Source of the DNA: Candidatus Omnitrophota bacterium
GTDB taxonomy: Bacteria > Omnitrophota > Gorgyraeia > Zapsychrales > Fredricksoniimonadaceae
Length of the DNA stretch: 64,000 nt
Reading direction: 5' to 3'
Assembly (NCBI GenBank): GCA_903959815.1
Contig: CAJBYM010000109.1
Coordinates: forward strand, 2,229 to 66,228
In this document: one piece after another, positions 1-64,000 of the stretch
Layout of the letters: every line of letters starts with the position of its first letter
Numbering within the stretch: position 1 is the first letter of the stretch
The notes under the pieces: generated by a model
What the model was told of the DNA's origin: nothing
The model's input: only the letters and a program-made list of their open reading frames with translations
Databases searched by the model: none
Translations under genes and position numbers: made by a program

Positions 1-543
1 TTGTGCTGTACGCGTCTTAAGAAAACCTGGCGCACGCTTAAGAAATTTCTTGGCCACAGGATAACCATTATCCTGATACTCGCGCGCCTGTACCAGACAT
101 TCAAGAATATCAGCATCACGCGCGATGAGCGCTTCATGGGTCTTTTGCGTATCATAATCAGCGCGGATATCCACCAGCGCCGTTCGCACCTTAGACGGCA
201 GCGGGGCTACCTGATCTTTGAACACGCGCTTTTCCGCATCTTTGAAATCAATGTAAAAATGACCCATCTTGTGCAAATCATTGATACGCGCTTCATGGAT
301 ATCATTGAACAAGGTCATGGCGAGCACACGATAAGGATCAGCCCCTTCTTCATGGGCCATGTAAAAACCAATGACCGCGCAGCGGAAACAATGGTCGGCC
401 ACACTCTCCGGATTCTCGATCCCAGCCACCCACCAGCCGCTACGCTTGACGCGTTTCAGCAAGCCAGCCTCGGCAAAGAAATCAAGTGCCGCGTTAAAGT
501 TAGCGCCCTTGGGGCTTGTGTTCTTTTTGTTTTTTAATTTCAT
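1..543 (-). CDS. HD-domain phosphohydrolase (YfbR-like); the 3' end is truncated by the window edge
   Basis: Reverse translation from ATG at 543..541 gives MKLKNKKNTSPKGANFNAALDFFAEAGLLKRVKRSGWWVAGIENPESVADHCFRCAVIGFY... The frame stays open to position 1. GWW..G..PESVADH is a typical HD motif. The plus ORF 1..537 (TTG start, low complexity) is judged spurious. Confidence 0.6.
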   Translation of the reverse strand, partial: MKLKNKKNTSPKGANFNAALDFFAEAGLLKRVKRSGWWVAGIENPESVADHCFRCAVIGFYMAHEEGADPYRVLAMTLFNDIHEARINDLHKMGHFYIDFKDAEKRVFKDQVAPLPSKVRTALVDIRADYDTQKTHEALIARDADILECLVQAREYQDNGYPVAKKFLKRAPGFLKTRTAQ

Positions 544-1231
544 AACAGAACATCGCTGTTGCATGCGCCACGTTAAGTGAAAGCCGCTCTTTAGCCATCG
601 GGATCGTCAGTTTCACGTCAATGTGCTTTAACGTCACTTCTCGGATCCCCTTGCCTTCCGACCCGATCACAAGACCGAGCGGCAGCGGCAATTTTGTACG
701 GGTCAGATCCTCGCCATCCTTGACGACACTGCCCGCGATCCAAAACCCCTTGGCCTTGGCTTTTTCAATCGCATTATTAAGATTGTTAACTTTAGACACC
801 TTGATATGATTCTCCCCGCCACAGGCCACGCGCGTCACAGTATCATTGATATCAACAGTGCCATGCGTGGGAATAACCAACGCAAATCCGCCGAGGCATG
901 CGATCGAACGGATGATCGCCCCCATATTCTGCGGATCTGTTATCCCATCGATAAAAAGGAGCGTCGTGCCCTGTGCATACGCCTCATCCACAAGATCATC
1001 ATAATCCGCATAAGCGAAATCCTCGACCTCAATGAGAAGCCCCTGGGTATTAAGACTGCGGCCCAGTTTCAACATTTTACTCGAAGGCACAGCAATCACA
1101 GCGACCCCGTATTTCTTCATTTTAGAAGAAATATAATTATGGTCCGGATGCCCTATCTCAACATAAACACGCCGCACACTTTTAGGGTCTGCCTTGATAC
1201 GCTCAATGACCGGATTCTTGCCGTAGATCTT
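500..1231 (-). CDS. rlmB: TrmH/SpoU-family RNA 2'-O-methyltransferase (RlmB-like)
   Basis: N-terminal MKIYGKNPV, the SpoU motifs GITDPQNMGAIIRS and GSEGKGIR. I prefer the ATG at 1231 over the longer ORF start at 1288. Confidence 0.75.
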   Translation of the reverse strand, partial: KIYGKNPVIERIKADPKSVRRVYVEIGHPDHNYISSKMKKYGVAVIAVPSSKMLKLGRSLNTQGLLIEVEDFAYADYDDLVDEAYAQGTTLLFIDGITDPQNMGAIIRSIACLGGFALVIPTHGTVDINDTVTRVACGGENHIKVSKVNNLNNAIEKAKAKGFWIAGSVVKDGEDLTRTKLPLPLGLVIGSEGKGIREVTLKHIDVKLTIPMAKERLSLNVAHATAMFCYEIKKQKEHKPQGR

Positions 1232-1233
1232 CA

Positions 1234-1965
1234 TTATCTTTTGATCCCCAATCCCAGGTAAAATACGGGCTTTAAAATGCTCCACCACCCGACGAGCGGC
1301 TTCATCTTCGTATAGCCCAGCTTCTTGGGCGGATAAATCTTGGTCACAAACACTTCTGTAAATTTATGCCCCAGCTTGATCGCCTTAAACATCAGATAAG
1401 GCTCAAGTTCATACGCATTCAACCAGTCCTGATCCAAATTGATGCGCGGATCAGCCATGATCGATAAACGAAAAGCCCTGAAACCATTGGTGCTATCTGT
1501 CACAGCCACGCCTGTAAAGAAAGACATGAGCAAAGGATGGACCCTGGTCGCTACCTTGCGGTAAAACGGCATGTCCCCGCCGGTCCCTACTTTTCCCTTA
1601 TAGCGCGACCCCTGCACAAAATCATACCCGTCTTCAAGGATGGGCTTTACGACAGCCGCGATCTCATCTGGATTATCCTTGTCGTTACCGGCCATGATCA
1701 CAAGAATATCATACGCATTCTTCTGACCATAACGGATGGCCGTGCGGATCGCAGCACCCACGCCACTTTGCTTCTCATGACGAATCGTCATCACACCTTG
1801 GCCCGCGAACGAGCGGATCATTTCGGTGGTGCCATCCGTTGAACAATCATCCATCACCAGATAATCAGCCATAGCCCGGGCCGGACTTTTCAAAAAACGC
1901 TCGATCACGCTCTTTAATTTAATGTTCTCATTGAAAGCGATCGGACACACAAGGATCCTAGGCAT
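1234..1965 (-). CDS. Family 2 glycosyltransferase (dolichol-P-sugar/polyprenol-P-sugar synthase-like)
   Basis: MDDCSTDGT acceptor-loop motif and a GT-A fold pattern, 243 aa. Confidence 0.8.
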   Translation of the reverse strand: MPRILVCPIAFNENIKLKSVIERFLKSPARAMADYLVMDDCSTDGTTEMIRSFAGQGVMTIRHEKQSGVGAAIRTAIRYGQKNAYDILVIMAGNDKDNPDEIAAVVKPILEDGYDFVQGSRYKGKVGTGGDMPFYRKVATRVHPLLMSFFTGVAVTDSTNGFRAFRLSIMADPRINLDQDWLNAYELEPYLMFKAIKLGHKFTEVFVTKIYPPKKLGYTKMKPLVGWWSILKPVFYLGLGIKR

Positions 1966-2461
1966 TCTTCTTGCCTTTCAACGGCTTCCCGTCAGGACCG
2001 ATCTGCCCCACCTTGCGCGCCGGATTACCGACGACAATAGTATGCGCCGCGACATCCTTCACAACAACAGAACCCGCGCCTACAAGCGCGCCTTCACCGA
2101 TGGTGATCCCACACAGGATGGTTGAGTTGGCCCCCAAAGATGCCCCCTTCTTGACCAACGTGCGTTCCATGACCCAATCCGCGTGCCGGCTTTTGGGATA
2201 ACGGTCATTCACAAAAGTCACATTCGGCCCCACAAAAACACCATCTTCCAATGTCACACCATCATAGACCGCAACATTGTTCTTGATCGTAATGTCATGG
2301 CCGAGCATAGCCTTGCCTTCAATGAAACAGCCATCACAAATATTGCAATTGTCACCGATCACAGCACCTGATTGAACATTCGAAAACGCCCATATCCGCG
2401 TGCCCTCACCGATCGTGGCACCATCCGCCACCAAAGCATTCTGATGTTTAAAATACGCCAT
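1958..2461 (-). CDS. Hexapeptide-repeat (left-handed beta-helix) sugar N-acetyltransferase
   Basis: Repeated [LIV]G.... hexapeptides (IGDNCNI, IGEGALVGAGSVV); WbpD/WlbB-like. Confidence 0.8.
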   Translation of the reverse strand: MAYFKHQNALVADGATIGEGTRIWAFSNVQSGAVIGDNCNICDGCFIEGKAMLGHDITIKNNVAVYDGVTLEDGVFVGPNVTFVNDRYPKSRHADWVMERTLVKKGASLGANSTILCGITIGEGALVGAGSVVVKDVAAHTIVVGNPARKVGQIGPDGKPLKGKKNA

Positions 2462-2463
2462 GC

Positions 2464-3477
2464 TTAGATCCTCACCAAATTACCACTCTGATCCATGGAC
2501 TTCTGAACAGCTGCCAGTGTCCTGACAACATGCGCACCCCGATCAGCGTCGACAAGATCCGGATGCCGGCCCTGTTCAACACAATCAATGAAATACTGCC
2601 CCTGGGCCTTAAGCGGTTCAACCAGATTGATCTTCGGGATCGTAATACTGCCTTCGCGAGATAATAATTGAAACTCTCCGTAAGACTCATAATACTTTGA
2701 CGTACGCTCAACGGATTTATCATAAACCCTGACAGCGCCCAGGGTGTCCAGGTCATCCCAAACGATCATTTTCTTTTCACCCACGATCGTGATCTGACGC
2801 ACTTTGCGTGGATCAGCCCAGCTAACATGAATATTCGCCAACTTACCGCCGGGATAATCCAGCGTCGCAAACGCCAGGTCCTCCAAAGAATTCCCCAGAC
2901 ATTTCAAACCACGCGCCGAAGTGCTGATCGCCGATTCTCCGAGAAGATAATCAAAAATGGCAATATCATGCGGCGCAAGATCCCACAAGGCATTGACATC
3001 ATAACGAAAAGGCCCAAGATTCGTACGCTCCGAATGCGCGTAGTAAATGCGCCCTACTTCGCCGGAAGCAATATATTCTTTCACCCAGCGGATACCCGCA
3101 TTGAACACAAACACATGCCCGACCATAAGAACTTTTTTAGCTTTCTCAGAAGCTGCCTTAAGCGCCATGCATTCCTCATAACTCATCGCCAAAGGCTTTT
3201 CGCATAGCACATGTTTACCTGCGGCCAGCGCTTCTTGCGTAAATGGATAATGGTATTTTGTAGGCGCGGCAATGCACACCGCGTCGATCTTAGGATTTGC
3301 CAAGAGTGCACGGTAATCCTTCGTGACCTCAACAGACGGGAACATGGCCTTGATGGCCTTTAATCTCGACTCATCAATGTCCGCGCACATCAGGCACTGC
3401 GAACCGGATAGCTGGGAGAAAACACGGATATGATTTGGCCCCCAGTGGCCACAACCGATAACACCAACAGATATCAA
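2464..3477 (-). CDS. Gfo/Idh/MocA-family NAD-dependent sugar oxidoreductase (WbpB-like)
   Basis: N-terminal Rossmann fold VGVIGCGHWG, then EKPLA and a Gfo/Idh/MocA C-terminal domain. Confidence 0.85.
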   Translation of the reverse strand: MISVGVIGCGHWGPNHIRVFSQLSGSQCLMCADIDESRLKAIKAMFPSVEVTKDYRALLANPKIDAVCIAAPTKYHYPFTQEALAAGKHVLCEKPLAMSYEECMALKAASEKAKKVLMVGHVFVFNAGIRWVKEYIASGEVGRIYYAHSERTNLGPFRYDVNALWDLAPHDIAIFDYLLGESAISTSARGLKCLGNSLEDLAFATLDYPGGKLANIHVSWADPRKVRQITIVGEKKMIVWDDLDTLGAVRVYDKSVERTSKYYESYGEFQLLSREGSITIPKINLVEPLKAQGQYFIDCVEQGRHPDLVDADRGAHVVRTLAAVQKSMDQSGNLVRI

Positions 3478-3586
3478 GATAACCTCCTAGATGATATTTA
3501 TATCAAGTTGTTATTATATAGATGAAACCATCCGACTCAAAGGTTTTTGTTGAAATAGCCCCGACAGACCACTAGAATGCAAAACT

Positions 3587-4009
3587 ATGAACAATCTTTC
3601 CCTGAGCGCAAAGATCTTTTGGGGAGTCCTCGCCCTGTTAACGGCCGTTAACATCATACAAACCACGGCTAACCTAGCCTCCATTTATCCCCGGAGAAAA
3701 CCAGTCGCCTTGAATTTTGCGGGTCAGAAATTCGACGGACTGCAGAAACTTCTTAAGAATGAAAAATATATCGGCTATTACACAGACCAGAATATAGACG
3801 ACGCTCACCCCATGATGGAACTGTTGCAGGCTCAATATACACTCATCCCGCTCATCCTGGACCCGAATGACATCGAACATCGCTACATCATCGTGAACTG
3901 TGTGAATATTCCGGCCGCGATCGAAAAATTCAAAGCACTCGGAGCACGCCCCATCACCAAAAACAACACAGGGCTGTTCCTCGTCGAAAGGCCGACGCTA
4001 AGACCATGA
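3587..4009 (+). CDS. Hypothetical exported or membrane-anchored protein
   Basis: N-terminal hydrophobic segment. Its stop overlaps the start of the downstream membrane protein (ATGA). Confidence 0.45.
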   Translation: MNNLSLSAKIFWGVLALLTAVNIIQTTANLASIYPRRKPVALNFAGQKFDGLQKLLKNEKYIGYYTDQNIDDAHPMMELLQAQYTLIPLILDPNDIEHRYIIVNCVNIPAAIEKFKALGARPITKNNTGLFLVERPTLRP

Positions 4010-5349
4010 TCTACCTGATCCCTGCGCTCATTTCATTTGCTCTCGGCCTTCTCATTGTTAAAGCCGCAACCAAAGGTCGATTGCCTAGCACGCTATTATC
4101 CTTCTTCTTAAGTGCCACCATAGGCCTCGGCGCCAGTGGGCTTCTAACATTCATCAGCTTCATTCTGTTCAACCAGCTCATAGCCTGGTTTGTAATCATC
4201 TTAAACCTGAGCTTAACGGCAGCCCTGGCTGTTTTTCTTCACCGCCAAGGACGACTGAACATCCTGCCCCCAATCAAAACATGGAAAATCGACGACACAA
4301 TCGCCCTGGCCCTCCTTGGTTTAATCACACTGGGCATGTTCATTTTCGCAAGCCTGTATCCTTACGGTGGCTGGGACGCCTGGGGCTGCTGGAATTTTAA
4401 AGCCCGCTTTCTGTTCCTCGGAGAAAATGCATGGACGGGCATGTTTGACCCAATCTTATGGCGTCACCAGATCTTGTACCCGTTCCTGCTGCCCTTGATC
4501 CATGTTTGGTTCTGGTCGTTCGGCAATACTCCTACCTATGCTGTGCCCATGGCCATTACTTGCCTCATCCCCTTCTTGACGGCCGGACTACTTTACAGCG
4601 CCCTCAAAGAATTGACCGTCGAGAACTCTGCCCACCCGACGGAATGGCTGCAAGGCAAATGGTACATGATCCTTGTGCCTGTCTGGATCTTTACCAACAT
4701 GTTCACCATCCAACTTTCCGCGAGCCAATACAGCGATCTTCTGCTAGGTCTTTTTCTTTTAACCGCCATGACGCTCTTTCTGTTATTCCAAAGAACAAAA
4801 GACACAGGCCACCTGATCCTGATGGGACTTGTGCTCGGCATGATCAGCTTCACCAAAGTCGAAGGAACAGCCCTGTGCGTTCTGACTTTTATAAGCACGC
4901 TCGCACTCGTGCGCACACGTGCGTGCATCAGCCTTATCACAGCAACAGCTCTGGCCGTCATGCCTGTGATCATCTTTGTTATCGCCTACGCGCCCAAGAA
5001 CAGCGGCATCTTCATCAATGGGCTAACATCCCCCGACCATCCGACATCCTGGGAACGCCTGAGCACCATCATGACATATTACGGACATGAATGGATCAGC
5101 ATGAAATGGTCAGGTTTGTGGCTCATATTAACCGCGGGCCTTATCTTTTCGGGAAAAAGAAGCCTCCGCCGTGAACTATGGATCATCCCGATCGTGCTGG
5201 GATCTTATGTTCTGGTCTTTACCGGGACTTATTTCATCAATACATTCTATGAGATCACCTGGTGGCTGGATACCAGCCTAAACCGTATTATCTTCGCCCT
5301 CATCCCTGTAACAGCCCTCTGGACATGCCTTTCCATCGACGATAAATAA
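4006..5349 (+). CDS. Polytopic membrane protein, possibly a GT-C-type glycosyltransferase
   Basis: About 12 predicted TM helices with aromatic-rich loops. Divergent from the sugar-modification genes. No named family recognised. Confidence 0.55.
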   Translation: MIYLIPALISFALGLLIVKAATKGRLPSTLLSFFLSATIGLGASGLLTFISFILFNQLIAWFVIILNLSLTAALAVFLHRQGRLNILPPIKTWKIDDTIALALLGLITLGMFIFASLYPYGGWDAWGCWNFKARFLFLGENAWTGMFDPILWRHQILYPFLLPLIHVWFWSFGNTPTYAVPMAITCLIPFLTAGLLYSALKELTVENSAHPTEWLQGKWYMILVPVWIFTNMFTIQLSASQYSDLLLGLFLLTAMTLFLLFQRTKDTGHLILMGLVLGMISFTKVEGTALCVLTFISTLALVRTRACISLITATALAVMPVIIFVIAYAPKNSGIFINGLTSPDHPTSWERLSTIMTYYGHEWISMKWSGLWLILTAGLIFSGKRSLRRELWIIPIVLGSYVLVFTGTYFINTFYEITWWLDTSLNRIIFALIPVTALWTCLSIDDK

Positions 5350-5351
5350 AA

Positions 5352-5381
5352 AAGCCCCCGCTCTTTTAAGAACGAGGGCTT
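5352..5381. terminator. Hairpin between the convergent membrane-protein gene and greA; candidate bidirectional terminator
   Basis: AAGCCCCCGCTC...GAACGAGGGCTT imperfect stem, T-rich on the minus side. Confidence 0.45.
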
Positions 5382-5401
5382 CTCATTTCAAACTTCTTGA
5401 A

Positions 5402-5875
5402 TTACCGCTTAATACTTAACACCTTAAACCGCTTTGTCCCTGCCGGGACCTGGATCGACACCTCATCACCTGCGGCATGCGTCAAAAGACCTTTGCCGAT
5501 GGGTGAAAAGACAGAAATGCGATCCACTCCGAATTCTGCTTCTTCAGGAGATAACAATGTATAACGGATCTCTTTTTTAAGATCAAGGTCCAAAAGCTGC
5601 ACCGTGGCCCCGATAAAGATCTTGTCCGACGGAATATTCATATCCTCAATGAACACGACATTCGACAGCGTTGTCTCAACTTCCGCAATGCGCGCCTCAT
5701 TATGAGCCTGCGCATCCTTGGCCGCATCATACTCGGCATTCTCGGAAATATCTCCCTGTGCACGCGCCTCGCCAATGGCTTTGGCAATGCGGTGACGCTC
5801 GGTCGTCTTCAAAGACTCCAAATGACTAACAAGCTTCTGATACCCATCCCGGGTAAGGTAAACTTGACCAGCCAT
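5402..5875 (-). CDS. greA: Transcription elongation factor GreA
   Basis: DISENAEYDAAKD signature, 157 aa, ATG at 5875. Confidence 0.9.
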   Translation of the reverse strand: MAGQVYLTRDGYQKLVSHLESLKTTERHRIAKAIGEARAQGDISENAEYDAAKDAQAHNEARIAEVETTLSNVVFIEDMNIPSDKIFIGATVQLLDLDLKKEIRYTLLSPEEAEFGVDRISVFSPIGKGLLTHAAGDEVSIQVPAGTKRFKVLSIKR

Positions 5876-5878
5876 AAA

Positions 5879-6112
5879 TTACATGCTCTCCACGGCCTTC
5901 ATCATGACCGGGACAACCGCCTGAACTTCAACCTTGGTCATACGGCCAAGTTTGCTGAAACGCCATTCGCCGGACGCATCCTGATTCTCGCGACCCAGCT
6001 GAAGTTTCTTTTCTCCGCCATTATAAGAAAAAACACCGACGGTAACGCGGGATCCTTCAAATTCCTTCATCTCTTTAAATACTTCCACATCAAGTGACTT
6101 ATCGTAAGGCAT
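5879..6112 (-). CDS. Small protein, possibly PC4/YdbC-like ssDNA-binding
   Basis: 77 aa. VGVFSYNGGEKK...GEWRFSKLG pattern resembles YdbC/PC4. Tentative. Confidence 0.4.
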   Translation of the reverse strand: MPYDKSLDVEVFKEMKEFEGSRVTVGVFSYNGGEKKLQLGRENQDASGEWRFSKLGRMTKVEVQAVVPVMMKAVESM

Positions 6113-6121
6113 GAAACCCTC

Positions 6122-6418
6122 CTAGGTTAATCCAGGGATATTAAGCCCGGGCATTTTCTGCATTTGCATGGCCGCTTCTTTCTGGGATTTGCGGATGGCC
6201 ATATTGACCGCCTTAATAAGCTCTGTCTGGAACCGGTTCTTTTGCTTCGCATCAAGCCAGGATTCCTCGATCTCGATCGATTGAAAGATCTGGGCGCCAT
6301 TAAGCTTGACTTTAATACCACGAACTTCGTTATACTCAATGACAAGCTTCTCAAGCTCTTTCTTGAGCATGTCGGCCTGTTTCTTAAGCTCCATCATTTT
6401 CTTCATCTGGTCAAACAT
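6122..6418 (-). CDS. ybaB: Nucleoid-associated protein YbaB/EbfC
   Basis: MFDQMKKMMELKKQ...GLNIPGL. ATG at 6418 is preceded by AGGAG. The ORF-track start at 6442 is a GTG. Confidence 0.85.
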   Translation of the reverse strand: MFDQMKKMMELKKQADMLKKELEKLVIEYNEVRGIKVKLNGAQIFQSIEIEESWLDAKQKNRFQTELIKAVNMAIRKSQKEAAMQMQKMPGLNIPGLT

Positions 6419-6490
6419 GCTTTTTCTCCTAACAAAATCCACAATGGCCCTGGCTACTACGGCCCTTCGGGATACCTTTAAAAGAATCCT

Positions 6491-6532
6491 TTAAAAAACA
6501 TAACCCAACAAGGGGACTTGTTGAGTTATGTT
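6491..6532 (-). terminator. Rho-independent terminator downstream of yggT
   Basis: 15-bp interrupted stem (AACATAAC/CAACAAG, loop GGGA, CTTGTTG/GTTATGTT) followed by a T-run on the minus strand. Confidence 0.6.
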
Positions 6533-6612
6533 CACTTCTTATACAGTAAATAATTATCTTTGGCAAGAAATATTGATTTATTAAAGCCGATTTCTCACCT
6601 GAAAAACCATCC

Positions 6613-6906
6613 TCATCTTACAGAGAACCCGATGTCGTAAAGTGTCGGCACCAAAAACTTTCTTAAAAAAAAGATCACCAGACAAACCAGCAAAGGTGAA
6701 ATATCTATGGCCATGGCCGGAAAAAGCTTGCGCACAGGGGCCAAGATCGGCTCTGTTGTACGATCCAGGAATTGAACGACCTGATTATACGGATCAGGAT
6801 TCACCCAGCTGATCGCGGCGCGAATGAAGATCAGCCAGAAAAGAACATTCAATAAAATATCAACCACATTGGCAAGTGCAGAAAAGAAATTTGATACCAC
6901 GAACAT
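6613..6906 (-). CDS. yggT: YggT-family membrane protein
   Basis: 97 aa, two TM helices, YggT-like sequence. Confidence 0.75.
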   Translation of the reverse strand: MFVVSNFFSALANVVDILLNVLFWLIFIRAAISWVNPDPYNQVVQFLDRTTEPILAPVRKLFPAMAIDISPLLVCLVIFFLRKFLVPTLYDIGFSVR

Positions 6907-6927
6907 AACAGCGCCTTTCTTTTATCG

Positions 6928-8013
6928 TTAATTTTGTTTAATGGTGCGTGTTGGATAGGGAATCGCGATCCCCTCTTTAACATAGCGCTGTTGCAAACGC
7001 TTGATGAATTCATGTTTGACCATAGCGGCTGATGGAAAATCCTTGGCTCTCAAGACCACACTAAAATTAACACCGGACTCACCAAACCCCTGATAGCGCA
7101 AGACCGGCTCAGCTTGGGGCACAGCCCCTGCCACGGCTTTCTGGATATCCCACGCAACCTCAAGCGTCACCTTCTCAACCTTCTCAAGGTCAGCGCCGTA
7201 CTGCGCACTCACCGTGACAGGAACGGCAAGCTCCGTATCAGGATAAAAGAAATTTGTGACGCGGGAATTAACCAAAAGCTTATTGGGAATAACAACCGTG
7301 TTGTTATTCGGCAGGCAGATCCACGTCGAACGCCAGCCGATCCGCTGGACCATGCCTTCCTCTCCGGATTCAAGACGGATGAAATGCCCTACCTGAATCG
7401 GCTTATCGGTAACCAACTGAATGCCGGAAAAGAAATTCTCCAGGGTGGGCTGCAACGCAAGAGCCACTGCCAATGAACCAATGCCGAGGGACGCGATGAT
7501 GGGCGTGATCGAAACACCCATGCTGTCCAAAATAACGAGAAAGCCGAGCCCGACGATCACAATGCGAATAAAGCCCTGCACAATGCCACCGGACGTTTTC
7601 AAGATCTCGACCTTTGTCGCGTACAAGGCCACAAGTCCGCGCAAAAATTTATCAATAAAGAGCACGATCGCAACAATGCCAACAACCTTAAAACCAGCAA
7701 AAAGATATTTGCTGATATCAGCCCCACCTTTAGGAACAACATTCTGGACCACCAGAATACCCGTAGCATAGATCATCAGCTGCAAAGGAAAATCCAGAGC
7801 ATCAAAGAACGTATCATCAACCTGGGTCTCGGTCTTGTCCGCAAATTTCCTGGCGATCGCGAATGCGATCTTTTTGGTCACAGAAAAAACAAGGACCCAT
7901 ACGACAAAAATAGCAGGCACCATGATCCAAAGTGAAATGTTCACAGGGATCCCCAAGGCCTGGCCCCATTGCATAACAACCGCTGTTGCACTATTGACTG
8001 TTTCACTTCCCAT
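6928..8013 (-). CDS. Mechanosensitive channel, MscS family
   Basis: N-terminal TM helices followed by an MscS beta-domain pattern. Confidence 0.85.
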   Translation of the reverse strand: MGSETVNSATAVVMQWGQALGIPVNISLWIMVPAIFVVWVLVFSVTKKIAFAIARKFADKTETQVDDTFFDALDFPLQLMIYATGILVVQNVVPKGGADISKYLFAGFKVVGIVAIVLFIDKFLRGLVALYATKVEILKTSGGIVQGFIRIVIVGLGFLVILDSMGVSITPIIASLGIGSLAVALALQPTLENFFSGIQLVTDKPIQVGHFIRLESGEEGMVQRIGWRSTWICLPNNNTVVIPNKLLVNSRVTNFFYPDTELAVPVTVSAQYGADLEKVEKVTLEVAWDIQKAVAGAVPQAEPVLRYQGFGESGVNFSVVLRAKDFPSAAMVKHEFIKRLQQRYVKEGIAIPYPTRTIKQN

Positions 8014-8052
8014 ACGCCTTATCCTTTAATGATGGAATATTATTGGAGAGTG

Positions 8053-8646
8053 TCAAAAAATCTTGATAAGCGTCCCGTCAATAAGACGCTGCTCAAAGCG
8101 ATCCAAGATGCGCTTGCTCTTGCGCGACATGTGTTTGAGCTCGGACATGATGGTGCTGATATCCTGCGTCGTCTGATTAAAACCCTTGGCGGTATCACGC
8201 AAAACTTCCGCGATGTCATAAACATCAAGCATCGGATCCCCCAGGACCGGAGCGTCAATGTCCAATGTCTTCTGATCAGGCCGACGGCCGATCTCAATAT
8301 ATTTCGAACCCAAAACACCTTCCGTCTGCACAGACACGCGGGTCGAACGCCGGACCTGCTCTTCAAACTTCTTATAAACGCTAAGCTTCACCTCAATGCC
8401 GCGGCTCATCACCTCTTCCTGCAAAAATCCTATCGTATCGACAAGACCTACCGTCACACCGGAAAGCCGTACCGGTGATCCTTCGGTCAGCCCACCCACC
8501 TTATCAAAAAGAACAGCCATCGTGATCTTGGGCTGGGCAAACCCCTTATTAAATCCGATAAAGAAAATAACGCCAGCGACAACCCCAACACCCACAAGAA
8601 AAAACATTCCGGCCCAAAACTGCTTGATAGCATCATCTTTTAACAT
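8053..8646 (-). CDS. mlaD: MCE-domain protein MlaD
   Basis: N-terminal TM helix, then an MCE domain. Confidence 0.8.
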   Translation of the reverse strand: MLKDDAIKQFWAGMFFLVGVGVVAGVIFFIGFNKGFAQPKITMAVLFDKVGGLTEGSPVRLSGVTVGLVDTIGFLQEEVMSRGIEVKLSVYKKFEEQVRRSTRVSVQTEGVLGSKYIEIGRRPDQKTLDIDAPVLGDPMLDVYDIAEVLRDTAKGFNQTTQDISTIMSELKHMSRKSKRILDRFEQRLIDGTLIKIF

Positions 8647-8652
8647 ATAAGA

Positions 8653-9369
8653 TCACTCCAGAAATTCTTTAACGAACGGATCTGTGGAAGCCCTGAGTTT
8701 TTGTTCCACTCCATCGATAACAATACGTCCCTCATGAAGCACCATCGCACGATCAGCACAACGGAATGCATTCTTCACATCATGGGTCGTGATTACCGTC
8801 GTACATCCCAACTTCTTAGAAAGACCCTTGATCAAGAATGAAATATCCCGGCTGCGGATCGGATCCAGGCCCGATGTGGGTTCATCGCACAATAAGACCT
8901 TAGACCCGGTTACCATGGCCCGCGCCAATGCGGCGCGTTTTCTCATCCCGCCGGAAAGTTGCGATGGATACTTCATACCCGCATCCGCCATATCCACCAT
9001 CTCAAGGAACTCACGGACCTTGCTTTTGATCTCCGCAGCCTTAAGCCCTCCATGTTCACGTAACGGAAAAGCCAAATTCTCCTCAACAGTCATAAAATCA
9101 TACAACGCGCTATCTTGGAACAAATACCCCACATTGCGGCGGAATTTTAAAAGCGCGTGCTCAGGCAAACGGCTGACCTGGACGCCATCAATATCCACCT
9201 CGCCGGAATCGGGCGTCATAAGGCCGATCAAATGCAATAAAAGAACGCTCTTTCCGGTACCGCTTGGACCCAGAACCGCAACGATCTCGCCCGTGGCCAC
9301 ATCAAAATCAATGGCATCAAGCACCTTCTGGCCATTGAACGACTTGGAAAGGCCACGGACCCTGATCAT
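8653..9369 (-). CDS. mlaF: ABC transporter ATPase MlaF
   Basis: Walker A GPSGTGKS, ABC signature LSGGMRKRAALARA, Walker B LLCDEPTSGLD. Confidence 0.9.
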   Translation of the reverse strand: MIRVRGLSKSFNGQKVLDAIDFDVATGEIVAVLGPSGTGKSVLLLHLIGLMTPDSGEVDIDGVQVSRLPEHALLKFRRNVGYLFQDSALYDFMTVEENLAFPLREHGGLKAAEIKSKVREFLEMVDMADAGMKYPSQLSGGMRKRAALARAMVTGSKVLLCDEPTSGLDPIRSRDISFLIKGLSKKLGCTTVITTHDVKNAFRCADRAMVLHEGRIVIDGVEQKLRASTDPFVKEFLE

Positions 9370-9689
9370 TGCTCAAACGCACGGTAACGGTTCTTGGAGA
9401 AATGCGTATAGATGCGTTCAAAAGGACGCACATCGGTTCTTTCAATAAAAAATGGCACCTCGCGGTACGTGCCCGCTTCATAAACTTCAGAGTCCAGCAG
9501 ATTTTCAACCTCATCCATCGGGAACCAGTCTTCCGCCTCAAAAACGATCGGCTCGCCATTACGGATCCATACAGGTTCCGTCAATTGCGTTGAACTGATG
9601 ATCGACGGCTCATTCCCGCGCTGAGGCAAGATACAACCTGCGCACAATGCAGCACACACACCCATCATAACAACCAGGATCTTTTTCAT
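9366..9689 (-). CDS. Small lipoprotein embedded in the mla operon
   Basis: MKKILVVMMGVCAALCAGC lipobox. It overlaps mlaF by 4 nt and mlaE by 1 nt. Confidence 0.55.
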   Translation of the reverse strand: MKKILVVMMGVCAALCAGCILPQRGNEPSIISSTQLTEPVWIRNGEPIVFEAEDWFPMDEVENLLDSEVYEAGTYREVPFFIERTDVRPFERIYTHFSKNRYRAFEQ

Positions 9690-10459
9690 CAGCTCCCCCA
9701 GAATGTCAAAATGATCTTGGTCAGGATCGTATTGGAGACGATGACCCCGACATAACACATCGCTACCGCTTCCGTCGTATAACGGCCGACACCCAGCGAC
9801 CCGCCTGTGGTAAAGAACCCTTTATAAGAACAGGTCCATCCGATGAGGATCGCAAAAAAGAACACTTTCACAAACCCCGTAAAGAAATCCACGAACCCGA
9901 GGCATTGGATCGTCTGATTCACATAATAGATCGATGGCACATTCGCTTCATGCACGCCGATCATATATCCACCCAAGATCCCCACAAGCTCTGACATAAC
10001 AACCAAGATCGGTAATACGATCAAACACGCAAGAATACGGGGCACAACAAGAAATTCCACAGGATCAACGCCCATCGTACGTGTGGCCATGATCTGGCTG
10101 TTAACACTCATAGTGCCGAGCTCAGCTGCCATACCTGCCCCTGACTTGCCTGAAAATACAAGCGCCGTAAAAACAGGGCTGAGTTCGCGCACCAAAGATA
10201 AGGCCACAAGCTGGGCGATGAATTCCTTTGCACCAAAGCGCTCCATCATAACCCGTCCCTGCATGGCGAGAACAGCGCCGGAAGCAAACGATGCCAGCAT
10301 CACAATAACAAGTGAGCGCACCCCCTGTTCAAAGACCTGTTTGAACACTTCACCCCAGCGCACACGCCCTCTCAAAACGCAAACAAACACGTCCCCCAGG
10401 AAGCATGCCCCGCGTCCTAATGATGCCACACCATTTCTGATCGGAGTCACAATGAACAT
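9689..10459 (-). CDS. mlaE: ABC transporter permease MlaE
   Basis: MlaE/Ttg2B-like permease, 256 aa. Confidence 0.85.
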   Translation of the reverse strand: MFIVTPIRNGVASLGRGACFLGDVFVCVLRGRVRWGEVFKQVFEQGVRSLVIVMLASFASGAVLAMQGRVMMERFGAKEFIAQLVALSLVRELSPVFTALVFSGKSGAGMAAELGTMSVNSQIMATRTMGVDPVEFLVVPRILACLIVLPILVVMSELVGILGGYMIGVHEANVPSIYYVNQTIQCLGFVDFFTGFVKVFFFAILIGWTCSYKGFFTTGGSLGVGRYTTEAVAMCYVGVIVSNTILTKIILTFWGS

Positions 10460-10502
10460 CTAGAGAAATTATAATCCTTTATTCGACTTTTTATCCGCAT
10501 TT

Positions 10503-11015
10503 TCAAGGTTTCTTGCGGACCCACAAGGCTTGCATTTCCTCGTCTATCTTACGCGCCACTGTATGCGGGATGACCTTGCCATCGCCCTCACGCCGGCGCG
10601 TAGCCTCAGACCGCCGCAGGGCCATTGTTTCTTCTTTATATCCTTTGGAAACAAATTCCTCGACGCTCCAGATCCGGGCACCCCGATGCCTGCAGGCCAG
10701 GGCGAGTTCCCTATCATCGGTCACACAGATGATCTCCTGCGGGTCCAAAGACCGTTCCACATATTCACGGATATGATCATCGGCCGACATACCCCGGCTG
10801 AATACAACACGCACATCCAAAGAAGGATCCATCCCCCCGCAAACATCTTCCCGCCCGTCAAAAACCACAAGGATGCCATTACGGTCGCTGCCATGCGGAC
10901 GCCGCTCGCGGATGAACCGAATAAGTCCCGTGCGCCCGTCCTCAAGACGACGCTGAGACAGGTCCGGGATCTTCTTCATCACATTGTACCCGTCGACCAG
11001 GAACTGTCGTGACAT
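10503..11015 (-). CDS. NYN-domain protein, YacP/Rae1-like
   Basis: N-terminal LVDGYNV motif typical of YacP. Confidence 0.75.
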   Translation of the reverse strand: MSRQFLVDGYNVMKKIPDLSQRRLEDGRTGLIRFIRERRPHGSDRNGILVVFDGREDVCGGMDPSLDVRVVFSRGMSADDHIREYVERSLDPQEIICVTDDRELALACRHRGARIWSVEEFVSKGYKEETMALRRSEATRRREGDGKVIPHTVARKIDEEMQALWVRKKP

Positions 11016-11934
11016 AAATCACCCCGCCTATAAGACCGATCACGATCACAAAGAAAAAGCTGATCAGACTAAGCCCGATCGCCGCATCAGCACCCACACC
11101 CACTTTTGTAAGAAAAGCCTTCCACCCAACCTCGCGCACACCAAGCCCGCCGATCGAAGGTAAGAATGTAGCCGCTGAAACGATCGGGGCAAAAATTAAA
11201 TAATGCAAAAAGCTCACAGGAAGGTGCATGGCCAGACTGATCAGATAATACAAATAAGCCCCCATGACCTGGACCACGCACGACAAAAGAATACACCCGA
11301 ATCCCGTGCGTTTCTTACCTTTCATGAGACTCACATCCTCATGCATATCCATGATCCCCTTCTGAACCCGAGGGAATTTTGAAACAATCCCGCCGAAAAA
11401 CAGATAGAACTTCTGATTAAACAGCATGCCGCCCACCAGCAAGGAAAGTATGGTCAAAATAACGATCGGAATGATCACAAGAGGAGCATCGACCATGCGG
11501 GTTCCAATGATATAGGCGATCAAGGCCACGATCACAAGCCCCGCAAAGCCACTCAAACGATCGAGCACCACCGACGCAAATACCTTGGGCCTCTGACCCA
11601 CGCCACGGCTTAAGCCAATGGCTTTGATCAAATCGCCCCCGATGGATGTGGGCAAGAAAAGATTCCCAAAAAGACCAATGAAAAAGTAGCGGCAAACTTG
11701 CCAGAATGAAGCATTCAGCCCGAGCGCCTTCATGAACAACATCCAACGCAAAAGCACAACAAACTGGATAACCACCGTCACGGCGAACGCGGCACATAAA
11801 AGCGCTGGATCAGCCTGACGAACAGCAACGATGATATCTTTCCAGTTCACCTGCATAAAAAGCCAGCCCAAAAGCACGGCACTTAAGCCCAGTCGTCCAC
11901 AAAATGAAAGCAGATTCTTTACTCTCTCCGTCAT
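10942..11934 (-). CDS. Lysylphosphatidylglycerol-synthase-TM-like (UPF0104) flippase-like membrane protein
   Basis: Polytopic membrane protein with the LPG_synthase_TM pattern, including LPTSIGGDLIK. Confidence 0.65.
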   Translation of the reverse strand: MTERVKNLLSFCGRLGLSAVLLGWLFMQVNWKDIIVAVRQADPALLCAAFAVTVVIQFVVLLRWMLFMKALGLNASFWQVCRYFFIGLFGNLFLPTSIGGDLIKAIGLSRGVGQRPKVFASVVLDRLSGFAGLVIVALIAYIIGTRMVDAPLVIIPIVILTILSLLVGGMLFNQKFYLFFGGIVSKFPRVQKGIMDMHEDVSLMKGKKRTGFGCILLSCVVQVMGAYLYYLISLAMHLPVSFLHYLIFAPIVSAATFLPSIGGLGVREVGWKAFLTKVGVGADAAIGLSLISFFFVIVIGLIGGVIYVTTVPGRRVQCDEEDPGPVSASS

Positions 11935-12836
11935 ATCGAAGCGCCCTCCAGCGCAGTACTATAAACTTCGTCAGCCATAAAAGAACTGCGGACCAGCGGA
12001 CCTGAAAAAATCTGCCTTAAGCCCGTAGCTAGCCCTTCCCGACGATACATCTCAAACACAGACGGATCAACAAACCGATCGACTGGGACCTGCCGGCCAT
12101 CCGCCTGAGGCGCCAGGTATTGCCCGACGGTCACAATATCACATCCTGCCTTTTGAAGCTCAGCCAATGCCTGCAGAACTTCCGTATCTGTTTCGCCCAA
12201 CCCGACCATGAGACCCGATTTGACCAAATGCTCACCCGGCACCTGCCGTAACATGCGCAAGGCCAACAGCGAACGATCATGATCCGCCTGAGGCCTTAAT
12301 GCGCCCGATATCCGTCGCACTGTTTCCAAATTATGCCCGATCACATCGGGCCCTGCCGCGGCCACAACTTCAAAACATTCACGTCGTGCAGAAAAGTCCG
12401 GCACTAAAACCTCAACCTTGATCCCTGCAGAGATCTCTTTCACACAACGCACAGTCTGAGCAAAATGCCCTGCACCCTCATCCGGAAGATCATCCCGCGT
12501 CACAGATGTCAGGACAACATATTTAAGTCCCAGCTCTTTGACCGCAGCCGCGATCCGCCGGGGTTCATCCTGATCAAGAGAAGAGGGATCTGCATGTTTA
12601 ACCGCACAAAACCGGCATGCACGCGTGCATGCATCTCCCAGGATCATAAACGTGGCTGTGCGCTTAGCCCAACAACGTCCCGTATTAGGACAACGAGCTC
12701 CTTCACACACCGTATGTAATGCATGTGCTTTCAACACACCGCGCATACGACCAAGAGCCGTAGCATCCGGCAACTGTTGCCTGAACCACGATGGAAGATC
12801 ACCCACGGGGTGCACGCTTTCGATGCGACGATTCAA
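11931..12836 (-). CDS. lipA: Lipoyl synthase
   Basis: CEGARCPN auxiliary cluster and CTRACRFC radical-SAM motif. Confidence 0.9.
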   Translation of the reverse strand: MNRRIESVHPVGDLPSWFRQQLPDATALGRMRGVLKAHALHTVCEGARCPNTGRCWAKRTATFMILGDACTRACRFCAVKHADPSSLDQDEPRRIAAAVKELGLKYVVLTSVTRDDLPDEGAGHFAQTVRCVKEISAGIKVEVLVPDFSARRECFEVVAAAGPDVIGHNLETVRRISGALRPQADHDRSLLALRMLRQVPGEHLVKSGLMVGLGETDTEVLQALAELQKAGCDIVTVGQYLAPQADGRQVPVDRFVDPSVFEMYRREGLATGLRQIFSGPLVRSSFMADEVYSTALEGASI

Positions 12837-13317
12837 GCGCGGCCAGTTGATCTTTAAATTTCAATTTTTCCGCTCGGGAGGCGTGATCAATGATCGCGCG
12901 CCCGTTTAAGTGATCGATCTCATGCTGAAAAACTTTCGCAGGGATGCCGGTCAATTCCGCTTCGATCGTTTCATTACGCTCACTCAAATACTTCACACGG
13001 ATAGCCTCGGGACGCTTGACTTTGATATGAATACCTGGAAAACTTAAACACCCCTCTTCCAGGACTGTCTGTTTAACAGATGCCTGAATGATCTCGGGAT
13101 TAATGACGGCAAAAGGCCCTTCACCGATATCCGCCACAAAGATCTTGGCTTCGATCCCGACCTGATTAGCGGCAAGCCCCGTGCCGTCAAAAGCATACAT
13201 GGCAGGGATCATCTCCCTGATCAGCATCCTCTCCGCCGGGCCAACCGCAAGGACAGGCCGTGCAGGTTTGCGCAAACACGGATCACCGTAAGTTCTAAGC
13301 CTTAATTTTATTGTCAT
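12799..13317 (-). CDS. def: Peptide deformylase
   Basis: EGCLSFPG and QHEIDHLNG motifs. Confidence 0.9.
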   Translation of the reverse strand: MTIKLRLRTYGDPCLRKPARPVLAVGPAERMLIREMIPAMYAFDGTGLAANQVGIEAKIFVADIGEGPFAVINPEIIQASVKQTVLEEGCLSFPGIHIKVKRPEAIRVKYLSERNETIEAELTGIPAKVFQHEIDHLNGRAIIDHASRAEKLKFKDQLAALESSHRKRAPRG

Positions 13318-13645
13318 CGGTTAAATGCGCTGTGCGGATCTTCATCGTCTTGGCCTCATCAGGAGTGATCAGGGCATAACTGACGATGATGAGTTTATCG
13401 CCAACATAACCCATGCGCGCGGCAGGGCCATTAAGACAAACATGGCCGGAACCAGCTTTGCCGGCAATGACATACGTTTCCAGGCGCGCACCATTATTCA
13501 CATTGAAGATCTCAACCTTCTCGCCGGGAAGAATACCCACGGCCTGGATGATATCCTCATCAATGGTAATGCTGCCTTCATAATAAAGTTCAGCTGCCGT
13601 AACGCGGGCATTGGAGATCTTGGCTTTACAGAACGTGAGGAACAT
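13295..13645 (-). CDS. panD: Aspartate 1-decarboxylase
   Basis: GSITID pyruvoyl-processing motif, 116 aa. Confidence 0.9.
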   Translation of the reverse strand: MFLTFCKAKISNARVTAAELYYEGSITIDEDIIQAVGILPGEKVEIFNVNNGARLETYVIAGKAGSGHVCLNGPAARMGYVGDKLIIVSYALITPDEAKTMKIRTAHLTDDNKIKA

Positions 13646-13675
13646 AGTCGGAAAAACTCCTTCAGCAGCCCTCTG

Positions 13676-13999
13676 TTAGATCTGGGCTTTTAATTTTTCG
13701 AGCAAGCGAACTTTAGGAAGCGCGCCCACCATCTGGTCAACGACCTGACCATTTTTAAAGATAAGAAGTGTGGGGATCGAAGCCACATCAAACCGTGCCG
13801 CCAGATCCGGCGAATCATCAACATTAACCTTGCACACCTTGGCCTGCGCGGCCAGTTCAACGGCGATCTCATCGACAATAGGTAAAACCATCCGGCAAGG
13901 ACCGCACCATTCAGCCCAAAAATCGACCAGGACCGGAACCGTGGATTTCAAAACTTCAGCTTCAAAATTATCTGCTGTTACTTTAATGGCAGCACCCAT
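13676..13999 (-). CDS. trxA: Thioredoxin
   Basis: WAEWCGPCRM active site. Confidence 0.9.
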   Translation of the reverse strand: MGAAIKVTADNFEAEVLKSTVPVLVDFWAEWCGPCRMVLPIVDEIAVELAAQAKVCKVNVDDSPDLAARFDVASIPTLLIFKNGQVVDQMVGALPKVRLLEKLKAQI

Positions 14000-14097
14000 A
14001 AAATCCTCCTTGAATAATAAATACTAATTAAGTGGCTCATTATAATGACCACAACCCTGGGCCGCAAGTACTTTCAGCCGATGCTTCAAGCAAAAAA

Positions 14098-14238
14098 TCA
14101 ACGCCCTTTATTGGACGGGCCCATCGCTTTTGTCGGACGAACGGGCGAAACCTTAAACCCCGTGCCCTTTTTATTGCCCTGATCCCGCAAAAGACGGGCA
14201 ATGTCTTTCTGACGGTTGTTCGGAATCCCTTTTGACAT
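14098..14238 (-). CDS. Candidate small basic protein (46 aa), not in the ORF track
   Basis: ATG at 14238 is preceded by AAGGGGGAGG with a 5-nt spacer. Product is MSKGIPNNRQKDIARLLRDQGNKKGTGFKVSPVRPTKAMGPSNKGR. Confidence 0.35.
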   Translation of the reverse strand: MSKGIPNNRQKDIARLLRDQGNKKGTGFKVSPVRPTKAMGPSNKGR

Positions 14239-14255
14239 AAATCCTCCCCCTTGCT

Positions 14256-15008
14256 TTAAAATCGGTATGTCAACCCTGCGACAGCGCTCACAACATAATT
14301 CTTATCAATGATCGGACTTTTCCGGATCGTACTTCCCAGCGATTCCACCCCCAGCATCGTAACAACAATAAGTCTCTTGGAAAGACCGGTGGTGAAAAGC
14401 ATGTTCGCAAAAGGAACCATGGCCCCGTCCGGTGTATAGGCCGGTCGGCCAGCGCGAACTTCACTGTCACGCACCCCATAATAATAATCCACCAAAGATT
14501 TGCTCTGATATCGCACGCCCAATGACGGGACTACGCGAACAATATTCCATTTAAAAGAACGACGCAGCCAAAGCTCATACTCCAGACCATCAGAACGTCC
14601 CAACGTATCGGCAAGGACTTTGCCGCCAAGGATGACCCGATCCCATGGCAAAGCATACTCTGCCTTAACGCCAGCATCAACAGATCCGCGACGATCGTCC
14701 ATCCCGCTCAATGTCGAACTATCCTCGGAACTATACCCCATGAACCGGGGCACAACAATAGCGCTCAGCGCCCAATCTTCATTCTTGAAGAAACGGTATC
14801 CCATCTCGACGCCCTTGATATAAAAATTCTTGTACTCACCCGTCAAGAACGGCAGCGGCGACACCCTCGTCTTAACACCTTCATAAGGCCTGGTCGAAAC
14901 GATCATACCTGCGCCTGCCAGATTCAACACCTCTTTATCAACTGCTGCAAAAACCTGAGAACAGATGCCCATGAGCAATACGATCAACAATCCAATGCGT
15001 AACATCAT
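14256..15008 (-). CDS. MipA/OmpV-family outer membrane protein
   Basis: Signal peptide ending VFA-AV, beta-strand-rich, C-terminal YRF. ATG ATG at 15008 with a GAGG Shine-Dalgarno. The track start at 15044 is a TTG. Confidence 0.7.
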   Translation of the reverse strand: MMLRIGLLIVLLMGICSQVFAAVDKEVLNLAGAGMIVSTRPYEGVKTRVSPLPFLTGEYKNFYIKGVEMGYRFFKNEDWALSAIVVPRFMGYSSEDSSTLSGMDDRRGSVDAGVKAEYALPWDRVILGGKVLADTLGRSDGLEYELWLRRSFKWNIVRVVPSLGVRYQSKSLVDYYYGVRDSEVRAGRPAYTPDGAMVPFANMLFTTGLSKRLIVVTMLGVESLGSTIRKSPIIDKNYVVSAVAGLTYRF

Positions 15009-15110
15009 AAACCTCAACTTATAAGGACCCGTCCTGTAGCCCAAGGTTAAAAAGAGAATAAATAACTATACCAAATGATGTAACAACCAGGGAGTGGTTT
15101 TTACATCCTA

Positions 15111-15947
15111 TTATTCCACCAGCTTCGCCGTCACGCTTGTGAAAACCGGTGCTTTGATCACAACCTCAAGCGGCAACTTTCTCTCATCATCGGTCACATA
15201 TCCGCTGGCACGTCCTTCACGGAACTCATCGCCGTTGATCTTTGCAAAAGGAATAAGGTGCAGCACGGCGCGATGATTTAACTGAGAACGGCCTCCTGTC
15301 GACACATAAAGATCATAAACTTTTTCGCTATTGCAAACTTTGAAGGTAAACATTTTACCTGGAACCAATGGCAAAAGACGGCCCATATAAGCCGCGGTCA
15401 AGGAATCCTGCACACCCGCCGGGATATCAAAGGTCTTTTCTGTCCCATCCGCCGCATTCTTAAAATAAGCCTTGCCTGCCTGATGATCAAAGTCTGTGAC
15501 GGCATCTTTATGGTACGAACCTTCATGACGATGTTCTTCATACCGCAGCGAGTAAAGGTTCTCCGCATCAAAATAAGAACGGTAATGATCATCGACCCGG
15601 TAAAATGTAGAAATAAAACCGGATGTGCGCCCCGTAACCTCCAATAAATAACACGAGCGGCCCTTCCAATCAACCTTACCCCGGATCTCAGCCACCAGTT
15701 CGCCCGCCGTGATCCCCATCCATTTCACCCGAAAAACCAAACGCTCATGTTCCGGCAAAGCCTGCCGCACAGAAACAGCTGTAGCCACCTCGACTCTGGA
15801 TAACATCTCTTGCGAAGAGACTTTGAGCGTAGACGCGCAGCCGCCCAAACTTTGAAGAGCCGCCACAGCAAGACCCAAAAGAAATATGTTAAACTTCTTT
15901 ATAGGAGGCATCTGAAAATTATAATGAATACCGTTATGCTCTTTCAT
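15111..15947 (-). CDS. DUF3108-like lipoprotein
   Basis: Possible lipobox LGGCAS if translation starts at the internal M (15911). DUF3108-like pattern. Family call is tentative. Confidence 0.5.
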   Translation of the reverse strand: MKEHNGIHYNFQMPPIKKFNIFLLGLAVAALQSLGGCASTLKVSSQEMLSRVEVATAVSVRQALPEHERLVFRVKWMGITAGELVAEIRGKVDWKGRSCYLLEVTGRTSGFISTFYRVDDHYRSYFDAENLYSLRYEEHRHEGSYHKDAVTDFDHQAGKAYFKNAADGTEKTFDIPAGVQDSLTAAYMGRLLPLVPGKMFTFKVCNSEKVYDLYVSTGGRSQLNHRAVLHLIPFAKINGDEFREGRASGYVTDDERKLPLEVVIKAPVFTSVTAKLVE

Positions 15948-15977
15948 TAGACTTTATTCTACCAAGGCAGGTGACTT

Positions 15978-17312
15978 ATGGCAGAAAAAACCACCAAATT
16001 ATTCGTCCTTGATACGAACGTCATCCTCCACGACAGTGCCTGTCTTCACCAGTTCAAAGAACACGATGTTGTCATCCCCATCACCGTCATTGAAGAACTC
16101 GATAAATTCAAAAAGGGCAATGAGACCTTAAACTTCCACGCACGTCATTTCCTCAAAGAACTCGATAAGATCTCATCCGAAGGCATTTTCAACGGCGGCA
16201 TCCCGATCGGTAAAAAGAAAGGGCTGCTCATCGTAAAGCTCGACCAAAAGTTCCATGCAGACCTGAAACCCAACTTCGAATCGGACAAACCCGACCACAA
16301 GATCCTCAATTGTGCTTATTGCCTTTCCAAAGAAAACCCTAACCGCGAAGTCACCTTGGTCACCAAAGACGTGAATCTGCGTGTCAAGGCCAAGGCCGCG
16401 CATCTGATCGCGGAAGATTACACCACCGATCACGTCAAAGATATTTCGACCATCTATAAAGGCTACCGCTTTGAAGAGAACGTCTCCCGTGAGACGATCA
16501 ACCGCCTGTGCCACGATGCCAGCGGCGTTTCGCCCAAGAATTTCAAATCACGCACACGGCTGCACCCCAATGAATTCATCGTCGCCCGCAATAAGGAAAT
16601 GTCCGCTCTTGGCTACGTCGACCCTCAAGACATGATGGTTAAACACATTACCAAGATCCAGGCCTCTGACATCAAACCCCGTAACGTCGAACAGATGTTC
16701 GCCCTGCATGCACTGATGAACGAGCATATCCGGCTGGTCACCGTCTCCGGAAAAGCGGGAACAGGAAAAACGCTCCTGGCGCTCGCAGCCGCGCTCGAAC
16801 AAAAAGACAACTACAAGCAGATCTTCCTTGCACGTCCCATCGTCGCTTTATCCAATCGCGACCTGGGATACTTGCCCGGCAGCATCGATGAAAAGATCGG
16901 ACCCTACATGCAGCCGTTATACGATAACCTGGGTGTCATCCAGGACCGGCTGATCGAGAACGTAGAACGGCGCGGCAAAAAATTCCAGAAGCTCCTCGAT
17001 GAAGAAAAACTCGTGATCGCGCCTCTGGCCTATATCCGCGGACGAAGCCTGGTCGACACTTACTTCATTGTTGATGAAGCACAAAACCTCACGCCCCATG
17101 AAATCAAAACCATCATCACCCGTGCGGGCGAAAACACAAAGATGGTCTTCACCGGTGACATTTTCCAGATCGACCATCCTTATCTGGATATTTATTCCAA
17201 TGGATTAAGCTACCTGATCGATAAGATGCAGGGCCAAAAACTTTACACCCACATTTTCCTGGAAAAAGGCGAACGTTCCGAATTGGCAGAGCTGGCCAGC
17301 GACTTGTTATAA
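15978..17312 (+). CDS. PhoH2: N-terminal PIN domain fused to a PhoH-like ATPase
   Basis: N-terminal VLDTNVILHD PIN acidic motif. Walker A GKAGTGKT in the PhoH domain. Confidence 0.85.
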   Translation: MAEKTTKLFVLDTNVILHDSACLHQFKEHDVVIPITVIEELDKFKKGNETLNFHARHFLKELDKISSEGIFNGGIPIGKKKGLLIVKLDQKFHADLKPNFESDKPDHKILNCAYCLSKENPNREVTLVTKDVNLRVKAKAAHLIAEDYTTDHVKDISTIYKGYRFEENVSRETINRLCHDASGVSPKNFKSRTRLHPNEFIVARNKEMSALGYVDPQDMMVKHITKIQASDIKPRNVEQMFALHALMNEHIRLVTVSGKAGTGKTLLALAAALEQKDNYKQIFLARPIVALSNRDLGYLPGSIDEKIGPYMQPLYDNLGVIQDRLIENVERRGKKFQKLLDEEKLVIAPLAYIRGRSLVDTYFIVDEAQNLTPHEIKTIITRAGENTKMVFTGDIFQIDHPYLDIYSNGLSYLIDKMQGQKLYTHIFLEKGERSELAELASDLL

Positions 17313-17326
17313 AAACCGAAGGAGTA

Positions 17327-17656
17327 TTACCACTTCTTAAACACGAAGAATACAGCGGCGAGGATAAAGAGGAAGCCGACAATATAGTTCCATTTCAATT
17401 CTTCTTTGAGATACAAGACCGAGAACACACAAAAAACAAGGAGCGTAATAACCTCCTGGATCATCTTTAACTGCCCCGTTGTGAACTGTGACGATCCCCA
17501 ACGGTTCGCAGGCACCATAAAACAATATTCCACAAAAGCGATGCCCCAACTGACCAGGATCACAAGCCACAAGGCCTTATCTTTAAATCTCAAATGCCCA
17601 TACCAGGCAAATGTCATAAAGATATTAGAGATGGTCAAAAGGATGATCGTTGTCAT
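17327..17656 (-). CDS. DMT-superfamily small membrane protein (DUF486-like)
   Basis: 109 aa with four TM helices. Confidence 0.55.
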   Translation of the reverse strand: MTTIILLTISNIFMTFAWYGHLRFKDKALWLVILVSWGIAFVEYCFMVPANRWGSSQFTTGQLKMIQEVITLLVFCVFSVLYLKEELKWNYIVGFLFILAAVFFVFKKW

Positions 17657-18885
17657 GCCTTAACTTTCTTCGCGATCGCGCGCGCTGCGGCCATGGCACT
17701 GGCCCACGCCCAATGCAGATTAAATCCCCCGATACGCCCGTCGACATCCACAACCTCTCCCGCAAAATAAAGATTTTCCTGCAACCGGGATTCAAGGGTC
17801 GCTCCTTTAAGTTCATTGAGATCCACGCCACCGGCCGTCACCTCAGCTTTATCGTAGCCCATCGCTTCCTGGATCGGAAGCACACAGCCCCTGAGCATTC
17901 CTGCCAATGCCTTCTTTTCTTTTTGGCTCATCTCACCCAAAAATAACCGGGGATCAAGACCTGCTGATTCGATCAAAGCAATCGCCAGACGTTCCGGAAG
18001 AAATTGCGAAACAATATTCTTCACACTGCGCTTGAGGGACGTAGGCGCAAGCAAAAACTCAATGCCATCCCCCTTCATCTGCGGCATAAAATCCGCACTG
18101 ATTCCACAACCCGGCTTAGCTTTGACCACCGACCAGTGACCGCTCATTTCCATGGGTGCCGGACCACTGAAACCATTATGCGTAAAAAGAAGCGGCCCCT
18201 CCAGCGAGCGCAGCTTGCGGCCTTCAGCCCAAAGCGACAAACGCACGGGCACAACGATCCCCGCCAGATTGGAAAAAATGCTGTCAGGCGCAAGAAACGG
18301 CGTTAACGCCGGACGTGTGGGGACGATCTTATGCCCGAACATCCCGGCCAAAACATATCCCGCTCCATCCGAGCCCGTGGCCGGATACGACAAGCCGCCC
18401 GTCGTTACGAGGACGGCGCGCGCGCATTCGATATGTTCCTGCCCAATAACATTGAATGCCGCATCCTGAAGCGCCAAGGCATTAACACGCCAATTATAAG
18501 TCATATGAGCACCACTCTCCAAAGCCGCACGTACCAGTGCATCCCGGACCGTACGGGCTTTATCATCCGCGGAAAAGAATTCGCCCGTTTCCTGCAGGGC
18601 CAGCGGCGCACCCCAGCGTTCAAAGAAATCAACAGCCTGCGCAGGTGTGAAAGTCTTCAAGACATGGCGCAAGATATGCGGACAGCCAGCCGAATAATCT
18701 TTCTCCCCCAAACGCGCGTTGGTGACATTGCAACGCCCCCCGCCGGAAATAAGGATCTTCAAGCCGGGCTCGCGCTGGCCTTCCAAAACAAGGACATCCA
18801 ACCCCAAATGCGACGCTTCCGCGGCGGCCATCAGCCCCGCAGCACCAGCGCCAATGATGATAAGATCGTAAGTATGTTTTTTCAT
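17653..18885 (-). CDS. HI0933-family flavoprotein (NAD(P)/FAD-dependent oxidoreductase)
   Basis: MKKHTYDLIIIGAGAAG dinucleotide-binding start. I prefer the ATG at 18885 over the TTG at 18918. Confidence 0.8.
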   Translation of the reverse strand: MKKHTYDLIIIGAGAAGLMAAAEASHLGLDVLVLEGQREPGLKILISGGGRCNVTNARLGEKDYSAGCPHILRHVLKTFTPAQAVDFFERWGAPLALQETGEFFSADDKARTVRDALVRAALESGAHMTYNWRVNALALQDAAFNVIGQEHIECARAVLVTTGGLSYPATGSDGAGYVLAGMFGHKIVPTRPALTPFLAPDSIFSNLAGIVVPVRLSLWAEGRKLRSLEGPLLFTHNGFSGPAPMEMSGHWSVVKAKPGCGISADFMPQMKGDGIEFLLAPTSLKRSVKNIVSQFLPERLAIALIESAGLDPRLFLGEMSQKEKKALAGMLRGCVLPIQEAMGYDKAEVTAGGVDLNELKGATLESRLQENLYFAGEVVDVDGRIGGFNLHWAWASAMAAARAIAKKVKA

Positions 18886-19029
18886 AAAAAACATTATAGC
18901 GAAAAAAACAGGTCTCAACCGTTAAAAACTTGACAAAAGTGCTATAATTCCAATTCTTATACCGCTTCATTCGGAAAGCCCTCCTAGACAATTAGGCCTA
19001 GCGACTCACCGAAATACAAAATTGGAACC

Positions 19030-20697
19030 ATGAAAAGCAAATCATTCGAACCACAACTCATAACTGTTATGAGAGAAGGATACTCGCTCGCCCGTTTTGG
19101 CAACGACCTTCTGGCCGGCGTCATTGTCGGCATCGTATCCCTGCCCCTATCGATCGCTTTTGCAATTGCCTCTGGCCTCAAACCTGAACAAGGTCTCATC
19201 ACCGGCGTCATTGCAGGGTTTGCGATCTCGGCCCTCTCGGGAAGCCGGGTCCAAATCGGCGGACCAACGGGCGCCTTCATCATCATTGTCCTGGGCATCG
19301 TCCAGCACTATGGCTACAACGGACTGGCCATGGCCACGCTCATGGCCGGCGGCATGCTCATTATCATGGGCGTCGCACGTCTGGGTGATGTCATCAAATA
19401 CATCCCCTATCCTGTCACCGTAGGTTTTACCAGCGGCATTGCTCTGGTCATTTTCACAACACAGATCCCGGACCTTTTCGGCATGACCATCGCCCACATG
19501 CCCTCTCACTTCATCCATAAATGGGGGGCCTTCGTGCAGGCTTGCCCGACTATAAATCCCTTTTCCCTGGCCCTGGGGTTCCTGACAATTCTCATCATCA
19601 CCATATGTCCCAGGATCACCCAACGCATACCCGGGCCGATCGTAGCGATCCTTGTCACAACAGCTTTAGTCCATGGACTGAACCTTCCGGTTGAAACCAT
19701 TGCGGGCCGTTTTGGCGATGTGCCCAACCGTTTTCCCACCCCTCAAATACCCCATTTTAATTTTCATGATTTCACCATGCTCATCCAACCTGCCATGACC
19801 ATTGCCCTCTTGGCCGGCATTGAATCCCTTTTATCCGCCGTTGTTGCTGACGGCATGTTAGGTTCGCGCCACCGCTCCAACATGGAACTGATCGCCCAGG
19901 GCGTTGCCAATCTTTTCTCTCCTATCTTCGGTGGGATCCCGGCCACAGGCGCGATCGCGCGCACAGCTACAAATATCAAGAATGGCGGCCGCACACCCAT
20001 CGCCGGCATCATCAGTGCCATCACACTTTTAGCCCTGTTCCTCTTTTGCGGCAAATGGGCCGGGCTTATCCCCATGGCCACCCTCGCGGGCATCCTGGTC
20101 GTCGTCGCCTATAACATGAGTGAGATCCATCTTTTTGGAAAACTCTTAAGAAGTCAACGCAGTGATGTGCTGGTGCTTTTAGTAACCTTCGGATTAACGG
20201 TACTGGTGGACCTGACCATGGCCATCGAAGTAGGTGTCGTCATGGCCGCGATCCTTTTCATGCACAGCATGGCCAAGATGACCAATATCCACCTGATCGA
20301 GGATGACACCAACGGCAGGCCACATGAATACGACGGCGTTCCTGATGGTGTCGAGATCTTCGAGATCAACGGCCCATTCTTTTTCGGTGCAGCTGACAAA
20401 TTCCGCGATACAATCGCAGAGATAAAAAAGAAACCGAAAGTCCTCATCCTTCAAATGCAACACGTACCCGCTGTAGATGCAACAGCCATCAGCGCCTTGG
20501 AAAGCCTAGTCAGCCAATCCCAAAAAGAAGGCACACACATCATTTTCGCCGGCGTTAACAAACGCGTCTTTAAAACACTCAAAAATACCGATCTCATCAC
20601 GAGCGTCGGCATGGAAAACATCCTCCCCGACGTACAACTGGCACTCGCCCAAGCCATCGCCATCATCGAAACTAATGAAGAGCTCGCCGAACGTTAA
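19030..20697 (+). CDS. SulP-family anion transporter with C-terminal STAS domain
   Basis: Sulfate_transp membrane core followed by a STAS domain. Confidence 0.9.
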   Translation: MKSKSFEPQLITVMREGYSLARFGNDLLAGVIVGIVSLPLSIAFAIASGLKPEQGLITGVIAGFAISALSGSRVQIGGPTGAFIIIVLGIVQHYGYNGLAMATLMAGGMLIIMGVARLGDVIKYIPYPVTVGFTSGIALVIFTTQIPDLFGMTIAHMPSHFIHKWGAFVQACPTINPFSLALGFLTILIITICPRITQRIPGPIVAILVTTALVHGLNLPVETIAGRFGDVPNRFPTPQIPHFNFHDFTMLIQPAMTIALLAGIESLLSAVVADGMLGSRHRSNMELIAQGVANLFSPIFGGIPATGAIARTATNIKNGGRTPIAGIISAITLLALFLFCGKWAGLIPMATLAGILVVVAYNMSEIHLFGKLLRSQRSDVLVLLVTFGLTVLVDLTMAIEVGVVMAAILFMHSMAKMTNIHLIEDDTNGRPHEYDGVPDGVEIFEINGPFFFGAADKFRDTIAEIKKKPKVLILQMQHVPAVDATAISALESLVSQSQKEGTHIIFAGVNKRVFKTLKNTDLITSVGMENILPDVQLALAQAIAIIETNEELAER

Positions 20698-20700
20698 TTC

Positions 20701-21273
20701 TTATTTTTGAGTCGTAAGCTTACGGAAGACCAAGAATACAGTGTAAAAAATTGCGGCAACAACGACAAGAATAAGACAGAGCTTGGTAAATTTCATCAAG
20801 AACACACCAAAAAGACCCAACAAATACATACGCGGCACAACACCCACCAAGGTACATACCACAAAAGGAACGAACGGGATCCGGGTTATTCCCGAGGCGA
20901 TCGAGAACACTTTAAAAGGGATGATCGGGATCAAGCGCCCTAAAAGGACGCCCCACGCGCCATATTTCTGAGCAAACACATCCGCCTTTTCCAAGCGTTG
21001 CGGCGTGATCAAAATATATTTCCCGAAACGCAGGATGACCGGTAGCCCTACATAACGGCCGATCGCATACCCAACCATAGCACCCAGCGTCGCACCCAAA
21101 GAACCAAAGATCACGATCGATGTCATCGAAATACCGACCGCCGAGGCTGCCACAATAACAACTTCCGACGGGATCGGAATAATAGATGATTCCAGGAACA
21201 TGGCAATAAAAACACCCATATCCCCGTAATTAGAAATAAGGCTCTGAAGCTGTGGTGGAAGTGTTGCTGTCAT
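20701..21273 (-). CDS. DedA/SNARE-associated membrane protein
   Basis: DedA-family pattern, 190 aa. Confidence 0.8.
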   Translation of the reverse strand: MTATLPPQLQSLISNYGDMGVFIAMFLESSIIPIPSEVVIVAASAVGISMTSIVIFGSLGATLGAMVGYAIGRYVGLPVILRFGKYILITPQRLEKADVFAQKYGAWGVLLGRLIPIIPFKVFSIASGITRIPFVPFVVCTLVGVVPRMYLLGLFGVFLMKFTKLCLILVVVAAIFYTVFLVFRKLTTQK

Positions 21274-21328
21274 AATGCTGTTACATTAACGTTTGCCGTT
21301 ACAACTGACAAGCTGAAAAGTATATATT

Positions 21329-22612
21329 CTAAAACCGAGTCTTATACTTCAAATACACGCGATCATCCGGAATCCGGCGAGGCTGAGCCTCAGCATTAGA
21401 ATGCGCCCTCTGCGGCAAAACCTCTTTCTGGGCGCTGACAGTCACATTATCCGTCAGGCGATATTCGCTTTCGATCTTCTGGGTGATCTCCTTTTGCGTC
21501 TCGGGGGTCGCGGCAGAAACTTCAACTCCGTAGCCAACACCCAAACGATCTGAAATATCTTTATTAAACGTAACACCTTGCTTTGTCGCATCCAACTTAT
21601 AAGAAATACCCGATAAACCAAACAATTTTGCCAAATACAAACCCGATCCTCCAAAAAAGAAATAATCCACAAAGTCCCCGGTCATTTCAGGTGTCATCTT
21701 ACGCGTAAGCATAGGTGTGTTCAAACTATCCCAACGCTTGCCCGTCGTCAACATCAAAACAAGTTGCTCCTCAGACAACGGCGGATCTGAAACAAGATGT
21801 ACCTTGGGATCCTTGCGCGTCCCTTTAACCATGATCTCAATGCGTGTGCGTGCAATCATGGCCTCACCCTTGATATCCACCTCCGGATCCCGCACGTCTC
21901 CCGCAAAAACAATACGGCTCTCACCCAAACGCACCAAGGCATGCGGTGCTTGCAACCATCCACGCATAATAATCAAACGGCCATAGGGAACCCATAACCC
22001 GCCGCTACGTTCAAAATAAAGATCGCATTTAACCGGCGCATCATGCAAAACAAAGCCATTCTGCGGAATATGATCCACGGTGAACGTCCCTTGAAGCACT
22101 GGCCGGATAAAAGTCCCGTTCAACACCAGATCCAGATCTTTAAGTTCACCCTGCAATTGCGGAGGATTCCTGAATTTCTTGATAACCCGACGTAAGGCGC
22201 CCAAATCAAGACTGGCAGAATAGACATTAAGATCATACTGACCTGCCTGAAGATCCCCGTTAATAATCACCGGATCTGCTGTGGGGTCGATCACGCGGGC
22301 ATTGATAACGCTCAATTGAAGACCATCGATCGAAAAACGCACCAGGCGCATGCCAAATTCCTGCACACGGATAATGCTGCCCTCACGGAAGATCAATGGA
22401 CGACGGATCTCCATATGAAAAACATGAACACCCCGGATCAAAGATCCTTCCATGCGCTCATAAACCACGTTCCCCGGCCCCAATACCCGGCTCGCCGCAG
22501 GACGAATAATCAGTTCTGCACCCCATGCTGTAAAAAGAATGAACGCGATGCCCACCGCAATAACAGTGACAAAAGCAGCAAGTAAGCTGGCGGCAATACG
22601 GAGAGATCTCAT
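21329..22612 (-). CDS. Short TamB/AsmA-like protein with a DUF490-like C-terminus
   Basis: N-terminal TM anchor (start MRSLRIAASLLAAF at 22612), beta-rich body, C-terminus ...YLKYKTRF. Confidence 0.55.
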   Translation of the reverse strand: MRSLRIAASLLAAFVTVIAVGIAFILFTAWGAELIIRPAASRVLGPGNVVYERMEGSLIRGVHVFHMEIRRPLIFREGSIIRVQEFGMRLVRFSIDGLQLSVINARVIDPTADPVIINGDLQAGQYDLNVYSASLDLGALRRVIKKFRNPPQLQGELKDLDLVLNGTFIRPVLQGTFTVDHIPQNGFVLHDAPVKCDLYFERSGGLWVPYGRLIIMRGWLQAPHALVRLGESRIVFAGDVRDPEVDIKGEAMIARTRIEIMVKGTRKDPKVHLVSDPPLSEEQLVLMLTTGKRWDSLNTPMLTRKMTPEMTGDFVDYFFFGGSGLYLAKLFGLSGISYKLDATKQGVTFNKDISDRLGVGYGVEVSAATPETQKEITQKIESEYRLTDNVTVSAQKEVLPQRAHSNAEAQPRRIPDDRVYLKYKTRF

Positions 22613-22619
22613 GGTATTC

Positions 22620-23537
22620 TTATTTTGGTTCAGGATGGACCGTAACATCAGCATCCGGACAGACTGCTTCAACAGCTTTCTCGATGATCTCAGTAAGGTT
22701 GTGAGCCTCATGCAGGGGCATACTTCCGTCAACCAGAACATGCAGATCAACAAAAACCTGCGGCCCGGATGAACGAACACGCACATGATGGCAGTTAAAC
22801 ACTCCGGGAACTTTCTCAGCTGCGGCAATGACTTTTTGCTCCACACCTTCAGGTGCCGCATCCAGTAAGGCAGCGACCGTACGCACACCTAATTTCCAGC
22901 TGATCTGAATAACGATAAGGCCGACCACCAATGCCGCCACAGCGTCGGCGTAATGCAGCCAATTCCCATTAGGAATAAATCCGCTCAGACTCACACACAA
23001 AAGCCCCAGAATAACAACCGCCGAGCTCCAGATATCCGTTGAAAAATGCAGGGCATCGGCTTCAAGTGCCTGGCTATTATATTTCTTGGCAGCGTGATGC
23101 AACATGCGTGAACGTGAAATGTCAACCACAATAGAAATGCCCATAACAGCGAATGACCAGAACGTAACCTCAACATCCACCTTGCCGGAAAGGATGCGCT
23201 TGATCGCCTCATGCCCGATCCAGCCACACGTAATCAAAAGAAGAACGGTTTCAAATAACGCCGAGAGATTCTCGACTTTACCATGTCCATAACGATGTTC
23301 ACGATCAGCCGGCTTGGCAGATTCACGCACCGCGAACCAGGTCACAACGGCCGCGACCATGTCCAGCGCCGAATGCGCCGCTTCAGCAAGAATACCCAAG
23401 CTTCCGGTCATCATGCCTACAATGACCTTCATAGTCACAAGAAAAAATGCTGCAACAACGGACGTCTTGGCCGCATGCTGTTTTTCATGATCCCCGTCAA
23501 TAAAAACCCTGGGCTTCTTGTTAAAACACAACATCAT
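22620..23537 (-). CDS. Cation diffusion facilitator (CDF) metal efflux transporter
   Basis: Six TM helices and a cytoplasmic C-terminal domain with CDF motifs. Its ATG overlaps the stop of the upstream flavodiiron gene (TAATG). Confidence 0.85.
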   Translation of the reverse strand: MMLCFNKKPRVFIDGDHEKQHAAKTSVVAAFFLVTMKVIVGMMTGSLGILAEAAHSALDMVAAVVTWFAVRESAKPADREHRYGHGKVENLSALFETVLLLITCGWIGHEAIKRILSGKVDVEVTFWSFAVMGISIVVDISRSRMLHHAAKKYNSQALEADALHFSTDIWSSAVVILGLLCVSLSGFIPNGNWLHYADAVAALVVGLIVIQISWKLGVRTVAALLDAAPEGVEQKVIAAAEKVPGVFNCHHVRVRSSGPQVFVDLHVLVDGSMPLHEAHNLTEIIEKAVEAVCPDADVTVHPEPK

Positions 23538-24730
23538 TAAATCTTTCCGATAAACTGTTTCCCATATTCTATGCACCGCTCGATCGCCCCTGCATCCGGC
23601 TCCCACAGATTCTTGATGCCTTCATCCACAACCTCAAAACCAATATCCCTGAGCGTATCATTCAAACGCTTCTGTGCTTCTCCGGACCAGCCGTAACAGC
23701 CAAACGCCGCCGATTTCTTGCCTTTGAATGAAAGCCCGCGCATTTCTTCAAGAAAAGCACCGACAGATGACAGCGCGCATTTATTGTGCGAAGGAGAACC
23801 TACCAGCACCGCCTTAGAACGGAACACCTCGGTCGCCACATCATTCTTGTCAGACTTAGCAAGATTCATCACATTCACAACAACCTTTGGATCCGCCAAA
23901 CGAATACCTTTGGCGATCTCTTCTGCCATCACCCGCGTACCACCCCAGATCGTGTCGTAAACGATCGCAACACGATTTTCCTGATACATATTGGCCCACG
24001 CCGTATATTTCTCCATAGCCTTAGGTACATCCGCCCCGCGCCAGCACGCACCATGGCTCGGACAGATCATATCGATCGGAAGGCTAAGCGTCTTCAACTC
24101 TTTTAATTTTGCATCAACAGACTTTCCCCACGGGGCAATGATATTTGCATAATACTTCATGTCCTCTTCCCACAGGATCCACGGATCAACCAGATCCGCC
24201 CAGACAAGATCTGTGGCCAGATGCTGGCCGAATGCGTCTGTTGAAAAAAGAATATTATCACCCGTAAGATATGTGAACATGGTGTCCGGCCAATGGAGCA
24301 TGGCCGCCTCAATGAACATGAGCTTCTTGCCATGGCCAATATCCAGCGTATCCCCCGTTCTCACGGGCTTGAAATTCCAATCCTGATGAAAATGGCCTTT
24401 AAGCGATTTCACACCGTTATGCGTACAGTAAACCGGAACATGCGGAATAAGCGCGATCAGATCCTTGAGCGCACCTGTATGGTCGATCTCAGCATGATTA
24501 ACAACAATGGCATCGATCTTCTGGATATCAACCGTCTGGGAAAGCTCACGCAAGAACTCCTCGGTGAAAGGACTCCATACGGTATCGATCAAAACGGTTT
24601 TTTCTTCACGGATCAAATACGCGTTATAATTCGTACCATAATGCGTCGAAAGCTCATCGCCATGGAACATGCGAAGCTCCCAATCCACCTTACCCACCCA
24701 ATGAACATTATTCTTGATCAATCTGGCCAT
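23537..24730 (-). CDS. Flavodiiron protein (FprA/ROO-type O2/NO reductase)
   Basis: Metallo-beta-lactamase-like diiron motif NHAEIDHTG and a C-terminal flavodoxin-like domain. Confidence 0.9.
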   Translation of the reverse strand: MARLIKNNVHWVGKVDWELRMFHGDELSTHYGTNYNAYLIREEKTVLIDTVWSPFTEEFLRELSQTVDIQKIDAIVVNHAEIDHTGALKDLIALIPHVPVYCTHNGVKSLKGHFHQDWNFKPVRTGDTLDIGHGKKLMFIEAAMLHWPDTMFTYLTGDNILFSTDAFGQHLATDLVWADLVDPWILWEEDMKYYANIIAPWGKSVDAKLKELKTLSLPIDMICPSHGACWRGADVPKAMEKYTAWANMYQENRVAIVYDTIWGGTRVMAEEIAKGIRLADPKVVVNVMNLAKSDKNDVATEVFRSKAVLVGSPSHNKCALSSVGAFLEEMRGLSFKGKKSAAFGCYGWSGEAQKRLNDTLRDIGFEVVDEGIKNLWEPDAGAIERCIEYGKQFIGKI

Positions 24731-24851
24731 AATATCCCCCTCTTTAGGGTATGAGTCGAAATGCTTAAATATTGATTACAATATTTTAATAAGATATTCA
24801 GTTTTTACAGTATCCACACATGAAAGTCAATCGAATTCAACGTTGAACAAT

Positions 24852-24880
24852 AAAAAAGCCCTTGGAAACCAAGGGCTTTT
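24852..24880 (-). terminator. Rho-independent terminator after the DEAD-box helicase gene
   Basis: GCCCTTGG-AAA-CCAAGGGC perfect 8-bp stem flanked by A6/T4, so it can terminate on either strand. Confidence 0.65.
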
Positions 24881-24905
24881 GAACTTCAGCTTGATGAGAT
24901 AACAA

Positions 24906-26147
24906 TTAACGGAACCGACGACGCCCGCCGCGCGCGAACGACTTGTTCACGAAACTGCGGCCACCGCCACCTGTTGGCCTGCGGCCTGACCCTGCCGCCG
25001 GAGCACGATAAAGCGTATGTGTTTCAACTTCAGGATGCTGCGCCAACGTGATCTGCGAACGCACAATGCGCTCAATAGCCTGCACCTGATCTGCCTGATC
25101 CGGTGTCGCGATCGAAATGGCGCGGCCTTCCATACCCGCACGGCCTGTACGGCCAATGCGATGCACGTAATTTTCAGCGTCATCCGGCAAGTCAAAGTTA
25201 ATGACAAGCTCGATGCCCTTAACGTCGATACCACGTGCGGCAATATCTGTCGCCACAAGCACGCGATAACGCCCGACCTTGAAACCTTCAAGTGCAGCGC
25301 GGCGCTGGGACAAAGACTTATCCGAATGGATCTCAGCGACGCTATGGCCCATCTGTTTGATATCACGATTGAGCTTGTGCGCCCCGTGCTTGGTGCGCGA
25401 GAACAAAAGCACTGATCCACGGTATTGGCCAAGAAGTTTGGCGAGAAGAACTGTTTTCATCTCACGCTTCACCACAAAGATTTCCTGGACCACGCGCTCG
25501 GCAGCCGTGCCCTGGGGTGCGACCTCGATGTTGATCGGAAGCTTCATGTGACGCGACGCCATGGTCATGATATCCCGCGGCATTGTTGCCGAAAAAAGCA
25601 TGGTCTGACGATCTTTAGTAACCTGCTGCAAGATCTGTTCGATCTGCGGTGCAAAACCCATGTCGAACATACGATCCGCTTCATCAAGGACCAAAATACG
25701 CGTCGTATTCAAACGCACAGTTCCACGCTGCATATGATCAATGAGACGACCCGGTGTGGCAATGAGGATACGTGCGCCTCTCTTGATGGCACGCAACTGT
25801 TCTTCCATCGAAGCGCCGCCGATAAGAACCGCCGTCCTTAAACCAAAAGGCACACCGACTTTCTCAATGGTTTCTTCGACCTGGATCGCGAGCTCACGGG
25901 TGGGCACAACGATAAGGCCGTTACCTGGCGCCTGCGCGAGACGCTGGACCATGGGGATCGCAAAAGCAAGGGTCTTTCCCGTGCCGGTCTGCGCAATACC
26001 CATAATGTCCTTGCCTTCAACAGCAAGAGGAATGGCCTTATGCTGAATCGGTGTCGGGACCTTGAACTTCATACGGTCCAAAACCTCGAGAACCTTAGGC
26101 GCAATGCCAAGCCCATAAAACGTTGTTGGTACATTTGTGTTAGTCAT
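24906..26147 (-). CDS. DEAD-box ATP-dependent RNA helicase (RhlE/DeaD-like) with an RG-rich tail
   Basis: AQTGTGKT, VLDEADRMFDMGF, LFSATMP, and a C-terminal GRRPTGGGGR tail. Confidence 0.9.
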   Translation of the reverse strand: MTNTNVPTTFYGLGIAPKVLEVLDRMKFKVPTPIQHKAIPLAVEGKDIMGIAQTGTGKTLAFAIPMVQRLAQAPGNGLIVVPTRELAIQVEETIEKVGVPFGLRTAVLIGGASMEEQLRAIKRGARILIATPGRLIDHMQRGTVRLNTTRILVLDEADRMFDMGFAPQIEQILQQVTKDRQTMLFSATMPRDIMTMASRHMKLPINIEVAPQGTAAERVVQEIFVVKREMKTVLLAKLLGQYRGSVLLFSRTKHGAHKLNRDIKQMGHSVAEIHSDKSLSQRRAALEGFKVGRYRVLVATDIAARGIDVKGIELVINFDLPDDAENYVHRIGRTGRAGMEGRAISIATPDQADQVQAIERIVRSQITLAQHPEVETHTLYRAPAAGSGRRPTGGGGRSFVNKSFARGGRRRFR

Positions 26148-26354
26148 TTCTTGATTCTTCTTTCTTGTTCTTATTTTTTAATTTTTTGTACCTTGCACAC
26201 ATCTGGACACAACAATACGCCAGTTATGCTGTCTTAAAATAGATGCAAGATTCAATTCGAAGGTAATGAGGAGGTGTTCGGAGGTGGGAAACTCGTGTCC
26301 TAATCGCTACCTTAACGCGCACATCCTCCCTTATTCTCCCCAAAATGTCAATGA

Positions 26355-27710
26355 TTATCTTTGACCCACCCCGGAATCAGGATTATCACCCTTCAAAAGT
26401 CTAACAGCCACAACACGTTCCAAAAGAGACCCGCGGGAAGATCCTTCCCCCAGGGAAAGATCGCTCACAACCACCCGGCCTAAAACAGTGGCCACATCCC
26501 CTTGGGGCCCTTTCTCGCGATAAGCCCAGATCGCATGAATGGCATAAAGACGGTCCTTAACCTGACCTAAATAAAGCATAATATGCCCTTTAAGCCGCAG
26601 CAGAACAAGCCCTCCAAGCCCCTGACTAGAGATCAGCTCCAACTTTTCTTTTAAAGAAGCGCCCGCATTAAACTCAGCCAACGACAAACCCGATCGTGCC
26701 TGTTCTGTAGAATTGCGCGGCAGATCCAGCCCCATGGTCGCAAACACCATATGAATAAAACGCGAACAATCCTGATCGCCATGCATATCGCCCCAACCAT
26801 AAGGCGCATCCAGCAATTTAAAAGCCTGCGTGATCACAATCCTGGGCGTATACGGAAGAAAGCCCCTCATAATATCTGTGGGCAAGATAAAACCACTGAC
26901 AAAACGTGCGGTCCCATCCGAATGACGTAAGGGGTACACAATCTCCATAAAACCACGACCCGCTCGCTTAATGACAAAGCGCGATCCCATGCGCGCCACC
27001 GCCACCGCCTTAACCATCGTCGCATCCAAATAGATCGCTGTACGCGCCGCGGTCACGACCGCCATATTCTTCCCCGTTACACTTCTCAACCAGGTTGACT
27101 TATCGCAAAAAGCAATCTCCTCGCGCTTGACCCAACCCGAAGAAATCCCATCTTTGACATACAACCACGATCCATCTGCGCTTTCATGCAAAACAACCAA
27201 GGGAGTCGCCGGATCAAGGCCACTGTTTTGAACCTGGTCAAAATTCACATCCCCCGGCTTATCATAAAGCGGATCATCCGTTGGCAAGAGACGTTGATTC
27301 GTAAAGGCAGATGTGAACGCATACCTGACCCGCACCTGATTTCCCAGAACATCCAGTGCCATGTTCTCGGTCCATGTCGCATAAAGATCCGGCCCTGCAT
27401 TATGACCATCCCGATCAAAAAGTTTCAACACACTCAAATTCATGGCCAGGCCTTCGATCTCCATCTTAAGCTTTTCTCCTGGCCATACAGACGGAAAAAT
27501 ACTCAGATCATCACATAAACCCTGGGCATAAAGCCCTTGATTGAAGGCTACAATCCCTTGAGGATCCATGACAACCCTGTCCGGCAAAGACTGCTGTTGG
27601 ATCCAGTAACCAGGCTCACGCATCGAGGCTGTGACATAAGGAACATCAGCCGCATGGGCGATACGTGCGCTAACAAGAATTATGAAAAGAATCGGCAAAA
27701 TTGTCCGCAT
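26355..27710 (-). CDS. Secreted NlpC/P60 (C40) peptidase with SH3-like domains
   Basis: Signal peptide, a DCSRFIHMVF catalytic-Cys region, and an overall pattern like SH3b-P60 gamma-D-Glu-DAP endopeptidases. Confidence 0.65.
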   Translation of the reverse strand: MRTILPILFIILVSARIAHAADVPYVTASMREPGYWIQQQSLPDRVVMDPQGIVAFNQGLYAQGLCDDLSIFPSVWPGEKLKMEIEGLAMNLSVLKLFDRDGHNAGPDLYATWTENMALDVLGNQVRVRYAFTSAFTNQRLLPTDDPLYDKPGDVNFDQVQNSGLDPATPLVVLHESADGSWLYVKDGISSGWVKREEIAFCDKSTWLRSVTGKNMAVVTAARTAIYLDATMVKAVAVARMGSRFVIKRAGRGFMEIVYPLRHSDGTARFVSGFILPTDIMRGFLPYTPRIVITQAFKLLDAPYGWGDMHGDQDCSRFIHMVFATMGLDLPRNSTEQARSGLSLAEFNAGASLKEKLELISSQGLGGLVLLRLKGHIMLYLGQVKDRLYAIHAIWAYREKGPQGDVATVLGRVVVSDLSLGEGSSRGSLLERVVAVRLLKGDNPDSGVGQR

Positions 27711-28843
27711 AAGATCCCAAAGTATGTTCCCACGATATTGCCCAGGATCGCTAAAAGCAGCCCGACCGAAGCAAGTCCCGGCTCATAGACCGCAGCCACA
27801 ACCGGAGCAGAAGCCACGCCCCCTACATTGGCCTGACTGGCCGCTGCCACCAGGAAAAGCGGTGCGCGTAAAAGGCTGGCCCCTGCCAAAAGAAAACCGG
27901 CGTGCACAAAAATGATCAGGAAGCCTGCTGCAATAAGAATGAACGCCGACCCGACATTGCTGATGCTCGCCTTGGCCCCAATAGCGGTCAAAACAAAATA
28001 AAGAATGTAATACCCGATCTTCGATGCACCGGCCTTCTCTATACGACGGACAGATGTCAACGAAAGTAAGATCCCCAGCATGGACACCACAATGATCGTC
28101 CAGGCATACGGCGAAACAATATCTTTCACGACCGGAAGTCTCGTGCCTATATCTTTAGCCAGCAAACTTCCAACTATGGCAAACGCAAGAACGCTCACCA
28201 CACCACCCGGTGTCAAGCGCACAGTAACGACATCAACCTTCGCGCGCCTGGCCAGATCATCCACAACCTTACGATCCGAACGGTTCCAACGATCAAAACC
28301 CGCCTGCACTCCGACGCACGCAATGAGCATGCCCATCCACACATACGGCACAACCGTATCCACAATGACCATGGGGGCAAAAACCCTGTCCGGCACAGCC
28401 AGCGCTTCTTTGACCGCGATCATATTGGCACTGCCCCCGGTCCATGACGCCGATAAAGCCCCGAACCCGGCCCAGAACTCCGCTCCTACCATATTTTTAA
28501 ACAGACAAAAAGACACGACCGTACCGGCCATGATCCCCGCGCTTCCAATAAAGAACATGGCCAACGCCATACCGCCGAGCTGGATGATCGCCTTCAGATC
28601 GATGACAACTAAAAGTAAGAACAAACTCGCTGGCAAAAGATAGGTTGTGATCATCGACAAGACAGGCGCGCCTGGATCGAGGACACCGGCTGTCGCGGCT
28701 AACATCGGAAGAAAATAGATCCAAAAAACTGGCGGAATAAAATTAAACCACCCACGCGTGCGCTCGTGTTGACTTAAGAACAGTACCAGAACTTCAATGG
28801 CCAAAAGGATAACAATAATAAGGAAGGGGTCATGGATCATCAT
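27680..28843 (-). CDS. DUF819-family polytopic membrane protein
   Basis: About 10 TM helices. Family call is by recall only and is tentative. Confidence 0.55.
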   Translation of the reverse strand: MMIHDPFLIIVILLAIEVLVLFLSQHERTRGWFNFIPPVFWIYFLPMLAATAGVLDPGAPVLSMITTYLLPASLFLLLVVIDLKAIIQLGGMALAMFFIGSAGIMAGTVVSFCLFKNMVGAEFWAGFGALSASWTGGSANMIAVKEALAVPDRVFAPMVIVDTVVPYVWMGMLIACVGVQAGFDRWNRSDRKVVDDLARRAKVDVVTVRLTPGGVVSVLAFAIVGSLLAKDIGTRLPVVKDIVSPYAWTIIVVSMLGILLSLTSVRRIEKAGASKIGYYILYFVLTAIGAKASISNVGSAFILIAAGFLIIFVHAGFLLAGASLLRAPLFLVAAASQANVGGVASAPVVAAVYEPGLASVGLLLAILGNIVGTYFGILCGQFCRFFS

Positions 28844-29913
28844 GGGAGGACAACGCCAATACCCGCGCGTGCACGCGAGAGGTCAAAACATCCTTTCTCA
28901 TCCAGATACGGAGACTTAGCCAGCGGGCCTTTTAGAAAATAGGTCGTATCAAGATCAATGTACTTAAAACATCCCAGTCCCGCCGCCATATGCGCCGAGG
29001 CCGTAACCGCCAAAGCACTTTCCATCATCGCACCGATCATAAGTTCCATCCCTGCCGCCCGCGCCAGACGTGCGATCGCTTCACCTTCCAGCAAACCGCT
29101 TTTCATGGTCTTAACATTGATGGCCGTGACCGCGCGCTCACGCACGGCCCGCACAGTATCGGCCAAAGAACCCACACTCTCGTCGGCACAAACCAAAATC
29201 CCGGACTTGTGAACAGCGCGCGTCACACATTTCAAGCCATCCCAGTCATTCTTGGGAACCGGCTGCTCCACAAGAAGCGGTACAACTTTATTCTTCTTAA
29301 GTTCTTTGAGAAACTTAAGCATCCCGGAAGCAGTAAAACCCTGGTTGGCATCGATCACCATATTCACCCGTGGTGCCGCTTTTCTCACCGCCAGAACACG
29401 CGCCAGATCCAGATCATGATCCTGACCGACCTTCACCTTAAACGTCTTAAATCCCCGACGGGAATAAGCCAGAGCTGACGTTTCAGCCTCTTGCAGGGAT
29501 CCGATGACAATGGTAATGTCCGAGCGCAAAGGAACGGGGCTATTTCCAAAAAGTTTCCATAAAGGGATCTTAAGTGTGCGCGTCCAGGCATCCAGCACCG
29601 CCATTTCCAATGCCGCAAGGCCCGCATGATTCTCGGCAAACTTCTCGCGAAAAGCTCCCAAGAAAGACCTGTGATCAGAAATGTCCTCACCAAGGCTGAC
29701 CGCCGCTGCTTCCTTCAAATTAGAAAAGGTCTTCTCGACAGTCTCCCCGGTGATATGGGTCGCCACAGCGGCTTCGCCCCAACCTTTAACACCGCTTTTA
29801 AGCGTCAAACTAACAAAAACATTCTTAAGCGTATTATGCTGCCCCGTCGCAATACGAAAAGGCGTCGAGAGCGGCGCTTCAACAATATTCACATCCATAT
29901 GTTCAATGATCAT
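28840..29913 (-). CDS. Dipeptide epimerase (L-Ala-D/L-Glu epimerase), enolase superfamily
   Basis: MR/MLE pattern with KVKVG, VDANQG, EQP, and a D-E-D metal-binding arrangement. Confidence 0.8.
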   Translation of the reverse strand: MIIEHMDVNIVEAPLSTPFRIATGQHNTLKNVFVSLTLKSGVKGWGEAAVATHITGETVEKTFSNLKEAAAVSLGEDISDHRSFLGAFREKFAENHAGLAALEMAVLDAWTRTLKIPLWKLFGNSPVPLRSDITIVIGSLQEAETSALAYSRRGFKTFKVKVGQDHDLDLARVLAVRKAAPRVNMVIDANQGFTASGMLKFLKELKKNKVVPLLVEQPVPKNDWDGLKCVTRAVHKSGILVCADESVGSLADTVRAVRERAVTAINVKTMKSGLLEGEAIARLARAAGMELMIGAMMESALAVTASAHMAAGLGCFKYIDLDTTYFLKGPLAKSPYLDEKGCFDLSRARAGIGVVLP

Positions 29914-32117
29914 GCCTTGCTCCCTAAAGCCAGCTCACGCGCCAAACGCTTCACCGTTCCCAGATCTAGTTTACCACTACCTAAGACCGGGATCGCGTCG
30001 ATCCTGAAAAACATCTCAGATTCAGGGATCCATAAATTAGGCAACCCTTCTGCTTTAAGCGCTTCGCGCACCGACGAAATATCAACATCTTTCAATGTCA
30101 GCACAACAAGCTTCTCACCTTTTCTGTCATCCGGAACTGCCGCTACAAGGCACATCGGCTCGGTGGCCTGAACAGCTTTATGAATAGCCTCTTCAATGCG
30201 GATATGCGGGACCATTTCACCTGCGATCTTGCTGAAACGGTTGATGCGGTCCGTGATGGTCACAAACCCGTCATCATCCAAAAATGCGATATCCCCTGTC
30301 TTATACCAACCATCCACAAAAGCTTCTTTTGTTTTCTCGGATTCTTTAAAATAACCGCGCATAACGTTCTGCCCTTTGACAACAAGAAGCCCCTCTTCAT
30401 ACGGACCCAGTACGCGATAAGTTTCAGGATCAACAATCCTCACCGCAACACCAGGCAAAGGATTCCCGATGGTCCCGGGCTTATGCGCTTTTTGCAGAGT
30501 CCCCGAACTGCGATCATCCGGAAAATTCAAGCTGACAATGGGGGATAATTCCGTGCACCCATAACCCTCGAGCGGCATAAAACCAAATTTCTCCATACAA
30601 GCATCCGCAATCACGGCCTTAAGCTTTTCGGCACCAATGATCGTATAACGGATCGTTTTAAAATCACCCGGCTCACACCGCTTAATATAAGCGCTAAGGA
30701 ATGTCGGCGTCGCCATCATGAGGGTCGCCCGATGATTACGAACCATATCACCGACGACTTTCGCATCCAGTGGACTTGGATGATAGACCGCACGCATGGA
30801 ACTCGCCAAAGGCAACCATAAGACAGCCGCAAACCCGAATGAATGAAAAAATGGCAGGATCCCCATGAGCACATCACTAGAGCGGACTTTAAAGCCTTGG
30901 TGAAACCCCTCTAGATTCGCAATAATATTCGCATGCGAAAGCATCACTCCTTTGGGCTGTCCCGTGCTGCCGCTGGTAAAAACAACCGTGACCAGATCGT
31001 CAACACTGCGATACTTCCAGCTTCCGAAAACATAACGGTGTGCGAGAAAAGCAGGCATCAGGAAAACACAAGCCATGGCTTTACAGCGCTGCACAAAACT
31101 TATTTTATCCCAAAGTTCTTCAATAAAAACCCCCTCACACGGAGGCGTGGTCTGTAACTTCTCGAGAAAAGCGCGCGAGGTCACACACACCTTCATGCCG
31201 GTCTGTTCGACCGCACAACGCAGTGCTTCACGACCAGAACTGTAGTTCAAATTCACAACCGGCTTATGCAGGATCGCGACCGCGATATTGGTCACAGCCG
31301 ATGCAACCGACGTCGGTAAAAAAATCCCAACGAACTCCTGGCCACGTGTCAGCTTGGCCAATTGCCGGGATAAAGCATGGGCCACAACAAACGTTTGCCA
31401 GCGGTTAAGGTTCTTGCCGGTTGAATCCGCGATGCACGGTGCAAAAGGCCGCCGCATGACTTCATCAAAGAACAACTCCCCCAGCGTCATCTTTTCTTCC
31501 AAACGGTACCGGAATGCCTGCGCCCCAAGCTCCACGACCTTCTGGCGCACATCAAACACTTTTGTCGACGACAACATGGGCGAGCCAAACATGACGGTCA
31601 CAGGATGCCTCAGCTGACGCGGACGTTTGAAAAAATACTTCCCGCCTTCAAAACTCCAGATGCTGTGCCAGGTACGGTCCAGATATACGGGAATAATAGG
31701 TTCGGAAAGATCCCGCATGATATGTTCAAGCCCGCGATTAAAACGCAAGGTGTTGCCGGTGCGTGACAGCCCGCCCTCAGGGAACATGCATACGAGCTCA
31801 CCTTCTTTGATCACTTCACGGACCGCGGCAAATGTACGGATGATCGTTTTAGGCGGATCCTGGGGAGACAATGGAAAGGCTCCGGCCGCACGGCATAACG
31901 AGCGCAACCAGGGATTATTATAAACCTCACGGCTGGTGACAAACTTGACCGGACGATCAATGGAAGCGGCGAGAAAAAGAACATCAATGAATGACAAATG
32001 GTTCGCGACAATCAGCGCGCCACCAGAAGCAGGCACCAGGGAATGATCAATGATATGCAAGCGATAAAAGGTACGGACAACCCCTCGGGCCAACGACTGA
32101 ACAAAGGACATCCCCAC
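29910..32117 (-). CDS. aas: Bifunctional lysophospholipid acyltransferase/acyl-ACP synthetase (Aas-like)
   Basis: N-terminal PlsC HX4D motif (HLSFIDVL) and a C-terminal AMP-binding domain FTSGSTGQPKGV. Confidence 0.8.
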   Translation of the reverse strand: MGMSFVQSLARGVVRTFYRLHIIDHSLVPASGGALIVANHLSFIDVLFLAASIDRPVKFVTSREVYNNPWLRSLCRAAGAFPLSPQDPPKTIIRTFAAVREVIKEGELVCMFPEGGLSRTGNTLRFNRGLEHIMRDLSEPIIPVYLDRTWHSIWSFEGGKYFFKRPRQLRHPVTVMFGSPMLSSTKVFDVRQKVVELGAQAFRYRLEEKMTLGELFFDEVMRRPFAPCIADSTGKNLNRWQTFVVAHALSRQLAKLTRGQEFVGIFLPTSVASAVTNIAVAILHKPVVNLNYSSGREALRCAVEQTGMKVCVTSRAFLEKLQTTPPCEGVFIEELWDKISFVQRCKAMACVFLMPAFLAHRYVFGSWKYRSVDDLVTVVFTSGSTGQPKGVMLSHANIIANLEGFHQGFKVRSSDVLMGILPFFHSFGFAAVLWLPLASSMRAVYHPSPLDAKVVGDMVRNHRATLMMATPTFLSAYIKRCEPGDFKTIRYTIIGAEKLKAVIADACMEKFGFMPLEGYGCTELSPIVSLNFPDDRSSGTLQKAHKPGTIGNPLPGVAVRIVDPETYRVLGPYEEGLLVVKGQNVMRGYFKESEKTKEAFVDGWYKTGDIAFLDDDGFVTITDRINRFSKIAGEMVPHIRIEEAIHKAVQATEPMCLVAAVPDDRKGEKLVVLTLKDVDISSVREALKAEGLPNLWIPESEMFFRIDAIPVLGSGKLDLGTVKRLARELALGSKA

Positions 32118-32122
32118 CTCGC

Positions 32123-33391
32123 TTACGCTTGTTCTTTTTTGACTCCGGATCCGCCGGGCCCATCCCGTAATAATTTAATATGAAAGACCGCACCTTCCCC
32201 GACCTGACTCACAGCGTTGATCGTTCCTTGATGCTTGGTAATAATGCCATGCACCACCGAAAGCCCAAGGCCAGTCCCCTGTCCCACAGATTTGGTCGTA
32301 AAGAAAGGGTCAAATATCTTGGAAATAACATCCGGCGCGATCCCTTGACCATTATCGCTGATCTCGATATGAACTTCTTTCCCATGGGGCCATGTCTTGA
32401 TCTTGATCGTTCCATTTGTTTCGATCGCCTGGGCCGCATTTGATAATAAGTTCATGAACACCTGCAACATTTGCTGTTCCCTGAAACATACCAGAGGAAG
32501 ATGCCCATACTCACGCACCAACTTGATCTTATATTTTAACTCTCCCGCCATGATATCGATCGCACGATCAATGCAAGCGTGCAAATCCCCGTATTCAAGA
32601 GTGCCTTCTGTGGGATGCGCAAAAACCTTCAGGTCCTGAACGATCTTCTTGATCCTCTGCGCACCCTGGGCTGTCTCGCAGATCAGGACCGGCAGATCTT
32701 CCATGATCTCGCCAAGTTTCTTACTCTGGTCCTGGGGTAATTCTTTGATCGTCGAAAGATACGGTGCAACAATGCGAAAACATTTTTGAACCTGACTTTG
32801 ATATTCCTGGAACATATCAAGATTGGAAATAATATACGCCGTAGGATTATTGATCTCGTGGGCTATGCCTGCGGCTAACTGGCCCAGGGACGCCATTTTT
32901 TCTGATTGGATCAACCGGCTCTGCAGGGCCACCAGTTTCTCATAGGCCGACCTGAGTTCCTCGGTCGTACGCTTGATATCCGTCATGTCACGGATAATAC
33001 CAACGATACATTGTTCCCCGGAAGGCCCCGTATAAATGGTTTTCTTTGTAATGATGACCCTGCGCGAACCGGTGCCATCTGTAAAGAACTCCTCGTTAAC
33101 ATTCTCTTGCCCGGTCTGGAAAACCTCTTCATCTTTCTGCCAAAAAACATCCGCTTCTTTTTTGGGAAAGAAATCATAATCCGATTTACCAATGAGCTTG
33201 GAACTTGGATGACCCATAAAATCACAAAACGCCTGGTTGAGCAGGATCCAGCGGTGCTTGCGGTCTTTTACAAAAAGAGGGTCTGCGACGGAATTAATGA
33301 TCTGTTTTAAATATTCAGATGTGTTTTCCACTGCTTCCGTTACCGCCCTTTGGTGGGAACATGGCCCATGCATGCTTCGACAACAACACAC
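32123..33391 (-). CDS. Cytoplasmic PAS sensor histidine kinase
   Basis: PAS domain, H-box AHEINNP and HATPase_c. The true start may be an internal M (33373). Confidence 0.85.
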   Translation of the reverse strand: MCCCRSMHGPCSHQRAVTEAVENTSEYLKQIINSVADPLFVKDRKHRWILLNQAFCDFMGHPSSKLIGKSDYDFFPKKEADVFWQKDEEVFQTGQENVNEEFFTDGTGSRRVIITKKTIYTGPSGEQCIVGIIRDMTDIKRTTEELRSAYEKLVALQSRLIQSEKMASLGQLAAGIAHEINNPTAYIISNLDMFQEYQSQVQKCFRIVAPYLSTIKELPQDQSKKLGEIMEDLPVLICETAQGAQRIKKIVQDLKVFAHPTEGTLEYGDLHACIDRAIDIMAGELKYKIKLVREYGHLPLVCFREQQMLQVFMNLLSNAAQAIETNGTIKIKTWPHGKEVHIEISDNGQGIAPDVISKIFDPFFTTKSVGQGTGLGLSVVHGIITKHQGTINAVSQVGEGAVFHIKLLRDGPGGSGVKKEQA

Positions 33392-33915
33392 TTTTCTTTC
33401 CAGAACGAGAATGCAACTTCCTGTTTCTTGAAAAGATTATAATCAAACTGCGCGCCTTCAAGAACCGCATTTTTATACTTATACGGAGCAGACAAGGTGA
33501 GGTCCGCAAGATCCAGCGCCAGAATTTGCTTCTTCAAATTCTCTGCGATCACCTGACACAAATCACCAACGACATCCAGACAGGCCTGTTCATTCTCAGA
33601 TTCACTGGCCGAACGACCAAAAGCCTTGAAAAGCCGCTCCACCAGATCTTCTTTAAAATACAAAATGAATGTCCCGACAGCATCTTTAGCCTCAAGGTGC
33701 TTCGGCGACAGATAATAATTAACGATCGCCACATAGGCCGGAGCATTGAACTTTTCCATAGGAAAAAGCCGCATCCTGCCGTCATATTCAATGATATCTT
33801 TCTCACCCGCAACAGGTTCGGCCGAAGGAGCGACATGACACATCTGTTTGAACGTGTCCTCAACGACGCTGATGATCATGGTGCTCAAAGCTTTATTGTC
33901 TAATTTGGTAGCCAT
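33340..33915 (-). CDS. CheX-like (CheC/CheX/FliY phosphatase fold) protein
   Basis: DVVGDLCQVIAENLKK resembles the CheX E..N motif region. The start is moved to ATG 33915. Tentative. Confidence 0.45.
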   Translation of the reverse strand: MATKLDNKALSTMIISVVEDTFKQMCHVAPSAEPVAGEKDIIEYDGRMRLFPMEKFNAPAYVAIVNYYLSPKHLEAKDAVGTFILYFKEDLVERLFKAFGRSASESENEQACLDVVGDLCQVIAENLKKQILALDLADLTLSAPYKYKNAVLEGAQFDYNLFKKQEVAFSFWKEKCVVVEACMGHVPTKGR

Positions 33916-33985
33916 GTCGTCTATTCTACATAAACACGGCAAAAAGCTCCAGCAAAAGATGCAATTCAAAAGAACTTTAAGAAAT

Positions 33986-34010
33986 AAAAAGGGGCCAGAC
34001 GGCCCCTTTT
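33986..34010. terminator. Terminator hairpin after the porin gene
   Basis: AAAAA-GGGGCC-agac-GGCCCC-TTTT. Confidence 0.55.
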
Positions 34011-34034
34011 AAAACACCTTAACCTTAAACTCGA

Positions 34035-35366
34035 TCAAAACTTATAGATGACCGCCGACATGATACGGTTCGCGTCACCCTTGCTGCCATCAACCCACTC
34101 CGTCTTAAAATACTGATACTCAAGACCGACCTGCAATTCCTTGCTCAGGCTATATTTGATATTGGTATAGGTCGTCGTATTGTATTCGTAAACATTCGAC
34201 GCATCCGAAGTTGTGCCAACCCCCGGAGCAGCAACAGGATTAATAAACGCATCATCATTGACCATGTCAATCCCGGCCCCTAGGTTCATCTCGACTTTCT
34301 TGATCGGATTATACGTCAACTCTGCAAATCCGCCTTTAACACGAAAAGGCTTCTTATCCAAACCGCTTGCCAAATAAGAAGTCATGCCCAGCGTACTACC
34401 CCCCAAAAAGTCATCCAACTTGGCACCACTGAAGCCTTCGGCCTTGAACGCCAACCAATCAGTCATTTTGAGCGTCATGCCAAAAGCCACCGCCCATAAT
34501 GAATGATCCTGGTCACCCGACGCTTCGACTTCACCTAACAACCCACTCACACCAAATGTCGCGGGCATGCCCATGATCTTGGTCTCATAACCCGTATATG
34601 TGGCCAAGACAGGGACTCCTGAATTCTCATTGGTAACATCATCTGTATCCAAGATGCCGGTCTTGCTGGTCAATTTCCCGCCCCAGACATCGCCCCATTT
34701 GTTAACAATGTGAACCTGCGGATGGCGATAACCCACATTACCCTGCCCCCATAAAATATCCGGATTCAATATACTCGGATTGATCGGCGCGAAAATATCC
34801 CAATTCTGGCCCGCATTAACAGCCCATTTCGGATAATCCAGCTGCACATAGGCATGCCTTAAACGCGGCGTATACGTCGCAGTCTGCGAATTCGCAAAAT
34901 CTATTTCGATCTTGCCGCTGACCTTTCCCCCGTCCTCAAGGTCCGGCCCCTTAACATTAAATCCAAGGCGTGTATCATTCCCGGCCATCCCGAACTCACT
35001 CTGACTGCTACCATTTTCCTTGGGTGCGACTCTGGGCGCATTGCTACTGGCCATATCAGAATCCGCATAAGACCCCTGGGCCATGATAAAACCATACATC
35101 TCAACATCCAACTTGGTCTTCAAGAAATTCACTGCAGGTGTCGCCGCCGCAGGAGCAGCCGCAACCTGGGCAGTCGCCGCAGGCATTGCAGGTTTTTCCT
35201 TAAGCGCCATTACTTCTGCTTTTAAGGATGCATTCTCTCTTTCAAGAGCCTCAACACGCTTGAGGATATCATCGAGCGTAGCCTGGGCACATGCAGGCAA
35301 GGCAAACCCCACGGTACAAATGCCAACCATGATCAATGCCAGAAGCCTTTTCATGAGTTTCGCCAT
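34035..35366 (-). CDS. Outer membrane porin with an N-terminal coiled coil (DcaP-like)
   Basis: Signal peptide, heptad coiled coil (LDDILKRVEALERENASLKAEVMAL), beta-barrel body, C-terminal aromatic residue. Confidence 0.6.
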   Translation of the reverse strand: MAKLMKRLLALIMVGICTVGFALPACAQATLDDILKRVEALERENASLKAEVMALKEKPAMPAATAQVAAAPAAATPAVNFLKTKLDVEMYGFIMAQGSYADSDMASSNAPRVAPKENGSSQSEFGMAGNDTRLGFNVKGPDLEDGGKVSGKIEIDFANSQTATYTPRLRHAYVQLDYPKWAVNAGQNWDIFAPINPSILNPDILWGQGNVGYRHPQVHIVNKWGDVWGGKLTSKTGILDTDDVTNENSGVPVLATYTGYETKIMGMPATFGVSGLLGEVEASGDQDHSLWAVAFGMTLKMTDWLAFKAEGFSGAKLDDFLGGSTLGMTSYLASGLDKKPFRVKGGFAELTYNPIKKVEMNLGAGIDMVNDDAFINPVAAPGVGTTSDASNVYEYNTTTYTNIKYSLSKELQVGLEYQYFKTEWVDGSKGDANRIMSAVIYKF

Positions 35367-35383
35367 TCTTTCCTCCTTATTAT

Positions 35384-38119
35384 TTAAGAACCCCCATCCA
35401 CCGGCCGCTCCCCCTTAAGAAACGGCAACACATTGGCCGCAGGCATAGGCCGACTTAAGAAATATCCCTGAAAATAATCACAATTATTACCAATAAGTTT
35501 CTCAAGCTGGATCTGCGTTTCCACACCTTCCGCCACAACGCTTAAATTAAGCTTGTGCGCAAGATCAATGATCGCCGGGATCATGGCATTCTCATCCGTG
35601 TCCTTGGCGATCTCCTTGATAAAGAAACGGTCAATCTTAAGGTTCCCGATGGGCAGCCGCTGCAAATGGACCAGCGAAGAATAGCCCGTTCCAAAATCAT
35701 CGAGCGATACCTGAACTCCTAAAGCACGAATATTATTAAGCACCTCGATGGCGCTATCAAACGAATCGATCAACATACTTTCAGTCACTTCGATCTCAAG
35801 ACCCTCGGGAGGAAGCCCGCTGGCCTTAAGCGCCCCTTCTATGATCTGGACAATATTCTTGCGTCGTAATTGGGCCACAGAAATATTAACCGACATGACC
35901 ATGTCCTTGAACCCGGCATCCATGAGCATACGATGAAACCGGCATGCCTCGTAAAGAACCCACTCGCCAATAGGAATAATAAGGCCCGTGTCTTCCGCGA
36001 CAGGTATGAATTCATTCGGGAATATCAAACCGCCTTCGGCCCGAAACCAACGCAGCAAAGCCTCAAACCCTCTGACCTTACCGTCCTTCACACTCACAAT
36101 AGGCTGATAAAACAGGCAAAGCTCATTCTTAACCAAGGCTTCACGCAAACCACGCTCGATCTGCATTCTCGTAACAGCCTTCTGATTCATGGCATGATCA
36201 TAAAAACAATACATATTCCTTCCGGATTCTTTGGCCGCGTACATGGCCGTATCGGCATTCTTCAAAAGATCTTCCAATGTTTCTCCGTCATGCGGATAAG
36301 TCACAATGCCCACACTGGCTGTAATAAAAAGATCATTGCCCACCACAGAACGCGGGGCATTCAGTTTTTCACGGATACGTTCTGCAATATAACGCGCACC
36401 CTCGGCATCATCAAGATCATTGAGCAGAACAATGAACTCATCTCCCCCTAGGCGGGCCATGACATCGGTCTCACGCACACACTCCGCAAGCTTAGCAGCC
36501 GTATCCTTAAGAAGCGCATCACCGATAGAATGCCCTAGCGTATCGTTCACACTCTTGAAATGATCAAGATCAATAAAGAGGATCGCACATTGCAAATTGG
36601 CACGCTTCGCATGCGCCAAGCCCATATTCGCTTTATCCATAAATAAAGTACGATTAGGAAGCGCTGTGAGCGAATCATAGTGTGCCATGGTCAAAAGTTT
36701 GCTCTCCAAAAGCTTGCGATCTGTAATATCCCGCCCGATCCCCACAAGCCCGGAAACAGCACCATCCTGCCCTTTTAAAGGAATCTTGGATGTTAAAAGC
36801 CATCGCTTGACCCCCGTAGAATCTTCAATGATCTCTTCACGGTTGATGACCGGCCGCGCATGCCGCAGCACATTTTGATCGTCCTTGGCATATTCTTTCG
36901 CCAAATGACTGGGAAAAACTTCCGCATCTGTCTTACCCAGAATATCTGATTCATTCTGGACACCAATAAAATCCATATCCGTACGATTGGTCAGGATCTT
37001 TCGTCCTTCTTTATCCTTCACATAAACACTGTCCGGAATATTATCGACCAAGGTGCGCAAAAGATTATGTTCTTTCTCCAACGCCTGTTCAGCTACTCTA
37101 TGTTCCGTGATATCACGGATCGATTCGATCATGCCGATCACATGCCCTTCATGATCATAAAGCGGCGCCCCGACATTCCATATATACGCCCCCCGCCCAC
37201 CATAAAGTGCAGGCGCAAAAGCTTCCGCCGATAAACAACGACCCTTGCGTTCAAGCATCAAATATCTCGAAGGGATCTCGCCTTCCGGGCCATCGAGGAA
37301 ATCCAAGAGATAGGGCACCTTCTCACCATAAAAAGGCACCGATGCTTCCCGATGGCTTTGCCCCAGGATATCTTTCTTCGCCACACCTGTCATTTCTTCC
37401 ATAGCACGATTCCAGGCAATGATCTTTTTATCAGGATCAATGATGAATGTAGCATCCGGTAGAAATTCAATGATATCCTCAAGACGTCTGTTGGTCGCCT
37501 TAAGCTCTTCTTCATGCAGCAACAGGGCCGCCTCGACACGCTTACGCTCTGTGATATCGCGGGCGATGGAAAGGATCATTTCGTGTCCATCAAAATCAAC
37601 AATGCGGTTACTGATCTCAACGGGTATCCTGCGTCCGTCTTTAGCCAAATGCGCCCCTTCCCAGAGCACATTGCGCGTCGACTGAAGCGTGTTCATAACA
37701 GCGGCCACATCCACAAATGTTTGCGGATCATCAATATCCGTGGGACGCATCTTCAGAAATTCTGCACGCGTATATCCCAGGCGCGTACACGCGGCCTCAT
37801 TGACCTCAATAAAACGACCCGGCAATCCATCCGGCCCCGGGCCTTCATGAAGGAACACCGCTTCATTCATATGATTGAATAAAAGATATTCGCGTTTGTG
37901 ACTGTTCAAAATGAGCAGCATGGCGCGACGAACAAGGAGATAAAGCAGGCACGCTGTGATCAGGATAAAGACAATATGCGGCACAACATGGAACCCATCT
38001 TCAAGTTTCATGCCGGTCATCAGATCCGTCAATAAAAACCAGAAAAGACCAAAAGCCGCGTAGATAACAACGATCCTGAAAGGGATTATTTTAGATGCGG
38101 GCGAGGAAAATTTATCCAT
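35384..38119 (-). CDS. Membrane-anchored multi-PAS GGDEF-EAL c-di-GMP signalling protein
   Basis: RLGGDEFIVLL (GGDEF domain); EAL domain with GFEALLRW and EFIPVAEDTGLI. Confidence 0.9.
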   Translation of the reverse strand: MDKFSSPASKIIPFRIVVIYAAFGLFWFLLTDLMTGMKLEDGFHVVPHIVFILITACLLYLLVRRAMLLILNSHKREYLLFNHMNEAVFLHEGPGPDGLPGRFIEVNEAACTRLGYTRAEFLKMRPTDIDDPQTFVDVAAVMNTLQSTRNVLWEGAHLAKDGRRIPVEISNRIVDFDGHEMILSIARDITERKRVEAALLLHEEELKATNRRLEDIIEFLPDATFIIDPDKKIIAWNRAMEEMTGVAKKDILGQSHREASVPFYGEKVPYLLDFLDGPEGEIPSRYLMLERKGRCLSAEAFAPALYGGRGAYIWNVGAPLYDHEGHVIGMIESIRDITEHRVAEQALEKEHNLLRTLVDNIPDSVYVKDKEGRKILTNRTDMDFIGVQNESDILGKTDAEVFPSHLAKEYAKDDQNVLRHARPVINREEIIEDSTGVKRWLLTSKIPLKGQDGAVSGLVGIGRDITDRKLLESKLLTMAHYDSLTALPNRTLFMDKANMGLAHAKRANLQCAILFIDLDHFKSVNDTLGHSIGDALLKDTAAKLAECVRETDVMARLGGDEFIVLLNDLDDAEGARYIAERIREKLNAPRSVVGNDLFITASVGIVTYPHDGETLEDLLKNADTAMYAAKESGRNMYCFYDHAMNQKAVTRMQIERGLREALVKNELCLFYQPIVSVKDGKVRGFEALLRWFRAEGGLIFPNEFIPVAEDTGLIIPIGEWVLYEACRFHRMLMDAGFKDMVMSVNISVAQLRRKNIVQIIEGALKASGLPPEGLEIEVTESMLIDSFDSAIEVLNNIRALGVQVSLDDFGTGYSSLVHLQRLPIGNLKIDRFFIKEIAKDTDENAMIPAIIDLAHKLNLSVVAEGVETQIQLEKLIGNNCDYFQGYFLSRPMPAANVLPFLKGERPVDGGS

Positions 38120-38228
38120 TCATCAAGGCCTTTGATCAATTAATCTAAAGATGCCTTCTTAATTTGATAGTTATAATACGTGATTAATATAAAACGGGCA
38201 AGAGATTATACGGAGGAAAAAAGCCGGG

Positions 38229-39731
38229 CTATCTTCTGCGGCCTTTAAGCGAAGACTTTACATTCCCACCTTCGCGAGCACGTTCAAAATCAATATGTCC
38301 CTGATAAGGATCCAGGTCCGTTAACTTAACACGCACATTCTGTCCGACCGAAAGCCTTTCACCACCACCCATGATCCGGCCCTCAACCGGCGGCTCAACG
38401 AGGCGCACATAAATCCCTTTATCCGAAGATCCTGTGATGATGCCGTCAAAAACCTCACCGATCCGACCTCTCATCAAGACCGCGGCCGCAACCTTTTGCA
38501 TGAACCGCTCGACCTTCTTGGACATCTTGTCACGGTCTGTGCACCAGGCCGCATGCTCGATCAATTCTTTGCGAGAATACGGACAAGCTTTTCTGTCCAG
38601 CACCGCTTTCAAGATCCGCTGGATAATAAGATCCACATACCGGCGGTTGGGCGCCGTCGAATGGGTATAATCCGAAACAGCCAGACCAAAATGGCCCACC
38701 GGAGCCTTGCCCGGCTCCAGCATCATGTACTCGCCAGGACCCAGCAATTTCACAATGGTGAGCGACAGGTCAGGAAAATGAACACTGTCCGCAGACTTCC
38801 TTTTAAGAAGGAACTTGGACAAAGCCTTCACATCCGCTTCAGCCGGAAGGCGTGTTCCCAGATCAGCTGCAACATCAACAATCCCGGGCCAGTTCTTAGG
38901 AACGCGCACAATGCGCTGGATCACAGGCACATGTGCTTTCTCCAGAAATTCCATGACCGTACCATTGGCCGCGATCATAAAATTCTCAATGACATGGTGT
39001 GCCCTATCCTCGCTGGGTAAAACCAGCCCAACGACCATATCATCTTTCATGACCGTCTTGGCTTCCAGACTTTCCAATTCCAGAGCCCCCTTTTCCATGC
39101 GAAAATTCTTAAGACGACTGGCCGCTTCATCCTGCAAACGAACCTGTTCTTCCAACCCCGGAATATCCGTAAATGCCTGCGGGAAAGGACCATGGCCGTC
39201 AAGCCAGGCACCAACCTCTTCATAAACCAGTTTCGCCCTATTATGGACCAGCGCAAGATAGATCTTCCCGCGCCGCACATCGCCGTTCTTCAAAACCACA
39301 AATTCAATCACGATCGCAGGCCGGTCCTCACCTGCACGCAAAGAGGTGAGGTCCGTTGACAAACGCAAAGGCAACATGGGAAACGTTTCAATGCCCGTAT
39401 ATACCGACGTTGCATTATGCTCGGCATGGCGATCAATTTCAAAACCCCGTGGAACAAAGACGTCAACATCCGCTATCGCGATCTTGATCAAAATCTCCTG
39501 ATCAGCGCCACGCTCGGCATATTCCAGTTGGTCAAGATCAAGTGAATCCACATTATCAATCGACGACCACAAAAGTCCACGCAGATCCACCCTGCCAGAG
39601 CGCAGCATTTTCTTGGGATCAAGGCGATCAACTTCACGCATCATATTTTTGGAAAATTGATATCGAAAACCATAACGTTCCATAGCCTGGTGAGCAATAG
39701 CATGAAGATCAATGTCACGGAATGGAGACAT
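38229..39731 (-). CDS. RNB-domain exoribonuclease (RNase II/R family) with a C-terminal S1 domain
   Basis: RNB catalytic-region pattern and a C-terminal S1-like domain. Confidence 0.8.
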   Translation of the reverse strand: MSPFRDIDLHAIAHQAMERYGFRYQFSKNMMREVDRLDPKKMLRSGRVDLRGLLWSSIDNVDSLDLDQLEYAERGADQEILIKIAIADVDVFVPRGFEIDRHAEHNATSVYTGIETFPMLPLRLSTDLTSLRAGEDRPAIVIEFVVLKNGDVRRGKIYLALVHNRAKLVYEEVGAWLDGHGPFPQAFTDIPGLEEQVRLQDEAASRLKNFRMEKGALELESLEAKTVMKDDMVVGLVLPSEDRAHHVIENFMIAANGTVMEFLEKAHVPVIQRIVRVPKNWPGIVDVAADLGTRLPAEADVKALSKFLLKRKSADSVHFPDLSLTIVKLLGPGEYMMLEPGKAPVGHFGLAVSDYTHSTAPNRRYVDLIIQRILKAVLDRKACPYSRKELIEHAAWCTDRDKMSKKVERFMQKVAAAVLMRGRIGEVFDGIITGSSDKGIYVRLVEPPVEGRIMGGGERLSVGQNVRVKLTDLDPYQGHIDFERAREGGNVKSSLKGRRR

Positions 39732-39742
39732 GACAAACCTTT

Positions 39743-40570
39743 CTAAAAAGACACCTTAACGATTTCGTTGGGAGCATGCTTCACCGTACGCGCATATCCC
39801 ACAAGCGGTTTGCCAAACGCCATCACGTAACCCATAACATGATCTTGCGGGATCCCAAGACTGATCTTAAGCTCCGGCAAAACGACATTGATCAACCATT
39901 TTGCCAAACCAGTCCAAACCGTTCCCACACCCAGGCTTTGGGCAAAGAGCTCGAAGTACGCGAGCGCGATCAAACAGTCCGGCTCAGGTGCCGGGCAATT
40001 CTTGGGAGCAGATGCGATTACAAGATGAGGAGCCCCACGAAAAATAATGTCCACCTTGGCTGTTTCCCAAAGTTTCACATGATCAGCAAAGAATTCCATA
40101 CCCGGCGGCAACTTGCCTTCACGCACACACTGGGCCAAAAGATCCATGGCCTGTGTACGGAACTTATCCATCATCTGACGATTATCAATGACCGTGAAGC
40201 GCACCTGCCGCACATTCTTTCCCGTCGGTGCATAAGAGGCCACGTCCAAAAGCCGCTGTATGAGTGCAGGATCCAGATCTTCTTTCTTATAGCGACGGAC
40301 AGAACGGCGTGCTTTGATCAACCGTTCGATCTTGTCCGCATGCGGAAGTTCCCCGGTCACAGGCAAACATTCGGCCGGATCAACTCCCAGGATCGAGATC
40401 GCCGCCGTCGGACAGATCGCCAGGCAATGCTGGCAACGGATGCATTTGGGGCCATTCTGACGCGCAATGGACGGATGTCCGTCAACCATGTCGATGATAC
40501 TAACTAAACAATCTGCCGCGCACTGGCCACAAGAAATGCAACGTTCCTTATTAACAACGAACTTGATCAT
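39743..40570 (-). CDS. 2x[4Fe-4S] ferredoxin domain fused to a nitroreductase-family domain
   Basis: CISCGQCAADC and CIRCQHCLAICP cluster motifs, then a nitroreductase fold. Confidence 0.8.
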   Translation of the reverse strand: MIKFVVNKERCISCGQCAADCLVSIIDMVDGHPSIARQNGPKCIRCQHCLAICPTAAISILGVDPAECLPVTGELPHADKIERLIKARRSVRRYKKEDLDPALIQRLLDVASYAPTGKNVRQVRFTVIDNRQMMDKFRTQAMDLLAQCVREGKLPPGMEFFADHVKLWETAKVDIIFRGAPHLVIASAPKNCPAPEPDCLIALAYFELFAQSLGVGTVWTGLAKWLINVVLPELKISLGIPQDHVMGYVMAFGKPLVGYARTVKHAPNEIVKVSF

Positions 40571-40579
40571 AGTGCCTCC

Positions 40580-40765
40580 TTAATGCTTCACACCTAACTT
40601 TTCCAGAATGGTCATCATGGGACACCAATTCGTAAATGCCGACTGGAGAAGATTCAGCCCCACAAACGCCGTGAACCATAACCACATCGGGCTAACATAA
40701 TATGCCAACACCAGGCTGAGTAAAATAAAAAGTCCGGCCATACCTCTTAATATCCGCTGGATCAT
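40580..40765 (-). CDS. DUF2892 (YgaP-TM-like) small membrane protein
   Basis: 61 aa, two TM helices, NWCP motif. Confidence 0.6.
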   Translation of the reverse strand: MIQRILRGMAGLFILLSLVLAYYVSPMWLWFTAFVGLNLLQSAFTNWCPMMTILEKLGVKH

Positions 40766-43700
40766 AACGACCTCCCTATTTTTGGTTTCATAACCATATA
40801 ATATATCACCGGCACGGCCGTCCGTGAAAGGATCGTCGATGCCACTTCACCTGCGATCAGCGATAAGGCCAACCCCTGAAAGATAGGATCAAACAAAATA
40901 ACCGACGCGCCAACCACAACCGCGGCGGCCGTAAGGAGCATCGGACGGAAGCGTTTAGCCCCCGCATCGATCACAGCTTCCTCGATCGCCATCCCTTCTT
41001 TCATCCTCAGCTCAATAAAATCCACGAGAATGATCGAGTTGCGTACAACGATCCCGGCACCCGCGATCATGCCAATCATCGAAGTAGCCGTAAAGAATGT
41101 ATTCGTCATCCAGTGCGCGGGCAGAATGCCGATAAGTGTAAGCGGGATCGGTAACATGATGATCCATGGCGTCTTAAACGACTGGAACCATCCCACCACC
41201 AGCGTAAAGATCAATATCAGGACGATCGCAAAAGCGATCCCCAGGTCACGGAAGACTTCATACGTGATCTGCCACTCGCCATCCCACTTCAAAGACCAGC
41301 GCTCATCGGTCTGCGGCTGATCCGTCAATAAAAGATCTGCTTTCTTTTGCATAGCAGGATTGGGCTCAGGCACAGCGATCTTCTCAAAACCAGGATTCAG
41401 ATCAAGCATCGCATAAACCGGGCTGTCCACCTGACCATCCACATCCGCGATCACATAAGAAACACGTTGCAGGTTCTTATGATAGATCGTGTAATCTTTA
41501 TGCCCCGACTCCACCTCGACGAGGTCTTTCAGCGGGATCCGATTGCCAAAACGCGCCAGCACTGTCATTCCCAAAACAGCATCAAGGGTCTGTCGTTTAT
41601 CTTTGGATAAACGCAAGAGGATCTCAACCGGCTCATTCTCACCGGAAAGATGCGCCAGATCCGCCTTCGTTCCGAGTAAAGAATCCGCAACGACCTGAGC
41701 CAGCGCGTTGACCGCAACACCATTTAAAGAAGCCTTTTGCTTGTTGATCTTAAGCCGATATAACTTTTCCTGACGCCCCACATAACTATCAATATCTGTA
41801 ACGCTTGAACTATTTTTAAAAAGAAGCTCAACATCACTCGCCAGCTTGCGCTGCCCCTCAAGCGACGGACCATAGATCTCAACGACCATGGTCGAAAGGA
41901 CCGGAGGTCCCGGCGGAACTTCGGCAACCTGCACATGCCCGCCTAACTTATCCACGATCTGATGGATCTTCGGACGAACAGCTTTAGCAATATCATGGCT
42001 CTGCAGTTTACGATCTTTCTTCCCCACAAGATTGACCTGAAGGTCTGCCTGCCAAGGCTTGGAACGCAAGAAATAATGCCGCACAAGTCCGTTGAAATTA
42101 TACGGCGCACTAGTACCAATATAAGCCGTAATATTACTGACCTCGGGGACATCATGCATCACCGCCGCGATCTCATCAACCACCTTCTTTGTTCCTTCAA
42201 ACGTTGTTCCTTCAGGCATATTCAAAACGACCTGAAATTCATTTTTATTATCAAAAGGCAGCATTTTCATTTTAACAAGCTTAAGCGGTACCATCATCAC
42301 AACCAGGCCCAATGCCCCGATAAGTCCCATGATAAACCACTTACGAACAACGGCGTTATAGATCAGCGGCTGCATATAGGAACGGTACACGCGCGTCAAC
42401 AGATCATCCTTCTCCCCTTCGCCATGCCCTCGTAACTTACCCTCGGCATGCGCCCGCCCCAAGATCCTGTGCGCGGCCCAGGGTGTCGCCACGAACGCAA
42501 CGATCATGGAAAATACCATGGCCATACTCGCCCCGATCGGGATCGGACGCATATAAGGACCCATGAGGCCGCTGACAAATGCCATGGGCAAGATCGCCGC
42601 AATGACCGTAAGTGTCGCCAAAATAAGCGGGCTCTGGATCTCCTGAACAGCCTCAACGATCACATCGATCAAGGCCCTTCCTTTATTTTTGGCCATACGC
42701 AAATGCCGCACGATATTCTCAACACCGACGATCGGATCATCCACAAGAATGCCGATGGAAAATATCAACGCAAAAAGCGTAATGCGGTTAAGTGTAAACC
42801 CCAAGAAATGAAAACCGGCCAGCGTCAACGACAGGGTCATAGGAATAGCAATTGCAACCACACCCGACTCGCGCCAACCGAGCGTAAGCGCCATCAAAAG
42901 CGTCACACCTAAAATAGCCAGTGCCATGTGAAACAAAAGTTCATTTGATTTCTCATCCGCCGTCTCACCATAGTTGCGCGTGACCGCATAAGACACCGCC
43001 GCAGGGATCATGCTTCCTTTAACACCTTCAACCCTTTTAAGGATCCTTTCACAAACATGGGAGGCATTCGCGCCTTTCCTTTTAGAAACAGCCAGCGTCA
43101 CAGCTTCAAAAACACCTTTGGCCCCCGTCTTATCTGCCGGACCAAATTGAAAATTGACCGCAGTCTCATCTTCATCCGGTCCATCAACAACGGTCGCCAC
43201 ATCCTTCAAATAAACTTCACCCCCCTGGCTTACACCCACGACCACATTCTCAAGATCCTCTTTAGAGCGAAAAAAACCGTCGGACTCAACAGAAACAAGC
43301 TCTGGCCGGCTTTGCAAATGCCCTGCAGCTATCTTGACGTTCGAACGCCGGATAAGCTCGCCGACCTCGAGCGTATTTAAGAACCGTTCATTGAGCTTCT
43401 GTTCATCTAAGACAACACGAAACTGCCGCTTGCGTCCGCCTGTGATCTGCGTCTCGGAAACATCCGGAATAGCACTGACAATATTCTGCAGATCTGCCGC
43501 GACCTTGCGCAAACTAACCGCATCCATCGTCGCACTATGAAACGTCAATGTCATAACAGGAACATCGTCGATCGAACGGATCTTGATCAGCGGCTGAGAA
43601 CCTCCCATGGCCAAAAGATCCAAATTCGAATAAACCTTGGTATAAAGTTTGATCAGGCTCTTTTCCACATCCTCGCCAACCTTAAAACGAACCGTAATGA

Positions 43701-43992
43701 TCGCTCCGTCGGCCTGGGTCATGGAATAAACATACTCAACCCCGGGGAGTTCCCACAGTTTTCGCTCACCCACATTAACAATGCGCCGCTCGACTTCCTC
43801 GGCGGTCGCTCCAGGATAGGATACAAAGATATCAAAGACAGGAACCGCGATCTGCGGCTCTTCTTCCCGCGGAAGATTGATGATAGACATCACACCCAGG
43901 AATATAGAGAAACCAATAACAAGAGGCGTCACTTTAGAACGGATAAAAGCACCAACAATCCGCGATATAAGACTTTCCGATCCCATGCTCAT
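40762..43992 (-). CDS. RND efflux pump, AcrB/CzcA superfamily
   Basis: 1076 aa, 12 TM helices and two large periplasmic loops, ACR_tran pattern. Confidence 0.9.
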   Translation of the reverse strand: MSMGSESLISRIVGAFIRSKVTPLVIGFSIFLGVMSIINLPREEEPQIAVPVFDIFVSYPGATAEEVERRIVNVGERKLWELPGVEYVYSMTQADGAIITVRFKVGEDVEKSLIKLYTKVYSNLDLLAMGGSQPLIKIRSIDDVPVMTLTFHSATMDAVSLRKVAADLQNIVSAIPDVSETQITGGRKRQFRVVLDEQKLNERFLNTLEVGELIRRSNVKIAAGHLQSRPELVSVESDGFFRSKEDLENVVVGVSQGGEVYLKDVATVVDGPDEDETAVNFQFGPADKTGAKGVFEAVTLAVSKRKGANASHVCERILKRVEGVKGSMIPAAVSYAVTRNYGETADEKSNELLFHMALAILGVTLLMALTLGWRESGVVAIAIPMTLSLTLAGFHFLGFTLNRITLFALIFSIGILVDDPIVGVENIVRHLRMAKNKGRALIDVIVEAVQEIQSPLILATLTVIAAILPMAFVSGLMGPYMRPIPIGASMAMVFSMIVAFVATPWAAHRILGRAHAEGKLRGHGEGEKDDLLTRVYRSYMQPLIYNAVVRKWFIMGLIGALGLVVMMVPLKLVKMKMLPFDNKNEFQVVLNMPEGTTFEGTKKVVDEIAAVMHDVPEVSNITAYIGTSAPYNFNGLVRHYFLRSKPWQADLQVNLVGKKDRKLQSHDIAKAVRPKIHQIVDKLGGHVQVAEVPPGPPVLSTMVVEIYGPSLEGQRKLASDVELLFKNSSSVTDIDSYVGRQEKLYRLKINKQKASLNGVAVNALAQVVADSLLGTKADLAHLSGENEPVEILLRLSKDKRQTLDAVLGMTVLARFGNRIPLKDLVEVESGHKDYTIYHKNLQRVSYVIADVDGQVDSPVYAMLDLNPGFEKIAVPEPNPAMQKKADLLLTDQPQTDERWSLKWDGEWQITYEVFRDLGIAFAIVLILIFTLVVGWFQSFKTPWIIMLPIPLTLIGILPAHWMTNTFFTATSMIGMIAGAGIVVRNSIILVDFIELRMKEGMAIEEAVIDAGAKRFRPMLLTAAAVVVGASVILFDPIFQGLALSLIAGEVASTILSRTAVPVIYYMVMKPKIGRSL

Positions 43993-45368
43993 AATCCACC
44001 CTCCTGGCCTAAAGCGCTCAAAACCCCTTCATTCAGCTGTCCTGTAAGAAACAGAAGCCTTCCTTGCGAAAGAAAGGCTCCCATTAAAGCTTTTTCATAA
44101 CCTTCAATGGTTTGCAAATACGCCCGACGAGCATCCATAAGATCGGCCACCGATTTACGGCCTTCACTATAAAGAGGCGCTGTGAGCGATACCGCTTCTT
44201 TAGCATCCTCGCTCATGGCTCTAAGCACCGGAAGGTTATCCCGAAATGCATCATAGCGGGCTGTTTCCCCGGCAATGGCACGGGCGACCGTATCTTTCAA
44301 GATTTGAATGTCATGCGCCAGACGTTCTTTCAACGCCAGCGCTTCTTTCACCCGCCCGCTACGCGACGGGTCAAAAAGCGACATCCGCGCTTTAACCCCA
44401 ACAGTAAAGTTACTCCCCCCCGCATCATGGATATCACGACGATTATTGGTCGCATCCCCAAACGCCATCAAACGCGGCAGTGCCGACGCCTTCTCACGCG
44501 ATAATTCAAGATCAGCCGCCTTAACACGCAAGTCCAACGCTTTCAGATCCGGACGCGACACACCCGCTTCACGCACCAAGGACTCCACCTCACGACTGAG
44601 CACTGTCTTTTCCTGTAATATATTCACGAGCTCCCAGGTTGTTCCCATCGGCTCACCCATCAGAATGTTCAACAAGACCATCATGGCTTTCTTCTGACGG
44701 AAGATCTCATTTTTCATGCGCGTCATATCCCCGAACATCACACGCGCCGCATAATAATCAGCCCCTAGGATCATACCTTTATCCTTGAGATCTTTAGCCT
44801 TTTGAAGATCTTCATCTGCACTTTTTTGAACTTCATCCACGATCGTTGCCAAACGCTCCAGAACCAACGCATTCAGATACGCATCCTGTGCGGTCAACAA
44901 AGCTTCCATCCGGGTAAAATCCTCATCTGCTTCGGTCGCCTTCACCTGTTCCCGTGCGGCACGTGTACGATAGATCGTCTGCATGGCATCGATCAAGGGA
45001 AGCTCCACATGAACGCCGCCCGCAAGATCACGATGATGGCGAGGTGTATTCAATCGGTCTACTTCAAAATCTGATGATGCAAAACGTTCCTGCCGAAGTT
45101 TCATACCAAAAACATTCACCGGATCATCAGACTCCTGATAGTCCGCAGAAAGATCGAGCGATGGCCAAAACCCTGCTCTGGCCTGCATTTGACGGGCTAG
45201 CGCGGCCTGAACATCCGTATGCGCCGCTTTTAATTGAGGATAATAATGCAGAACTTTTTCTGAGAATTGTGCAAAAGTCAGGATTGATGCCGCTTCTTGA
45301 GCCTGAACCACCGGCATAAAGAAAAGAATCATTCCGATGATGATATTAAAAGAAAGAGCCTTCTTCAT
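43989..45368 (-). CDS. TolC-family outer membrane efflux protein
   Basis: Signal peptide, two OEP repeats, 459 aa. Confidence 0.85.
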   Translation of the reverse strand: MKKALSFNIIIGMILFFMPVVQAQEAASILTFAQFSEKVLHYYPQLKAAHTDVQAALARQMQARAGFWPSLDLSADYQESDDPVNVFGMKLRQERFASSDFEVDRLNTPRHHRDLAGGVHVELPLIDAMQTIYRTRAAREQVKATEADEDFTRMEALLTAQDAYLNALVLERLATIVDEVQKSADEDLQKAKDLKDKGMILGADYYAARVMFGDMTRMKNEIFRQKKAMMVLLNILMGEPMGTTWELVNILQEKTVLSREVESLVREAGVSRPDLKALDLRVKAADLELSREKASALPRLMAFGDATNNRRDIHDAGGSNFTVGVKARMSLFDPSRSGRVKEALALKERLAHDIQILKDTVARAIAGETARYDAFRDNLPVLRAMSEDAKEAVSLTAPLYSEGRKSVADLMDARRAYLQTIEGYEKALMGAFLSQGRLLFLTGQLNEGVLSALGQEGGL

Positions 45369-45646
45369 CGCGACACCTCCCCTTTAGACAAGACCTTGAT
45401 CAATTCAACAACTTTTGGCGCAAGAACCCGATAACAGGTTTTCACTCCCTCTTTTCTGATCCCCACCACTCCCGCAGCTTTTAAAACACCCAGATGCTGA
45501 GACACCGTCGATTGCGGCAGCTTAAGCGCCTTGACCATCTTATCCACATGACATTCACGGCCCAAAAGGCCCTCGGCCATGCGCAAACGTACGGGATGCG
45601 CCAAAGCTTTCAATACTTCACTTTCCCGGATATAATCCATCGGCAT
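45365..45646 (-). CDS. ArsR/SmtB-family transcriptional regulator
   Basis: LKALAHPVRLRMAEGL winged-helix motif, 93 aa. Confidence 0.85.
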   Translation of the reverse strand: MPMDYIRESEVLKALAHPVRLRMAEGLLGRECHVDKMVKALKLPQSTVSQHLGVLKAAGVVGIRKEGVKTCYRVLAPKVVELIKVLSKGEVSR

Positions 45647-45650
45647 AGAA

Positions 45651-45697
45651 AAACCCCTTTCATCGTATAATTGCGATATTACGATAAAAGGGGTTTT
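45651..45697 (-). promoter_or_regulatory. 47-bp near-perfect palindrome overlapping the arsR Shine-Dalgarno; candidate operator and/or terminator
   Basis: AAACCCCTTTCATCGTATAATTGCGATATTACGATAAAAGGGGTTT. The right arm contains the AAAGGGG Shine-Dalgarno of arsR. Confidence 0.5.
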
Positions 45698-45735
45698 CTG
45701 TCAAGTGCTATCCGTCAACCGGACCGATCGCCGCT

Positions 45736-46275
45736 TTATGCGATCTTGGGCGGTTCAGGAAAATCTACTTCCGTCTCGGCAATGTGATTAAAATAATTCG
45801 TGAAAAGATTAAACGTAACCCAGGCGATCACCTCGATGAGCGCTGCATCCGAATAGCCGGCTGCTTTAAACGCATCAACGACCTTGCCCAACGGACGGCC
45901 TTTTTTCTCGGAGATCTCCACCACAAGCTCCAGGAGCGCATCCATCTTCGGATCTTGGCTTATCCCCTGACGCGCTTCAAGTGTCTCTTCATCCGTAAGA
46001 CCTGACATCTTGCCGATAACCGTATGAGCTGCCACACAATAATCACACGTGTTATTCTGACCAACAGCCAACGCGATCGCTTCGATCTCCTTGGGCGTTA
46101 GTACACCTTTCTTCAAACCAAAGTTATACGCCAAGAGCGCATGCAACGTACTCGGCGAATGCGCCATGGTCGCATAGATATTAGGGATCTTCCCCATCTT
46201 GGCCTGGATGCCTTCGAGGACTTTTTTCTGCTCTTCATTGGCAGCATCCAACTTAACGGGTTCAATAACTGGCAT
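45736..46275 (-). CDS. AhpD-like/carboxymuconolactone decarboxylase family protein
   Basis: CDYCVAAH motif. Start set at ATG 46275, which has an AAGGA Shine-Dalgarno. Confidence 0.75.
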   Translation of the reverse strand: MPVIEPVKLDAANEEQKKVLEGIQAKMGKIPNIYATMAHSPSTLHALLAYNFGLKKGVLTPKEIEAIALAVGQNNTCDYCVAAHTVIGKMSGLTDEETLEARQGISQDPKMDALLELVVEISEKKGRPLGKVVDAFKAAGYSDAALIEVIAWVTFNLFTNYFNHIAETEVDFPEPPKIA

Positions 46276-46490
46276 ACAACACATCCTTTCTAAACTTTTA
46301 ATAATCAAAAAATAATATCGTATTATTTTCTTTTTCCTCTATTAATGGATATTATCTTATCATTCTAAAAAATAGAAGCTAAATAAATTTTTGCGAATAA
46401 TAAATACAAATTCTTTGAAAGTATTTGCGGTCATCTACGACCAAAATAAACAATCCGATAAATATTATTAATTCATAAGAGAAAAATCCT

Positions 46491-49118
46491 ATGCCCATGA
46501 ATAAAATACAAAAAAGAAACGGCGAAATCGTTGATTTCTTGCCAGAACGTATCGCCGATGCCATCCGCAAAGCCACTGAAGCCACGCGCCAAAACAACCC
46601 GTCACTTAACCTGGATACAGCTTTCATCCCTGCGATCACCGATGATATCATTGGTGAACTGAAGAAACATTATGCCGCATCCGAACGCATCCCCAACATT
46701 GAGCATATCCAGGATATCGTTGAACAAAAACTGGTCGAAAACGGGCACTTCGAGATCGCAAGGAACTACATCCTTTACAGATCCCATCACGCCCAGCTGC
46801 GCATCGAAGCCAGACTTGAACAGCTAAAGAAGATCGACAATAATCTCCTTAAAGTCCAGAAACGTAATAAGAAGACTGAAGTGTTTAAAGTCGACAAACT
46901 CCGCAAGACATTCGCCCTCGCCGCCAAAGGATATGAAAAAGAATGCCCGTTTGAACAGCTCTACGAACGCCTGAAACTTACGATCAATGACAATATCCTA
47001 ACGACCCAGATCAACAAGAACATGCGCAAGGTCGCGCTCGATCTGGTCACAGTCAAGAATATCTCGTGGCAAAATATTGCCGGCCGGCTCTATCTGATGG
47101 ACCTTTACAAACAAGCCTGCCGCAACCGCGTTATGGAACCTGCAAAGATCTACGCGGCTGAGGAATTCAAAAAACTTTTTGACACCTATATTAAAGAAGG
47201 CAAGTATTCACAGGATTTCTACACCTACTATACCGCAGAGGACATCCTCAAAGCCGGCGCCGCGATCGATAAAGAACGCGACTTCTCCTATATCTATTCC
47301 ACAGTTCTGGCCTTTGACCGGCGGTATCTGCTGAATCCTAATAAATATGTGCGCGAACTGCCCCAGGAAATGTACATGGCGATCGCCTTGTTCCTGGCCA
47401 TCCCTGAACCTCAGGAAAAACGCCTGGCTATCGCGCTGAGCATTTACGAACTTACCTCGACCCAACAATTATCCCTTCCCACACCAACGCTCTTAAACGC
47501 CCGGACCAATTTTCATCAGCTCTCCAGTTGTTTCAAACTCAATGTCAACGATGACCTGCGCGCCATCTATCATGCGCTGGAAAACATGGCCCAGATCTCC
47601 AAATTTGGCGGTGGCGTCGGTGCTTATCTGGGGCACATCCGTTCACGCGGAGCTTATATCCGTGAAATGAAAGGCGCGTCCGGTGGCGTGATCCCCTGGG
47701 TGCGGCTGATCAACAACACCGCCAGTGCCGTCAACCAGCTCGGTTCACGGCTTGGAGCCATCTCACCCACACTTGACATCTGGCACCGCGACATTCTGGA
47801 CTTTCTCAACCTGCAGACCGAAACGGGCGACATCCGATCCAAAGCATTTGATATCTTCCCGGCGATCTCGATCCCGGATTTGTTCATGCGCCGGGTAGAA
47901 GCCGGAGAGAACTGGACCCTTTTCGATCCTCATGAAGTGCATCAAAAGAAAGGCCGGCGGATCGAGGATCATTTTGGGAAAGATTTTGACACCTTCTATA
48001 AAGAATGTGAACAAGACCCGACTCTAGAGTTCAAAAATCCGATCAACGCCAAAGAACTCATGAAACGGTTCCTCAAGACAGCTGTTGAAACAGGCATGCC
48101 CTATGTCTTTTTTCGTGATACCGTCAATCGCTTAAACCCCAACCGTCATGCAGGCAACATCTACTCCACACAGCTATGCACCGAAATATGCCAGAACACA
48201 GCTGACGCTGTGTTCAATGGGGAAACACTTGAGAATGGAAATGTCAATCTATCCTACACGCCCGGAGATACTGTTGTCTGCAACCTCGCCTCGATCAACG
48301 TGGCGAAGGTCAACACACCCGAACAGATCCGGCGTGTGATGCCCATTGCGCTGCGCGTTCTGGACAATGTCATCACCCTGAATTTTTATCCCATTAAAGA
48401 AAGCGAGATCACGGCCAAGAAATACCGCAGCATCGGGCTCGGGTTCATGGGGCTCGCCGAATACCTAGCCTGCTCAGGACTCTCGTATGATTCCGCAGAA
48501 GCCCGTGCTCATGTGAACACACTCTTCGAACAATACGCCTACGCGACACTCTACGGCTCATGTGAACTGGCCAAAGAACGCGGCGCCTATGAACTTTTTG
48601 AAGGCAGTGACTGGTCCAAGGGACTGCTCTTCGGACGGGACACGTCATGGTATAAGGCCAACAGTAAAATGGCGGATCAGTGGGCCTCTCTGATCAAAGA
48701 TATCCAAAAGAATGGCGTACGTTTTGCTTATCACCTAGCACCGGCCCCCAACACCTCAACATCTGGCGTCGTTGGAACAACAGCCGGGCTACTGCCGATC
48801 TACAAGAAGTTCTTTGTAGAAACAAATGCACTGGCCCCGATCGTAACCGTCGCGCCCAACCTTTCACCGAAGAATTTCTGGCATTATAAAGAATACGTCC
48901 ACATGGACATGAACGATGTGATCGACATGATCGCAACAATATACCCGTGGGTTGACCAATCCATCTCCTTCGAGTGGCTCATCAACCCGGCGAACACATC
49001 TCCGGCAGAACTTTATGGCTATTACATGAAAGCGTGGAGATCTGGAATTAAAACAGTCTACTACGTGCGCAGCATGAGCGGCGAACTGAAAGAAACCTGT
49101 GTCAGCTGCAGCGGCTGA
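46491..49118 (+). CDS. nrdA: Class I ribonucleotide reductase alpha subunit
   Basis: N-terminal ATP-cone, active-site QLCTEICQ, C-terminal CVSCSG redox tail. Confidence 0.9.
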   Translation: MPMNKIQKRNGEIVDFLPERIADAIRKATEATRQNNPSLNLDTAFIPAITDDIIGELKKHYAASERIPNIEHIQDIVEQKLVENGHFEIARNYILYRSHHAQLRIEARLEQLKKIDNNLLKVQKRNKKTEVFKVDKLRKTFALAAKGYEKECPFEQLYERLKLTINDNILTTQINKNMRKVALDLVTVKNISWQNIAGRLYLMDLYKQACRNRVMEPAKIYAAEEFKKLFDTYIKEGKYSQDFYTYYTAEDILKAGAAIDKERDFSYIYSTVLAFDRRYLLNPNKYVRELPQEMYMAIALFLAIPEPQEKRLAIALSIYELTSTQQLSLPTPTLLNARTNFHQLSSCFKLNVNDDLRAIYHALENMAQISKFGGGVGAYLGHIRSRGAYIREMKGASGGVIPWVRLINNTASAVNQLGSRLGAISPTLDIWHRDILDFLNLQTETGDIRSKAFDIFPAISIPDLFMRRVEAGENWTLFDPHEVHQKKGRRIEDHFGKDFDTFYKECEQDPTLEFKNPINAKELMKRFLKTAVETGMPYVFFRDTVNRLNPNRHAGNIYSTQLCTEICQNTADAVFNGETLENGNVNLSYTPGDTVVCNLASINVAKVNTPEQIRRVMPIALRVLDNVITLNFYPIKESEITAKKYRSIGLGFMGLAEYLACSGLSYDSAEARAHVNTLFEQYAYATLYGSCELAKERGAYELFEGSDWSKGLLFGRDTSWYKANSKMADQWASLIKDIQKNGVRFAYHLAPAPNTSTSGVVGTTAGLLPIYKKFFVETNALAPIVTVAPNLSPKNFWHYKEYVHMDMNDVIDMIATIYPWVDQSISFEWLINPANTSPAELYGYYMKAWRSGIKTVYYVRSMSGELKETCVSCSG

Positions 49119-49135
49119 CCTAAAGGAAACTAACC

Positions 49136-50164
49136 ATGAAAAAGAATCTTATCTTTAATCCCAACGGCGATGATAACGTCGCCCAGCGCACGATCATTAA
49201 AGGCAATACAACGGGGCTTTTTAACTTGAACGCCGTTAAATACCCCTGGGCCAAATCCATGTACCAGGTCATGATCGGCAATTTCTGGGTGCCTGAGAAA
49301 GTGGGTGGCCTGGGAGAAGATGCGACGATGTACCAGGGGCTATCAGCGGCCGAACAACGCGCCTATAAAGGGATGATCTCGTTTCTGACCTTCCTCGACA
49401 GCATCCAGACGGTCAATCTGCCGAACTTCTCCGACTACATCACCTCACCGGAGATCAATCTCTTATTGTCCATCCAGTCTTTCCAAGAAGCCATTCACTC
49501 ACAAAGTTATACAACGGTCCTCGAAACCGTGGTGGATGCCAAAGAAAGAGAAGAGATCTACTACTTCTGGCGCGAAGACAGTGTTCTTCTTAAGCGCAAT
49601 CAATACATCGGAAGGATCTACCAAGACTTCCAGGATAATCCGAATGACGCCAACTTCTTCAGAGGCCTCATCGGCAATTACCTTCTGGAAAGCTTGTACT
49701 TCTACAATGGCTTCGCCTTCTTTGACAACATGGCCTATGCCTCAAAGATGGTCGCGACCGGACGCATGATCAACTACATCCGCCGGGACGAACTCATCCA
49801 CGTCGCCCTTTTTGCCAACATCCTCAAAGAGATCCGCCGCGAGTTTCCCGACATGTTCGACGTGCCCATGATCACAGACATGTTCCGTACGGCCGTTGAT
49901 CAGGAGATCCTTTGGACCAACCATATCATCGGTGACGGCATTCCCGGGATCACAACCATGACAACGGAGATGTACACCAAGTGGCTCGCCAATACACGAC
50001 TGGAGGGACTGAATTTACCGCCCCTGTTCCCCGAGGTGGTCACAAGTCCTTATAAACATTTGGAAGCTATGGCGGATAATAACAGCGAGAAGACCAACTT
50101 CTTCGAATCGACGGTCACGAACTACACGCAATCGAGTTCCATGAACGGGTCGTGGGATTTCTAA
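49136..50164 (+). CDS. nrdB: Class I ribonucleotide reductase beta subunit
   Basis: Diiron ferritin-like motifs EAIHSQSY and RDELIHV. C-terminal ...WDF. Confidence 0.9.
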   Translation: MKKNLIFNPNGDDNVAQRTIIKGNTTGLFNLNAVKYPWAKSMYQVMIGNFWVPEKVGGLGEDATMYQGLSAAEQRAYKGMISFLTFLDSIQTVNLPNFSDYITSPEINLLLSIQSFQEAIHSQSYTTVLETVVDAKEREEIYYFWREDSVLLKRNQYIGRIYQDFQDNPNDANFFRGLIGNYLLESLYFYNGFAFFDNMAYASKMVATGRMINYIRRDELIHVALFANILKEIRREFPDMFDVPMITDMFRTAVDQEILWTNHIIGDGIPGITTMTTEMYTKWLANTRLEGLNLPPLFPEVVTSPYKHLEAMADNNSEKTNFFESTVTNYTQSSSMNGSWDF

Positions 50165-50167
50165 ACT

Positions 50168-50647
50168 TTAAGCAAGCCGGGATTCCTTGATCTTGAGCAA
50201 TTTTTCAAGATGTCCCTCTTCTTCCTTAAGGATCTTTTTAAAGACTTCCTGCACAGCGGAAGGACAAAGCCCTGCGATCTCCGTATAAATACGAACCGCC
50301 ATTCTTTCATTCTCAATGCCAATATGTAAGGCTTTACTGAGATCCAAAGAATTGATCTCCATTGGTTCAGATCCGGTCATGGACTTTTTCAAACCATCGA
50401 GCATCCTGTTTAATATTTCCACAAAGTTGATCGAAGAACTGAAATTCTGGTTCTGCATGGATAAAGACTGTCCGATCCTCGCTAGATCACGTTTATGAAC
50501 GACCTCATCTTCAGCCAAAGACAAAAAGACCTCCTTCACCGCAGGAATATGAGACAGCCGTGCGAGCTTGCGATAAAACATAACACCCGCTTCTTCGACA
50601 TCGATGGCCATGCGTAAGATAAGATCTGCCGATTGTAGCTCAGACAT
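50168..50647 (-). CDS. Rubrerythrin-like/ferritin-like diiron protein
   Basis: Two E..EXXH-type motifs (EDEVVHKRD, EEEGHLEKL). AGGAGG Shine-Dalgarno. Confidence 0.65.
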   Translation of the reverse strand: MSELQSADLILRMAIDVEEAGVMFYRKLARLSHIPAVKEVFLSLAEDEVVHKRDLARIGQSLSMQNQNFSSSINFVEILNRMLDGLKKSMTGSEPMEINSLDLSKALHIGIENERMAVRIYTEIAGLCPSAVQEVFKKILKEEEGHLEKLLKIKESRLA

Positions 50648-50890
50648 AAATTCCTCCTTTAACCCGGATTGTGCATTACGCGTTGTTTCTCGATAATAGC
50701 ATTTGCACTAAAATATGCGGTCGCTTTCAAACTGGCCTTCCACAATTTCTAGTCTAGAAAAGGCCCGGGTTCAACCCGCATTACCTCTCCTATTGAAAAA
50801 TGCGGGTTAGAAAATCCCGTGCTCATTCAAGAAAGCGCTGTATTTCTTGTCCGTAAGAAAAACATGCGTGCGCAGCCAACTCACCAGATA

Positions 50891-51214
50891 CTAGGCCATA
50901 TCCATGGCCACATCGGTCTCGGCATCCAGAAATGCATCCAGAAATTGGACGATCTTTTTGCGAAACTCATCATGCTCCATCTTATGCTCATGAAAATCCG
51001 GAAAACCGGCCCTAACCATGAGCCCCTCTTCTGTTTCAAAATGCTTGAGCGTATAATCCAAGAGTCCGGCGAAGATCTTCTGCAGATCTTCTTTTGATTG
51101 CCCACTTCTCACACCAGCATGCAATTGATTAACAAGCGCTAAGAGCTTCTTGTGCTGTTCATCGATCTCGACAACATTAACGGCATACTCCTCTTTCCAG
51201 GGAAATAATTCCAT
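50891..51214 (-). CDS. Hemerythrin-like protein (bacteriohemerythrin)
   Basis: H/HxxxE/H/HxxxD pattern: IDEQHKKL, HFETEEGLM, HEHKMEHDEF. Confidence 0.8.
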   Translation of the reverse strand: MELFPWKEEYAVNVVEIDEQHKKLLALVNQLHAGVRSGQSKEDLQKIFAGLLDYTLKHFETEEGLMVRAGFPDFHEHKMEHDEFRKKIVQFLDAFLDAETDVAMDMA

Positions 51215-51225
51215 AAGCTCTCCTG

Positions 51226-51831
51226 TTATTTTATCATCATCATGACCAGGATGATCCCTTTGCGAACCATCATAACACCGATCGCCGCCAGTAAAAGGTA
51301 CATCACCTTCGATAAAGCCCTCGCTCCACTGATGCCGATGAGACGGATCAGTTTATCCGCGGATAAAAGCACCACGGCAATAATAATCAGATTAGCCAGA
51401 ACAGCGATCAACGTAACCGCCCAGCCATATTGATTCATGAGCATCAAAGCCATCGTCAAAACCGCAGGCCCGACAATGAGTGGCGTACCGATCGGAACAG
51501 CTGCCAGATCCATGGGCTTGAACTTTCGTGTTCTGAGTGTTTGGCCCATCAGATCCACCATCGATAAACAAAAAAGGATAAGCCCGCCCGCGATCATGAA
51601 ATCACCCATGCTGATGCCAAGAAAGTTAAAAATGACCTGGCCAAGAAAGATGAAACTGATCGCAAGGACGGTTGCGGTCAGAATCGACTGGACGATGATC
51701 TTGCGCTTTTCAAAGGACGTCAACCCCTGGGTCAAGCCGGCAAATATAGGAAGAACTCCCAAAGAATCCATCGCAAAGAACATCGGAATAAACGCCAAAA
51801 GGATATCATTGATCATATCAACGCCTTTCAC
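51226..51831 (-). CDS. MarC-family (UPF0056) membrane protein
   Basis: Six TM helices, MarC pattern. Confidence 0.8.
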   Translation of the reverse strand: MKGVDMINDILLAFIPMFFAMDSLGVLPIFAGLTQGLTSFEKRKIIVQSILTATVLAISFIFLGQVIFNFLGISMGDFMIAGGLILFCLSMVDLMGQTLRTRKFKPMDLAAVPIGTPLIVGPAVLTMALMLMNQYGWAVTLIAVLANLIIIAVVLLSADKLIRLIGISGARALSKVMYLLLAAIGVMMVRKGIILVMMMIK

Positions 51832-52028
51832 ATATCATGCCAGAAATACAAAACTGCACATAACCCTACACCCACCACATAAGTCCACACAGTGCTTGTC
51901 ATGATATACGGGAAACCCATGAGAGCCACACCGATCACAAGCACTTTCCAATTACGATTTTTCGTACCATAAACAAACGCTGCAAAGCCAATTGCTCCAA
52001 AGATCAACCCGCCTATGAACTGCGCCAT
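51828..52028 (-). CDS. Small two-TM membrane protein (66 aa)
   Basis: ATG at 52028 preceded by AGGAGAAGGAA. Overlaps the marC start by 4 nt. Confidence 0.45.
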   Translation of the reverse strand: MAQFIGGLIFGAIGFAAFVYGTKNRNWKVLVIGVALMGFPYIMTSTVWTYVVGVGLCAVLYFWHDM

Positions 52029-52044
52029 TTTCCTTCTCCTAAAC

Positions 52045-53784
52045 TCAAACTTTTTCCTTGATAGGCAAAAGAAAATGAAACGCAGAACCCTGACCGAACA
52101 CCGACTCTGCCCAGATCTTACCGGCATGGCGCACAATGATCTCCTTAGAGATCGCCAAACCCAGACCCGTGCCGCCTGACTTCCTGTCGTTTAAGGTAAC
52201 GATCTGCTGAAAACTATGAAAAAGTTTGGGCATATCCTCCAAAGCAATGCCCAAGCCCGTATCCTCGACAACAATATGAACAAAATTCCCATCTTTGCAA
52301 ACACTGATCTTAACATGTCCCTTATCTGTAAATTTGAGCGCATTGCTCACCAGATTCATAAGCACCTGAATGATCTTATCACGATCAAAAATAAATGCCG
52401 GGATCTCCTGTTCACACACCATAAAAAGCTCAAGCTGTTTCTGCTTGGCGATAAGACTCATGGCGCCGATGACTTCCCTGACCACATCACTGATCAGATG
52501 CTCACCCAGATCAAAAGGCATGCGCCCGGATTCCAGCTTTTGAAAATCCAGAACATCATTGATCAATCGGTGCAGACGGTCAGCATTATTCTTAACAATG
52601 TTCAAAAGCCCCCGCTGCTCTGCATTGATATCACCCACAAGCCCGTCGAGAATGATCGCCGCGCCTTCCTTGATAGGCCCGAGCGGCGTGCGCAGCTCAT
52701 GCGAGACCATCGATGTGAACTTGGATTTCATCGCGGCCGCATTCTTCACTTCTTCCTCGGCCCTTTTCTGAAGAATGAGGGCATACAAAATAAAAAGAGC
52801 CAGCACTAACGCTGTCAAAAAAGCAAATCCATAGATCATCAGAAGCGGCCTCAGTGGCCTGTCCATATCACTAAACGCCAAGGCCGCAGGCTGTGTCACA
52901 ACAACACCCCAGCCGTATTCCCGGACCGGCTCGTATGCGGCAACGCTCATCTGACGCTCAACAGGATTATAATTCAAGCCGGCCCCACTCTGGCCTTTCA
53001 AGACCTTCCTGACCACCGGCACTGAGGAGAAATCAATGATCTTCCGCTGAGAATCCAGTTTCGGATGATAAACGATCTGTCCATGCTGATCCACAACATA
53101 AATAAAGTCACCCGCACCGACGTCAACAACCCTCAACCAACGCGAAAAGACATCCATCCGAAATTGCATCTGAAATATCGCGAGGACCTTCTGATCCTGC
53201 TCTGAAAAAGAAGTCTCACCGCCAGCCAGAACCCCTTTGGCTTTAACAGGAATAGATACCGAAACCACATTAACCCCTGGCTCAACCATCTTCTTATAAA
53301 CCTCGGAGACATACGGGCGTCCATTCTTTTTGACCTGCTGATACCAAAGTGTATCCACGCGGCTCTGTCCCAACAGACTGGCGTCCACAAAAGGCATGTC
53401 CGCCTTCACCGTGCCCTCCATATCACAAAGGACCATATGATCTATTTCAGGAAATTGCGGCAGAATGCCTTCAACACGGGCGATGGCCTCGGGCCAATTG
53501 CCCTTTTCCAACTCCTCGATCATCTTGTTACGGGTCGCAACAAAAATACCAAAGTTGGTCACAGCATCCAGGCGTTCATGAATGATGGTCGCGGCGAGAA
53601 AAGCCAATGCTTTCTTACGGCTTAAGACATTCTCGGCCATATGAGCAGATGTCTCGGCGTAATTGAACCATCCCAAGAAAGCAATGGGCGCCAAGAAAAG
53701 AAACAAGAAAACCGCGCGATAAAACAGGACATTGCGCCCGCCCACCAATCGGTCCGCTAACTGCCTCATAAAACTTGCTTTCAT
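52045..53784 (-). CDS. Cache-domain sensor histidine kinase
   Basis: TM, periplasmic dCache-like region, TM, H-box MVSHELRTPL, HATPase_c. Confidence 0.85.
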   Translation of the reverse strand: MKASFMRQLADRLVGGRNVLFYRAVFLFLFLAPIAFLGWFNYAETSAHMAENVLSRKKALAFLAATIIHERLDAVTNFGIFVATRNKMIEELEKGNWPEAIARVEGILPQFPEIDHMVLCDMEGTVKADMPFVDASLLGQSRVDTLWYQQVKKNGRPYVSEVYKKMVEPGVNVVSVSIPVKAKGVLAGGETSFSEQDQKVLAIFQMQFRMDVFSRWLRVVDVGAGDFIYVVDQHGQIVYHPKLDSQRKIIDFSSVPVVRKVLKGQSGAGLNYNPVERQMSVAAYEPVREYGWGVVVTQPAALAFSDMDRPLRPLLMIYGFAFLTALVLALFILYALILQKRAEEEVKNAAAMKSKFTSMVSHELRTPLGPIKEGAAIILDGLVGDINAEQRGLLNIVKNNADRLHRLINDVLDFQKLESGRMPFDLGEHLISDVVREVIGAMSLIAKQKQLELFMVCEQEIPAFIFDRDKIIQVLMNLVSNALKFTDKGHVKISVCKDGNFVHIVVEDTGLGIALEDMPKLFHSFQQIVTLNDRKSGGTGLGLAISKEIIVRHAGKIWAESVFGQGSAFHFLLPIKEKV

Positions 53785-53810
53785 CCAGGCTCCTTCTTAA
53801 ACACGCACAG

Positions 53811-54185
53811 CTATGAATTATTCCTATCCAAAACCGCATGGATCGCACGGATAAGCTCATTGCCATCGTAAGGCTTTTCCATATACCCCACAACACCCTC
53901 TGCCAACATCCTTCGCTTGAGCTCAGCATCCGTTGACGCTGTAAGAACCAAGACCGGTGTGAAACTTGTCTTGGATGACATCTTTAAATTCTTGAGGGTC
54001 GCTTCTCCACCGCCCCCGGGTAGCATAAGATCTAAAATAATAAGATCAGGCGCCTCACTCTTGGCGAGGGTCAACCCCTGATAAGCATCCAGGGCCCAAA
54101 TGACCTGAAAACCGCTCTTGGCCAGACGTGCCTGTAAAACATCGGCCACTGATTCATCATCTTCCACGATCAAGATCTTTTTCAT
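53811..54185 (-). CDS. Single-domain response regulator (CheY-like receiver)
   Basis: MKKILIVEDD...DLIILDLMLPG...K. Confidence 0.9.
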   Translation of the reverse strand: MKKILIVEDDESVADVLQARLAKSGFQVIWALDAYQGLTLAKSEAPDLIILDLMLPGGGGEATLKNLKMSSKTSFTPVLVLTASTDAELKRRMLAEGVVGYMEKPYDGNELIRAIHAVLDRNNS

Positions 54186-54260
54186 GATCCGCTCCTATTT
54201 TTAAGTCCAAGGCTCATGCTCATAATAATACCTCTGACCAACAAACCAATGAATATTTTC

Positions 54261-56198
54261 TCACGCTTCCAATGACAGGAATTCCGCTTTCATGGCTTCA
54301 AGAAGCTCCCAACGTTCATACGCAACAAGGATCTCTGCTTCCAAAGCCTCAGACTGCGCTTCGGTGCGGGTGATCTCTTTCGGATCTCTTTGATAAAACG
54401 CAACATCAGCCAATAGCGTATAAAGCTCTGCCTGTTCTAATTCCAATTTCTCGATCTTGCCCGGAAGGATCTCAAGCTCTCGCTCTTCTTTATACGAAAG
54501 TTTACGCGGAACCCGCGGCTTTTGCATCCGGAATGTTCCTTTTGAACGCGAGGCTCCATCGGCAGGCTTGACCTTAAGCGCATTCTCTTTAACCTGCGAC
54601 TGCCAATCATCATAGCCACCCGGATATTCATTAACCTCGCCTTCACCCTCGAGAACAATCGTTGAAGTCACCACATTATTCAAGAAAGCACGGTCATGGC
54701 TGACCAGAAGCAGTGTCCCAGAATAATCTGAAAGCAATTCTTCCAAAAGCTCCAGCGTCTCAATATCAAGATCATTGGTCGGTTCATCCATAACAAGCAC
54801 ATTCGATGGCCGTGTAAAAAGCCGTGCCAGCAAAAGACGATTGCGCTCTCCGCCCGACAAAACCTTGACCGGCGTACGCGCACGATCCGGCGGAAAAAGA
54901 AAATCCTGCAAATATCCGATAACATGCCTGGGCTTGCCATTGATGGTTACCGTATCTGACGTGCCGCAAACATTCTCTGCCACCGTCTTTTCCTCATCAA
55001 GCTGTTCACGCAACTGATCATAATAAGCGATCTCTAAGTTGGTCCCGTGGCGTGACGTCCCTTTGCTCGGCTGCATTTTCCCCAGCAGAATACGCAACAA
55101 CGTTGTCTTCCCCGAACCATTAGGTCCAATGACACCGATCTTGTCACCCCGCATAATATTCGTTGAGAAATCCCGGATCAAACAATTCTCGCCATAGCTC
55201 TGACCGATGCGTGACGCTTTAATCACAAGATGCCCCGACGGGTCTGTTTCCTGCGCCCTGAACTTAACCTGGCCAATGGCCTGACGCTGGGCCTGCCTCT
55301 CAATGCGCATGCGCTCCAATGCCTTGACGCGACCTTCATTACGACAACGCCGCGCCTTAACACCCTGACGGATCCAGATCTCTTCCTGAGCCAGTTTCTT
55401 TTGAAAATCATGACGCTGTGACTCTTCATTCTCCAGCGCCATTTGCTTGCGCTCAAGAAACGTTGTGTAATCACACGACCAGCTCATCAGTCGGCCCCGG
55501 TCGATCTCCATGATCTTGGTCGCAATATTGGCCATGAACTGCCGATCATGTGTCACAAAGAATACCGTGCCAGGATAATTCTTCAAGAAGCCCTCAAGCC
55601 AATCAATGGAATCAATATCCAAATGATTGGTCGGCTCATCCAAAAGAAGAACATCGGGTTTGAGCACCAAAGCGCGCGCTAAAAGGACACGGCGTTTTTG
55701 TCCGCCGGATAATGTCTCAAAATCACTGTCCGGATCCAGTTTCATTTTGGAAATAACATGTTCGATCTGATTATTGATCTCCCATCCGTTGGTCCGGTCA
55801 AGCTCGGTCTGTAAAAGATCAAGCTTACGGATAAGCTCCGGCGTATGCTCAGTATGAAGCCGATGGCTCACATGATGATAATCGCTCAAAAGCGTGGCAC
55901 GCGCGCCCAATCCTGAAAGAACAACGTCAAACACACTGCCCGTGATACCACCCGGAACTTCCTGTGGCAAATGCGCCACCTGAACTCCCTTCTGAAAGCT
56001 GACAATCCCGTCATCTACACCGATCTGCCCGGCCATGACCTTCATTAAAGTGGTCTTGCCCGTGCCGTTACGACCCAAAAGAGCAACACGCTCGCCAGGT
56101 TCAAGCTGAAGGCTCATCCGATCAAAAAGAAGCGGTCCGCCAAAAGCCAAGGAAATTTCTTGAAGACTAATGTAAGCCATAATTATCCCGTGATCCAT
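54261..56198 (-). CDS. ABC-F family ATPase (Uup/YheS-like)
   Basis: Two ABC cassettes (GRNGTGKTT, GPNGSGKTT), a linker, and a C-terminal coiled coil. An alternative start is at 56180. Confidence 0.9.
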   Translation of the reverse strand: MDHGIIMAYISLQEISLAFGGPLLFDRMSLQLEPGERVALLGRNGTGKTTLMKVMAGQIGVDDGIVSFQKGVQVAHLPQEVPGGITGSVFDVVLSGLGARATLLSDYHHVSHRLHTEHTPELIRKLDLLQTELDRTNGWEINNQIEHVISKMKLDPDSDFETLSGGQKRRVLLARALVLKPDVLLLDEPTNHLDIDSIDWLEGFLKNYPGTVFFVTHDRQFMANIATKIMEIDRGRLMSWSCDYTTFLERKQMALENEESQRHDFQKKLAQEEIWIRQGVKARRCRNEGRVKALERMRIERQAQRQAIGQVKFRAQETDPSGHLVIKASRIGQSYGENCLIRDFSTNIMRGDKIGVIGPNGSGKTTLLRILLGKMQPSKGTSRHGTNLEIAYYDQLREQLDEEKTVAENVCGTSDTVTINGKPRHVIGYLQDFLFPPDRARTPVKVLSGGERNRLLLARLFTRPSNVLVMDEPTNDLDIETLELLEELLSDYSGTLLLVSHDRAFLNNVVTSTIVLEGEGEVNEYPGGYDDWQSQVKENALKVKPADGASRSKGTFRMQKPRVPRKLSYKEERELEILPGKIEKLELEQAELYTLLADVAFYQRDPKEITRTEAQSEALEAEILVAYERWELLEAMKAEFLSLEA

Positions 56199-56326
56199 AA
56201 ATGTGATTTGTTACTGGAAGCAAAAATAAAGACATGCACTTATCCGCGTGCCTGAAACCCAGGCTACAGCAGAAAAGTGCATGTCCCAAGATCAATCCGC
56301 GACGTTAGTCCCACCAAGATCAGGAA

Positions 56327-56428
56327 CTATTTCTCATCTTTTTTCTTTTGCAACTCCAAAACCTTGAACAACAAAAACCCGATGATTATCGCCTGGATCA
56401 AAACCGCTGTTTCTAAAAATGCGATCAT
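56327..56428 (-). CDS. Candidate 33-aa single-TM peptide downstream of the SPFH gene
   Basis: AAGGAG, a 6-nt spacer, then ATG at 56428. Product is MIAFLETAVLIQAIIIGFLLFKVLELQKKKDEK. Confidence 0.3.
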   Translation of the reverse strand: MIAFLETAVLIQAIIIGFLLFKVLELQKKKDEK

Positions 56429-56446
56429 GTCCTACTCCTTGTTTTA

Positions 56447-57502
56447 TTATTTTACAGATTCACTCGTACTGCTGAACATACCTTTAAAGATCCCGTTCAA
56501 ATCCATCAAACTGGTTGAATTCTGCCCGATCGGCACCGCGAAAACTCTGAATTTGTCCGGAATGTTCTCCGCGAACTTAAGCGCCACAACGTTCTGCCCG
56601 CCGCCCAAAGCTTCGGCCTGCAATCTTTTACCTTCAGCATCCGCTTTCCAATTCGCCAATTTACCTGCCGCTTCTTGTTCAAGCTTATAACGTTCGGCAT
56701 CCGCTTCGATCTTCGCAGACTGAGCACGACCTTCGGCATCCTGGATCGCCTTAAGTTTGCTGCCACGCGCCTCGGCTTCCTGCCGCTTGGCTTCTTCTTC
56801 CTGTGCTAAAGCCCGATTCTTATTGATCTCAACCTGCTGCGCAGCAAGTTTCTTCTGCTCAATAGCCCGCTCGAACTCAGGACTAAACGCAAAATGACGA
56901 ATGAGCGCATCCTGGATCTGGATCGCCGGGAACTTGGCGACAGCACCCTGCAAACGTGTCGCGATCTCTTTCTGGATCACATCACGGACCTTGCCACTAT
57001 AAATCTCTTCAGCTGTATAACTTCCGATCGCAATACGCGCCTCAGAACGGATCTGCGGCAAAAGGATCTGATCTTCATAATTAGGCCCGATCGACTGGTG
57101 CAAGACCGGGACTTCATTGCCTTTAAGCGCATAAAGGATGGTCAGATCAACACGAATATTTTGCCCGTCATTGGTCTTAAGATCAAGGGTATACGTATCA
57201 CTGCCTTCGCTCTTGGCCACATCACTGGGAAACGCGCGCGCCGCGACATGATAAACCACAATATCCGTCGAAACTTTATTAAACACATGATACCCGACAC
57301 CCCGGGGAAGTTCGATCACCTTACCCTGGACCTTATCCACCTCAACGCCCACCTCCGTGGGCTTAATATCCACGATCCCAATAAACATCCAAAACCCCAG
57401 CATGATCACAATGATCACACCTGTAAAAAACATAGACCCCTTGTTCATACCATGCCCCTCCGATTTAAAATTATCAAAAAAATCCTGGATTTGCTCCCAC
57501 AT
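56447..57502 (-). CDS. SPFH/band-7 (prohibitin/HflC-like) membrane protein
   Basis: N-terminal TM helix, SPFH domain, C-terminal coiled coil (EEAKRQEAEARG...). Confidence 0.85.
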   Translation of the reverse strand: MWEQIQDFFDNFKSEGHGMNKGSMFFTGVIIVIMLGFWMFIGIVDIKPTEVGVEVDKVQGKVIELPRGVGYHVFNKVSTDIVVYHVAARAFPSDVAKSEGSDTYTLDLKTNDGQNIRVDLTILYALKGNEVPVLHQSIGPNYEDQILLPQIRSEARIAIGSYTAEEIYSGKVRDVIQKEIATRLQGAVAKFPAIQIQDALIRHFAFSPEFERAIEQKKLAAQQVEINKNRALAQEEEAKRQEAEARGSKLKAIQDAEGRAQSAKIEADAERYKLEQEAAGKLANWKADAEGKRLQAEALGGGQNVVALKFAENIPDKFRVFAVPIGQNSTSLMDLNGIFKGMFSSTSESVK

Positions 57503-57548
57503 GAACTTTCTCCTTTAACTTTTATTCAATCCCATAAATGGATACGGA

Positions 57549-58022
57549 TCAACCTGCGGACTGCTGTTCCCGCAACATGGCCTGAATAATACCCCGATGC
57601 ATTTTACTATCCTGAACAAGCCTCGCAAAAATAAGCTGCAACTTGCTCGTACCCCCCTGAACAACGTCAAAATACGATCTTTCGATCAAGCTGTCCTCAA
57701 GGTCCTTGGCGATGGATAAAACCGCAAGTAAAGACGGCTTCTTACGCTTCACACTCTCGATCTCCCGTTGAACATAGTTCATGACAAAATCAATGGCCTG
57801 AACAGAAAATTTTTCATTGTACTGGATATCTCCGCCCTGCTCCATCATATCCCGAAGACCTCTTAAGATCTTCGCATGTTTACGCTCTTCCGCAACAAGG
57901 TCTTCCCAAAAACGACGATGCTCAGGAAATTCCTGGGCATAAAAACCATAGAGATCGCCGACTAAATCCTCATTCACGGCCATCTTTTCAATCGCATGCA
58001 ACGGATCATTATCCTGTGACAT
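57549..58022 (-). CDS. Ferritin-like superfamily protein (tentative)
   Basis: Helical protein with an EERKH motif. ATG at 58022 with a GGGAG/AAGGGA Shine-Dalgarno. The track start at 58049 is a TTG. Confidence 0.5.
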   Translation of the reverse strand: MSQDNDPLHAIEKMAVNEDLVGDLYGFYAQEFPEHRRFWEDLVAEERKHAKILRGLRDMMEQGGDIQYNEKFSVQAIDFVMNYVQREIESVKRKKPSLLAVLSIAKDLEDSLIERSYFDVVQGGTSKLQLIFARLVQDSKMHRGIIQAMLREQQSAG

Positions 58023-58045
58023 TTTTATCCCTTCTCTCCCGATGA

Positions 58046-58756
58046 TCAAAACGACCAGTTAAGAAGCACCATGAATTCCATGGGTTCTTTATCCGCATTA
58101 TAATTGGCAAGGCCTATCTGCAAGCCATCCAAAGAATCCGTCCCGTTCACAAGGCCGATCTGAACACCGTGCATTTCCTTGGCGTAATTCCAGATCCCGC
58201 CTACCTGAACACCTTTCATCGTTCCATCAACATGATTCACAGCCCCTGACTGCAAACCCGAAAAGTCACCTTTGATGATATTCAAACCTCCAACCTGATA
58301 GCCTGTAAAACGACCGCTCACAACATTAACAACACCAAACTCAATACCATGAAAAAAGCCTTCGTTCCAATTAAAAACTCCCAGCTGCACACCCGTCGTA
58401 TCGGCTTTCTTAAGATTGATCACAGCTGCGTCTATTCCCACAGAACGGCCTGCCGCATAATCTAAAAGGCCAACCTTGATGCCCTGGGATACACCGTCGG
58501 TCCAATTCACAGTGCCCAATTCGATACCTTTCATATCACCCGTTGTCTGATTCCACACGCCCAGGGAAATCCCTTGGATCTCTTGACTGCGGGAATACGG
58601 GATGCTCAATCTTAAACCAACAATGGCGTCTTGTGCCGGCGCTATCTGAACAGGGTTAAAGATCCCCACCTGAAGCGGTTTTGTATCCTGTGCGAACGTT
58701 AAACCTGCAAAGCCACAAAGAAAAATAACGCATAGTGCTAAAATCTTCTTCACCAT
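58046..58756 (-). CDS. Secreted protein made of about 11 tandem 15-residue repeats
   Basis: Signal peptide MVKKILALCVIFLCGFAGLTFA (ATG 58756, GGAGG Shine-Dalgarno). Repeats GISLGVWNQTTGDMK / GIELGTVNWTDGVSQ / GVQLGVFNWNEGFFH and so on. C-terminal NWSF. Confidence 0.7.
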   Translation of the reverse strand: MVKKILALCVIFLCGFAGLTFAQDTKPLQVGIFNPVQIAPAQDAIVGLRLSIPYSRSQEIQGISLGVWNQTTGDMKGIELGTVNWTDGVSQGIKVGLLDYAAGRSVGIDAAVINLKKADTTGVQLGVFNWNEGFFHGIEFGVVNVVSGRFTGYQVGGLNIIKGDFSGLQSGAVNHVDGTMKGVQVGGIWNYAKEMHGVQIGLVNGTDSLDGLQIGLANYNADKEPMEFMVLLNWSF

Positions 58757-58793
58757 ACATCCTCCCCTGATAACCGTTAATAAATTCTTCACT

Positions 58794-59144
58794 TTAATCA
58801 ACATTGCCCTGCATGTGCTCCATAATATGAATACCCTGGTTTTTGTAACGCGGGATCAAATGAAGATGTGCATGCATGACCAGCTGACCTGCTGTTTTTC
58901 CGCAATTGGCCCAAAGATTATATCCATCCGGACTTAATTCTTTCTGCAACAAAGCTTCCATTTCCAACATCAGATCATACATCGCTTTATATTCCAACGG
59001 CGTCACATCAAAGATCCTTTCCACATGCCTGTAGGGAATGATCAATGCGTGCCCCGGAGAAACAGGATTAATATCATAAACTGTATACGCCAGTTCATTT
59101 TGAAGAACTTTGGGAAGACGCGAGCAAAATGTACAACCTACCAT
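58794..59144 (-). CDS. HIT-family (histidine triad) hydrolase
   Basis: HAHLHLIPR histidine triad. AGGAGG Shine-Dalgarno. Confidence 0.85.
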   Translation of the reverse strand: MVGCTFCSRLPKVLQNELAYTVYDINPVSPGHALIIPYRHVERIFDVTPLEYKAMYDLMLEMEALLQKELSPDGYNLWANCGKTAGQLVMHAHLHLIPRYKNQGIHIMEHMQGNVD

Positions 59145-59502
59145 AAAGACCTCCTTTGAGCTTCTTAAATATTATTTTCTCATACTGTTACTATCGAGAA
59201 AACCTAAGAAATGATTATGTCACAAAGGATTAAAACTTCAATAAAATTAGGATGATGAACAGAGGCTCACTTATAACCATGAGGCCCGATAGGAAAAGGA
59301 TGCTATAATATTAATTATTTACTAATTTAAAAGGAGTCATTATTAAACCATCCACAACTTCACGCCCAGGCAGAAAATGCCAAACCCCTCACTGCAAACA
59401 TGTGTTAAGTATTTATAATCATGATCTGCATTGCCACGCATGTTCCATTCAACAGCCAAGGGATAAAGTCCGGACAAAATAATCGCAACTCTCCAGAATT
59501 GT

Positions 59503-60543
59503 CTATAACGTTGCGATATCAATCACAAAACGGAACTTAACATCGCCTTTAAGAATCCGCTCATAGGCCTCATTGACCTTCGCAACCGGGATCAGCTCAA
59601 TATCAGAAACGATCTTGTGCTGGGCACAAAAATCCAGCATCTCCTGCGTTTGACGAATCCCACCGATAAGCGAACCGGCCAAACAATGCCGCCCAAAGAT
59701 AAGGTTGGCGGCATGGACAGCCTGAGGCTTCGAAGGAACGCCCAAAACCACCATAATCCCGTCACGTTTTAGAGTTGTAAGATATTGATTCCAGTCAAGG
59801 TCCGAGGAAACCGTACAAATCAATAAATCAAACGTGCGGCTCAATTTCTCAAATGTCCCTGCTTCAGCCGTAGCATAATACTGATCCGCCCCCAAACGCC
59901 GAGCATCCGCTTCTTTGTTGCGCGAACGGCTTAAGACCCCCACCTGCGCACCCATAGCTTTAGCGATCTTAACCGCCATATGCCCAAGTCCACCAAGACC
60001 AATCACCCCAACAGTCTTACCAGGCCCCGCCTGCCAGTGACGCAACGGCGAATAAGTCGTAATACCCGCGCACAACAGTGGGGCGATCGCATCCATCGGG
60101 AGATCTTTAGGAAGTCGCAGCACAAAATCTTCATCGACAACGATGCGTGTAGAATACCCCCCCTGAGCCAATGTCTTACCATCTTTTTCATAACTATTAT
60201 AAGTAAAAATCGGATGCCCGCAGTACTGCTCCTCACCTTCCTTACAATCTGGACACGTACGACAAGAATCAATCAAACAACCCACACCAGCCCGATCGCC
60301 TGGCTTAAATTTCTTAACGGCAGCGCCCACATTAGCCACAACACCGGCGATCTCATGACCAGGCACCATAGGATAAAGAGAATGTCCCCATTCATTACGA
60401 GCCTGATGAATATCACTATGACAAACGCCGCAATACTTAATATCGATAAGAACATCACGAGGACCAAGCTCCCGACGCTCAAACGCAAACGAAACTAAAG
60501 GCTTTTCAGGAGATATTACAGCGTAAGACTTAACAGGATACAT
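59503..60543 (-). CDS. Zinc-dependent NAD(P)-alcohol dehydrogenase (CAD/YahK-like)
   Basis: GHEIAGVV motif, structural-Zn Cys cluster (CRTCPDCKEGEEQYC), GLGGLGH Rossmann fold. Confidence 0.9.
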   Translation of the reverse strand: MYPVKSYAVISPEKPLVSFAFERRELGPRDVLIDIKYCGVCHSDIHQARNEWGHSLYPMVPGHEIAGVVANVGAAVKKFKPGDRAGVGCLIDSCRTCPDCKEGEEQYCGHPIFTYNSYEKDGKTLAQGGYSTRIVVDEDFVLRLPKDLPMDAIAPLLCAGITTYSPLRHWQAGPGKTVGVIGLGGLGHMAVKIAKAMGAQVGVLSRSRNKEADARRLGADQYYATAEAGTFEKLSRTFDLLICTVSSDLDWNQYLTTLKRDGIMVVLGVPSKPQAVHAANLIFGRHCLAGSLIGGIRQTQEMLDFCAQHKIVSDIELIPVAKVNEAYERILKGDVKFRFVIDIATL

Positions 60544-60592
60544 GGGGCCTCCTTTATAACAGTTAAAAACTAAAACGTGCCAACCATTTAGA

Positions 60593-61063
60593 CTAATTCA
60601 ATCTCCAAAACGCATAATTGAGCACCATCGCAAAACTGACCCAACATCCATAGGGAACCAACAATAATCCCGCGATCTGGGAAATCGTCCAGAACACCCC
60701 TATCAAAGCCATCACCATGATCCAAAGGACAATAATATCAACCATCGCCCATGCCGGACTATGCATCCCAAAGAACAACACCGACCACAACGCATTGAAA
60801 ATAAGATGCGCCATGAACAAGATCATAGCGAAATTCCTGAACGGCTTGGGCACATCACTCATCCAAATCAGATAGAACGCGATCCCCATCAGGACATACA
60901 AAACGGTCCACACAGGCCCAAAGATCCAATCAGGTGGTGCAAAAGGTGGCTTCTGAAGCGTCTGAAACCAGCCACGGACCTCTTTGACCGTGAACAAGCT
61001 TCCGACCGCTCCGGCCGCAAAACAAAGAAAGATCGAAGAAATGAGTTTGAGGATACTGAGCAT
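60593..61063 (-). CDS. tspO: TspO/MBR tryptophan-rich sensory protein
   Basis: Five TM helices, Trp-rich, TspO pattern. Confidence 0.85.
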   Translation of the reverse strand: MLSILKLISSIFLCFAAGAVGSLFTVKEVRGWFQTLQKPPFAPPDWIFGPVWTVLYVLMGIAFYLIWMSDVPKPFRNFAMILFMAHLIFNALWSVLFFGMHSPAWAMVDIIVLWIMVMALIGVFWTISQIAGLLLVPYGCWVSFAMVLNYAFWRLN

Positions 61064-61158
61064 GAAATTAAACCTGTCTTTGATAGGAAATATGTGCAGG
61101 ATCGATCTGGCTCGACACCGAGGGCGATAGATCAGCCCTCAGGTGCCGAACCAAAAAA

Positions 61159-61224
61159 TTATTTCTTGCCCTGCTTGGGCTTCTTGTTCTTCTTATCCTT
61201 CTTACCTTTGCTTTTGTCTCCCAT
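61159..61224 (-). CDS. Candidate 21-aa lysine-rich peptide upstream of tspO
   Basis: GAAGGAGG, an 8-nt spacer, then ATG at 61224. Product is MGDKSKGKKDKKNKKPKQGKK, stop TAA. Confidence 0.25.
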   Translation of the reverse strand: MGDKSKGKKDKKNKKPKQGKK

Positions 61225-61261
61225 GTGCGCAACCTCCTTCCAGGTGTTTTAGGTTCATCTG

Positions 61262-61618
61262 TTAATTCTTGATCTCGGCCTTGATCTCTTTCTTCAATTT
61301 TCCGCTAATATTGCAATAGCCCTCAACAGAGAGAACGTCACCATCTTTAACATCAGGGATAAAATAACTTACTGTCTGTCCCACATTATCATCCTGTCTC
61401 GAAATAAGATGCTCGATGATCTCGCTACCATTTAAACCTATATCAACTTTATTAATATAATGACTCAGAGGATTGCTGGTGTTGTGCACCATAAGCGCGC
61501 TCAACATCCTGGTCTTCGCATCAAAGGTGATCTGAATATCGGACGGCGGATGCGCATAAACCATCGACGCACTGGCTAAGAAGACCAAGAAACTGACACA
61601 GATGATGACTTTCTTCAT
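61262..61618 (-). CDS. Hypothetical secreted protein
   Basis: Signal peptide ending MVYA-HP, 118 aa. Confidence 0.5.
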   Translation of the reverse strand: MKKVIICVSFLVFLASASMVYAHPPSDIQITFDAKTRMLSALMVHNTSNPLSHYINKVDIGLNGSEIIEHLISRQDDNVGQTVSYFIPDVKDGDVLSVEGYCNISGKLKKEIKAEIKN

Positions 61619-62370
61619 GCTGAAACTCCTTGTTTAGTTAATAATTTGTTTAATATGGGAACAGCTGCATTCATAACCAAAAGACTAAAAAGCTCGACGT
61701 CAAATCTCGCTCCTGACTGGGTCAGAATGAAAATAAGCCCTGCGATAAGAGCGCCAAACACATACTTGCTGATGACATTTGTCGGCGTTGTTTTTGGCTC
61801 AATGACCATAATAAAAATATAAAAATAACTCAAATAACCGAAGATATTCAAGATCGGAACTTTTTGAACGAAGGCTTGTGTCCCGAATAAAAGCAATGCG
61901 ACCATGGCGTACCCGATGACAATCTCCAGCTTTCTGATCTTGTGTGCCAGATAGATCCCGAAGGGCACCAGAACATACCATAAATACGTGGCCTTCCACT
62001 GCAAAGAAACACCCAAAACAATAACTGACAAGAACAGCCCGAGTGCGGCAGGATTAAAAACGTGTTTATTGCGAAAACGTATCGCCTGCTTGGAAAGGAT
62101 GACCAGTGTTGTGGCCGCGACCAGCTTCCACCACACTTCATCACTAGAAAGAACATACCCCGCGATCGCGCCCGCGATGATCGCGCTCTCCGTGATCTGC
62201 AATTTTCTGGTTTTAGAATACAACACGGCAGCTTCAGCAATAACGGCCGTTGTGACACAGATCGTAAATGCCAGCAAGAAAGAAAAATCTTTATCTTTAG
62301 AGATGAGAAATACAGCGAGGGCTAACAAGAAAAGAATAAGCTGTGTTTTGATCGACCTTAAATTGAGCAT
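61615..62370 (-). CDS. Polytopic membrane protein of unknown function
   Basis: Six to seven TM helices and an HVFNPAALG motif. Overlaps the downstream secreted-protein gene by 4 nt. Confidence 0.5.
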   Translation of the reverse strand: MLNLRSIKTQLILFLLALAVFLISKDKDFSFLLAFTICVTTAVIAEAAVLYSKTRKLQITESAIIAGAIAGYVLSSDEVWWKLVAATTLVILSKQAIRFRNKHVFNPAALGLFLSVIVLGVSLQWKATYLWYVLVPFGIYLAHKIRKLEIVIGYAMVALLLFGTQAFVQKVPILNIFGYLSYFYIFIMVIEPKTTPTNVISKYVFGALIAGLIFILTQSGARFDVELFSLLVMNAAVPILNKLLTKQGVSA

Positions 62371-62476
62371 ACCTTTTTTCCTGCCAAATAGATGTTGCAG
62401 AATATTGCTATACTCTAACGCATGTGATCATAAATGTAAATGAAAGGGTTCTAAGAAAACCGACTGCCCCTCCAAT

Positions 62477-62514
62477 AAAAAACCCCCGGACGTGTTCAAT
62501 CATCCGAGGGTTTT
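62477..62514 (-). terminator. Rho-independent terminator after the DUF2132 gene
   Basis: AAAAAACCCCCGGA, 12-nt loop, TCCGAGGGTTTT. T6 on the minus strand. Confidence 0.6.
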
Positions 62515-62607
62515 CAACAAGCCCCACCCACTAGCTTCTTAACTAACTTCCGGGGCTTCTTTCTATTTAAAATTCTACTCCTTTAGCCATGGCTGTCAAC
62601 ATCAATC

Positions 62608-62853
62608 CTATGGGTACGCCTGGCAATAAAGATCCTCAACTTTCTTTCTCGCCCACGGAGTACGACGCAAGAACGTCAGGCTCGATTTAATGCTGGGGTC
62701 TTTGGCAAAACAATTGATCTTGATACGGCGCGACATATCTTCCCAGCCGTACTTCTCGACCAGGCGCGTGAGTACCATCTCAAGTGTGACTCCATGCAAA
62801 GGATCTTTATGCTCTAGCCCTGTTTGCACACTCTTTTTCTCAGGATAAATCAC
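62608..62853 (-). CDS. DUF2132 (VF530-like) small protein
   Basis: [10 protein letters not shown]...YGWE...INCF...[11 protein letters not shown] pattern. Confidence 0.6.
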
Positions 62854-63308
62854 TTTTGTCCACCAAACAAATTCTTTATGCCGGTAACGGTCTGGCTCGC
62901 ATCGGTCTTGATCTGCTGCGCATCTGCAACTTTTTTCTGTGACGGAGCCAATTTGTCCTGCGCCATTTTCATCAATGCTGCCTTAGCATCAGCCATGATC
63001 TTCTTGGCATCGATCGATTTTGAATTAAGGGTTGTTACAACGTAATTGGCCAGATCCAAAGCAGGTTGATAATTTCCTGCAGCCAGAAATTCTTTAGCCT
63101 TGGCTATAAGAAAGTTTTCCTGTGCTGAGCCAGCCCCCAGCTTCTTTGCCTGATCCAGCGTTGTCTGGGCCTGCGGACACATCTGTTGGACCGCTGCCTG
63201 ACCTGCCGTCTTTAAAACAGAACCCCACGACGCATGCTGAGCCAAAACAACAGATGGCACCATGAACATAATTCCAACCGCTACAACAACCATCATCCGT
63301 TGATTCAT
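62850..63308 (-). CDS. Hypothetical secreted helical protein
   Basis: Signal peptide, Ala/Lys/Gln-rich, 152 aa. Confidence 0.5.
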
Positions 63309-63334
63309 ACTCCCTCCATTAAAATAACAGGGTC

Positions 63335-63685
63335 TTATTTCTTGGCCGCAGCTTCCAACACTGCCATCTTCTTGAGCGCAGCTTCAGGATCTTTCAAGAA
63401 AGCATCTTTACAGCCACTGCAGCAAAGATTATACAGCTTGCCTTTATACTCAACTTTATTCGGACTGTCTTCAGAAACAGGCCCGCCCATAACAGGACAG
63501 AACTTATTGCCCGCATTAACAACAGCAGCTGCCGCTACCGGAGCCGCATTTGCCTGTACCGCAACAACAGGATCATCTGCTACAACAGCCTTCGCTAACT
63601 GACATCCGCAATTTTCACACGCAAAAACCGCGCTAGCCGATGCCACAAGAAACAACATGAAACCACTAACAATACACTTTCTCAT
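63335..63685 (-). CDS. Secreted YHS/TRASH-like metal-binding domain protein
   Basis: Signal peptide. C-terminal FCPVMGG...YKGKLYNLCCSGCKDAF resembles the YHS domain. Confidence 0.6.
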   Translation of the reverse strand: MRKCIVSGFMLFLVASASAVFACENCGCQLAKAVVADDPVVAVQANAAPVAAAAVVNAGNKFCPVMGGPVSEDSPNKVEYKGKLYNLCCSGCKDAFLKDPEAALKKMAVLEAAAKK

Positions 63686-64000
63686 AATCTCTCCTTTTTT
63701 AATATAAAAATATTACGCACAAACCCAGCCGCAATCATCTGGCTCTGTCGTCTCGGGCTGATTTATAGGCATTTTGGGATCTTTCATAATAACCGCTTTT
63801 TTAATACGTTTTATTATTTGTCGATCGAAAGAAAATAAAATTACAAAAACTCATGCAATAACAAAAAAGCCCAATCCGAAAAAGGGCTGGGCTTTCACGA
63901 CCAGAAATCTTATCTGTCAACATACCATTATCCAGACCTAGCCAACTACCGGCAATGCCTCCTGCTCTTTTAATCCGAAGAATAGCTTAAGATCGGTCAT

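Follow-up and report, generated by a model that had tools for sequence, protein, structure and literature searches.

A conserved epimerase-DUF819 gene pair in Omnitrophota, Planctomycetota and Geobacterales and a candidate route for the uptake of murein dipeptides

The sequence comparisons described here point to a two-gene cassette as the conserved core of a gene cluster in the 64-kb window, the whole stretch of Omnitrophota DNA that was analysed: the gene of a cytoplasmic epimerase is followed by a DUF819 gene, and the gene of a P60 peptidase is often attached. As the best overall explanation, for which we see somewhat better than an even chance, the P60 peptidase would cut murein peptides outside the cytoplasm, DUF819 would import the resulting dipeptide, and the dipeptide would be epimerised in the cytoplasm and hydrolysed. 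Most of what is known about the salvage of peptidoglycan peptides comes from E. coli and Bacillus, with uptake via AmpG or Opp/Dpp-type systems; to our knowledge, the inner-membrane import of peptidoglycan breakdown products in other phyla is little worked out. DUF819 also has bacterial, archaeal and, according to the Pfam description, plant members, and in the literature searched we found no published function for any member of this family (PF05684).

Results

The cluster lies on the minus strand, and its four genes named in the first-pass annotation code for an Aas-like protein (29910-32117; 735 aa with the GTG start, more likely 733 aa from the ATG at 32111, which is preceded by GAGG), an MR_MLE dipeptide epimerase (28840-29913; 357 aa), a DUF819 protein (27680-28843; 387 aa) and an SH3b-NlpC/P60 protein with a signal peptide (26355-27710; 451 aa). 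All four domain identities given there were confirmed by Pfam, and the overlaps of 4, 4 and 31 nt were reproduced from the minus-strand ORF coordinates; independent gene callers had placed the same genes with the same overlaps on the identical public contig. The first two overlaps, Aas-epimerase and epimerase-DUF819, are of the ATGA stop/start type. The DUF819 ORF opens with ATG-ATG, and with the second ATG as start the overlap could shrink to 1 nt. The 31-nt overlap between DUF819 and P60 is supported because a canonical signal peptide arises solely from the ATG at 27710. This packing fits the translational coupling that had been proposed.

The idea of a four-gene operon stood with regard to the tight packing, but not with regard to its extent: the unit probably comprises six genes, since strong terminator-like hairpins occur only at 34010-33987 and 24880-24854. 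The start of the operon most likely lies two genes farther upstream, where a CheX-like ORF and a histidine kinase gene are found. The former, the probable first gene (ORF191; 33340-33915, minus strand, 191 aa), is only weakly CheX-like, with a sub-threshold match to PF13690 (E 2.9e-5, 24.5 bits vs a cutoff of 27), and overlaps by 34 nt the start of the gene of a soluble PAS-HisKA-HATPase sensor kinase (32123-33373, minus strand; Pfam PAS_4, HisKA and HATPase_c). The kinase gene, which has no adjoining response regulator gene, stops 11 nt ahead of the Aas ATG, giving spacings of -34, +11, -4, -4 and -31 nt for the six genes. The upstream boundary is marked by a hairpin at 33987-34010 (minus strand; 10-bp stem with 6 GC pairs, then a T-run), which falls after a porin gene whose stop lies 119 nt from the ORF191 start. 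A histidine kinase also precedes the module in the loci L092 and L008, the latter without Aas; the position of ORF191 is occupied in L008 by a homologue detected with phmmer and in L092 by a 212-aa gene without Pfam match.

On the downstream side, the 207-nt gap between the P60 gene and a DEAD-box helicase gene (gap 26148-26354, helicase 24906-26147, minus strand) holds no recognisable terminator, and its fold is no more stable than that of shuffled sequences (z = -1.05). The next clear transcription stop past P60 is predicted to be the minus-strand hairpin at 24854-24880 (12-bp stem, then a T-run) beyond the helicase gene, and the P60-DEAD synteny is retained in L006/L007, L008 and L012. An Rfam scan of the whole window returned no family, so that no riboswitch or leader was identified. 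Promoter and terminator signals in the region matched at chance rate (11 vs 11.0 and 15 vs 13.8 in shuffled sequence), and the spacing leaves no room for separate signals between the genes, which is consistent with a single operon, with promoters inside coding sequence as a possibility. Co-expression of Aas with the cassette is likely in this organism.

The neighbourhood of DUF819 was surveyed in 80 genomes, covering 28 loci of the orthologous DUF819 clade, which spans Omnitrophota, Planctomycetota and Geobacterales, and 52 loci of more distant DUF819 genes. An epimerase gene lay within one gene of DUF819 in 23/28 orthologous loci, directly upstream in 22 of them, compared to 3/52 distant loci (Fisher p = 3e-12, a value to be read with the restriction that the loci are not phylogenetically independent and that the 28 loci, belonging to one clade, are not independent events). 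Two of the five orthologous loci lacking the epimerase are on contigs truncated upstream. Spacing in the 23 loci with both genes was tight, with the 4-nt ATGA overlap in 11, a 1-nt overlap in 2 and a gap of at most 17 nt in 4. A P60 gene joins the module in 13/28 orthologous loci vs 0/52 distant ones; in Omnitrophota it lies downstream, in Planctomycetota-type loci it precedes the epimerase, and it is absent in Geobacterales, where the epimerase-DUF819 pair occurs without P60 and without Aas. That the pair stays while P60 shifts speaks for selection acting on the two genes as a pair. No further neighbour recurred around the orthologous loci (maximum 3/127 genes), and this includes genes for LD-carboxypeptidase, amidase and dipeptidase. 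The recurring context of epimerase, DUF819 and optionally P60, as claimed in the first-pass annotation, is thus real in the orthologous clade, where the neighbourhood statistics bear out the epimerase link; they do not do so across the whole family, whose distant members have heterogeneous neighbours, none of them consistent.

The Aas-like protein carries the acyltransferase (PF01553) and AMP-binding (PF00501) domains with the motifs HX4D, FPEG, SGSTGQPKG, GYGCTE, YKTGD and GSGK intact (residues 38, 110, 380, 516, 603 and 711). In the LplT-Aas fusion model PRK08633 it covers positions 413-1144, and in the fusion homologue P0131 residues 413-1135; it scores below the NCBIfam equivalog cutoffs for the fusion (885.7 vs 1221) and for the E. 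coli-type Aas (326.4 vs 886). Neither an LplT (MFS) domain nor an LplT-like gene was found within the window, and its relatives at up to 61% identity are mostly MFS fusions of about 1135 aa. A metagenome scan with single-sequence Aas patterns, which were too specific, gave one unrelated match at 22% identity. The order Aas-epimerase-DUF819 is kept in two loci, L092 and L012, whose Aas proteins are 82% and 67% identical, respectively. The module lacks Aas in L006/L007 and L008, with DUF819 72% and 69% identical, and in all the other orthologous loci. Since Aas adjoins the module only in L092 and L012, close relatives of the window, it does not belong to the recurring module, and there is weak support for a coordinated lipid-plus-murein module; judging from gene order, the insertion of Aas between kinase and epimerase appears to be local to one Omnitrophota lineage. 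A role of DUF819 as stand-in lysophospholipid flippase for the MFS-less Aas was considered and ruled out because DUF819 orthologues of 65-72% identity accompany the epimerase in loci that lack Aas.

The epimerase matches both MR_MLE domains above cutoff (N-terminal PF02746, 47.3 bits; C-terminal PF13378, 132.6 bits). Its best NCBIfam match is the L-Ala-D/L-Glu epimerase model NF041118, at 240.4 bits below the cutoff of 500, and it is likewise below cutoff for NF011708 (91.3 vs 343). Among PDB entries it matched the structural-genomics entries 3S5S, 3U9I and 3IK4, followed by YkfB (1JPM/1TKK) at 2e-49. FKVKVG aligns to LKIKVG of YkfB, so that the KxK motif is kept, and NVKTMK, DANQG, VEQP and ADES are present and aligned to dipeptide-epimerase structures; going by the residue roles in the YkfB literature, these motifs hold the acid/base pair of KxK and a second Lys and the Asp/Glu/Asp metal ligands. 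The DxD motif, which binds the N-terminal ammonium of the dipeptide (IDLD, aligned to FDFD of YkfB and ADLD of YcjG), is kept in 22/22 linked epimerases, and the clade has motifs of its own, PFR(I/T)AxGQH and ATHITGET. In B. subtilis YkfB, Arg24 presumably contacts the γ-carboxylate of Glu; sequence alignment places a Gly at this position in our epimerase, with a conserved Arg20 (of PFR) or Lys23 in the loop. A positive charge in the 20s loop is found in nearly all clade members and may fit an acidic C-terminal residue of the dipeptide. As no signal peptide was seen on reading the sequence, the gene product is predicted to be a cytoplasmic dipeptide epimerase of the MLE subgroup of the enolase superfamily, in a distinct clade.

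The P60 protein consists of SH3_6 (PF12913) and NLPC_P60 (PF00877) domains behind an SPase-I signal peptide read from the sequence, with MRTILPILFIILVSARIAHA before the cleavage site and ADVP after it. Of the 15 other linked P60 proteins, about 10 clearly carry a signal peptide or lipobox; 3 were not assessable. The best solved relative is DvLysin (3M1U, E 4e-32), which cleaves γ-D-Glu-mDAP in peptidoglycan, TCT, MurNAc-tetrapeptide and free tetrapeptide (PMC4600125); the match to YkfC (3H41) is weak (E 1.2e-3). The motifs YGWG, QDCS, PRNS and GH are kept together with a third His, completing the Cys-His-His triad. At the positions of the open S3 site, the window protein has Ser (Ala211 position) and Asn (Asn351 position), and the other linked proteins have Ser or Ala in 15/15 and Asn in 11/15 cases, respectively. 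These residues take the place of the Tyr (SH3b1) and Asp (NlpC/P60) pair of YkfC, which enforces a free N-terminal L-Ala. The proposed involvement of P60 in murein-peptide processing thus holds for an exported γ-D-Glu-mDAP endopeptidase type and not for a recycling enzyme of the YkfC type; the protein is predicted to be a secreted SH3b-NlpC/P60 endopeptidase of the DvLysin type.

DUF819 matches PF05684 at 273.9 bits vs a cutoff of 27, over profile positions 3-377 of 379. An AF2 model from a 108-sequence two-clade alignment reached a pLDDT of 91, and an earlier model from a shallow 28-sequence alignment (pLDDT 62) was set aside. The nearest folds are AspT, CitS and OadB, and the predicted model has two reentrant hairpins, as in elevator-type carriers, with tips that hold the invariant motifs, in agreement with the published placement of DUF819 in the CPA/AT classification (PMC8396727). 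A profile search against PDB sequences returned noise only (E at least 0.26). The model makes the suggestion that DUF819 may be a transporter credible, and DUF819 would be an inner-membrane secondary transporter of the elevator type and a candidate dipeptide importer; likeness of the modelled fold to AspT and CitS would fix neither substrate nor direction of transport.

Discussion

In the pathway that we favour, periplasmic P60 would hydrolyse stem peptides between γ-D-Glu and mDAP, whether these peptides are free or attached to muropeptides or the sacculus, as its homology to DvLysin and its conserved active-site motifs suggest. DUF819 would import L-Ala-γ-D-Glu by an ion-coupled elevator mechanism, a step suggested by its fold, membrane location, conserved adjacency and compartment logic. 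The epimerase, going by its family membership, would turn the dipeptide into L-Ala-L-Glu, from which a housekeeping dipeptidase would release L-Ala and L-Glu. The tripeptide L-Ala-γ-D-Glu-DAP had been put forward as cargo; given an exported P60 and a cytoplasmic epimerase, the dipeptide product is most likely carried instead. Transport, epimerisation and peptidase activity are all predictions from genes and models. More tentatively, and with slightly less than an even chance, this one DUF819 clade may serve Omnitrophota, Planctomycetota and Geobacterales as a dedicated, epimerase-coupled inner-membrane importer of L-Ala-γ-D-Glu in place of Opp/Dpp-type ABC uptake. Against salvage speak the position of the epimerase under both Ala-Glu NCBIfam cutoffs and its lack of an Arg at the position of YkfB Arg24; P60 is lysin-type, so that it could chiefly serve wall remodelling, and the needed amidase and dipeptidase are not encoded in the cluster.

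The module initially envisaged, which ties lysophospholipid reacylation by Aas to murein-peptide processing with DUF819 importing the tripeptide, could draw on the 4-nt Aas-epimerase overlap and the gene order shared with L092 and L012. In addition, L089 has an MFS-less Aas of 60% identity that lies one gene away from an SH3_6-NlpC/P60 gene, by BacA and Peptidase_S11 genes, which hints at a looser Aas/cell-envelope neighbourhood. We nevertheless consider this module very improbable: Aas is missing from all the other orthologous loci including L006/L007 and L008, MFS-less Aas relatives of 51-56% identity sit in unrelated contexts, the Geobacterales pair lacks both Aas and P60, and with periplasmic P60 removing DAP outside the cell the tripeptide is not the expected cargo. 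DUF819 might also carry another solute, such as mDAP, mDAP-D-Ala or free D-/L-glutamate, or export the epimerase product. AspT and CitS carry single amino acids or small carboxylates, the glutamate:Na+ symporter family is in the Pfam clan of DUF819, and mDAP is a costly product of P60 action (PMC9928106). Such a cargo is unlikely, however, as the invariant partner of DUF819 is the epimerase, coupled to it by the stop/start overlap and retained without P60, and imported mDAP or free Glu would be of no use to a dipeptide epimerase.

That the cassette scavenges a different environmental dipeptide containing a D-amino acid, with P60 an autolysin or remodelling enzyme merely sharing the operon, we regard as quite unlikely. 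Dipeptide epimerases reportedly have diverse specificities (Lukk et al. 2012, cited in PMC4600125), the 20s loop carries a motif particular to this clade, the epimerase scores below the Ala-Glu equivalog cutoffs, and P60 has lysin-type residues and occurs in less than half of the orthologous loci. On the other hand, a γ-D-Glu-mDAP endopeptidase is the sole recurrent third gene (13/28 vs 0/52), the conserved positive loop charge fits an acidic C-terminal residue, and epimerase and peptidase are paired as in the YkfB/YkfC and BT1313/BT1314 clusters (PMC4600125).

With the uptake of dipeptides containing D-Glu, DUF819, a large family without assigned function, gains a specific and cheaply testable hypothesis, backed by gene coupling across phyla and a confident structural model. 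If true, it would be a new class of murein-fragment transporter, and the first substrate assigned to DUF819 would be a starting point for other members. The Aas part matters less, since the gene order that includes Aas appears to be peculiar to a single Omnitrophota lineage.

Comparison with known systems

The Aas-like protein shares with the LplT-Aas system the PlsC-type acyltransferase with HX4D and the acyl-ACP synthetase domain, but lacks the MFS flippase domain with which its close relatives are annotated as fusions. AspT (aspartate:alanine antiporter, 8Y1X) and CitS (Na+/citrate symporter, 5A1S) are elevator-type CPA/AT carriers and the nearest folds to DUF819, which shares only 9-15% sequence identity with them, forms the separate Pfam family PF05684 and, with 387 aa, lacks the extra domain of AspT (543 aa). 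The M15 family includes enzymes acting on peptides that contain D-amino acids. In the prpC-acnD region of Neisseria meningitidis, a DUF819 gene directly adjoins an M15-family metallopeptidase gene (PMC12671195), as an enzyme gene adjoins DUF819 here; the partner is a metallopeptidase there and an epimerase in the window, both known from genes alone, and by analogy we count this pair as a possible independent parallel for a peptide-linked DUF819.

DvLysin (Desulfovibrio vulgaris DVU_0896) and the window P60 have in common the SH3b1-SH3b2-NlpC/P60 region, the motifs, the Cys-His-His triad, export, a small residue at 211 and Asn at 351. They differ in that DvLysin has a lipobox instead of an SPase-I signal peptide, R-D-C-S instead of Q-D-C-S, and an N-terminal c-clip region that phmmer did not align to the window protein; the DvLysin literature examined holds no description of an operon with an epimerase, in which the window P60 sits. 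In B. subtilis ykfABCD, Bacteroides BT1313-BT1314 and E. coli mpaA-ycjG, the gene of an enolase-superfamily epimerase adjoins that of a γ-D-Glu-diamino-acid peptidase, as here, and the chemistry proposed for such clusters, from stem peptide to L-Ala-D-Glu and L-Ala-L-Glu, is the same (PMC4600125). The peptidases differ, YkfC having the Tyr/Asp pair, MpaA being a zinc amidase and the window P60 being DvLysin-type with Ser/Asn, and the window epimerase belongs to a clade separate from the YkfB type with its own loop motifs. YkfA (LD-carboxypeptidase) and an ABC/Opp permease are absent from the window cluster, in which, unlike in the ykf-type clusters, the DUF819 secondary carrier fills the transporter slot. 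By analogy, the system would be a variation on the YkfB/YkfC-type pathway with a new transporter.

Gene order and extent of the transcription unit

The first-pass annotation described four genes with overlaps of 4, 4 and 31 nt. This arrangement was borne out by the ORF calls, which place all four on the minus strand, and every domain named there was confirmed by Pfam. The block consists of an Aas-like gene (29910-32117 from a GTG; the likelier start is the ATG at 32111, which is preceded by GAGG and chosen by public gene callers) and, each identified by ORF and Pfam, the genes for a dipeptide epimerase (28840-29913), a DUF819 protein (27680-28843) and an SH3b-NlpC/P60 peptidase (26355-27710). 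The Aas/epimerase and epimerase/DUF819 junctions are ATGA stop/start overlaps of 4 nt each. The 31-nt overlap between DUF819 and P60 is credible, since the canonical signal peptide MRTILPILFIILVSARIAHA, followed by ADVP, arises only from the ATG at 27710. Upon sequence inspection, a Shine-Dalgarno sequence was recognisable before the Aas-like and epimerase genes and absent before the DUF819 and P60 genes, a pattern that fits translation by coupling.

The same annotation had interpreted these genes as a four-gene operon. The packing of the four genes is real, but the unit most probably begins two genes earlier, with a 191-aa ORF (ORF191; 33340-33915, minus strand; sub-threshold CheX match) that overlaps the start of a PAS-HisKA-HATPase kinase gene (32123-33373, minus strand) by 34 nt. 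The kinase stop lies 11 nt ahead of the Aas ATG, and the spacings from ORF191 to P60 read -34, +11, -4, -4 and -31 nt. No response regulator gene was found near this soluble PAS histidine kinase. ORF191 and the kinase likewise head the module, without Aas, in the homologous locus L008; in another, L092, the kinase is preceded by a 212-aa gene without Pfam hit.

The only convincing terminator-like hairpins flank the block on the minus strand, one past the upstream porin gene (34010-33987) and one past the downstream DEAD-box helicase gene (24880-24854), and the remaining promoter and terminator matches around the block occurred at the frequency expected by chance. The 207-nt gap past P60 yielded neither a terminator nor an Rfam family, and its fold was unremarkable. 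The gene across this gap encodes a CshA/RhlE-like DEAD-box RNA helicase (24906-26147), and its synteny with P60 is preserved in L006/L007, L008 and L012. Transcription of the module may read through into the helicase gene, or the gene may possess a long leader. The Porin_4 porin-like gene (34035-35366) is followed by the strongest terminator of the region, and its product carries a coiled-coil or leucine-zipper-like N-terminal segment and an Ala/Pro-rich linker past the signal peptide. The strand and purine bias of the window is very strong and unbroken across its 64 kb, with a negative GC skew in all 2-kb bins (-0.10 to -0.24); the minus strand carries 51/61 rough gene calls, about 83% of the called coding sequence (window 1-64000).

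Conservation of the DUF819 neighbourhood

The neighbourhood statistics for DUF819 and epimerases, proposed as a check in the first-pass annotation, were obtained by a scan with a DUF819 alignment, limited to a single genome for each species, which returned 80 loci, and by searching their six-frame ORFs with the proteins of the window. The orthologous set comprised 28 loci with DUF819 at least about 44% identical (Omnitrophota, Planctomycetota/Phycisphaerae, Geobacterales and one Smithellaceae), and the distant set 52 loci at 32-40% identity (Bacteroidota, Gammaproteobacteria, Balneolales, Acidobacteriota and others). A protein identical to the window DUF819 occurs on metagenome contigs in ENA, and its nearest named relatives belong to Candidatus Omnitrophica/Omnitrophota MAGs, followed by Geobacteraceae at about 65% identity.

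A close epimerase homologue was located directly upstream of DUF819 on the same strand in 22 of the 28 orthologous loci and one gene away in 1/28; five loci lacked it, two of them on contigs that end upstream. Among the 23 junctions, 11 are 4-nt ATGA overlaps, two are 1-nt overlaps and four are gaps of at most 17 nt. An SH3_6-NlpC/P60 homologue was present within the cluster at 13/28 loci; it follows DUF819 in Omnitrophota, precedes the epimerase in loci of the Planctomycetota type and is lacking from the clusters of Geobacterales. No further neighbour was recurrent around the orthologous loci (maximum 3/127 genes). The distant loci yielded P60 in 0/52, and their immediate neighbours were mixed, with DUF4369 as the commonest family (8/50). 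The difference between the two sets gave Fisher p values of 3e-12 for the epimerase and 1e-7 for P60, for loci that are not phylogenetically independent. Occurrence of DUF819 in unrelated contexts, which would speak against a functional link, is thus seen family-wide (epimerase in 3/52 distant loci) but not in the orthologous clade (23/28). The epimerase-DUF819 pair forms the conserved unit, and P60 often joins it as a third gene.

The Aas-like gene is a local addition

The recurrence of epimerase-DUF819, often with P60, supports one part of the earlier interpretation, but the link to Aas proposed there is local. Aas adjoins the module only in the window, in L092 (Aas 82% identical, same gene order) and in L012 (67%). 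L006/L007 (DUF819 72% identical) and L008 (DUF819 69% identical) lack it; the epimerase is preceded by UbiA and a small ORF in L006/L007, and directly by the kinase in L008. MFS-less Aas relatives of 51-56% identity reside in unrelated contexts. We read the placement of Aas as a lineage-specific gene order; in the organism of the window, Aas is likely co-expressed with the module.

The acyltransferase and adenylation motifs of the Aas-like protein are intact. It matches only residues ~413-1135 of LplT-Aas fusions, which make up nearly all relatives at 61% identity or less, and no LplT-like gene was found within the 64-kb window. Among the relatives P0121-P0240, MFS-less Aas proteins (733-746 aa), to which that of the window belongs, form a small group within the ~1135-aa fusions, with a few intermediates of 870-940 aa. 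This suggests that the flippase domain was recently lost or split off in this Omnitrophota lineage. One 60%-identical MFS-less Aas (L089:1510-6894) precedes both a YgiQ-type radical-SAM gene (Radical_SAM_N/DUF3362) and an SH3_6-NlpC/P60 gene, the latter one gene away, with BacA and Peptidase_S11 genes adjoining. These surroundings are of cell-envelope type and contain neither epimerase nor DUF819.

Features of the epimerase and the P60 peptidase

The epimerase shows the MR_MLE domains, KxK, second Lys, metal ligands and DxD of dipeptide epimerases, and its solved relatives include B. subtilis YkfB (2e-49); it scores under the NCBIfam Ala-Glu equivalog cutoffs. The DUF819-linked epimerases share the motifs PFR(I/T)AxGQH and ATHITGET, both lacking in YkfB and YcjG. 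The position of YkfB Arg24 is Gly in the window epimerase, and the positive charge of the specificity loop is kept in nearly all linked epimerases by Arg20, or by Lys23 where Arg20 is missing. A dipeptide substrate with an acidic C-terminal residue is plausible from these residues. In an Omnitrophota subgroup (L026, L029, L033), PFSTAKGQH or PFRTAKGQH replaces PFRIATGQH, and the epimerase-DUF819 distance is about 410 nt in L026 and L029; these epimerases are possibly a sub-clade of altered specificity.

The best solved relative of the P60 is DvLysin (3M1U, 4e-32), with YkfC (3H41) at just 1e-3. DvLysin, with Ala211 and Asn351, is reported to cut γ-D-Glu-mDAP in PG, TCT, MurNAc-tetrapeptide and free tetrapeptide, and to be turned into a recycling enzyme by A211Y alone (PMC4600125). 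The corresponding residues of the window P60 are Ser and Asn. In 15 other module-linked P60s, the first is Ser or Ala in all 15 and the second Asn in 11 and Asp in four; a signal peptide is evident, or a lipobox probable, in about 10 of the 15, and three could not be judged by the crude start-finder used. The P60s encoded upstream of the epimerase in L018, L020, L024 and L028 combine Ser with Asp and so stand halfway to the recycling-enzyme signature.

Proposed salvage model and relation to known systems

Since the P60 is exported and the epimerase cytoplasmic, a carrier is required between them, and the gene tied to the epimerase, DUF819, encodes a candidate. In an economical model, the P60 and an amidase encoded elsewhere would release L-Ala-γ-D-Glu in the periplasm, DUF819 would bring it in, the epimerase would convert it to L-Ala-L-Glu and a general dipeptidase would complete hydrolysis. 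The data directly establish the order and overlaps of the genes, their domains, the P60 export signal, the conservation counts and the fold; all catalytic and transport steps, the dipeptide itself and the transport direction are inferred. With this arrangement of P60 and epimerase, the cargo would be a dipeptide instead of the tripeptide suggested earlier. One DUF819 clade thereby gains a concrete candidate function. None of the 10 papers found to mention DUF819 connects it with peptidoglycan, and a 2024 review of muropeptide transporters is not one of them; a curated database may already carry the association. A Neisseria study reported an M15 peptidase-DUF819 gene pair (PMC12671195).

The enzyme pairing is shared with B. 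subtilis ykfB/ykfC and Bacteroides BT1313/BT1314 and, functionally, with E. coli ycjG/mpaA, as described in PMC4600125. The module differs from these systems in that the peptidase is lysin-type, LD-carboxypeptidase and ABC permease are missing, the epimerase comes from a separate clade and DUF819 fills the transporter slot. The module thus appears to be a variant of a known salvage pathway, here with DUF819 as the candidate carrier.

Follow-up and report, generated by a model that had tools for sequence, protein, structure and literature searches.

The RND pump encoded in the window (the whole stretch of DNA analysed here, 64 kb) is, judged by its sequence, a member of a distinct and widespread RND subfamily, and the adaptor gene has been lost from its operon in the Omnitrophota/Elusimicrobia branch. 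Elsewhere, this subfamily is an ordinary three-part pump with channel, adaptor and pump, usually accompanied by DUF2892 and often by ArsR. The pump of the branch either borrows its adaptor or is a rare natural adaptor-free one. The best explanation, to which we give a probability of about 0.42, is an autoregulated ArsR operon of channel, RND pump and DUF2892 with an adaptor supplied in trans, which is slightly preferred over an adaptor-free pump. As the absence of the adaptor is a conserved trait of the whole branch, it is more interesting than an oddity of a single genome. The features of the locus are listed below.

38229-39731, co-directional with the operon: RNase II gene rnb, 11 nt beyond the nitroreductase gene
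39743-40570, minus strand: ferredoxin-nitroreductase fusion, 275 aa (Pfam Nitroreductase 4e-21, Fer4_9 2e-7)
40580-40765, minus strand: DUF2892 (YgaP-like transmembrane domain) protein, 61 aa (PF11127 YgaP-like_TM 1e-14)
40762-43992, minus strand: RND inner-membrane permease, HAE1-like, separate subfamily, 1076 aa (Pfam ACR_tran 3e-147)
43989-45368, minus strand: outer-membrane channel (OMF) of TolC/OprM type, 459 aa (Pfam OEP 5e-41, two repeats)
45365-45646, minus strand: ArsR/SmtB-family repressor gene arsR, 93 aa (Pfam HTH_5 7e-9)
45650-45704, minus strand: promoter and putative ArsR operator (promoter scan and direct reading)
45736-46275, minus strand: AhpD/CMD-family thiol-redox protein with a CDYC motif (Pfam CMD 3e-15; TIGR01926 peroxidase-related 3e-17)

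The gene order arsR-OMF-RND-DUF2892-nitroreductase and the junction overlaps described in the initial annotation are borne out by the ORFs, the Pfam matches and direct reading of the junctions. An ATGA overlap with a GGAGG-like Shine-Dalgarno sequence was read at each of arsR/OMF, OMF/RND and RND/DUF2892, and from the sequence the four overlapping genes would be translated together. DUF2892 and the nitroreductase are separated by 9 nt, against the 10 nt given before, the tight co-directional string is longer than had been described (rnb follows after 11 nt), and the span of 40580-45646 omitted the nitroreductase that was named in the title of that annotation. The identical RND protein was read on 8 contigs, with the same gene order in all four places shown, from different samples, so the arrangement is no assembly accident.

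To look for the adaptor (MFP), we built an HMM from 48 adaptors belonging to this pump family and searched the six-frame translation of the 64-kb window with it. Nothing was found; the best-scoring ORF (E = 0.011) has no HlyD domain. There is no adaptor gene, and no room for one, between OMF and RND, where the ATGA overlap lies. No adaptor-sized ORF of the window contains a HlyD-type domain, and none is found within about 10 kb past each end. The absence claimed in the initial annotation thus holds for the window, by both HMM and HlyD domain search, and for about 10 kb on either side, by HlyD domain search. In total, no adaptor gene was found in about 84 kb of this contig or, for each of 11 related loci, in 12-23 kb, where the search covered parts of genomes that are all MAGs.

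Relatives of this pump occur at no fewer than 597 genome loci. Among the loci with full flanks, the order OMF-MFP-RND is found in 56 of 57 at 46-56% RND identity, while an MFP is found in 0 of 11 in the Omnitrophota branch (at least 64% identity; Fisher p = 7.8e-12). In the distant relatives, what is encoded between OMF and RND is a genuine adaptor (HlyD_D23 1e-17 to 2e-21). The annotation had allowed for the pump belonging to an adaptor-independent RND family; the opposite is seen, since an adaptor is the rule in this family (56 of 57). In the branch, the channel gene adjoins the pump in all 11 full-flank loci, and in 10 of them it overlaps the RND gene (ATGA) or lies at most 14 nt away. The adaptor-less branch is monophyletic and tracks a housekeeping ABC-F protein of Omnitrophota. 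Besides, OMF-RND adjacency without an adaptor has arisen independently a second time in Chlorobaculum (L072).

Adaptor-bearing members are found, for example, on a plasmid of Pseudanabaena sp. ABRG5-3 (WP_126391410.1), in Azospirillum thermophilum (WP_109331205.1) and in Novosphingobium sp. EMRT-2 (WP_136957948.1). Their pumps are 40-52% identical to the window pump over the full length, DUF2892 and ArsR adjoin, and the cluster often includes a TolC-family channel. They differ in that the adaptor gene lies directly upstream of the pump, often with genes for a rhodanese and an SQR-like flavoprotein as well; the window lacks both. We found no experimental characterisation of adaptor-bearing members in the literature.

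The pump scores far below the cut-offs of all named NCBIfam subfamilies, including the CusA/CzcA model (229 bits; cut-off 701). Its AlphaFold model (pLDDT 81, pTM 0.77) superposes best by Foldseek on the HAE1 pump AcrD (TM 0.84-0.85) and then on AcrB, AdeB and MtrD (0.80-0.83), all of which does not agree with the earlier label "HME / czcCBA-type". The window resembles czcCBA and cusCFBA in having the OMF first, a metal-family regulator nearby and a small accessory protein (CusF in cus), but an adaptor (CzcB, CusB) is always part of those two systems. The equivalents of the proton-relay residues D418, D419, R984, R1014 and T1021 are conserved. Structure prediction had been proposed to reveal docking features; the model keeps the standard AcrB/AcrD fold, with the docking domain of tripartite pumps retained in full, and no structural novelty was seen. 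The branch has no specific indel of two or more residues in the RND protein and only 14 conserved-but-different sites, spread evenly over the domains. The channel has a Sec signal peptide without a lipobox, aligns to E. coli TolC end to end with small indels only, and has OprJ as its sole sequence match of solved structure. No branch-specific indel of two or more residues lies inside it, and the sole difference is a 5-residue C-terminal tail.

Since pump and channel are without structural novelty, an adaptor would still be needed and may be borrowed from another locus. It would come to this pump as AcrA comes to AcrD of E. coli, and this is the weakest step of the proposal. AcrD has no adjacent adaptor gene and works with AcrA and TolC. 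It exports hydrophilic, charged substrates and is the best structural match of the window pump, although the two share only about 21% sequence identity. Moreover, acrD stands alone with its channel also in trans, whereas the window channel is in cis and translationally coupled. The trans adaptor is an assumption, because no adaptor gene appeared in the regions searched. The usual pattern is that pumps share a channel and each retains its own adaptor. Here the operon has retained a dedicated channel, translationally coupled to the pump, and lost the dedicated adaptor. This inversion counts against borrowing, as do the stability of the adaptor-less state across a deep branch, its recurrence in Chlorobaculum and the altered second tip of the channel.

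The same observations lend weight to an adaptor-free two-component pump, in which the RND trimer would dock directly on the tips of its dedicated channel; we hold it a serious contender, somewhat less probable than a borrowed adaptor. The most partner-specific part was lost and the most promiscuous one kept in cis, with the channel coupled in 10 of 11 loci, which is hard to square with borrowing, and about 84 kb of sequence here contain no HlyD-type gene. The channel tips read KGMILGAD and EGRKS, and the second hairpin tip changes from G-L in 41 of 49 adaptor-bearing relatives to G-R/K-K in 9 of 9 of the branch, where EGRKS is invariant. However, the second tip of TolC is G-T-R, which puts the change within the range of adaptor-dependent channels. 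In the branch, PN2 and PC2 show a higher relative variability (ratios 0.88 and 0.98 vs 0.74 overall), a weak signal, but the docking subdomains (only 7-8% invariant positions) show neither stronger conservation nor an excess of branch-specific substitutions, and the lengths of pump and channel equal those of adaptor-bearing relatives. Among the HAE1/HME pumps studied by experiment, none is known to work with an OMF in the absence of an adaptor, and the adaptor search covered only parts of the genomes, all of them MAGs. In nature, close pump-channel apposition is shown by the hairpin-less adaptor BesA of Borrelia burgdorferi (PMC3807786, PMC8277102). BesABC is, like the window locus, a naturally occurring exception to the canonical tip-to-tip assembly through an adaptor, but it keeps BesA with only the alpha-hairpin missing (PMC3807786), while the window locus has no adaptor gene at all.

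It is improbable that the two proteins work uncoupled, the RND protein moving substrate to the periplasm only and the co-encoded channel letting it diffuse out separately. Adaptor-less RND proteins such as HpnN and MmpL do transport from the inner membrane or cytoplasm to the periplasm, no adaptor gene was found here, and an RNase T gene between OMF and RND in L085 and a pump with neither neighbour in L020 suggest that the physical link is less strict in some genomes. However, TolC-type channels are closed at rest and opened by contact with a partner, the OMF/RND translational coupling is conserved in 10 of 11 loci, and the full docking domain is kept.

Turning to the repressor, the term "metalloregulator" rested on a generic family model: NCBIfam HTH_metalloreg is the only one passed (74 bits; cut-off 55), and the BigR model is not reached (55 vs 155). 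The repressor has neither the alpha3 CxC and alpha5 His/Asp/Glu metal sites nor the cysteine pair of BigR/SqrR. Among proteins of solved structure, it is closest to the non-metal members Rv0081, PagR, BigR and HlyU. The five repressors of the adaptor-less branch share Cys32 and Cys71. The scan gave a strong promoter, with a -35 box TTGACA (45704-45699) and a -10 box TAATAT (45681-45676) in a 10/12 match. An inverted repeat, TATCGTA (45686-45680)-N12-TACGAT (45667-45662), spans the -10 box and the transcription start, and an outer 11-bp inverted repeat is formed by AAAACCCCTTT (45697-45687) and AAAGGGGTTTT (45660-45650). In L089 and L086, the region upstream of arsR also has TATCGTA/TACGATA half-sites, and in L093 and L094 it has single TATCGTA/ATCGTA half-sites; a TTGACA -35 box adjoins them every time. 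We infer that the palindrome, conserved across the branch, is a putative operator bound by the ArsR repressor. The repressor would occupy it over the -10 box, making the operon autoregulated, and a thiol-reactive signal would release it.

The nitroreductase fusion, with a 2x[4Fe-4S] ferredoxin domain, is probably co-transcribed with the pump operon here; the 9-nt gap holds a Shine-Dalgarno sequence and no terminator. As far as gene neighbourhoods tell, it is a lineage-specific passenger outside the conserved module. Its place behind the pump is confined to the window and L089 (88%-identical relative), which has the same gene order; it is absent at the other ten sampled branch loci (L005-7, L085-87, L090, L091, L093, L094) and is not a recurrent neighbour among 80 family loci, where the sole further match, in L014, is weak and lies on the opposite strand. 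The earlier idea of reduction coupled to export, with the enzyme reducing a nitro, quinone or metal substrate, the pump exporting the product and a metal sensor in control, is therefore without comparative support and very improbable, although spacing, L089 and the match near the pump in L014 speak for it, since the same tight spacing runs on into the unrelated RNase II gene and the repressor has no recognisable metal site.

The proposed coupling to DUF2892 fares better, as DUF2892 is a real conserved partner of the pump family, lying within 3 kb of the pump at 9 of 11 branch loci and 39 of 57 more distant ones (all full-flank), and one natural RND::DUF2892 fusion (P0017/L087) joins it to the pump C-terminus by a 25-aa linker. 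The protein has two hydrophobic helices, the second ending in a conserved NWCPM motif, and is 72-89% identical across Omnitrophota. A 78%-identical copy is a stand-alone gene in Pseudodesulfovibrio, so it is not an obligate pump subunit. Based on the fusion, it would act on the cytoplasmic side of the pump, as an accessory protein or in handling the substrate. AcrZ-AcrB is a similar case of a very small membrane protein with an RND permease, and here adjacency and the one fusion suggest the attachment. AcrZ, however, has one helix, is encoded elsewhere and is unrelated in sequence, while DUF2892, with its two helices and Cys-Pro motif, also stands alone and its pump binding is putative. The E. 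coli ygaVP pair likewise joins an ArsR-type regulator (YgaV) with a DUF2892 membrane domain (YgaP), but YgaP is a rhodanese with a DUF2892 anchor and the window protein lacks the rhodanese domain.

For the substrate, 131 periplasmic RND positions are near-invariant family-wide; 44 of these are charged, concentrated in PN1, PC1 and PC2 and including equivalents of the AcrB switch loop. There is no invariant methionine or cysteine cluster in the periplasmic domain. Family neighbours include thioredoxin, a CoA-disulfide-reductase-rhodanese fusion, rhodanese, OsmC, peroxiredoxin, TauE/DUF1634, metallo-beta-lactamase, C_GCAxxG, glutaredoxin and ACR3/ArsC, and cultured family members carry SQR-like flavoprotein, rhodanese, DUF2892 and ArsR. 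In Azospira suillum, H2S induces an RND+SQR+MFP operon and a DUF2892 gene (PMC5358917), and RND genes were observed beside sulfane-sulfur-sensing ArsR regulators (PMC12423496). The BigR/SqrR regulons resemble these neighbourhoods in their rhodanese, SQR-like, TauE and metallo-beta-lactamase genes (PMC12423496), but the window repressor has Glu at BigR Cys42 and ends before the second Cys position. By association, the neighbourhoods point to reactive sulfur or thiophilic stress. Proton-motive force would drive export of one specific small charged or thiophilic compound through the channel, and the conserved residues and neighbourhoods suggest reactive sulfur species or a soft metal(loid) as candidates. 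The AhpD/CMD gene, which lies immediately upstream of the arsR promoter and whose product was called as 179 aa in L001 and L089, is a neighbour in the closest relatives only.

The five minus-strand ORFs of the operon lie at the positions assigned to them in the initial annotation and carry the domains described there (Pfam matches in brackets), and they are listed here together with the repeats found in the arsR promoter.

45650-45704: nested inverted repeats in the arsR promoter, the inner one TATCGTA-N12-TACGAT over the -10
45365-45646, minus: arsR, the repressor gene (HTH_5, 7e-9)
43989-45368, minus: OMF, a TolC-type outer-membrane channel (two OEP repeats, 5e-41)
40762-43992, minus: RND permease of 1076 aa (ACR_tran, 3e-147)
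40580-40765, minus: DUF2892/YgaP-like membrane protein of 61 aa (1e-14)
39743-40570, minus: ferredoxin-nitroreductase fusion (Nitroreductase, 4e-21, with Fer4_9)

The junctions were read directly and have the expected ATGA overlaps at arsR/OMF, OMF/RND and RND/DUF2892, with a GGAGG-like ribosome-binding site ahead of each of the three, while the gap from DUF2892 to the nitroreductase gene is 9 nt and not 10 nt as first stated. An RNase II gene starts 11 nt past the nitroreductase gene. The overlap of OMF and RND leaves no space for a gene of the periplasmic adaptor (membrane fusion protein, HlyD family). The initial annotation's observation is borne out and gains in strength, and its interpretation is supported in part. 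Of the two partners that a tripartite system encodes beside its pump, the channel is present (two OEP repeats, 5e-41, in a gene overlapping that of the pump), and the adaptor is found neither in the window and its flanks nor at any of the 11 loci of the Omnitrophota branch, whose pumps are at least 64% identical to that of the window. With high confidence, the pump is assigned to a distinct RND subfamily associated with DUF2892, whose Omnitrophota branch lost the cis adaptor, and the operon is read as ArsR-controlled and translationally coupled in its expression.

For the adaptor, we used a family HMM made from 48 proteins located between OMF and RND in distant relatives, which are true adaptors (HlyD_D23 and HlyD_3 matches). 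Against the six frames of the window its best match had E = 0.011, on an ORF without HlyD domain, and Pfam found no HlyD-type domain in 20 larger ORFs of the window, including every ORF of 300-560 aa, which dismisses an adaptor hidden in the window. No HlyD-type domain occurs in about 10 kb past either end, and an adaptor just beyond the window is dismissed as well. An assembly artefact is ruled out as the cause, since the identical RND protein was read on 8 contigs and the gene order is the same in all 4 places shown, which come from different samples.

The permease has the full-length AcrB-type architecture (12 TM helices, two large periplasmic loops, porter and docking subdomains) and aligns full length to the MexK and CmeB chains. 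Its AlphaFold model (pLDDT 81, pTM 0.77) superposes over the full length in Foldseek, with TM 0.84-0.85 to AcrD and 0.80-0.85 across AcrD, AcrB, AdeB and MtrD. In each of the two branches (adaptor-less and adaptor-bearing), at least 93% of the pumps keep the proton-relay residues D418, D419, R984, R1014 and T1021; their equivalents in AcrB TM4/TM10/TM11 are D407, D408, K940, R971 and T978, so R984 is Arg for Lys. The NCBIfam models RND_permease_1, RND_permease_2 and TIGR00915 gave 393, 349 and 294 bits, below their cut-offs of 1250, 1250 and 940. An HME-type (CusA/CzcA) pump, which the initial annotation had allowed, is not indicated, for TIGR00914 gave 229 bits vs a cut-off of 701, and unlike HME-RND pumps with their metal-ligand clusters, this family has no invariant periplasmic Met or Cys and only 3 His. 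The permease is HAE1-like, not HME, and it is a member of a separate, strongly conserved RND subfamily, which forms a long branch apart from AcrB in the tree.

Relatives of the pump exist in at least 597 genome loci of Omnitrophota, Verrucomicrobiota, Acidobacteriota, Desulfobacterota, Nitrospirota, Bacteroidota, Cyanobacteria, Proteobacteria and other phyla, and the best 120 of at least 8000 matches in the protein search were all at least 64% identical. The subfamily defined here is large and uncharacterised and extends over a dozen phyla or more. Its cultured representatives belong to Azospirillum, Novosphingobium, Vibrio, Pseudanabaena and Flammeovirga, and its hallmarks are a mini-membrane protein of DUF2892, regulators of the ArsR type and neighbours from sulfide/thiol stress.

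We annotated 80 genome loci and 11 metagenome loci with the family HMMs and restricted the counts to loci with full flanks, namely 57 at 46-56% pump identity and 11 (including L006-7) at 64% or above. It turned out that the adaptor stands immediately upstream of the pump in 56 of 57 loci at 46-56% identity vs 0 of 11 in the branch (Fisher test, p = 7.8e-12). The channel is encoded in 46 of the 57 and in 11 of 11, respectively, and in 10 of these 11 branch loci its gene directly adjoins that of the pump or overlaps it. The family normally has an adaptor, and thus the initial annotation's alternative, an RND family that acts without one, is not the explanation. A neighbour-joining tree rooted with AcrB unites the branch and L008, an Elusimicrobia locus, in one monophyletic group, the sister of all adaptor-bearing members, while the Chlorobaculum locus L072 is nested among the latter and represents an independent adaptor loss. 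A deep, conserved lineage which dropped the adaptor gene and kept the translationally coupled channel, with all three parts in its sister lineages, amounts to a natural experiment that asks if RND systems can truly dispense with an adaptor.

Several of these loci differ in layout. In L072 (6290-12196; Chlorobaculum MAG), a CsoR/RcnR-family (CstR-like) repressor takes the place of ArsR ahead of an OMF-RND pair of the pump family without adaptor, a metallo-beta-lactamase-fold protein comes after the pair, and DUF2892 was not detected. L008 (2-5557; Elusimicrobia MAG) has the order RND-OMF-RND: directly upstream of OMF is the C-terminal part of another RND gene, unrelated to the first, at which the contig stops, so that an adaptor gene may lie farther upstream. 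In one Omnitrophota genome (L085, 7751-13222), an RNase T-family gene is interposed between OMF and RND, with glutaredoxin and thioredoxin genes in the flanks.

The inheritance of the pump was compared with that of an ABC-F housekeeping protein of the window, whose named relatives are Omnitrophota only. Within Omnitrophota, pump and ABC-F have parallel identity ladders, from which it follows that the host is an Omnitrophota bacterium and that inheritance of the pump has been, for the most part, vertical there. The same parallel weakens the argument for self-sufficiency from a horizontally spread adaptor-less cassette.

In RND systems the adaptor bridges pump and channel and activates the pump, and to our knowledge every studied RND efflux system of double-membraned bacteria needs one. 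The host has a conventional outer membrane, judging from genes of the window (8053-10459, 21329-22888 and 34035-35366) for MlaD/MlaF/MlaE, a TamB-domain protein and a Porin_4 protein with signal peptide. Comparisons of pumps and channels yielded neither a compensating docking-domain insertion nor a longer channel: the branch has no specific indel of 2 or more residues in the pump and no length change of OMF except a 5-residue C-terminal tail. The positions conserved differently between the two branches number 14 and are spread evenly over the domains, without clustering in the docking domain. The docking subdomains are the least conserved pump parts in both branches, and PN2 and PC2 are slightly more variable in the adaptor-less one, a signal too weak for use. 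As for the channel, it matches the generic OEP domain and aligns end to end with TolC, and it falls below the TolC-family models (TIGR01844, 90 bits vs 225; TIGR01845, 40 vs 210). The tip of its second periplasmic hairpin is G-L in 41 of 49 adaptor-bearing members, and all 9 adaptor-less channels compared read G-R/K-K there; the second tip of TolC is G-T-R, and the branch tips are thus inside the TolC range. The adaptor-less Chlorobaculum channel keeps the hydrophobic tip unchanged.

With an adaptor required throughout the studied systems and no structural novelty seen, one supplied in trans is slightly preferred over an adaptor-free pump, with a probability of roughly 0.4. The rival, a truly adaptor-free pair of pump and channel, is a tentative possibility to which the retained dedicated channel, the depth of the adaptor-less branch and the recurrence in Chlorobaculum lend weight, and we found no literature on adaptor-less RND-OMF pumps. 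A fuller form of it is rather doubtful: in Omnitrophota and the sister Elusimicrobia, and independently in Chlorobaculum, a three-component ancestor would have become a two-component pump with lengths unchanged, whose trimer docks on its own channel, with the Cys-bearing DUF2892 protein as inner-membrane partner, and which exports reactive-sulfur or thiophilic compounds. For reconstitution, the matched protein sets of one family with and without adaptor are offered here. The idea that reduction is coupled to export, as the initial annotation had proposed, is without comparative support, the nitroreductase (PF00881, 76.5 bits vs 23.5; Fer4_9, a 2x[4Fe-4S] ferredoxin, 31.7 vs 27) standing behind the pump in the window and its 88% identical relative only.

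DUF2892 itself is a conserved companion of the pump, adjacent across phyla including cultured bacteria. It lies within 3 kb of the pump in 39 of 57 loci at 46-56% identity and 9 of 11 in the branch, which makes 48 of 68 loci with adjacency. The 61-aa protein matches PF11127 (54.5 bits vs gathering 25.3) and is 72-89% identical across Omnitrophota; YgaP has an N-terminal rhodanese domain in addition, and the protein of the window is the membrane domain alone. A continuous hydrophobic stretch covers about residues 5-46, with 19-residue window means of about 1.9 falling to about 0.8, and was read as two putative TM helices with a Ser-Pro break at residues 25-26. P0017 (L087, 10001-13450; four contigs) is a natural RND-DUF2892 fusion of 1149 aa with a 25-aa cytoplasmic linker at the pump C-terminus. 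By this arrangement the DUF2892 N-terminus faces the cytoplasm, as do its conserved NWCPM motif and the Cys-rich tail that is frequent in such proteins. Neighbours of this fusion are TauE/DUF1634, a metallo-beta-lactamase and an ACR3-ArsC fusion. From adjacency and one fusion, DUF2892 may be a functional analogue of an AcrZ-like accessory subunit, with putative pump binding. An obligate pump subunit it is not, as a stand-alone DUF2892 in a Pseudodesulfovibrio MAG (L103, 10001-10189), 78% identical to that of the window, lacks an RND pump in the 10 kb that flank it to the left and to the right. No literature was found on RND with DUF2892 or YgaP, and the subfamily gives DUF2892 a concrete functional setting.

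For the substrate, there are 131 near-invariant periplasmic pump positions family-wide, of which 44 are charged; they are concentrated in PN1, PC1 and PC2, including loops equivalent to the AcrB switch loop, a pattern that fits one specific polar substrate better than multidrug export. Two motifs are invariant in the family, NFNGLVRHYFLR and AEVPPGPPVLST, at RND residues 632-643 and 690-701 (about 41890-42099 of the window). Their counterparts by alignment are the AcrB switch loop and the AcrB 662-676 loop in PC1, and an LVRHY insertion specific to the family is part of them. Apart from the DN arm loop (residues 222-237), no periplasmic segments are modelled with lower confidence. Genes that recur beside the pump encode thioredoxin, a CoA-disulfide-reductase-rhodanese fusion, rhodaneses, OsmC and peroxiredoxin, and further TauE/DUF1634, metallo-beta-lactamase, C_GCAxxG, glutaredoxin and ACR3/ArsC. 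Cultured members have an SQR-like flavoprotein beside rhodanese, DUF2892 and ArsR. On plasmids or chromids of Pseudanabaena, Azospirillum and Novosphingobium (L095, L100 and L101), the pump clusters contain ArsR, DUF2892, rhodanese and an SCP2 protein, and their flavoprotein of 426-443 aa has type III sulfide:quinone reductase as best NCBIfam match, well below the cut-off. In Azospira suillum, H2S induces an operon of RND, SQR and adaptor and also a DUF2892 gene (PMC5358917), and a survey reported RND genes beside sulfane-sulfur-responsive ArsR regulators (PMC12423496). From the charged invariant positions, the sulfur/thiol neighbours and these two papers, we infer through guilt by association a reactive-sulfur or thiophilic metal(loid) substrate. 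The subfamily suggests an export route for reactive sulfur species, whose transporters are poorly known.

A strong sigma-70-type promoter (TTGACA-17-TAATAT) lies upstream of arsR. Four other branch loci have half-sites of the inner repeat in the corresponding position ahead of arsR, paired in L089 (the 88% identical relative) and L086 and single in L093 and L094, and this recurrence supports autoregulation by the ArsR protein via a conserved putative palindrome. The outer 11-bp pair AAAACCCCTTT/AAAGGGGTTTT, whose right arm includes the arsR ribosome-binding site, is common to the window and L089 only.

The repressor passes the generic ArsR model alone (NF033788, 74 bits vs 55), and its nearest solved relatives are Rv0081, PagR, BigR and HlyU. 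Metal sites of ArsR proteins are defined as alpha3 CxC or alpha5 D/H/H/E. By inspection, the alpha3 here is ECHVD, with one Cys and one His, and the alpha5, KVVELIKVLSK, is without the His/Asp/Glu ligand set, so the label of metalloregulator is not sustained. The Cys pair of the sulfane-sulfur sensors BigR, SqrR and YgaV (BigR C42/C108) is also absent (55 bits vs 155): BigR Cys42 aligns with a Glu, and the chain stops short of the site where the second Cys would be. Branch repressors conserve Cys32 and Cys71, and a thiol-based signal would be plausible.

Besides, oxygen and oxidative-stress genes are dense for a presumed anaerobe (window 23537-24730, 46491-50647 and 57549-58049; locus L001, 2779-3825). 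They encode a flavodiiron-type protein (ODP metallo-beta-lactamase plus flavodoxin), class I ribonucleotide reductase alpha/beta, rubrerythrins and hemerythrin, and the AhpD-like protein adjoining the operon belongs to the same set. The tRNA and Rfam scans returned no tRNA gene or Rfam match in the 64-kb window. Its GC skew is uniformly and strongly negative, between -0.10 and -0.24 for each 2-kb bin, and the minus strand carries the majority of its genes. Among the few on the plus strand is a 447-aa ORF (4006-5349) without Pfam family or adaptor-HMM match, which, like the adjacent 140-aa ORF, is called as a gene in public assemblies.

Follow-up and report, generated by a model that had tools for sequence, protein, structure and literature searches.

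Autoregulated operator-promoters of the ArsR/SmtB type, among them the SmtB 12-2-12 repeat at smtA/smtB, the CzrA operator czrO, and that of R773 ArsR, are occupied by dimeric repressors, with ligand binding or thiol modification leading to de-repression. The locus described here lies in a 64-kb stretch of DNA from a Candidatus Omnitrophota bacterium (the window, i.e., the whole stretch that was analysed) and resembles these systems in that a small winged-helix ArsR-type regulator is encoded beside its putative targets, with an imperfect repeat overlapping the regulator's own promoter. It differs from them in (i) the sequence and spacing of the half-sites, here ATCGTA-N12-TACGAT with an optional inner N4 box, (ii) the absence of canonical metal sites, in place of which invariant Cys residues are found at C32 and C71, (iii) the neighbouring genes, which across the family belong to thiol and sulfur-redox metabolism and not to metal handling, and (iv) the extension of the repeat to 48 bp in one clade. 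By its sequence, the core of this element is a member of this familiar class. Overall, the switch is of a common type, and what is unusual about it is a pair of outer arms that most likely fold as an RNA hairpin.

Two further systems bear comparison. MsvR of methanogens is an archaeal, redox-sensitive protein of ~250 aa that combines an ArsR-type DNA-binding domain with a V4R domain. The promoters on which it acts are of the TATA/BRE type, and at its own promoter it binds TTCGTA-N4-TACGAA, a partial inverted repeat, with DNA binding that is cysteine dependent and redox sensitive (PMC3729527). The half-site TCGTA/TACGA is common to MsvR and to the operator family detailed below, with several family loci containing an ATCGTA-N4-TACGAT inner box that recalls the MsvR site. 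The protein encoded in the window nonetheless falls outside the MsvR family, being a bacterial protein of 93 aa composed of the winged-helix domain only, without V4R, and matching the NCBIfam MsvR model weakly (residues 10-65, E 4e-6), with a score of 26.6 bits where the cut-off is 220. The thiol/persulfide sensors BigR and SqrR share with it the minimal ArsR fold, a pair of Cys residues (reactive in BigR and SqrR), and sulfur-redox gene neighbours (rhodanese / CoA-disulfide-reductase / sulfurtransferase). It is not a member of that group either, scoring 55.4 bits against the BigR model (cut-off 155); when the two are aligned pairwise, F occupies the places of both C32 and C71 in BigR, whose only visible Cys (LVCTL) aligns with A23 of the query. 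The BigR/SqrR operator also differs from the one found here. A literature search for the operator sequence in connection with ArsR returned nothing relevant, and this subfamily, with its operator sequence and apparently redox-related neighbours, was not encountered in the literature searched.

Four genes of the window are encoded on the minus strand in the order CMD/AhpD-like gene (45736-46275), arsR (45365-45646), TolC-like OEP gene (43989-45368), and RND pump gene (40762-43992), the latter two being the presumed regulated genes. ATGA stop/start overlaps link arsR to OEP and OEP to RND, and the palindrome falls within the 89 nt that separate the end of the CMD coding sequence from the arsR start codon. 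The first ATG (45646-45644, minus strand) is the better candidate for the arsR start, as the related locus L175 has a single ATG at an equal distance from GGGG; most homologues begin two residues ahead of 'DY'. The same CMD-arsR-OEP-RND order is present in L081, L082, and L169-172, and an identical copy of the locus is contained in the assemblies ERZ27313537, ERZ18659389, and ERR4221774. No gene for a membrane-fusion (HlyD-type) adaptor was found in or adjoining the operon (window 39743-45646, minus strand), and in L084 OEP is likewise followed directly by RND with no adaptor. On the 3' side of RND, there is a ferredoxin- and nitroreductase-like gene (40570-39743), followed by an RNase II/R-like gene.

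An earlier note on this DNA had reported a near-perfect palindrome with one mismatch ahead of arsR. Both a repeat finder and reading of the sequence agree, yielding 18-nt arms at 45650-45667 and 45680-45697 that pair at 17 of 18 positions (94%) across a 12-nt spacing; with the flanking G/C, pairing extends to 45648/45649-45698. The sole mismatch on the plus strand, C45661 against A45686, becomes a U.G wobble when the minus strand, which carries the genes, is read. No other inverted repeat in the 64-kb window combines 18-nt arms, at most one mismatch, and a spacer of 0-20 nt, and 30 block shuffles of the window generated none of the palindrome's size. The arm sequence was not found in the window as a dispersed repeat, and ATCGTA-N12-TACGAT occurs there once, against an expectation of 0.08. 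As sense RNA, the 121 nt from 45620 to 45740 fold with -40.3 kcal/mol (z = -3.8), and the isolated hairpin with -25.7 kcal/mol and a 19-bp stem. The arsR Shine-Dalgarno sequence GAAAGGGG (45661-45654, minus strand) is located within the 3' arm, as had been noted before, 7 nt ahead of the ATG. The palindrome is a real, non-random, and conserved element. Our main reading, to which we would attach a probability of roughly 60%, is that these 48 bp are a composite, in which a DNA promoter/operator core has been joined to a putative RNA hairpin through arms present in one clade only.

With respect to the core, a promoter scan of the minus strand identified a perfect -35 hexamer, TTGACA (45699-45704), and a -10 hexamer, TAATAT (45676-45681), separated by a 17-nt spacer in the manner of sigma-70-type promoters; the -10 lies inside the left operator half-site. 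The 24-bp operator core ATCGTA-N12-TACGAT (45662-45685; sense ATCGTAATATCGCAATTATACGAT) is invariant in the close clade and fits the family-wide consensus TATATCGTATTAT-N3-GATAATACGATA in both sequence and spacing. From the geometry of the promoter hexamers alone, transcription of arsR is predicted to start at 45667-45672 (minus strand), ~5-9 nt past the -10, a zone that falls within the loop of the hairpin and the first part of its 3' arm. The earlier note had also pointed to a TATAAT core. That motif is present (45666-45671); however, it is on the plus strand, opposite arsR, where it constitutes the mirror half of the operator, and the predicted -10 is instead TAATAT. A plus-strand promoter using this TATAAT was considered and set aside, the promoter scan having returned no -35 match for it. 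Where the window was scanned, just one further near-consensus match to a sigma-70-type promoter came up, at 62572-62599 (minus strand; TTGACA-16-TAGAAT, 11/12).

For comparison, relatives were collected from 80 genome loci and 80 metagenome loci, supplemented with the closest ones by exact-protein look-up. Of 87 regions upstream of homologous arsR genes, 61 have TTGAC at 16-18 nt from TAnnAT, with most of these 61 displaying ATCG before the -10, then N3-5, (G)ATAWWACGAT(A), and then a Shine-Dalgarno sequence. Within the family, the -10 reads TAWTAT and is ~33-38 nt from the ATG. The complete layout TTGACA-N13-ATCGTAWTAT-N4-ATAWWACGAT-SD precedes arsR homologues at well over half of the ~87 loci, from Omnitrophota, Auribacterota, Lentisphaerae/Victivallales, Kiritimatiellia, Planctomycetes-labelled MAGs, Spirochaetes, Endomicrobiales, and Firmicutes. 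Across 39 non-redundant sites outside the clade of the window, the consensus is cTTGACaaa-N8-TaTATCGTATTATt..gATAatACGATa. The recognition helix PQSTVSQHL is itself invariant (alignment A1). In the close clade, the entire stretch from the -35 to the ATG is kept, while the DNA that links the end of the CMD gene to the -35 has freely diverged.

An inverted repeat that overlaps the regulator's own promoter (both -10 and +1) and is conserved together with the regulator is what classically marks an autoregulatory operator. The two-fold symmetric ArsR-family operator proposed earlier is supported by these data, the central repeat ATCGTA-N12-TACGAT being found at the same place before homologous arsR genes from several phyla. 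We thus consider it very probable from this pattern that the core is the arsR promoter together with the operator to which the regulator binds. The left half-site would span the -10 and the right half-site ~+1 to +12, such that a repressor dimer seated on the core would exclude RNA polymerase and keep the arsR, TolC-like, and RND genes repressed.

At many loci, a second copy of the repeat is present just 3' of arsR and ahead of the next gene, as would be expected if the repeat is the binding site of the regulator. These copies occur 15-40 nt after the arsR stop codon, behind TAA-TTTTTT and without a good -35 (e.g., L094:970-993, L101:2786-2809, L002:3181-3204, L006:3283-3306, L098:2787-2810, L037:1223-1246, and L126:2646-2669), and are found ahead of thioredoxin, C_GCAxxG_C_C, or CoADR-type genes. 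They could serve as a second, weaker promoter or as a roadblock site within the operon.

Elsewhere in the window, ATATCGTATTAT at 46315-46326 (plus strand) exactly reproduces the left half of the family's consensus operator. This half-site is situated within a 21-nt palindrome, AAAATAATA-TCG-TATTATTTT (46308-46328), where the CMD gene and a ribonucleotide-reductase gene (46491, plus strand) diverge, and a weak plus-strand promoter match (TTAATA-17-TATTAT) overlaps this palindrome. As a candidate second operator upstream of the CMD gene, ATATCGTATTAT was rejected, since it is a half-site that lacks the right half and is absent from L081 and L082; it may be a chance occurrence in AT-rich DNA.

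The regulator is a 93-aa minimal winged-helix protein of the ArsR/SmtB family, recognised by the Pfam HTH_5 model (PF01022; E 7e-9) and by NCBIfam NF033788 (74 bits; cut-off 55), with the minimal ArsR proteins Rv0081 and PagR as its closest solved structures. It is part of a subfamily of 86-93-aa ArsR proteins in which C32, C71, H17, and H51 are invariant (alignment A1). C32 is found in the context ECHV/ECNV at the start of alpha3, and C71 in KTCY on the wing strand. Against the BigR, PagR, CmtR, TsoR, and MsvR models the protein scores far below the cut-offs, and it fits no NCBIfam equivalog. As to metal or arsenic sensing, alpha3 has no CxC motif (ECHV being found there), the canonical alpha5 site is likewise absent, a C-terminal His/Asp cluster is lacking, and scores against metal-sensor models are low (CmtR, 37.8 against a cut-off of 150; PRK10141, 20 against 97).

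The Pfam family of the first downstream gene was surveyed at 88 family loci and was thioredoxin at 18, pyridine-nucleotide disulfide reductase with rhodanese domains at 14-15, MMPL/RND at 12, C_GCAxxG_C_C at 10, OEP at 7, AhpC at 4, and DsrE and TusA at 3 each. Taken with the AhpD-like neighbour in the window, these genes favour a thiol, oxidant, or sulfane-sulfur signal over a metal. Judging by such neighbours, the regulator probably responds to a signal of this kind and not to metal, and metals, the ligands envisaged for the binding assays of the earlier note, are probably the wrong choice, given the unmatched canonical metal-site models, the two invariant Cys residues, and the thiol/sulfur-redox gene neighbourhood. 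Release of the repressor would then follow from modification of C32/C71, the signal being thiol-reactive, redox, or sulfane sulfur, as suggested by the genes beside the family's regulators.

The outer arms have a much narrower distribution than the core. On the minus strand, the 5' outer arm (45686-45698; sense GAAAACCCCTTTT) occupies the spacer between the -35 and the -10 and is clade specific; the 3' outer arm (45649-45661; sense GAAAGGGGTTTTT) holds the Shine-Dalgarno sequence and a run of five U residues (45653-45649). The arm pair AAAACCCCTTTT / GAAAGGGGTTTT was found only in the closest clade, in which ArsR proteins are at least 81% identical and the CMD-arsR-OEP-RND order is kept. Among 88 non-redundant sites, the 12-nt flanks of the core show a mean complementarity of 4.0/12, which does not set them apart from cross-locus controls (mean 3.5/12, with 0.3% reaching 10 or more); the exceptions are the clade of the window (8-12 of 12) and L111/L030 (8 of 12). 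An energy-based test of the flanks gave the same picture as the pair counts. In L084, L177, and L089, where the regulators are 69-76% identical, the core is present without complementary flanks. A metagenome scan for closer relatives yielded none above 74% protein identity. The proteins P0020 and P0028 are 75-76% identical; the locus of P0028 (L177) has the core without outer arms, and that of P0020 (L176) has just 28 nt upstream of the gene and was left out of the arm comparison.

Within the clade, substitutions in the arms tend to preserve pairing. In L083, where the arms read AAGAUCCC/GGGAUCUU and not AAAACCCC/GGGGUUUU, both partners have changed at two pairs (A-U to G-C; C-G to U-A), and in L175, with the arms CCCCUUCU/AGAAGGGG, they have changed at one pair (U-A to C-G) along with a change from U.G to U-A, for a total of three compensatory swaps in the clade. 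Further changes that preserve pairing are G.U to G-C and A-U to G.U, and the wobbles in the arms are G.U on the sense strand only. Pairing is interrupted by a bulged A (L081, L087, and L088) and by a single U x U mismatch (L175). These counts come from 4 distinct outer-arm haplotypes in ~7 sequences and were made on a manual structural alignment, because in the MAFFT alignment (A4) the 1-nt indel that L081-type sequences carry falls in the wrong place. Compensatory changes at mirror positions, together with tolerated wobbles, fit nucleic-acid pairing better than protein contacts. The outer arms are a lineage-specific addition that most likely pairs as RNA, a reading with moderate support from covariation.

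An independent palindrome with 19-nt arms, CCTTGTTATATCGTATTAT / ATAATGCGATATAACAAGG, surrounds the same operator at L111:2446-2487 and is also present in L030 (Candidatus Aadella). Its 3' arm runs into the Shine-Dalgarno sequence AAGGAGG, and it lies 88 nt behind a same-strand ORF and has no U-run. A close upstream gene on the same strand was considered as a predictor of arm extension and was discarded, several loci with a nearby ORF lacking any extension, although the comparison is a weak one, its ORFs being mechanically called.

Were all 48 bp to act as a DNA-only operator, the arms would contact a second pair of repressor dimers. Two dimers per operator are indeed the mode of binding of certain ArsR/SmtB proteins, the outer arms share the centre of symmetry of the core, and extra ATCGT/ACGAT boxes at steps of ~8 nt are present in some family loci. 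Nevertheless, double substitutions at mirror positions and single changes of the G.U type are unexpected for half-sites that identical protein subunits read independently, the outer arms contain no ATCGT-like boxes, and regulators that are 69-76% identical and have the same recognition helix are found at loci without complementary flanks. We therefore regard this explanation as unlikely, though it is the best placed of those that compete with the composite reading.

Somewhat less likely still is that the arms are functionless, their complementarity being the by-product of a C/T-rich spacer facing a purine-rich Shine-Dalgarno sequence in a young clade. With ~7 sequences, 4 haplotypes, and a short region to compare, conservation could in part reflect the promoter and the Shine-Dalgarno sequence. 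Against this stand the 8-12 of 12 pairs in register within the clade, compared to the control mean of 3.5, the three substitutions that are each matched at the exact mirror position, and the free variation of promoter spacers elsewhere in the family.

Under the composite reading, the arms GAAAACCCCUUUU and GAAAGGGGUUUUU would extend the operator palindrome to form a hairpin that has G/C at its base and is accompanied by a run of U residues. A hairpin of 19-21 bp is predicted in all seven clade variants (-24 to -32 kcal/mol); it begins 38 nt after the CMD stop codon, with an A-run before its CCCC/GGGG base and, in most variants, 5-6 U residues after it. In its CCCC/GGGG-based stem, the AAAA before and UUUUU after it, and the same-strand gene upstream, it is similar to intrinsic terminators; unlike these, its 19-21-bp stem has an AU-rich middle and its loop holds the predicted -10 and the operator. 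The U-run is degraded in L083 (UCUUCU), and stem and loop alike are atypical for a terminator. Between this degraded run and the L111 hairpin, which has none, classical termination is not uniformly supported. The hairpin was not called by a terminator scan, since its loop and stem exceed the limits of the scan, and no conserved separate terminator was found between the CMD stop codon and the -35. Folding energies of the sense and antisense strands, compared as a test of strand, were too similar to decide.

A textbook intrinsic terminator of the bidirectional type, AAAAGGGGCC-gtct-GGCCCCTTTT, is found at window 33987-34010 (minus strand) after the gene at 35366-34035; its A-tract, GC-stem, and U-tract indicate that this organism uses hairpin-plus-U-run terminators.

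The earlier suggestion of a terminator-like hairpin after the AhpD-like gene is thus plausible, with the outer arms co-varying in close relatives. As the 5' arm is the spacer between the -35 and the -10, the hairpin could form only on RNA entering from the CMD gene. On the CMD transcript it would act as an intrinsic terminator or 3' hairpin, and on read-through RNA it would bury the Shine-Dalgarno sequence of arsR. The net effect would be insulation, i.e., expression of the pump solely from the repressor-controlled promoter. For this specific role of the outer arms, as an RNA terminator or insulator, we see about even odds.

A different role for the hairpin was implied in the earlier note, which held that arsR is translationally controlled by masking of its ribosome-binding site. 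In such a scheme, the hairpin would belong to the arsR leader and regulated masking would be added to transcriptional control, comparable to a riboswitch platform or a fourU thermometer. The Shine-Dalgarno sequence is indeed in the 3' arm of a stable, clade-conserved hairpin, and the pairing of UUUU with a purine-rich Shine-Dalgarno sequence resembles that of fourU elements. However, the conserved TTGACA-17-TAATAT promoter places the predicted start inside the loop; arsR's own mRNA would accordingly lack the 5' arm, and the hairpin would be unable to form there. By this promoter geometry, the 5' UTR of the regulated mRNA would not include both arms, and masking would be restricted to read-through RNA, where it amounts to insulation. 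In addition, a hairpin of -25 kcal/mol is too stable for thermal melting, the wider family keeps promoter and operator without the outer arms, and a search of Rfam 15 over 44000-47500 with E-values up to 1 gave no matches, so that no Rfam family is found around the site. Regulated masking in an arsR leader is consequently improbable, and the earlier claim is not upheld. The size and symmetry of the palindrome might also suggest a dispersed repeat or a mobile-element end (REP- or MITE-like), an origin that is highly improbable given its single copy in 64 kb and its fixed position relative to arsR in all relatives.

Carried to its full extent, the composite reading would have the same 48 bp read twice, (i) as DNA, by serving as the promoter/operator of a thiol/redox-sensing ArsR-type repressor, a bacterial counterpart of MsvR in anaerobic phyla, and (ii) as RNA, by folding into a terminator/anti-Shine-Dalgarno hairpin. 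We advance this fuller version tentatively. If it is correct, a promoter spacer is under selection for base pairing, and an operator has come to be enclosed in the stem of a terminator.

The clade-specific extension would pack a terminator hairpin, a promoter, and an operator into ~50 bp, between same-strand genes that are 89 nt apart. A hairpin folded around a promoter/operator would be an unusual packing solution, for which the covariation provides support. While this introduces no new regulatory principle, the design is compact and could be reused as an insulator. Ultimately, comparison alone defines the operator and promoter layout of an uncharacterised two-cysteine ArsR subfamily that is widespread in uncultured anaerobes, including Omnitrophota, other PVC-group lineages, Spirochaetes, and Firmicutes, and that is linked to thioredoxin, CoA-disulfide-reductase-rhodanese, and RND-efflux genes. 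This provides a testable binding site, along with candidate target genes, for organisms that resist cultivation.
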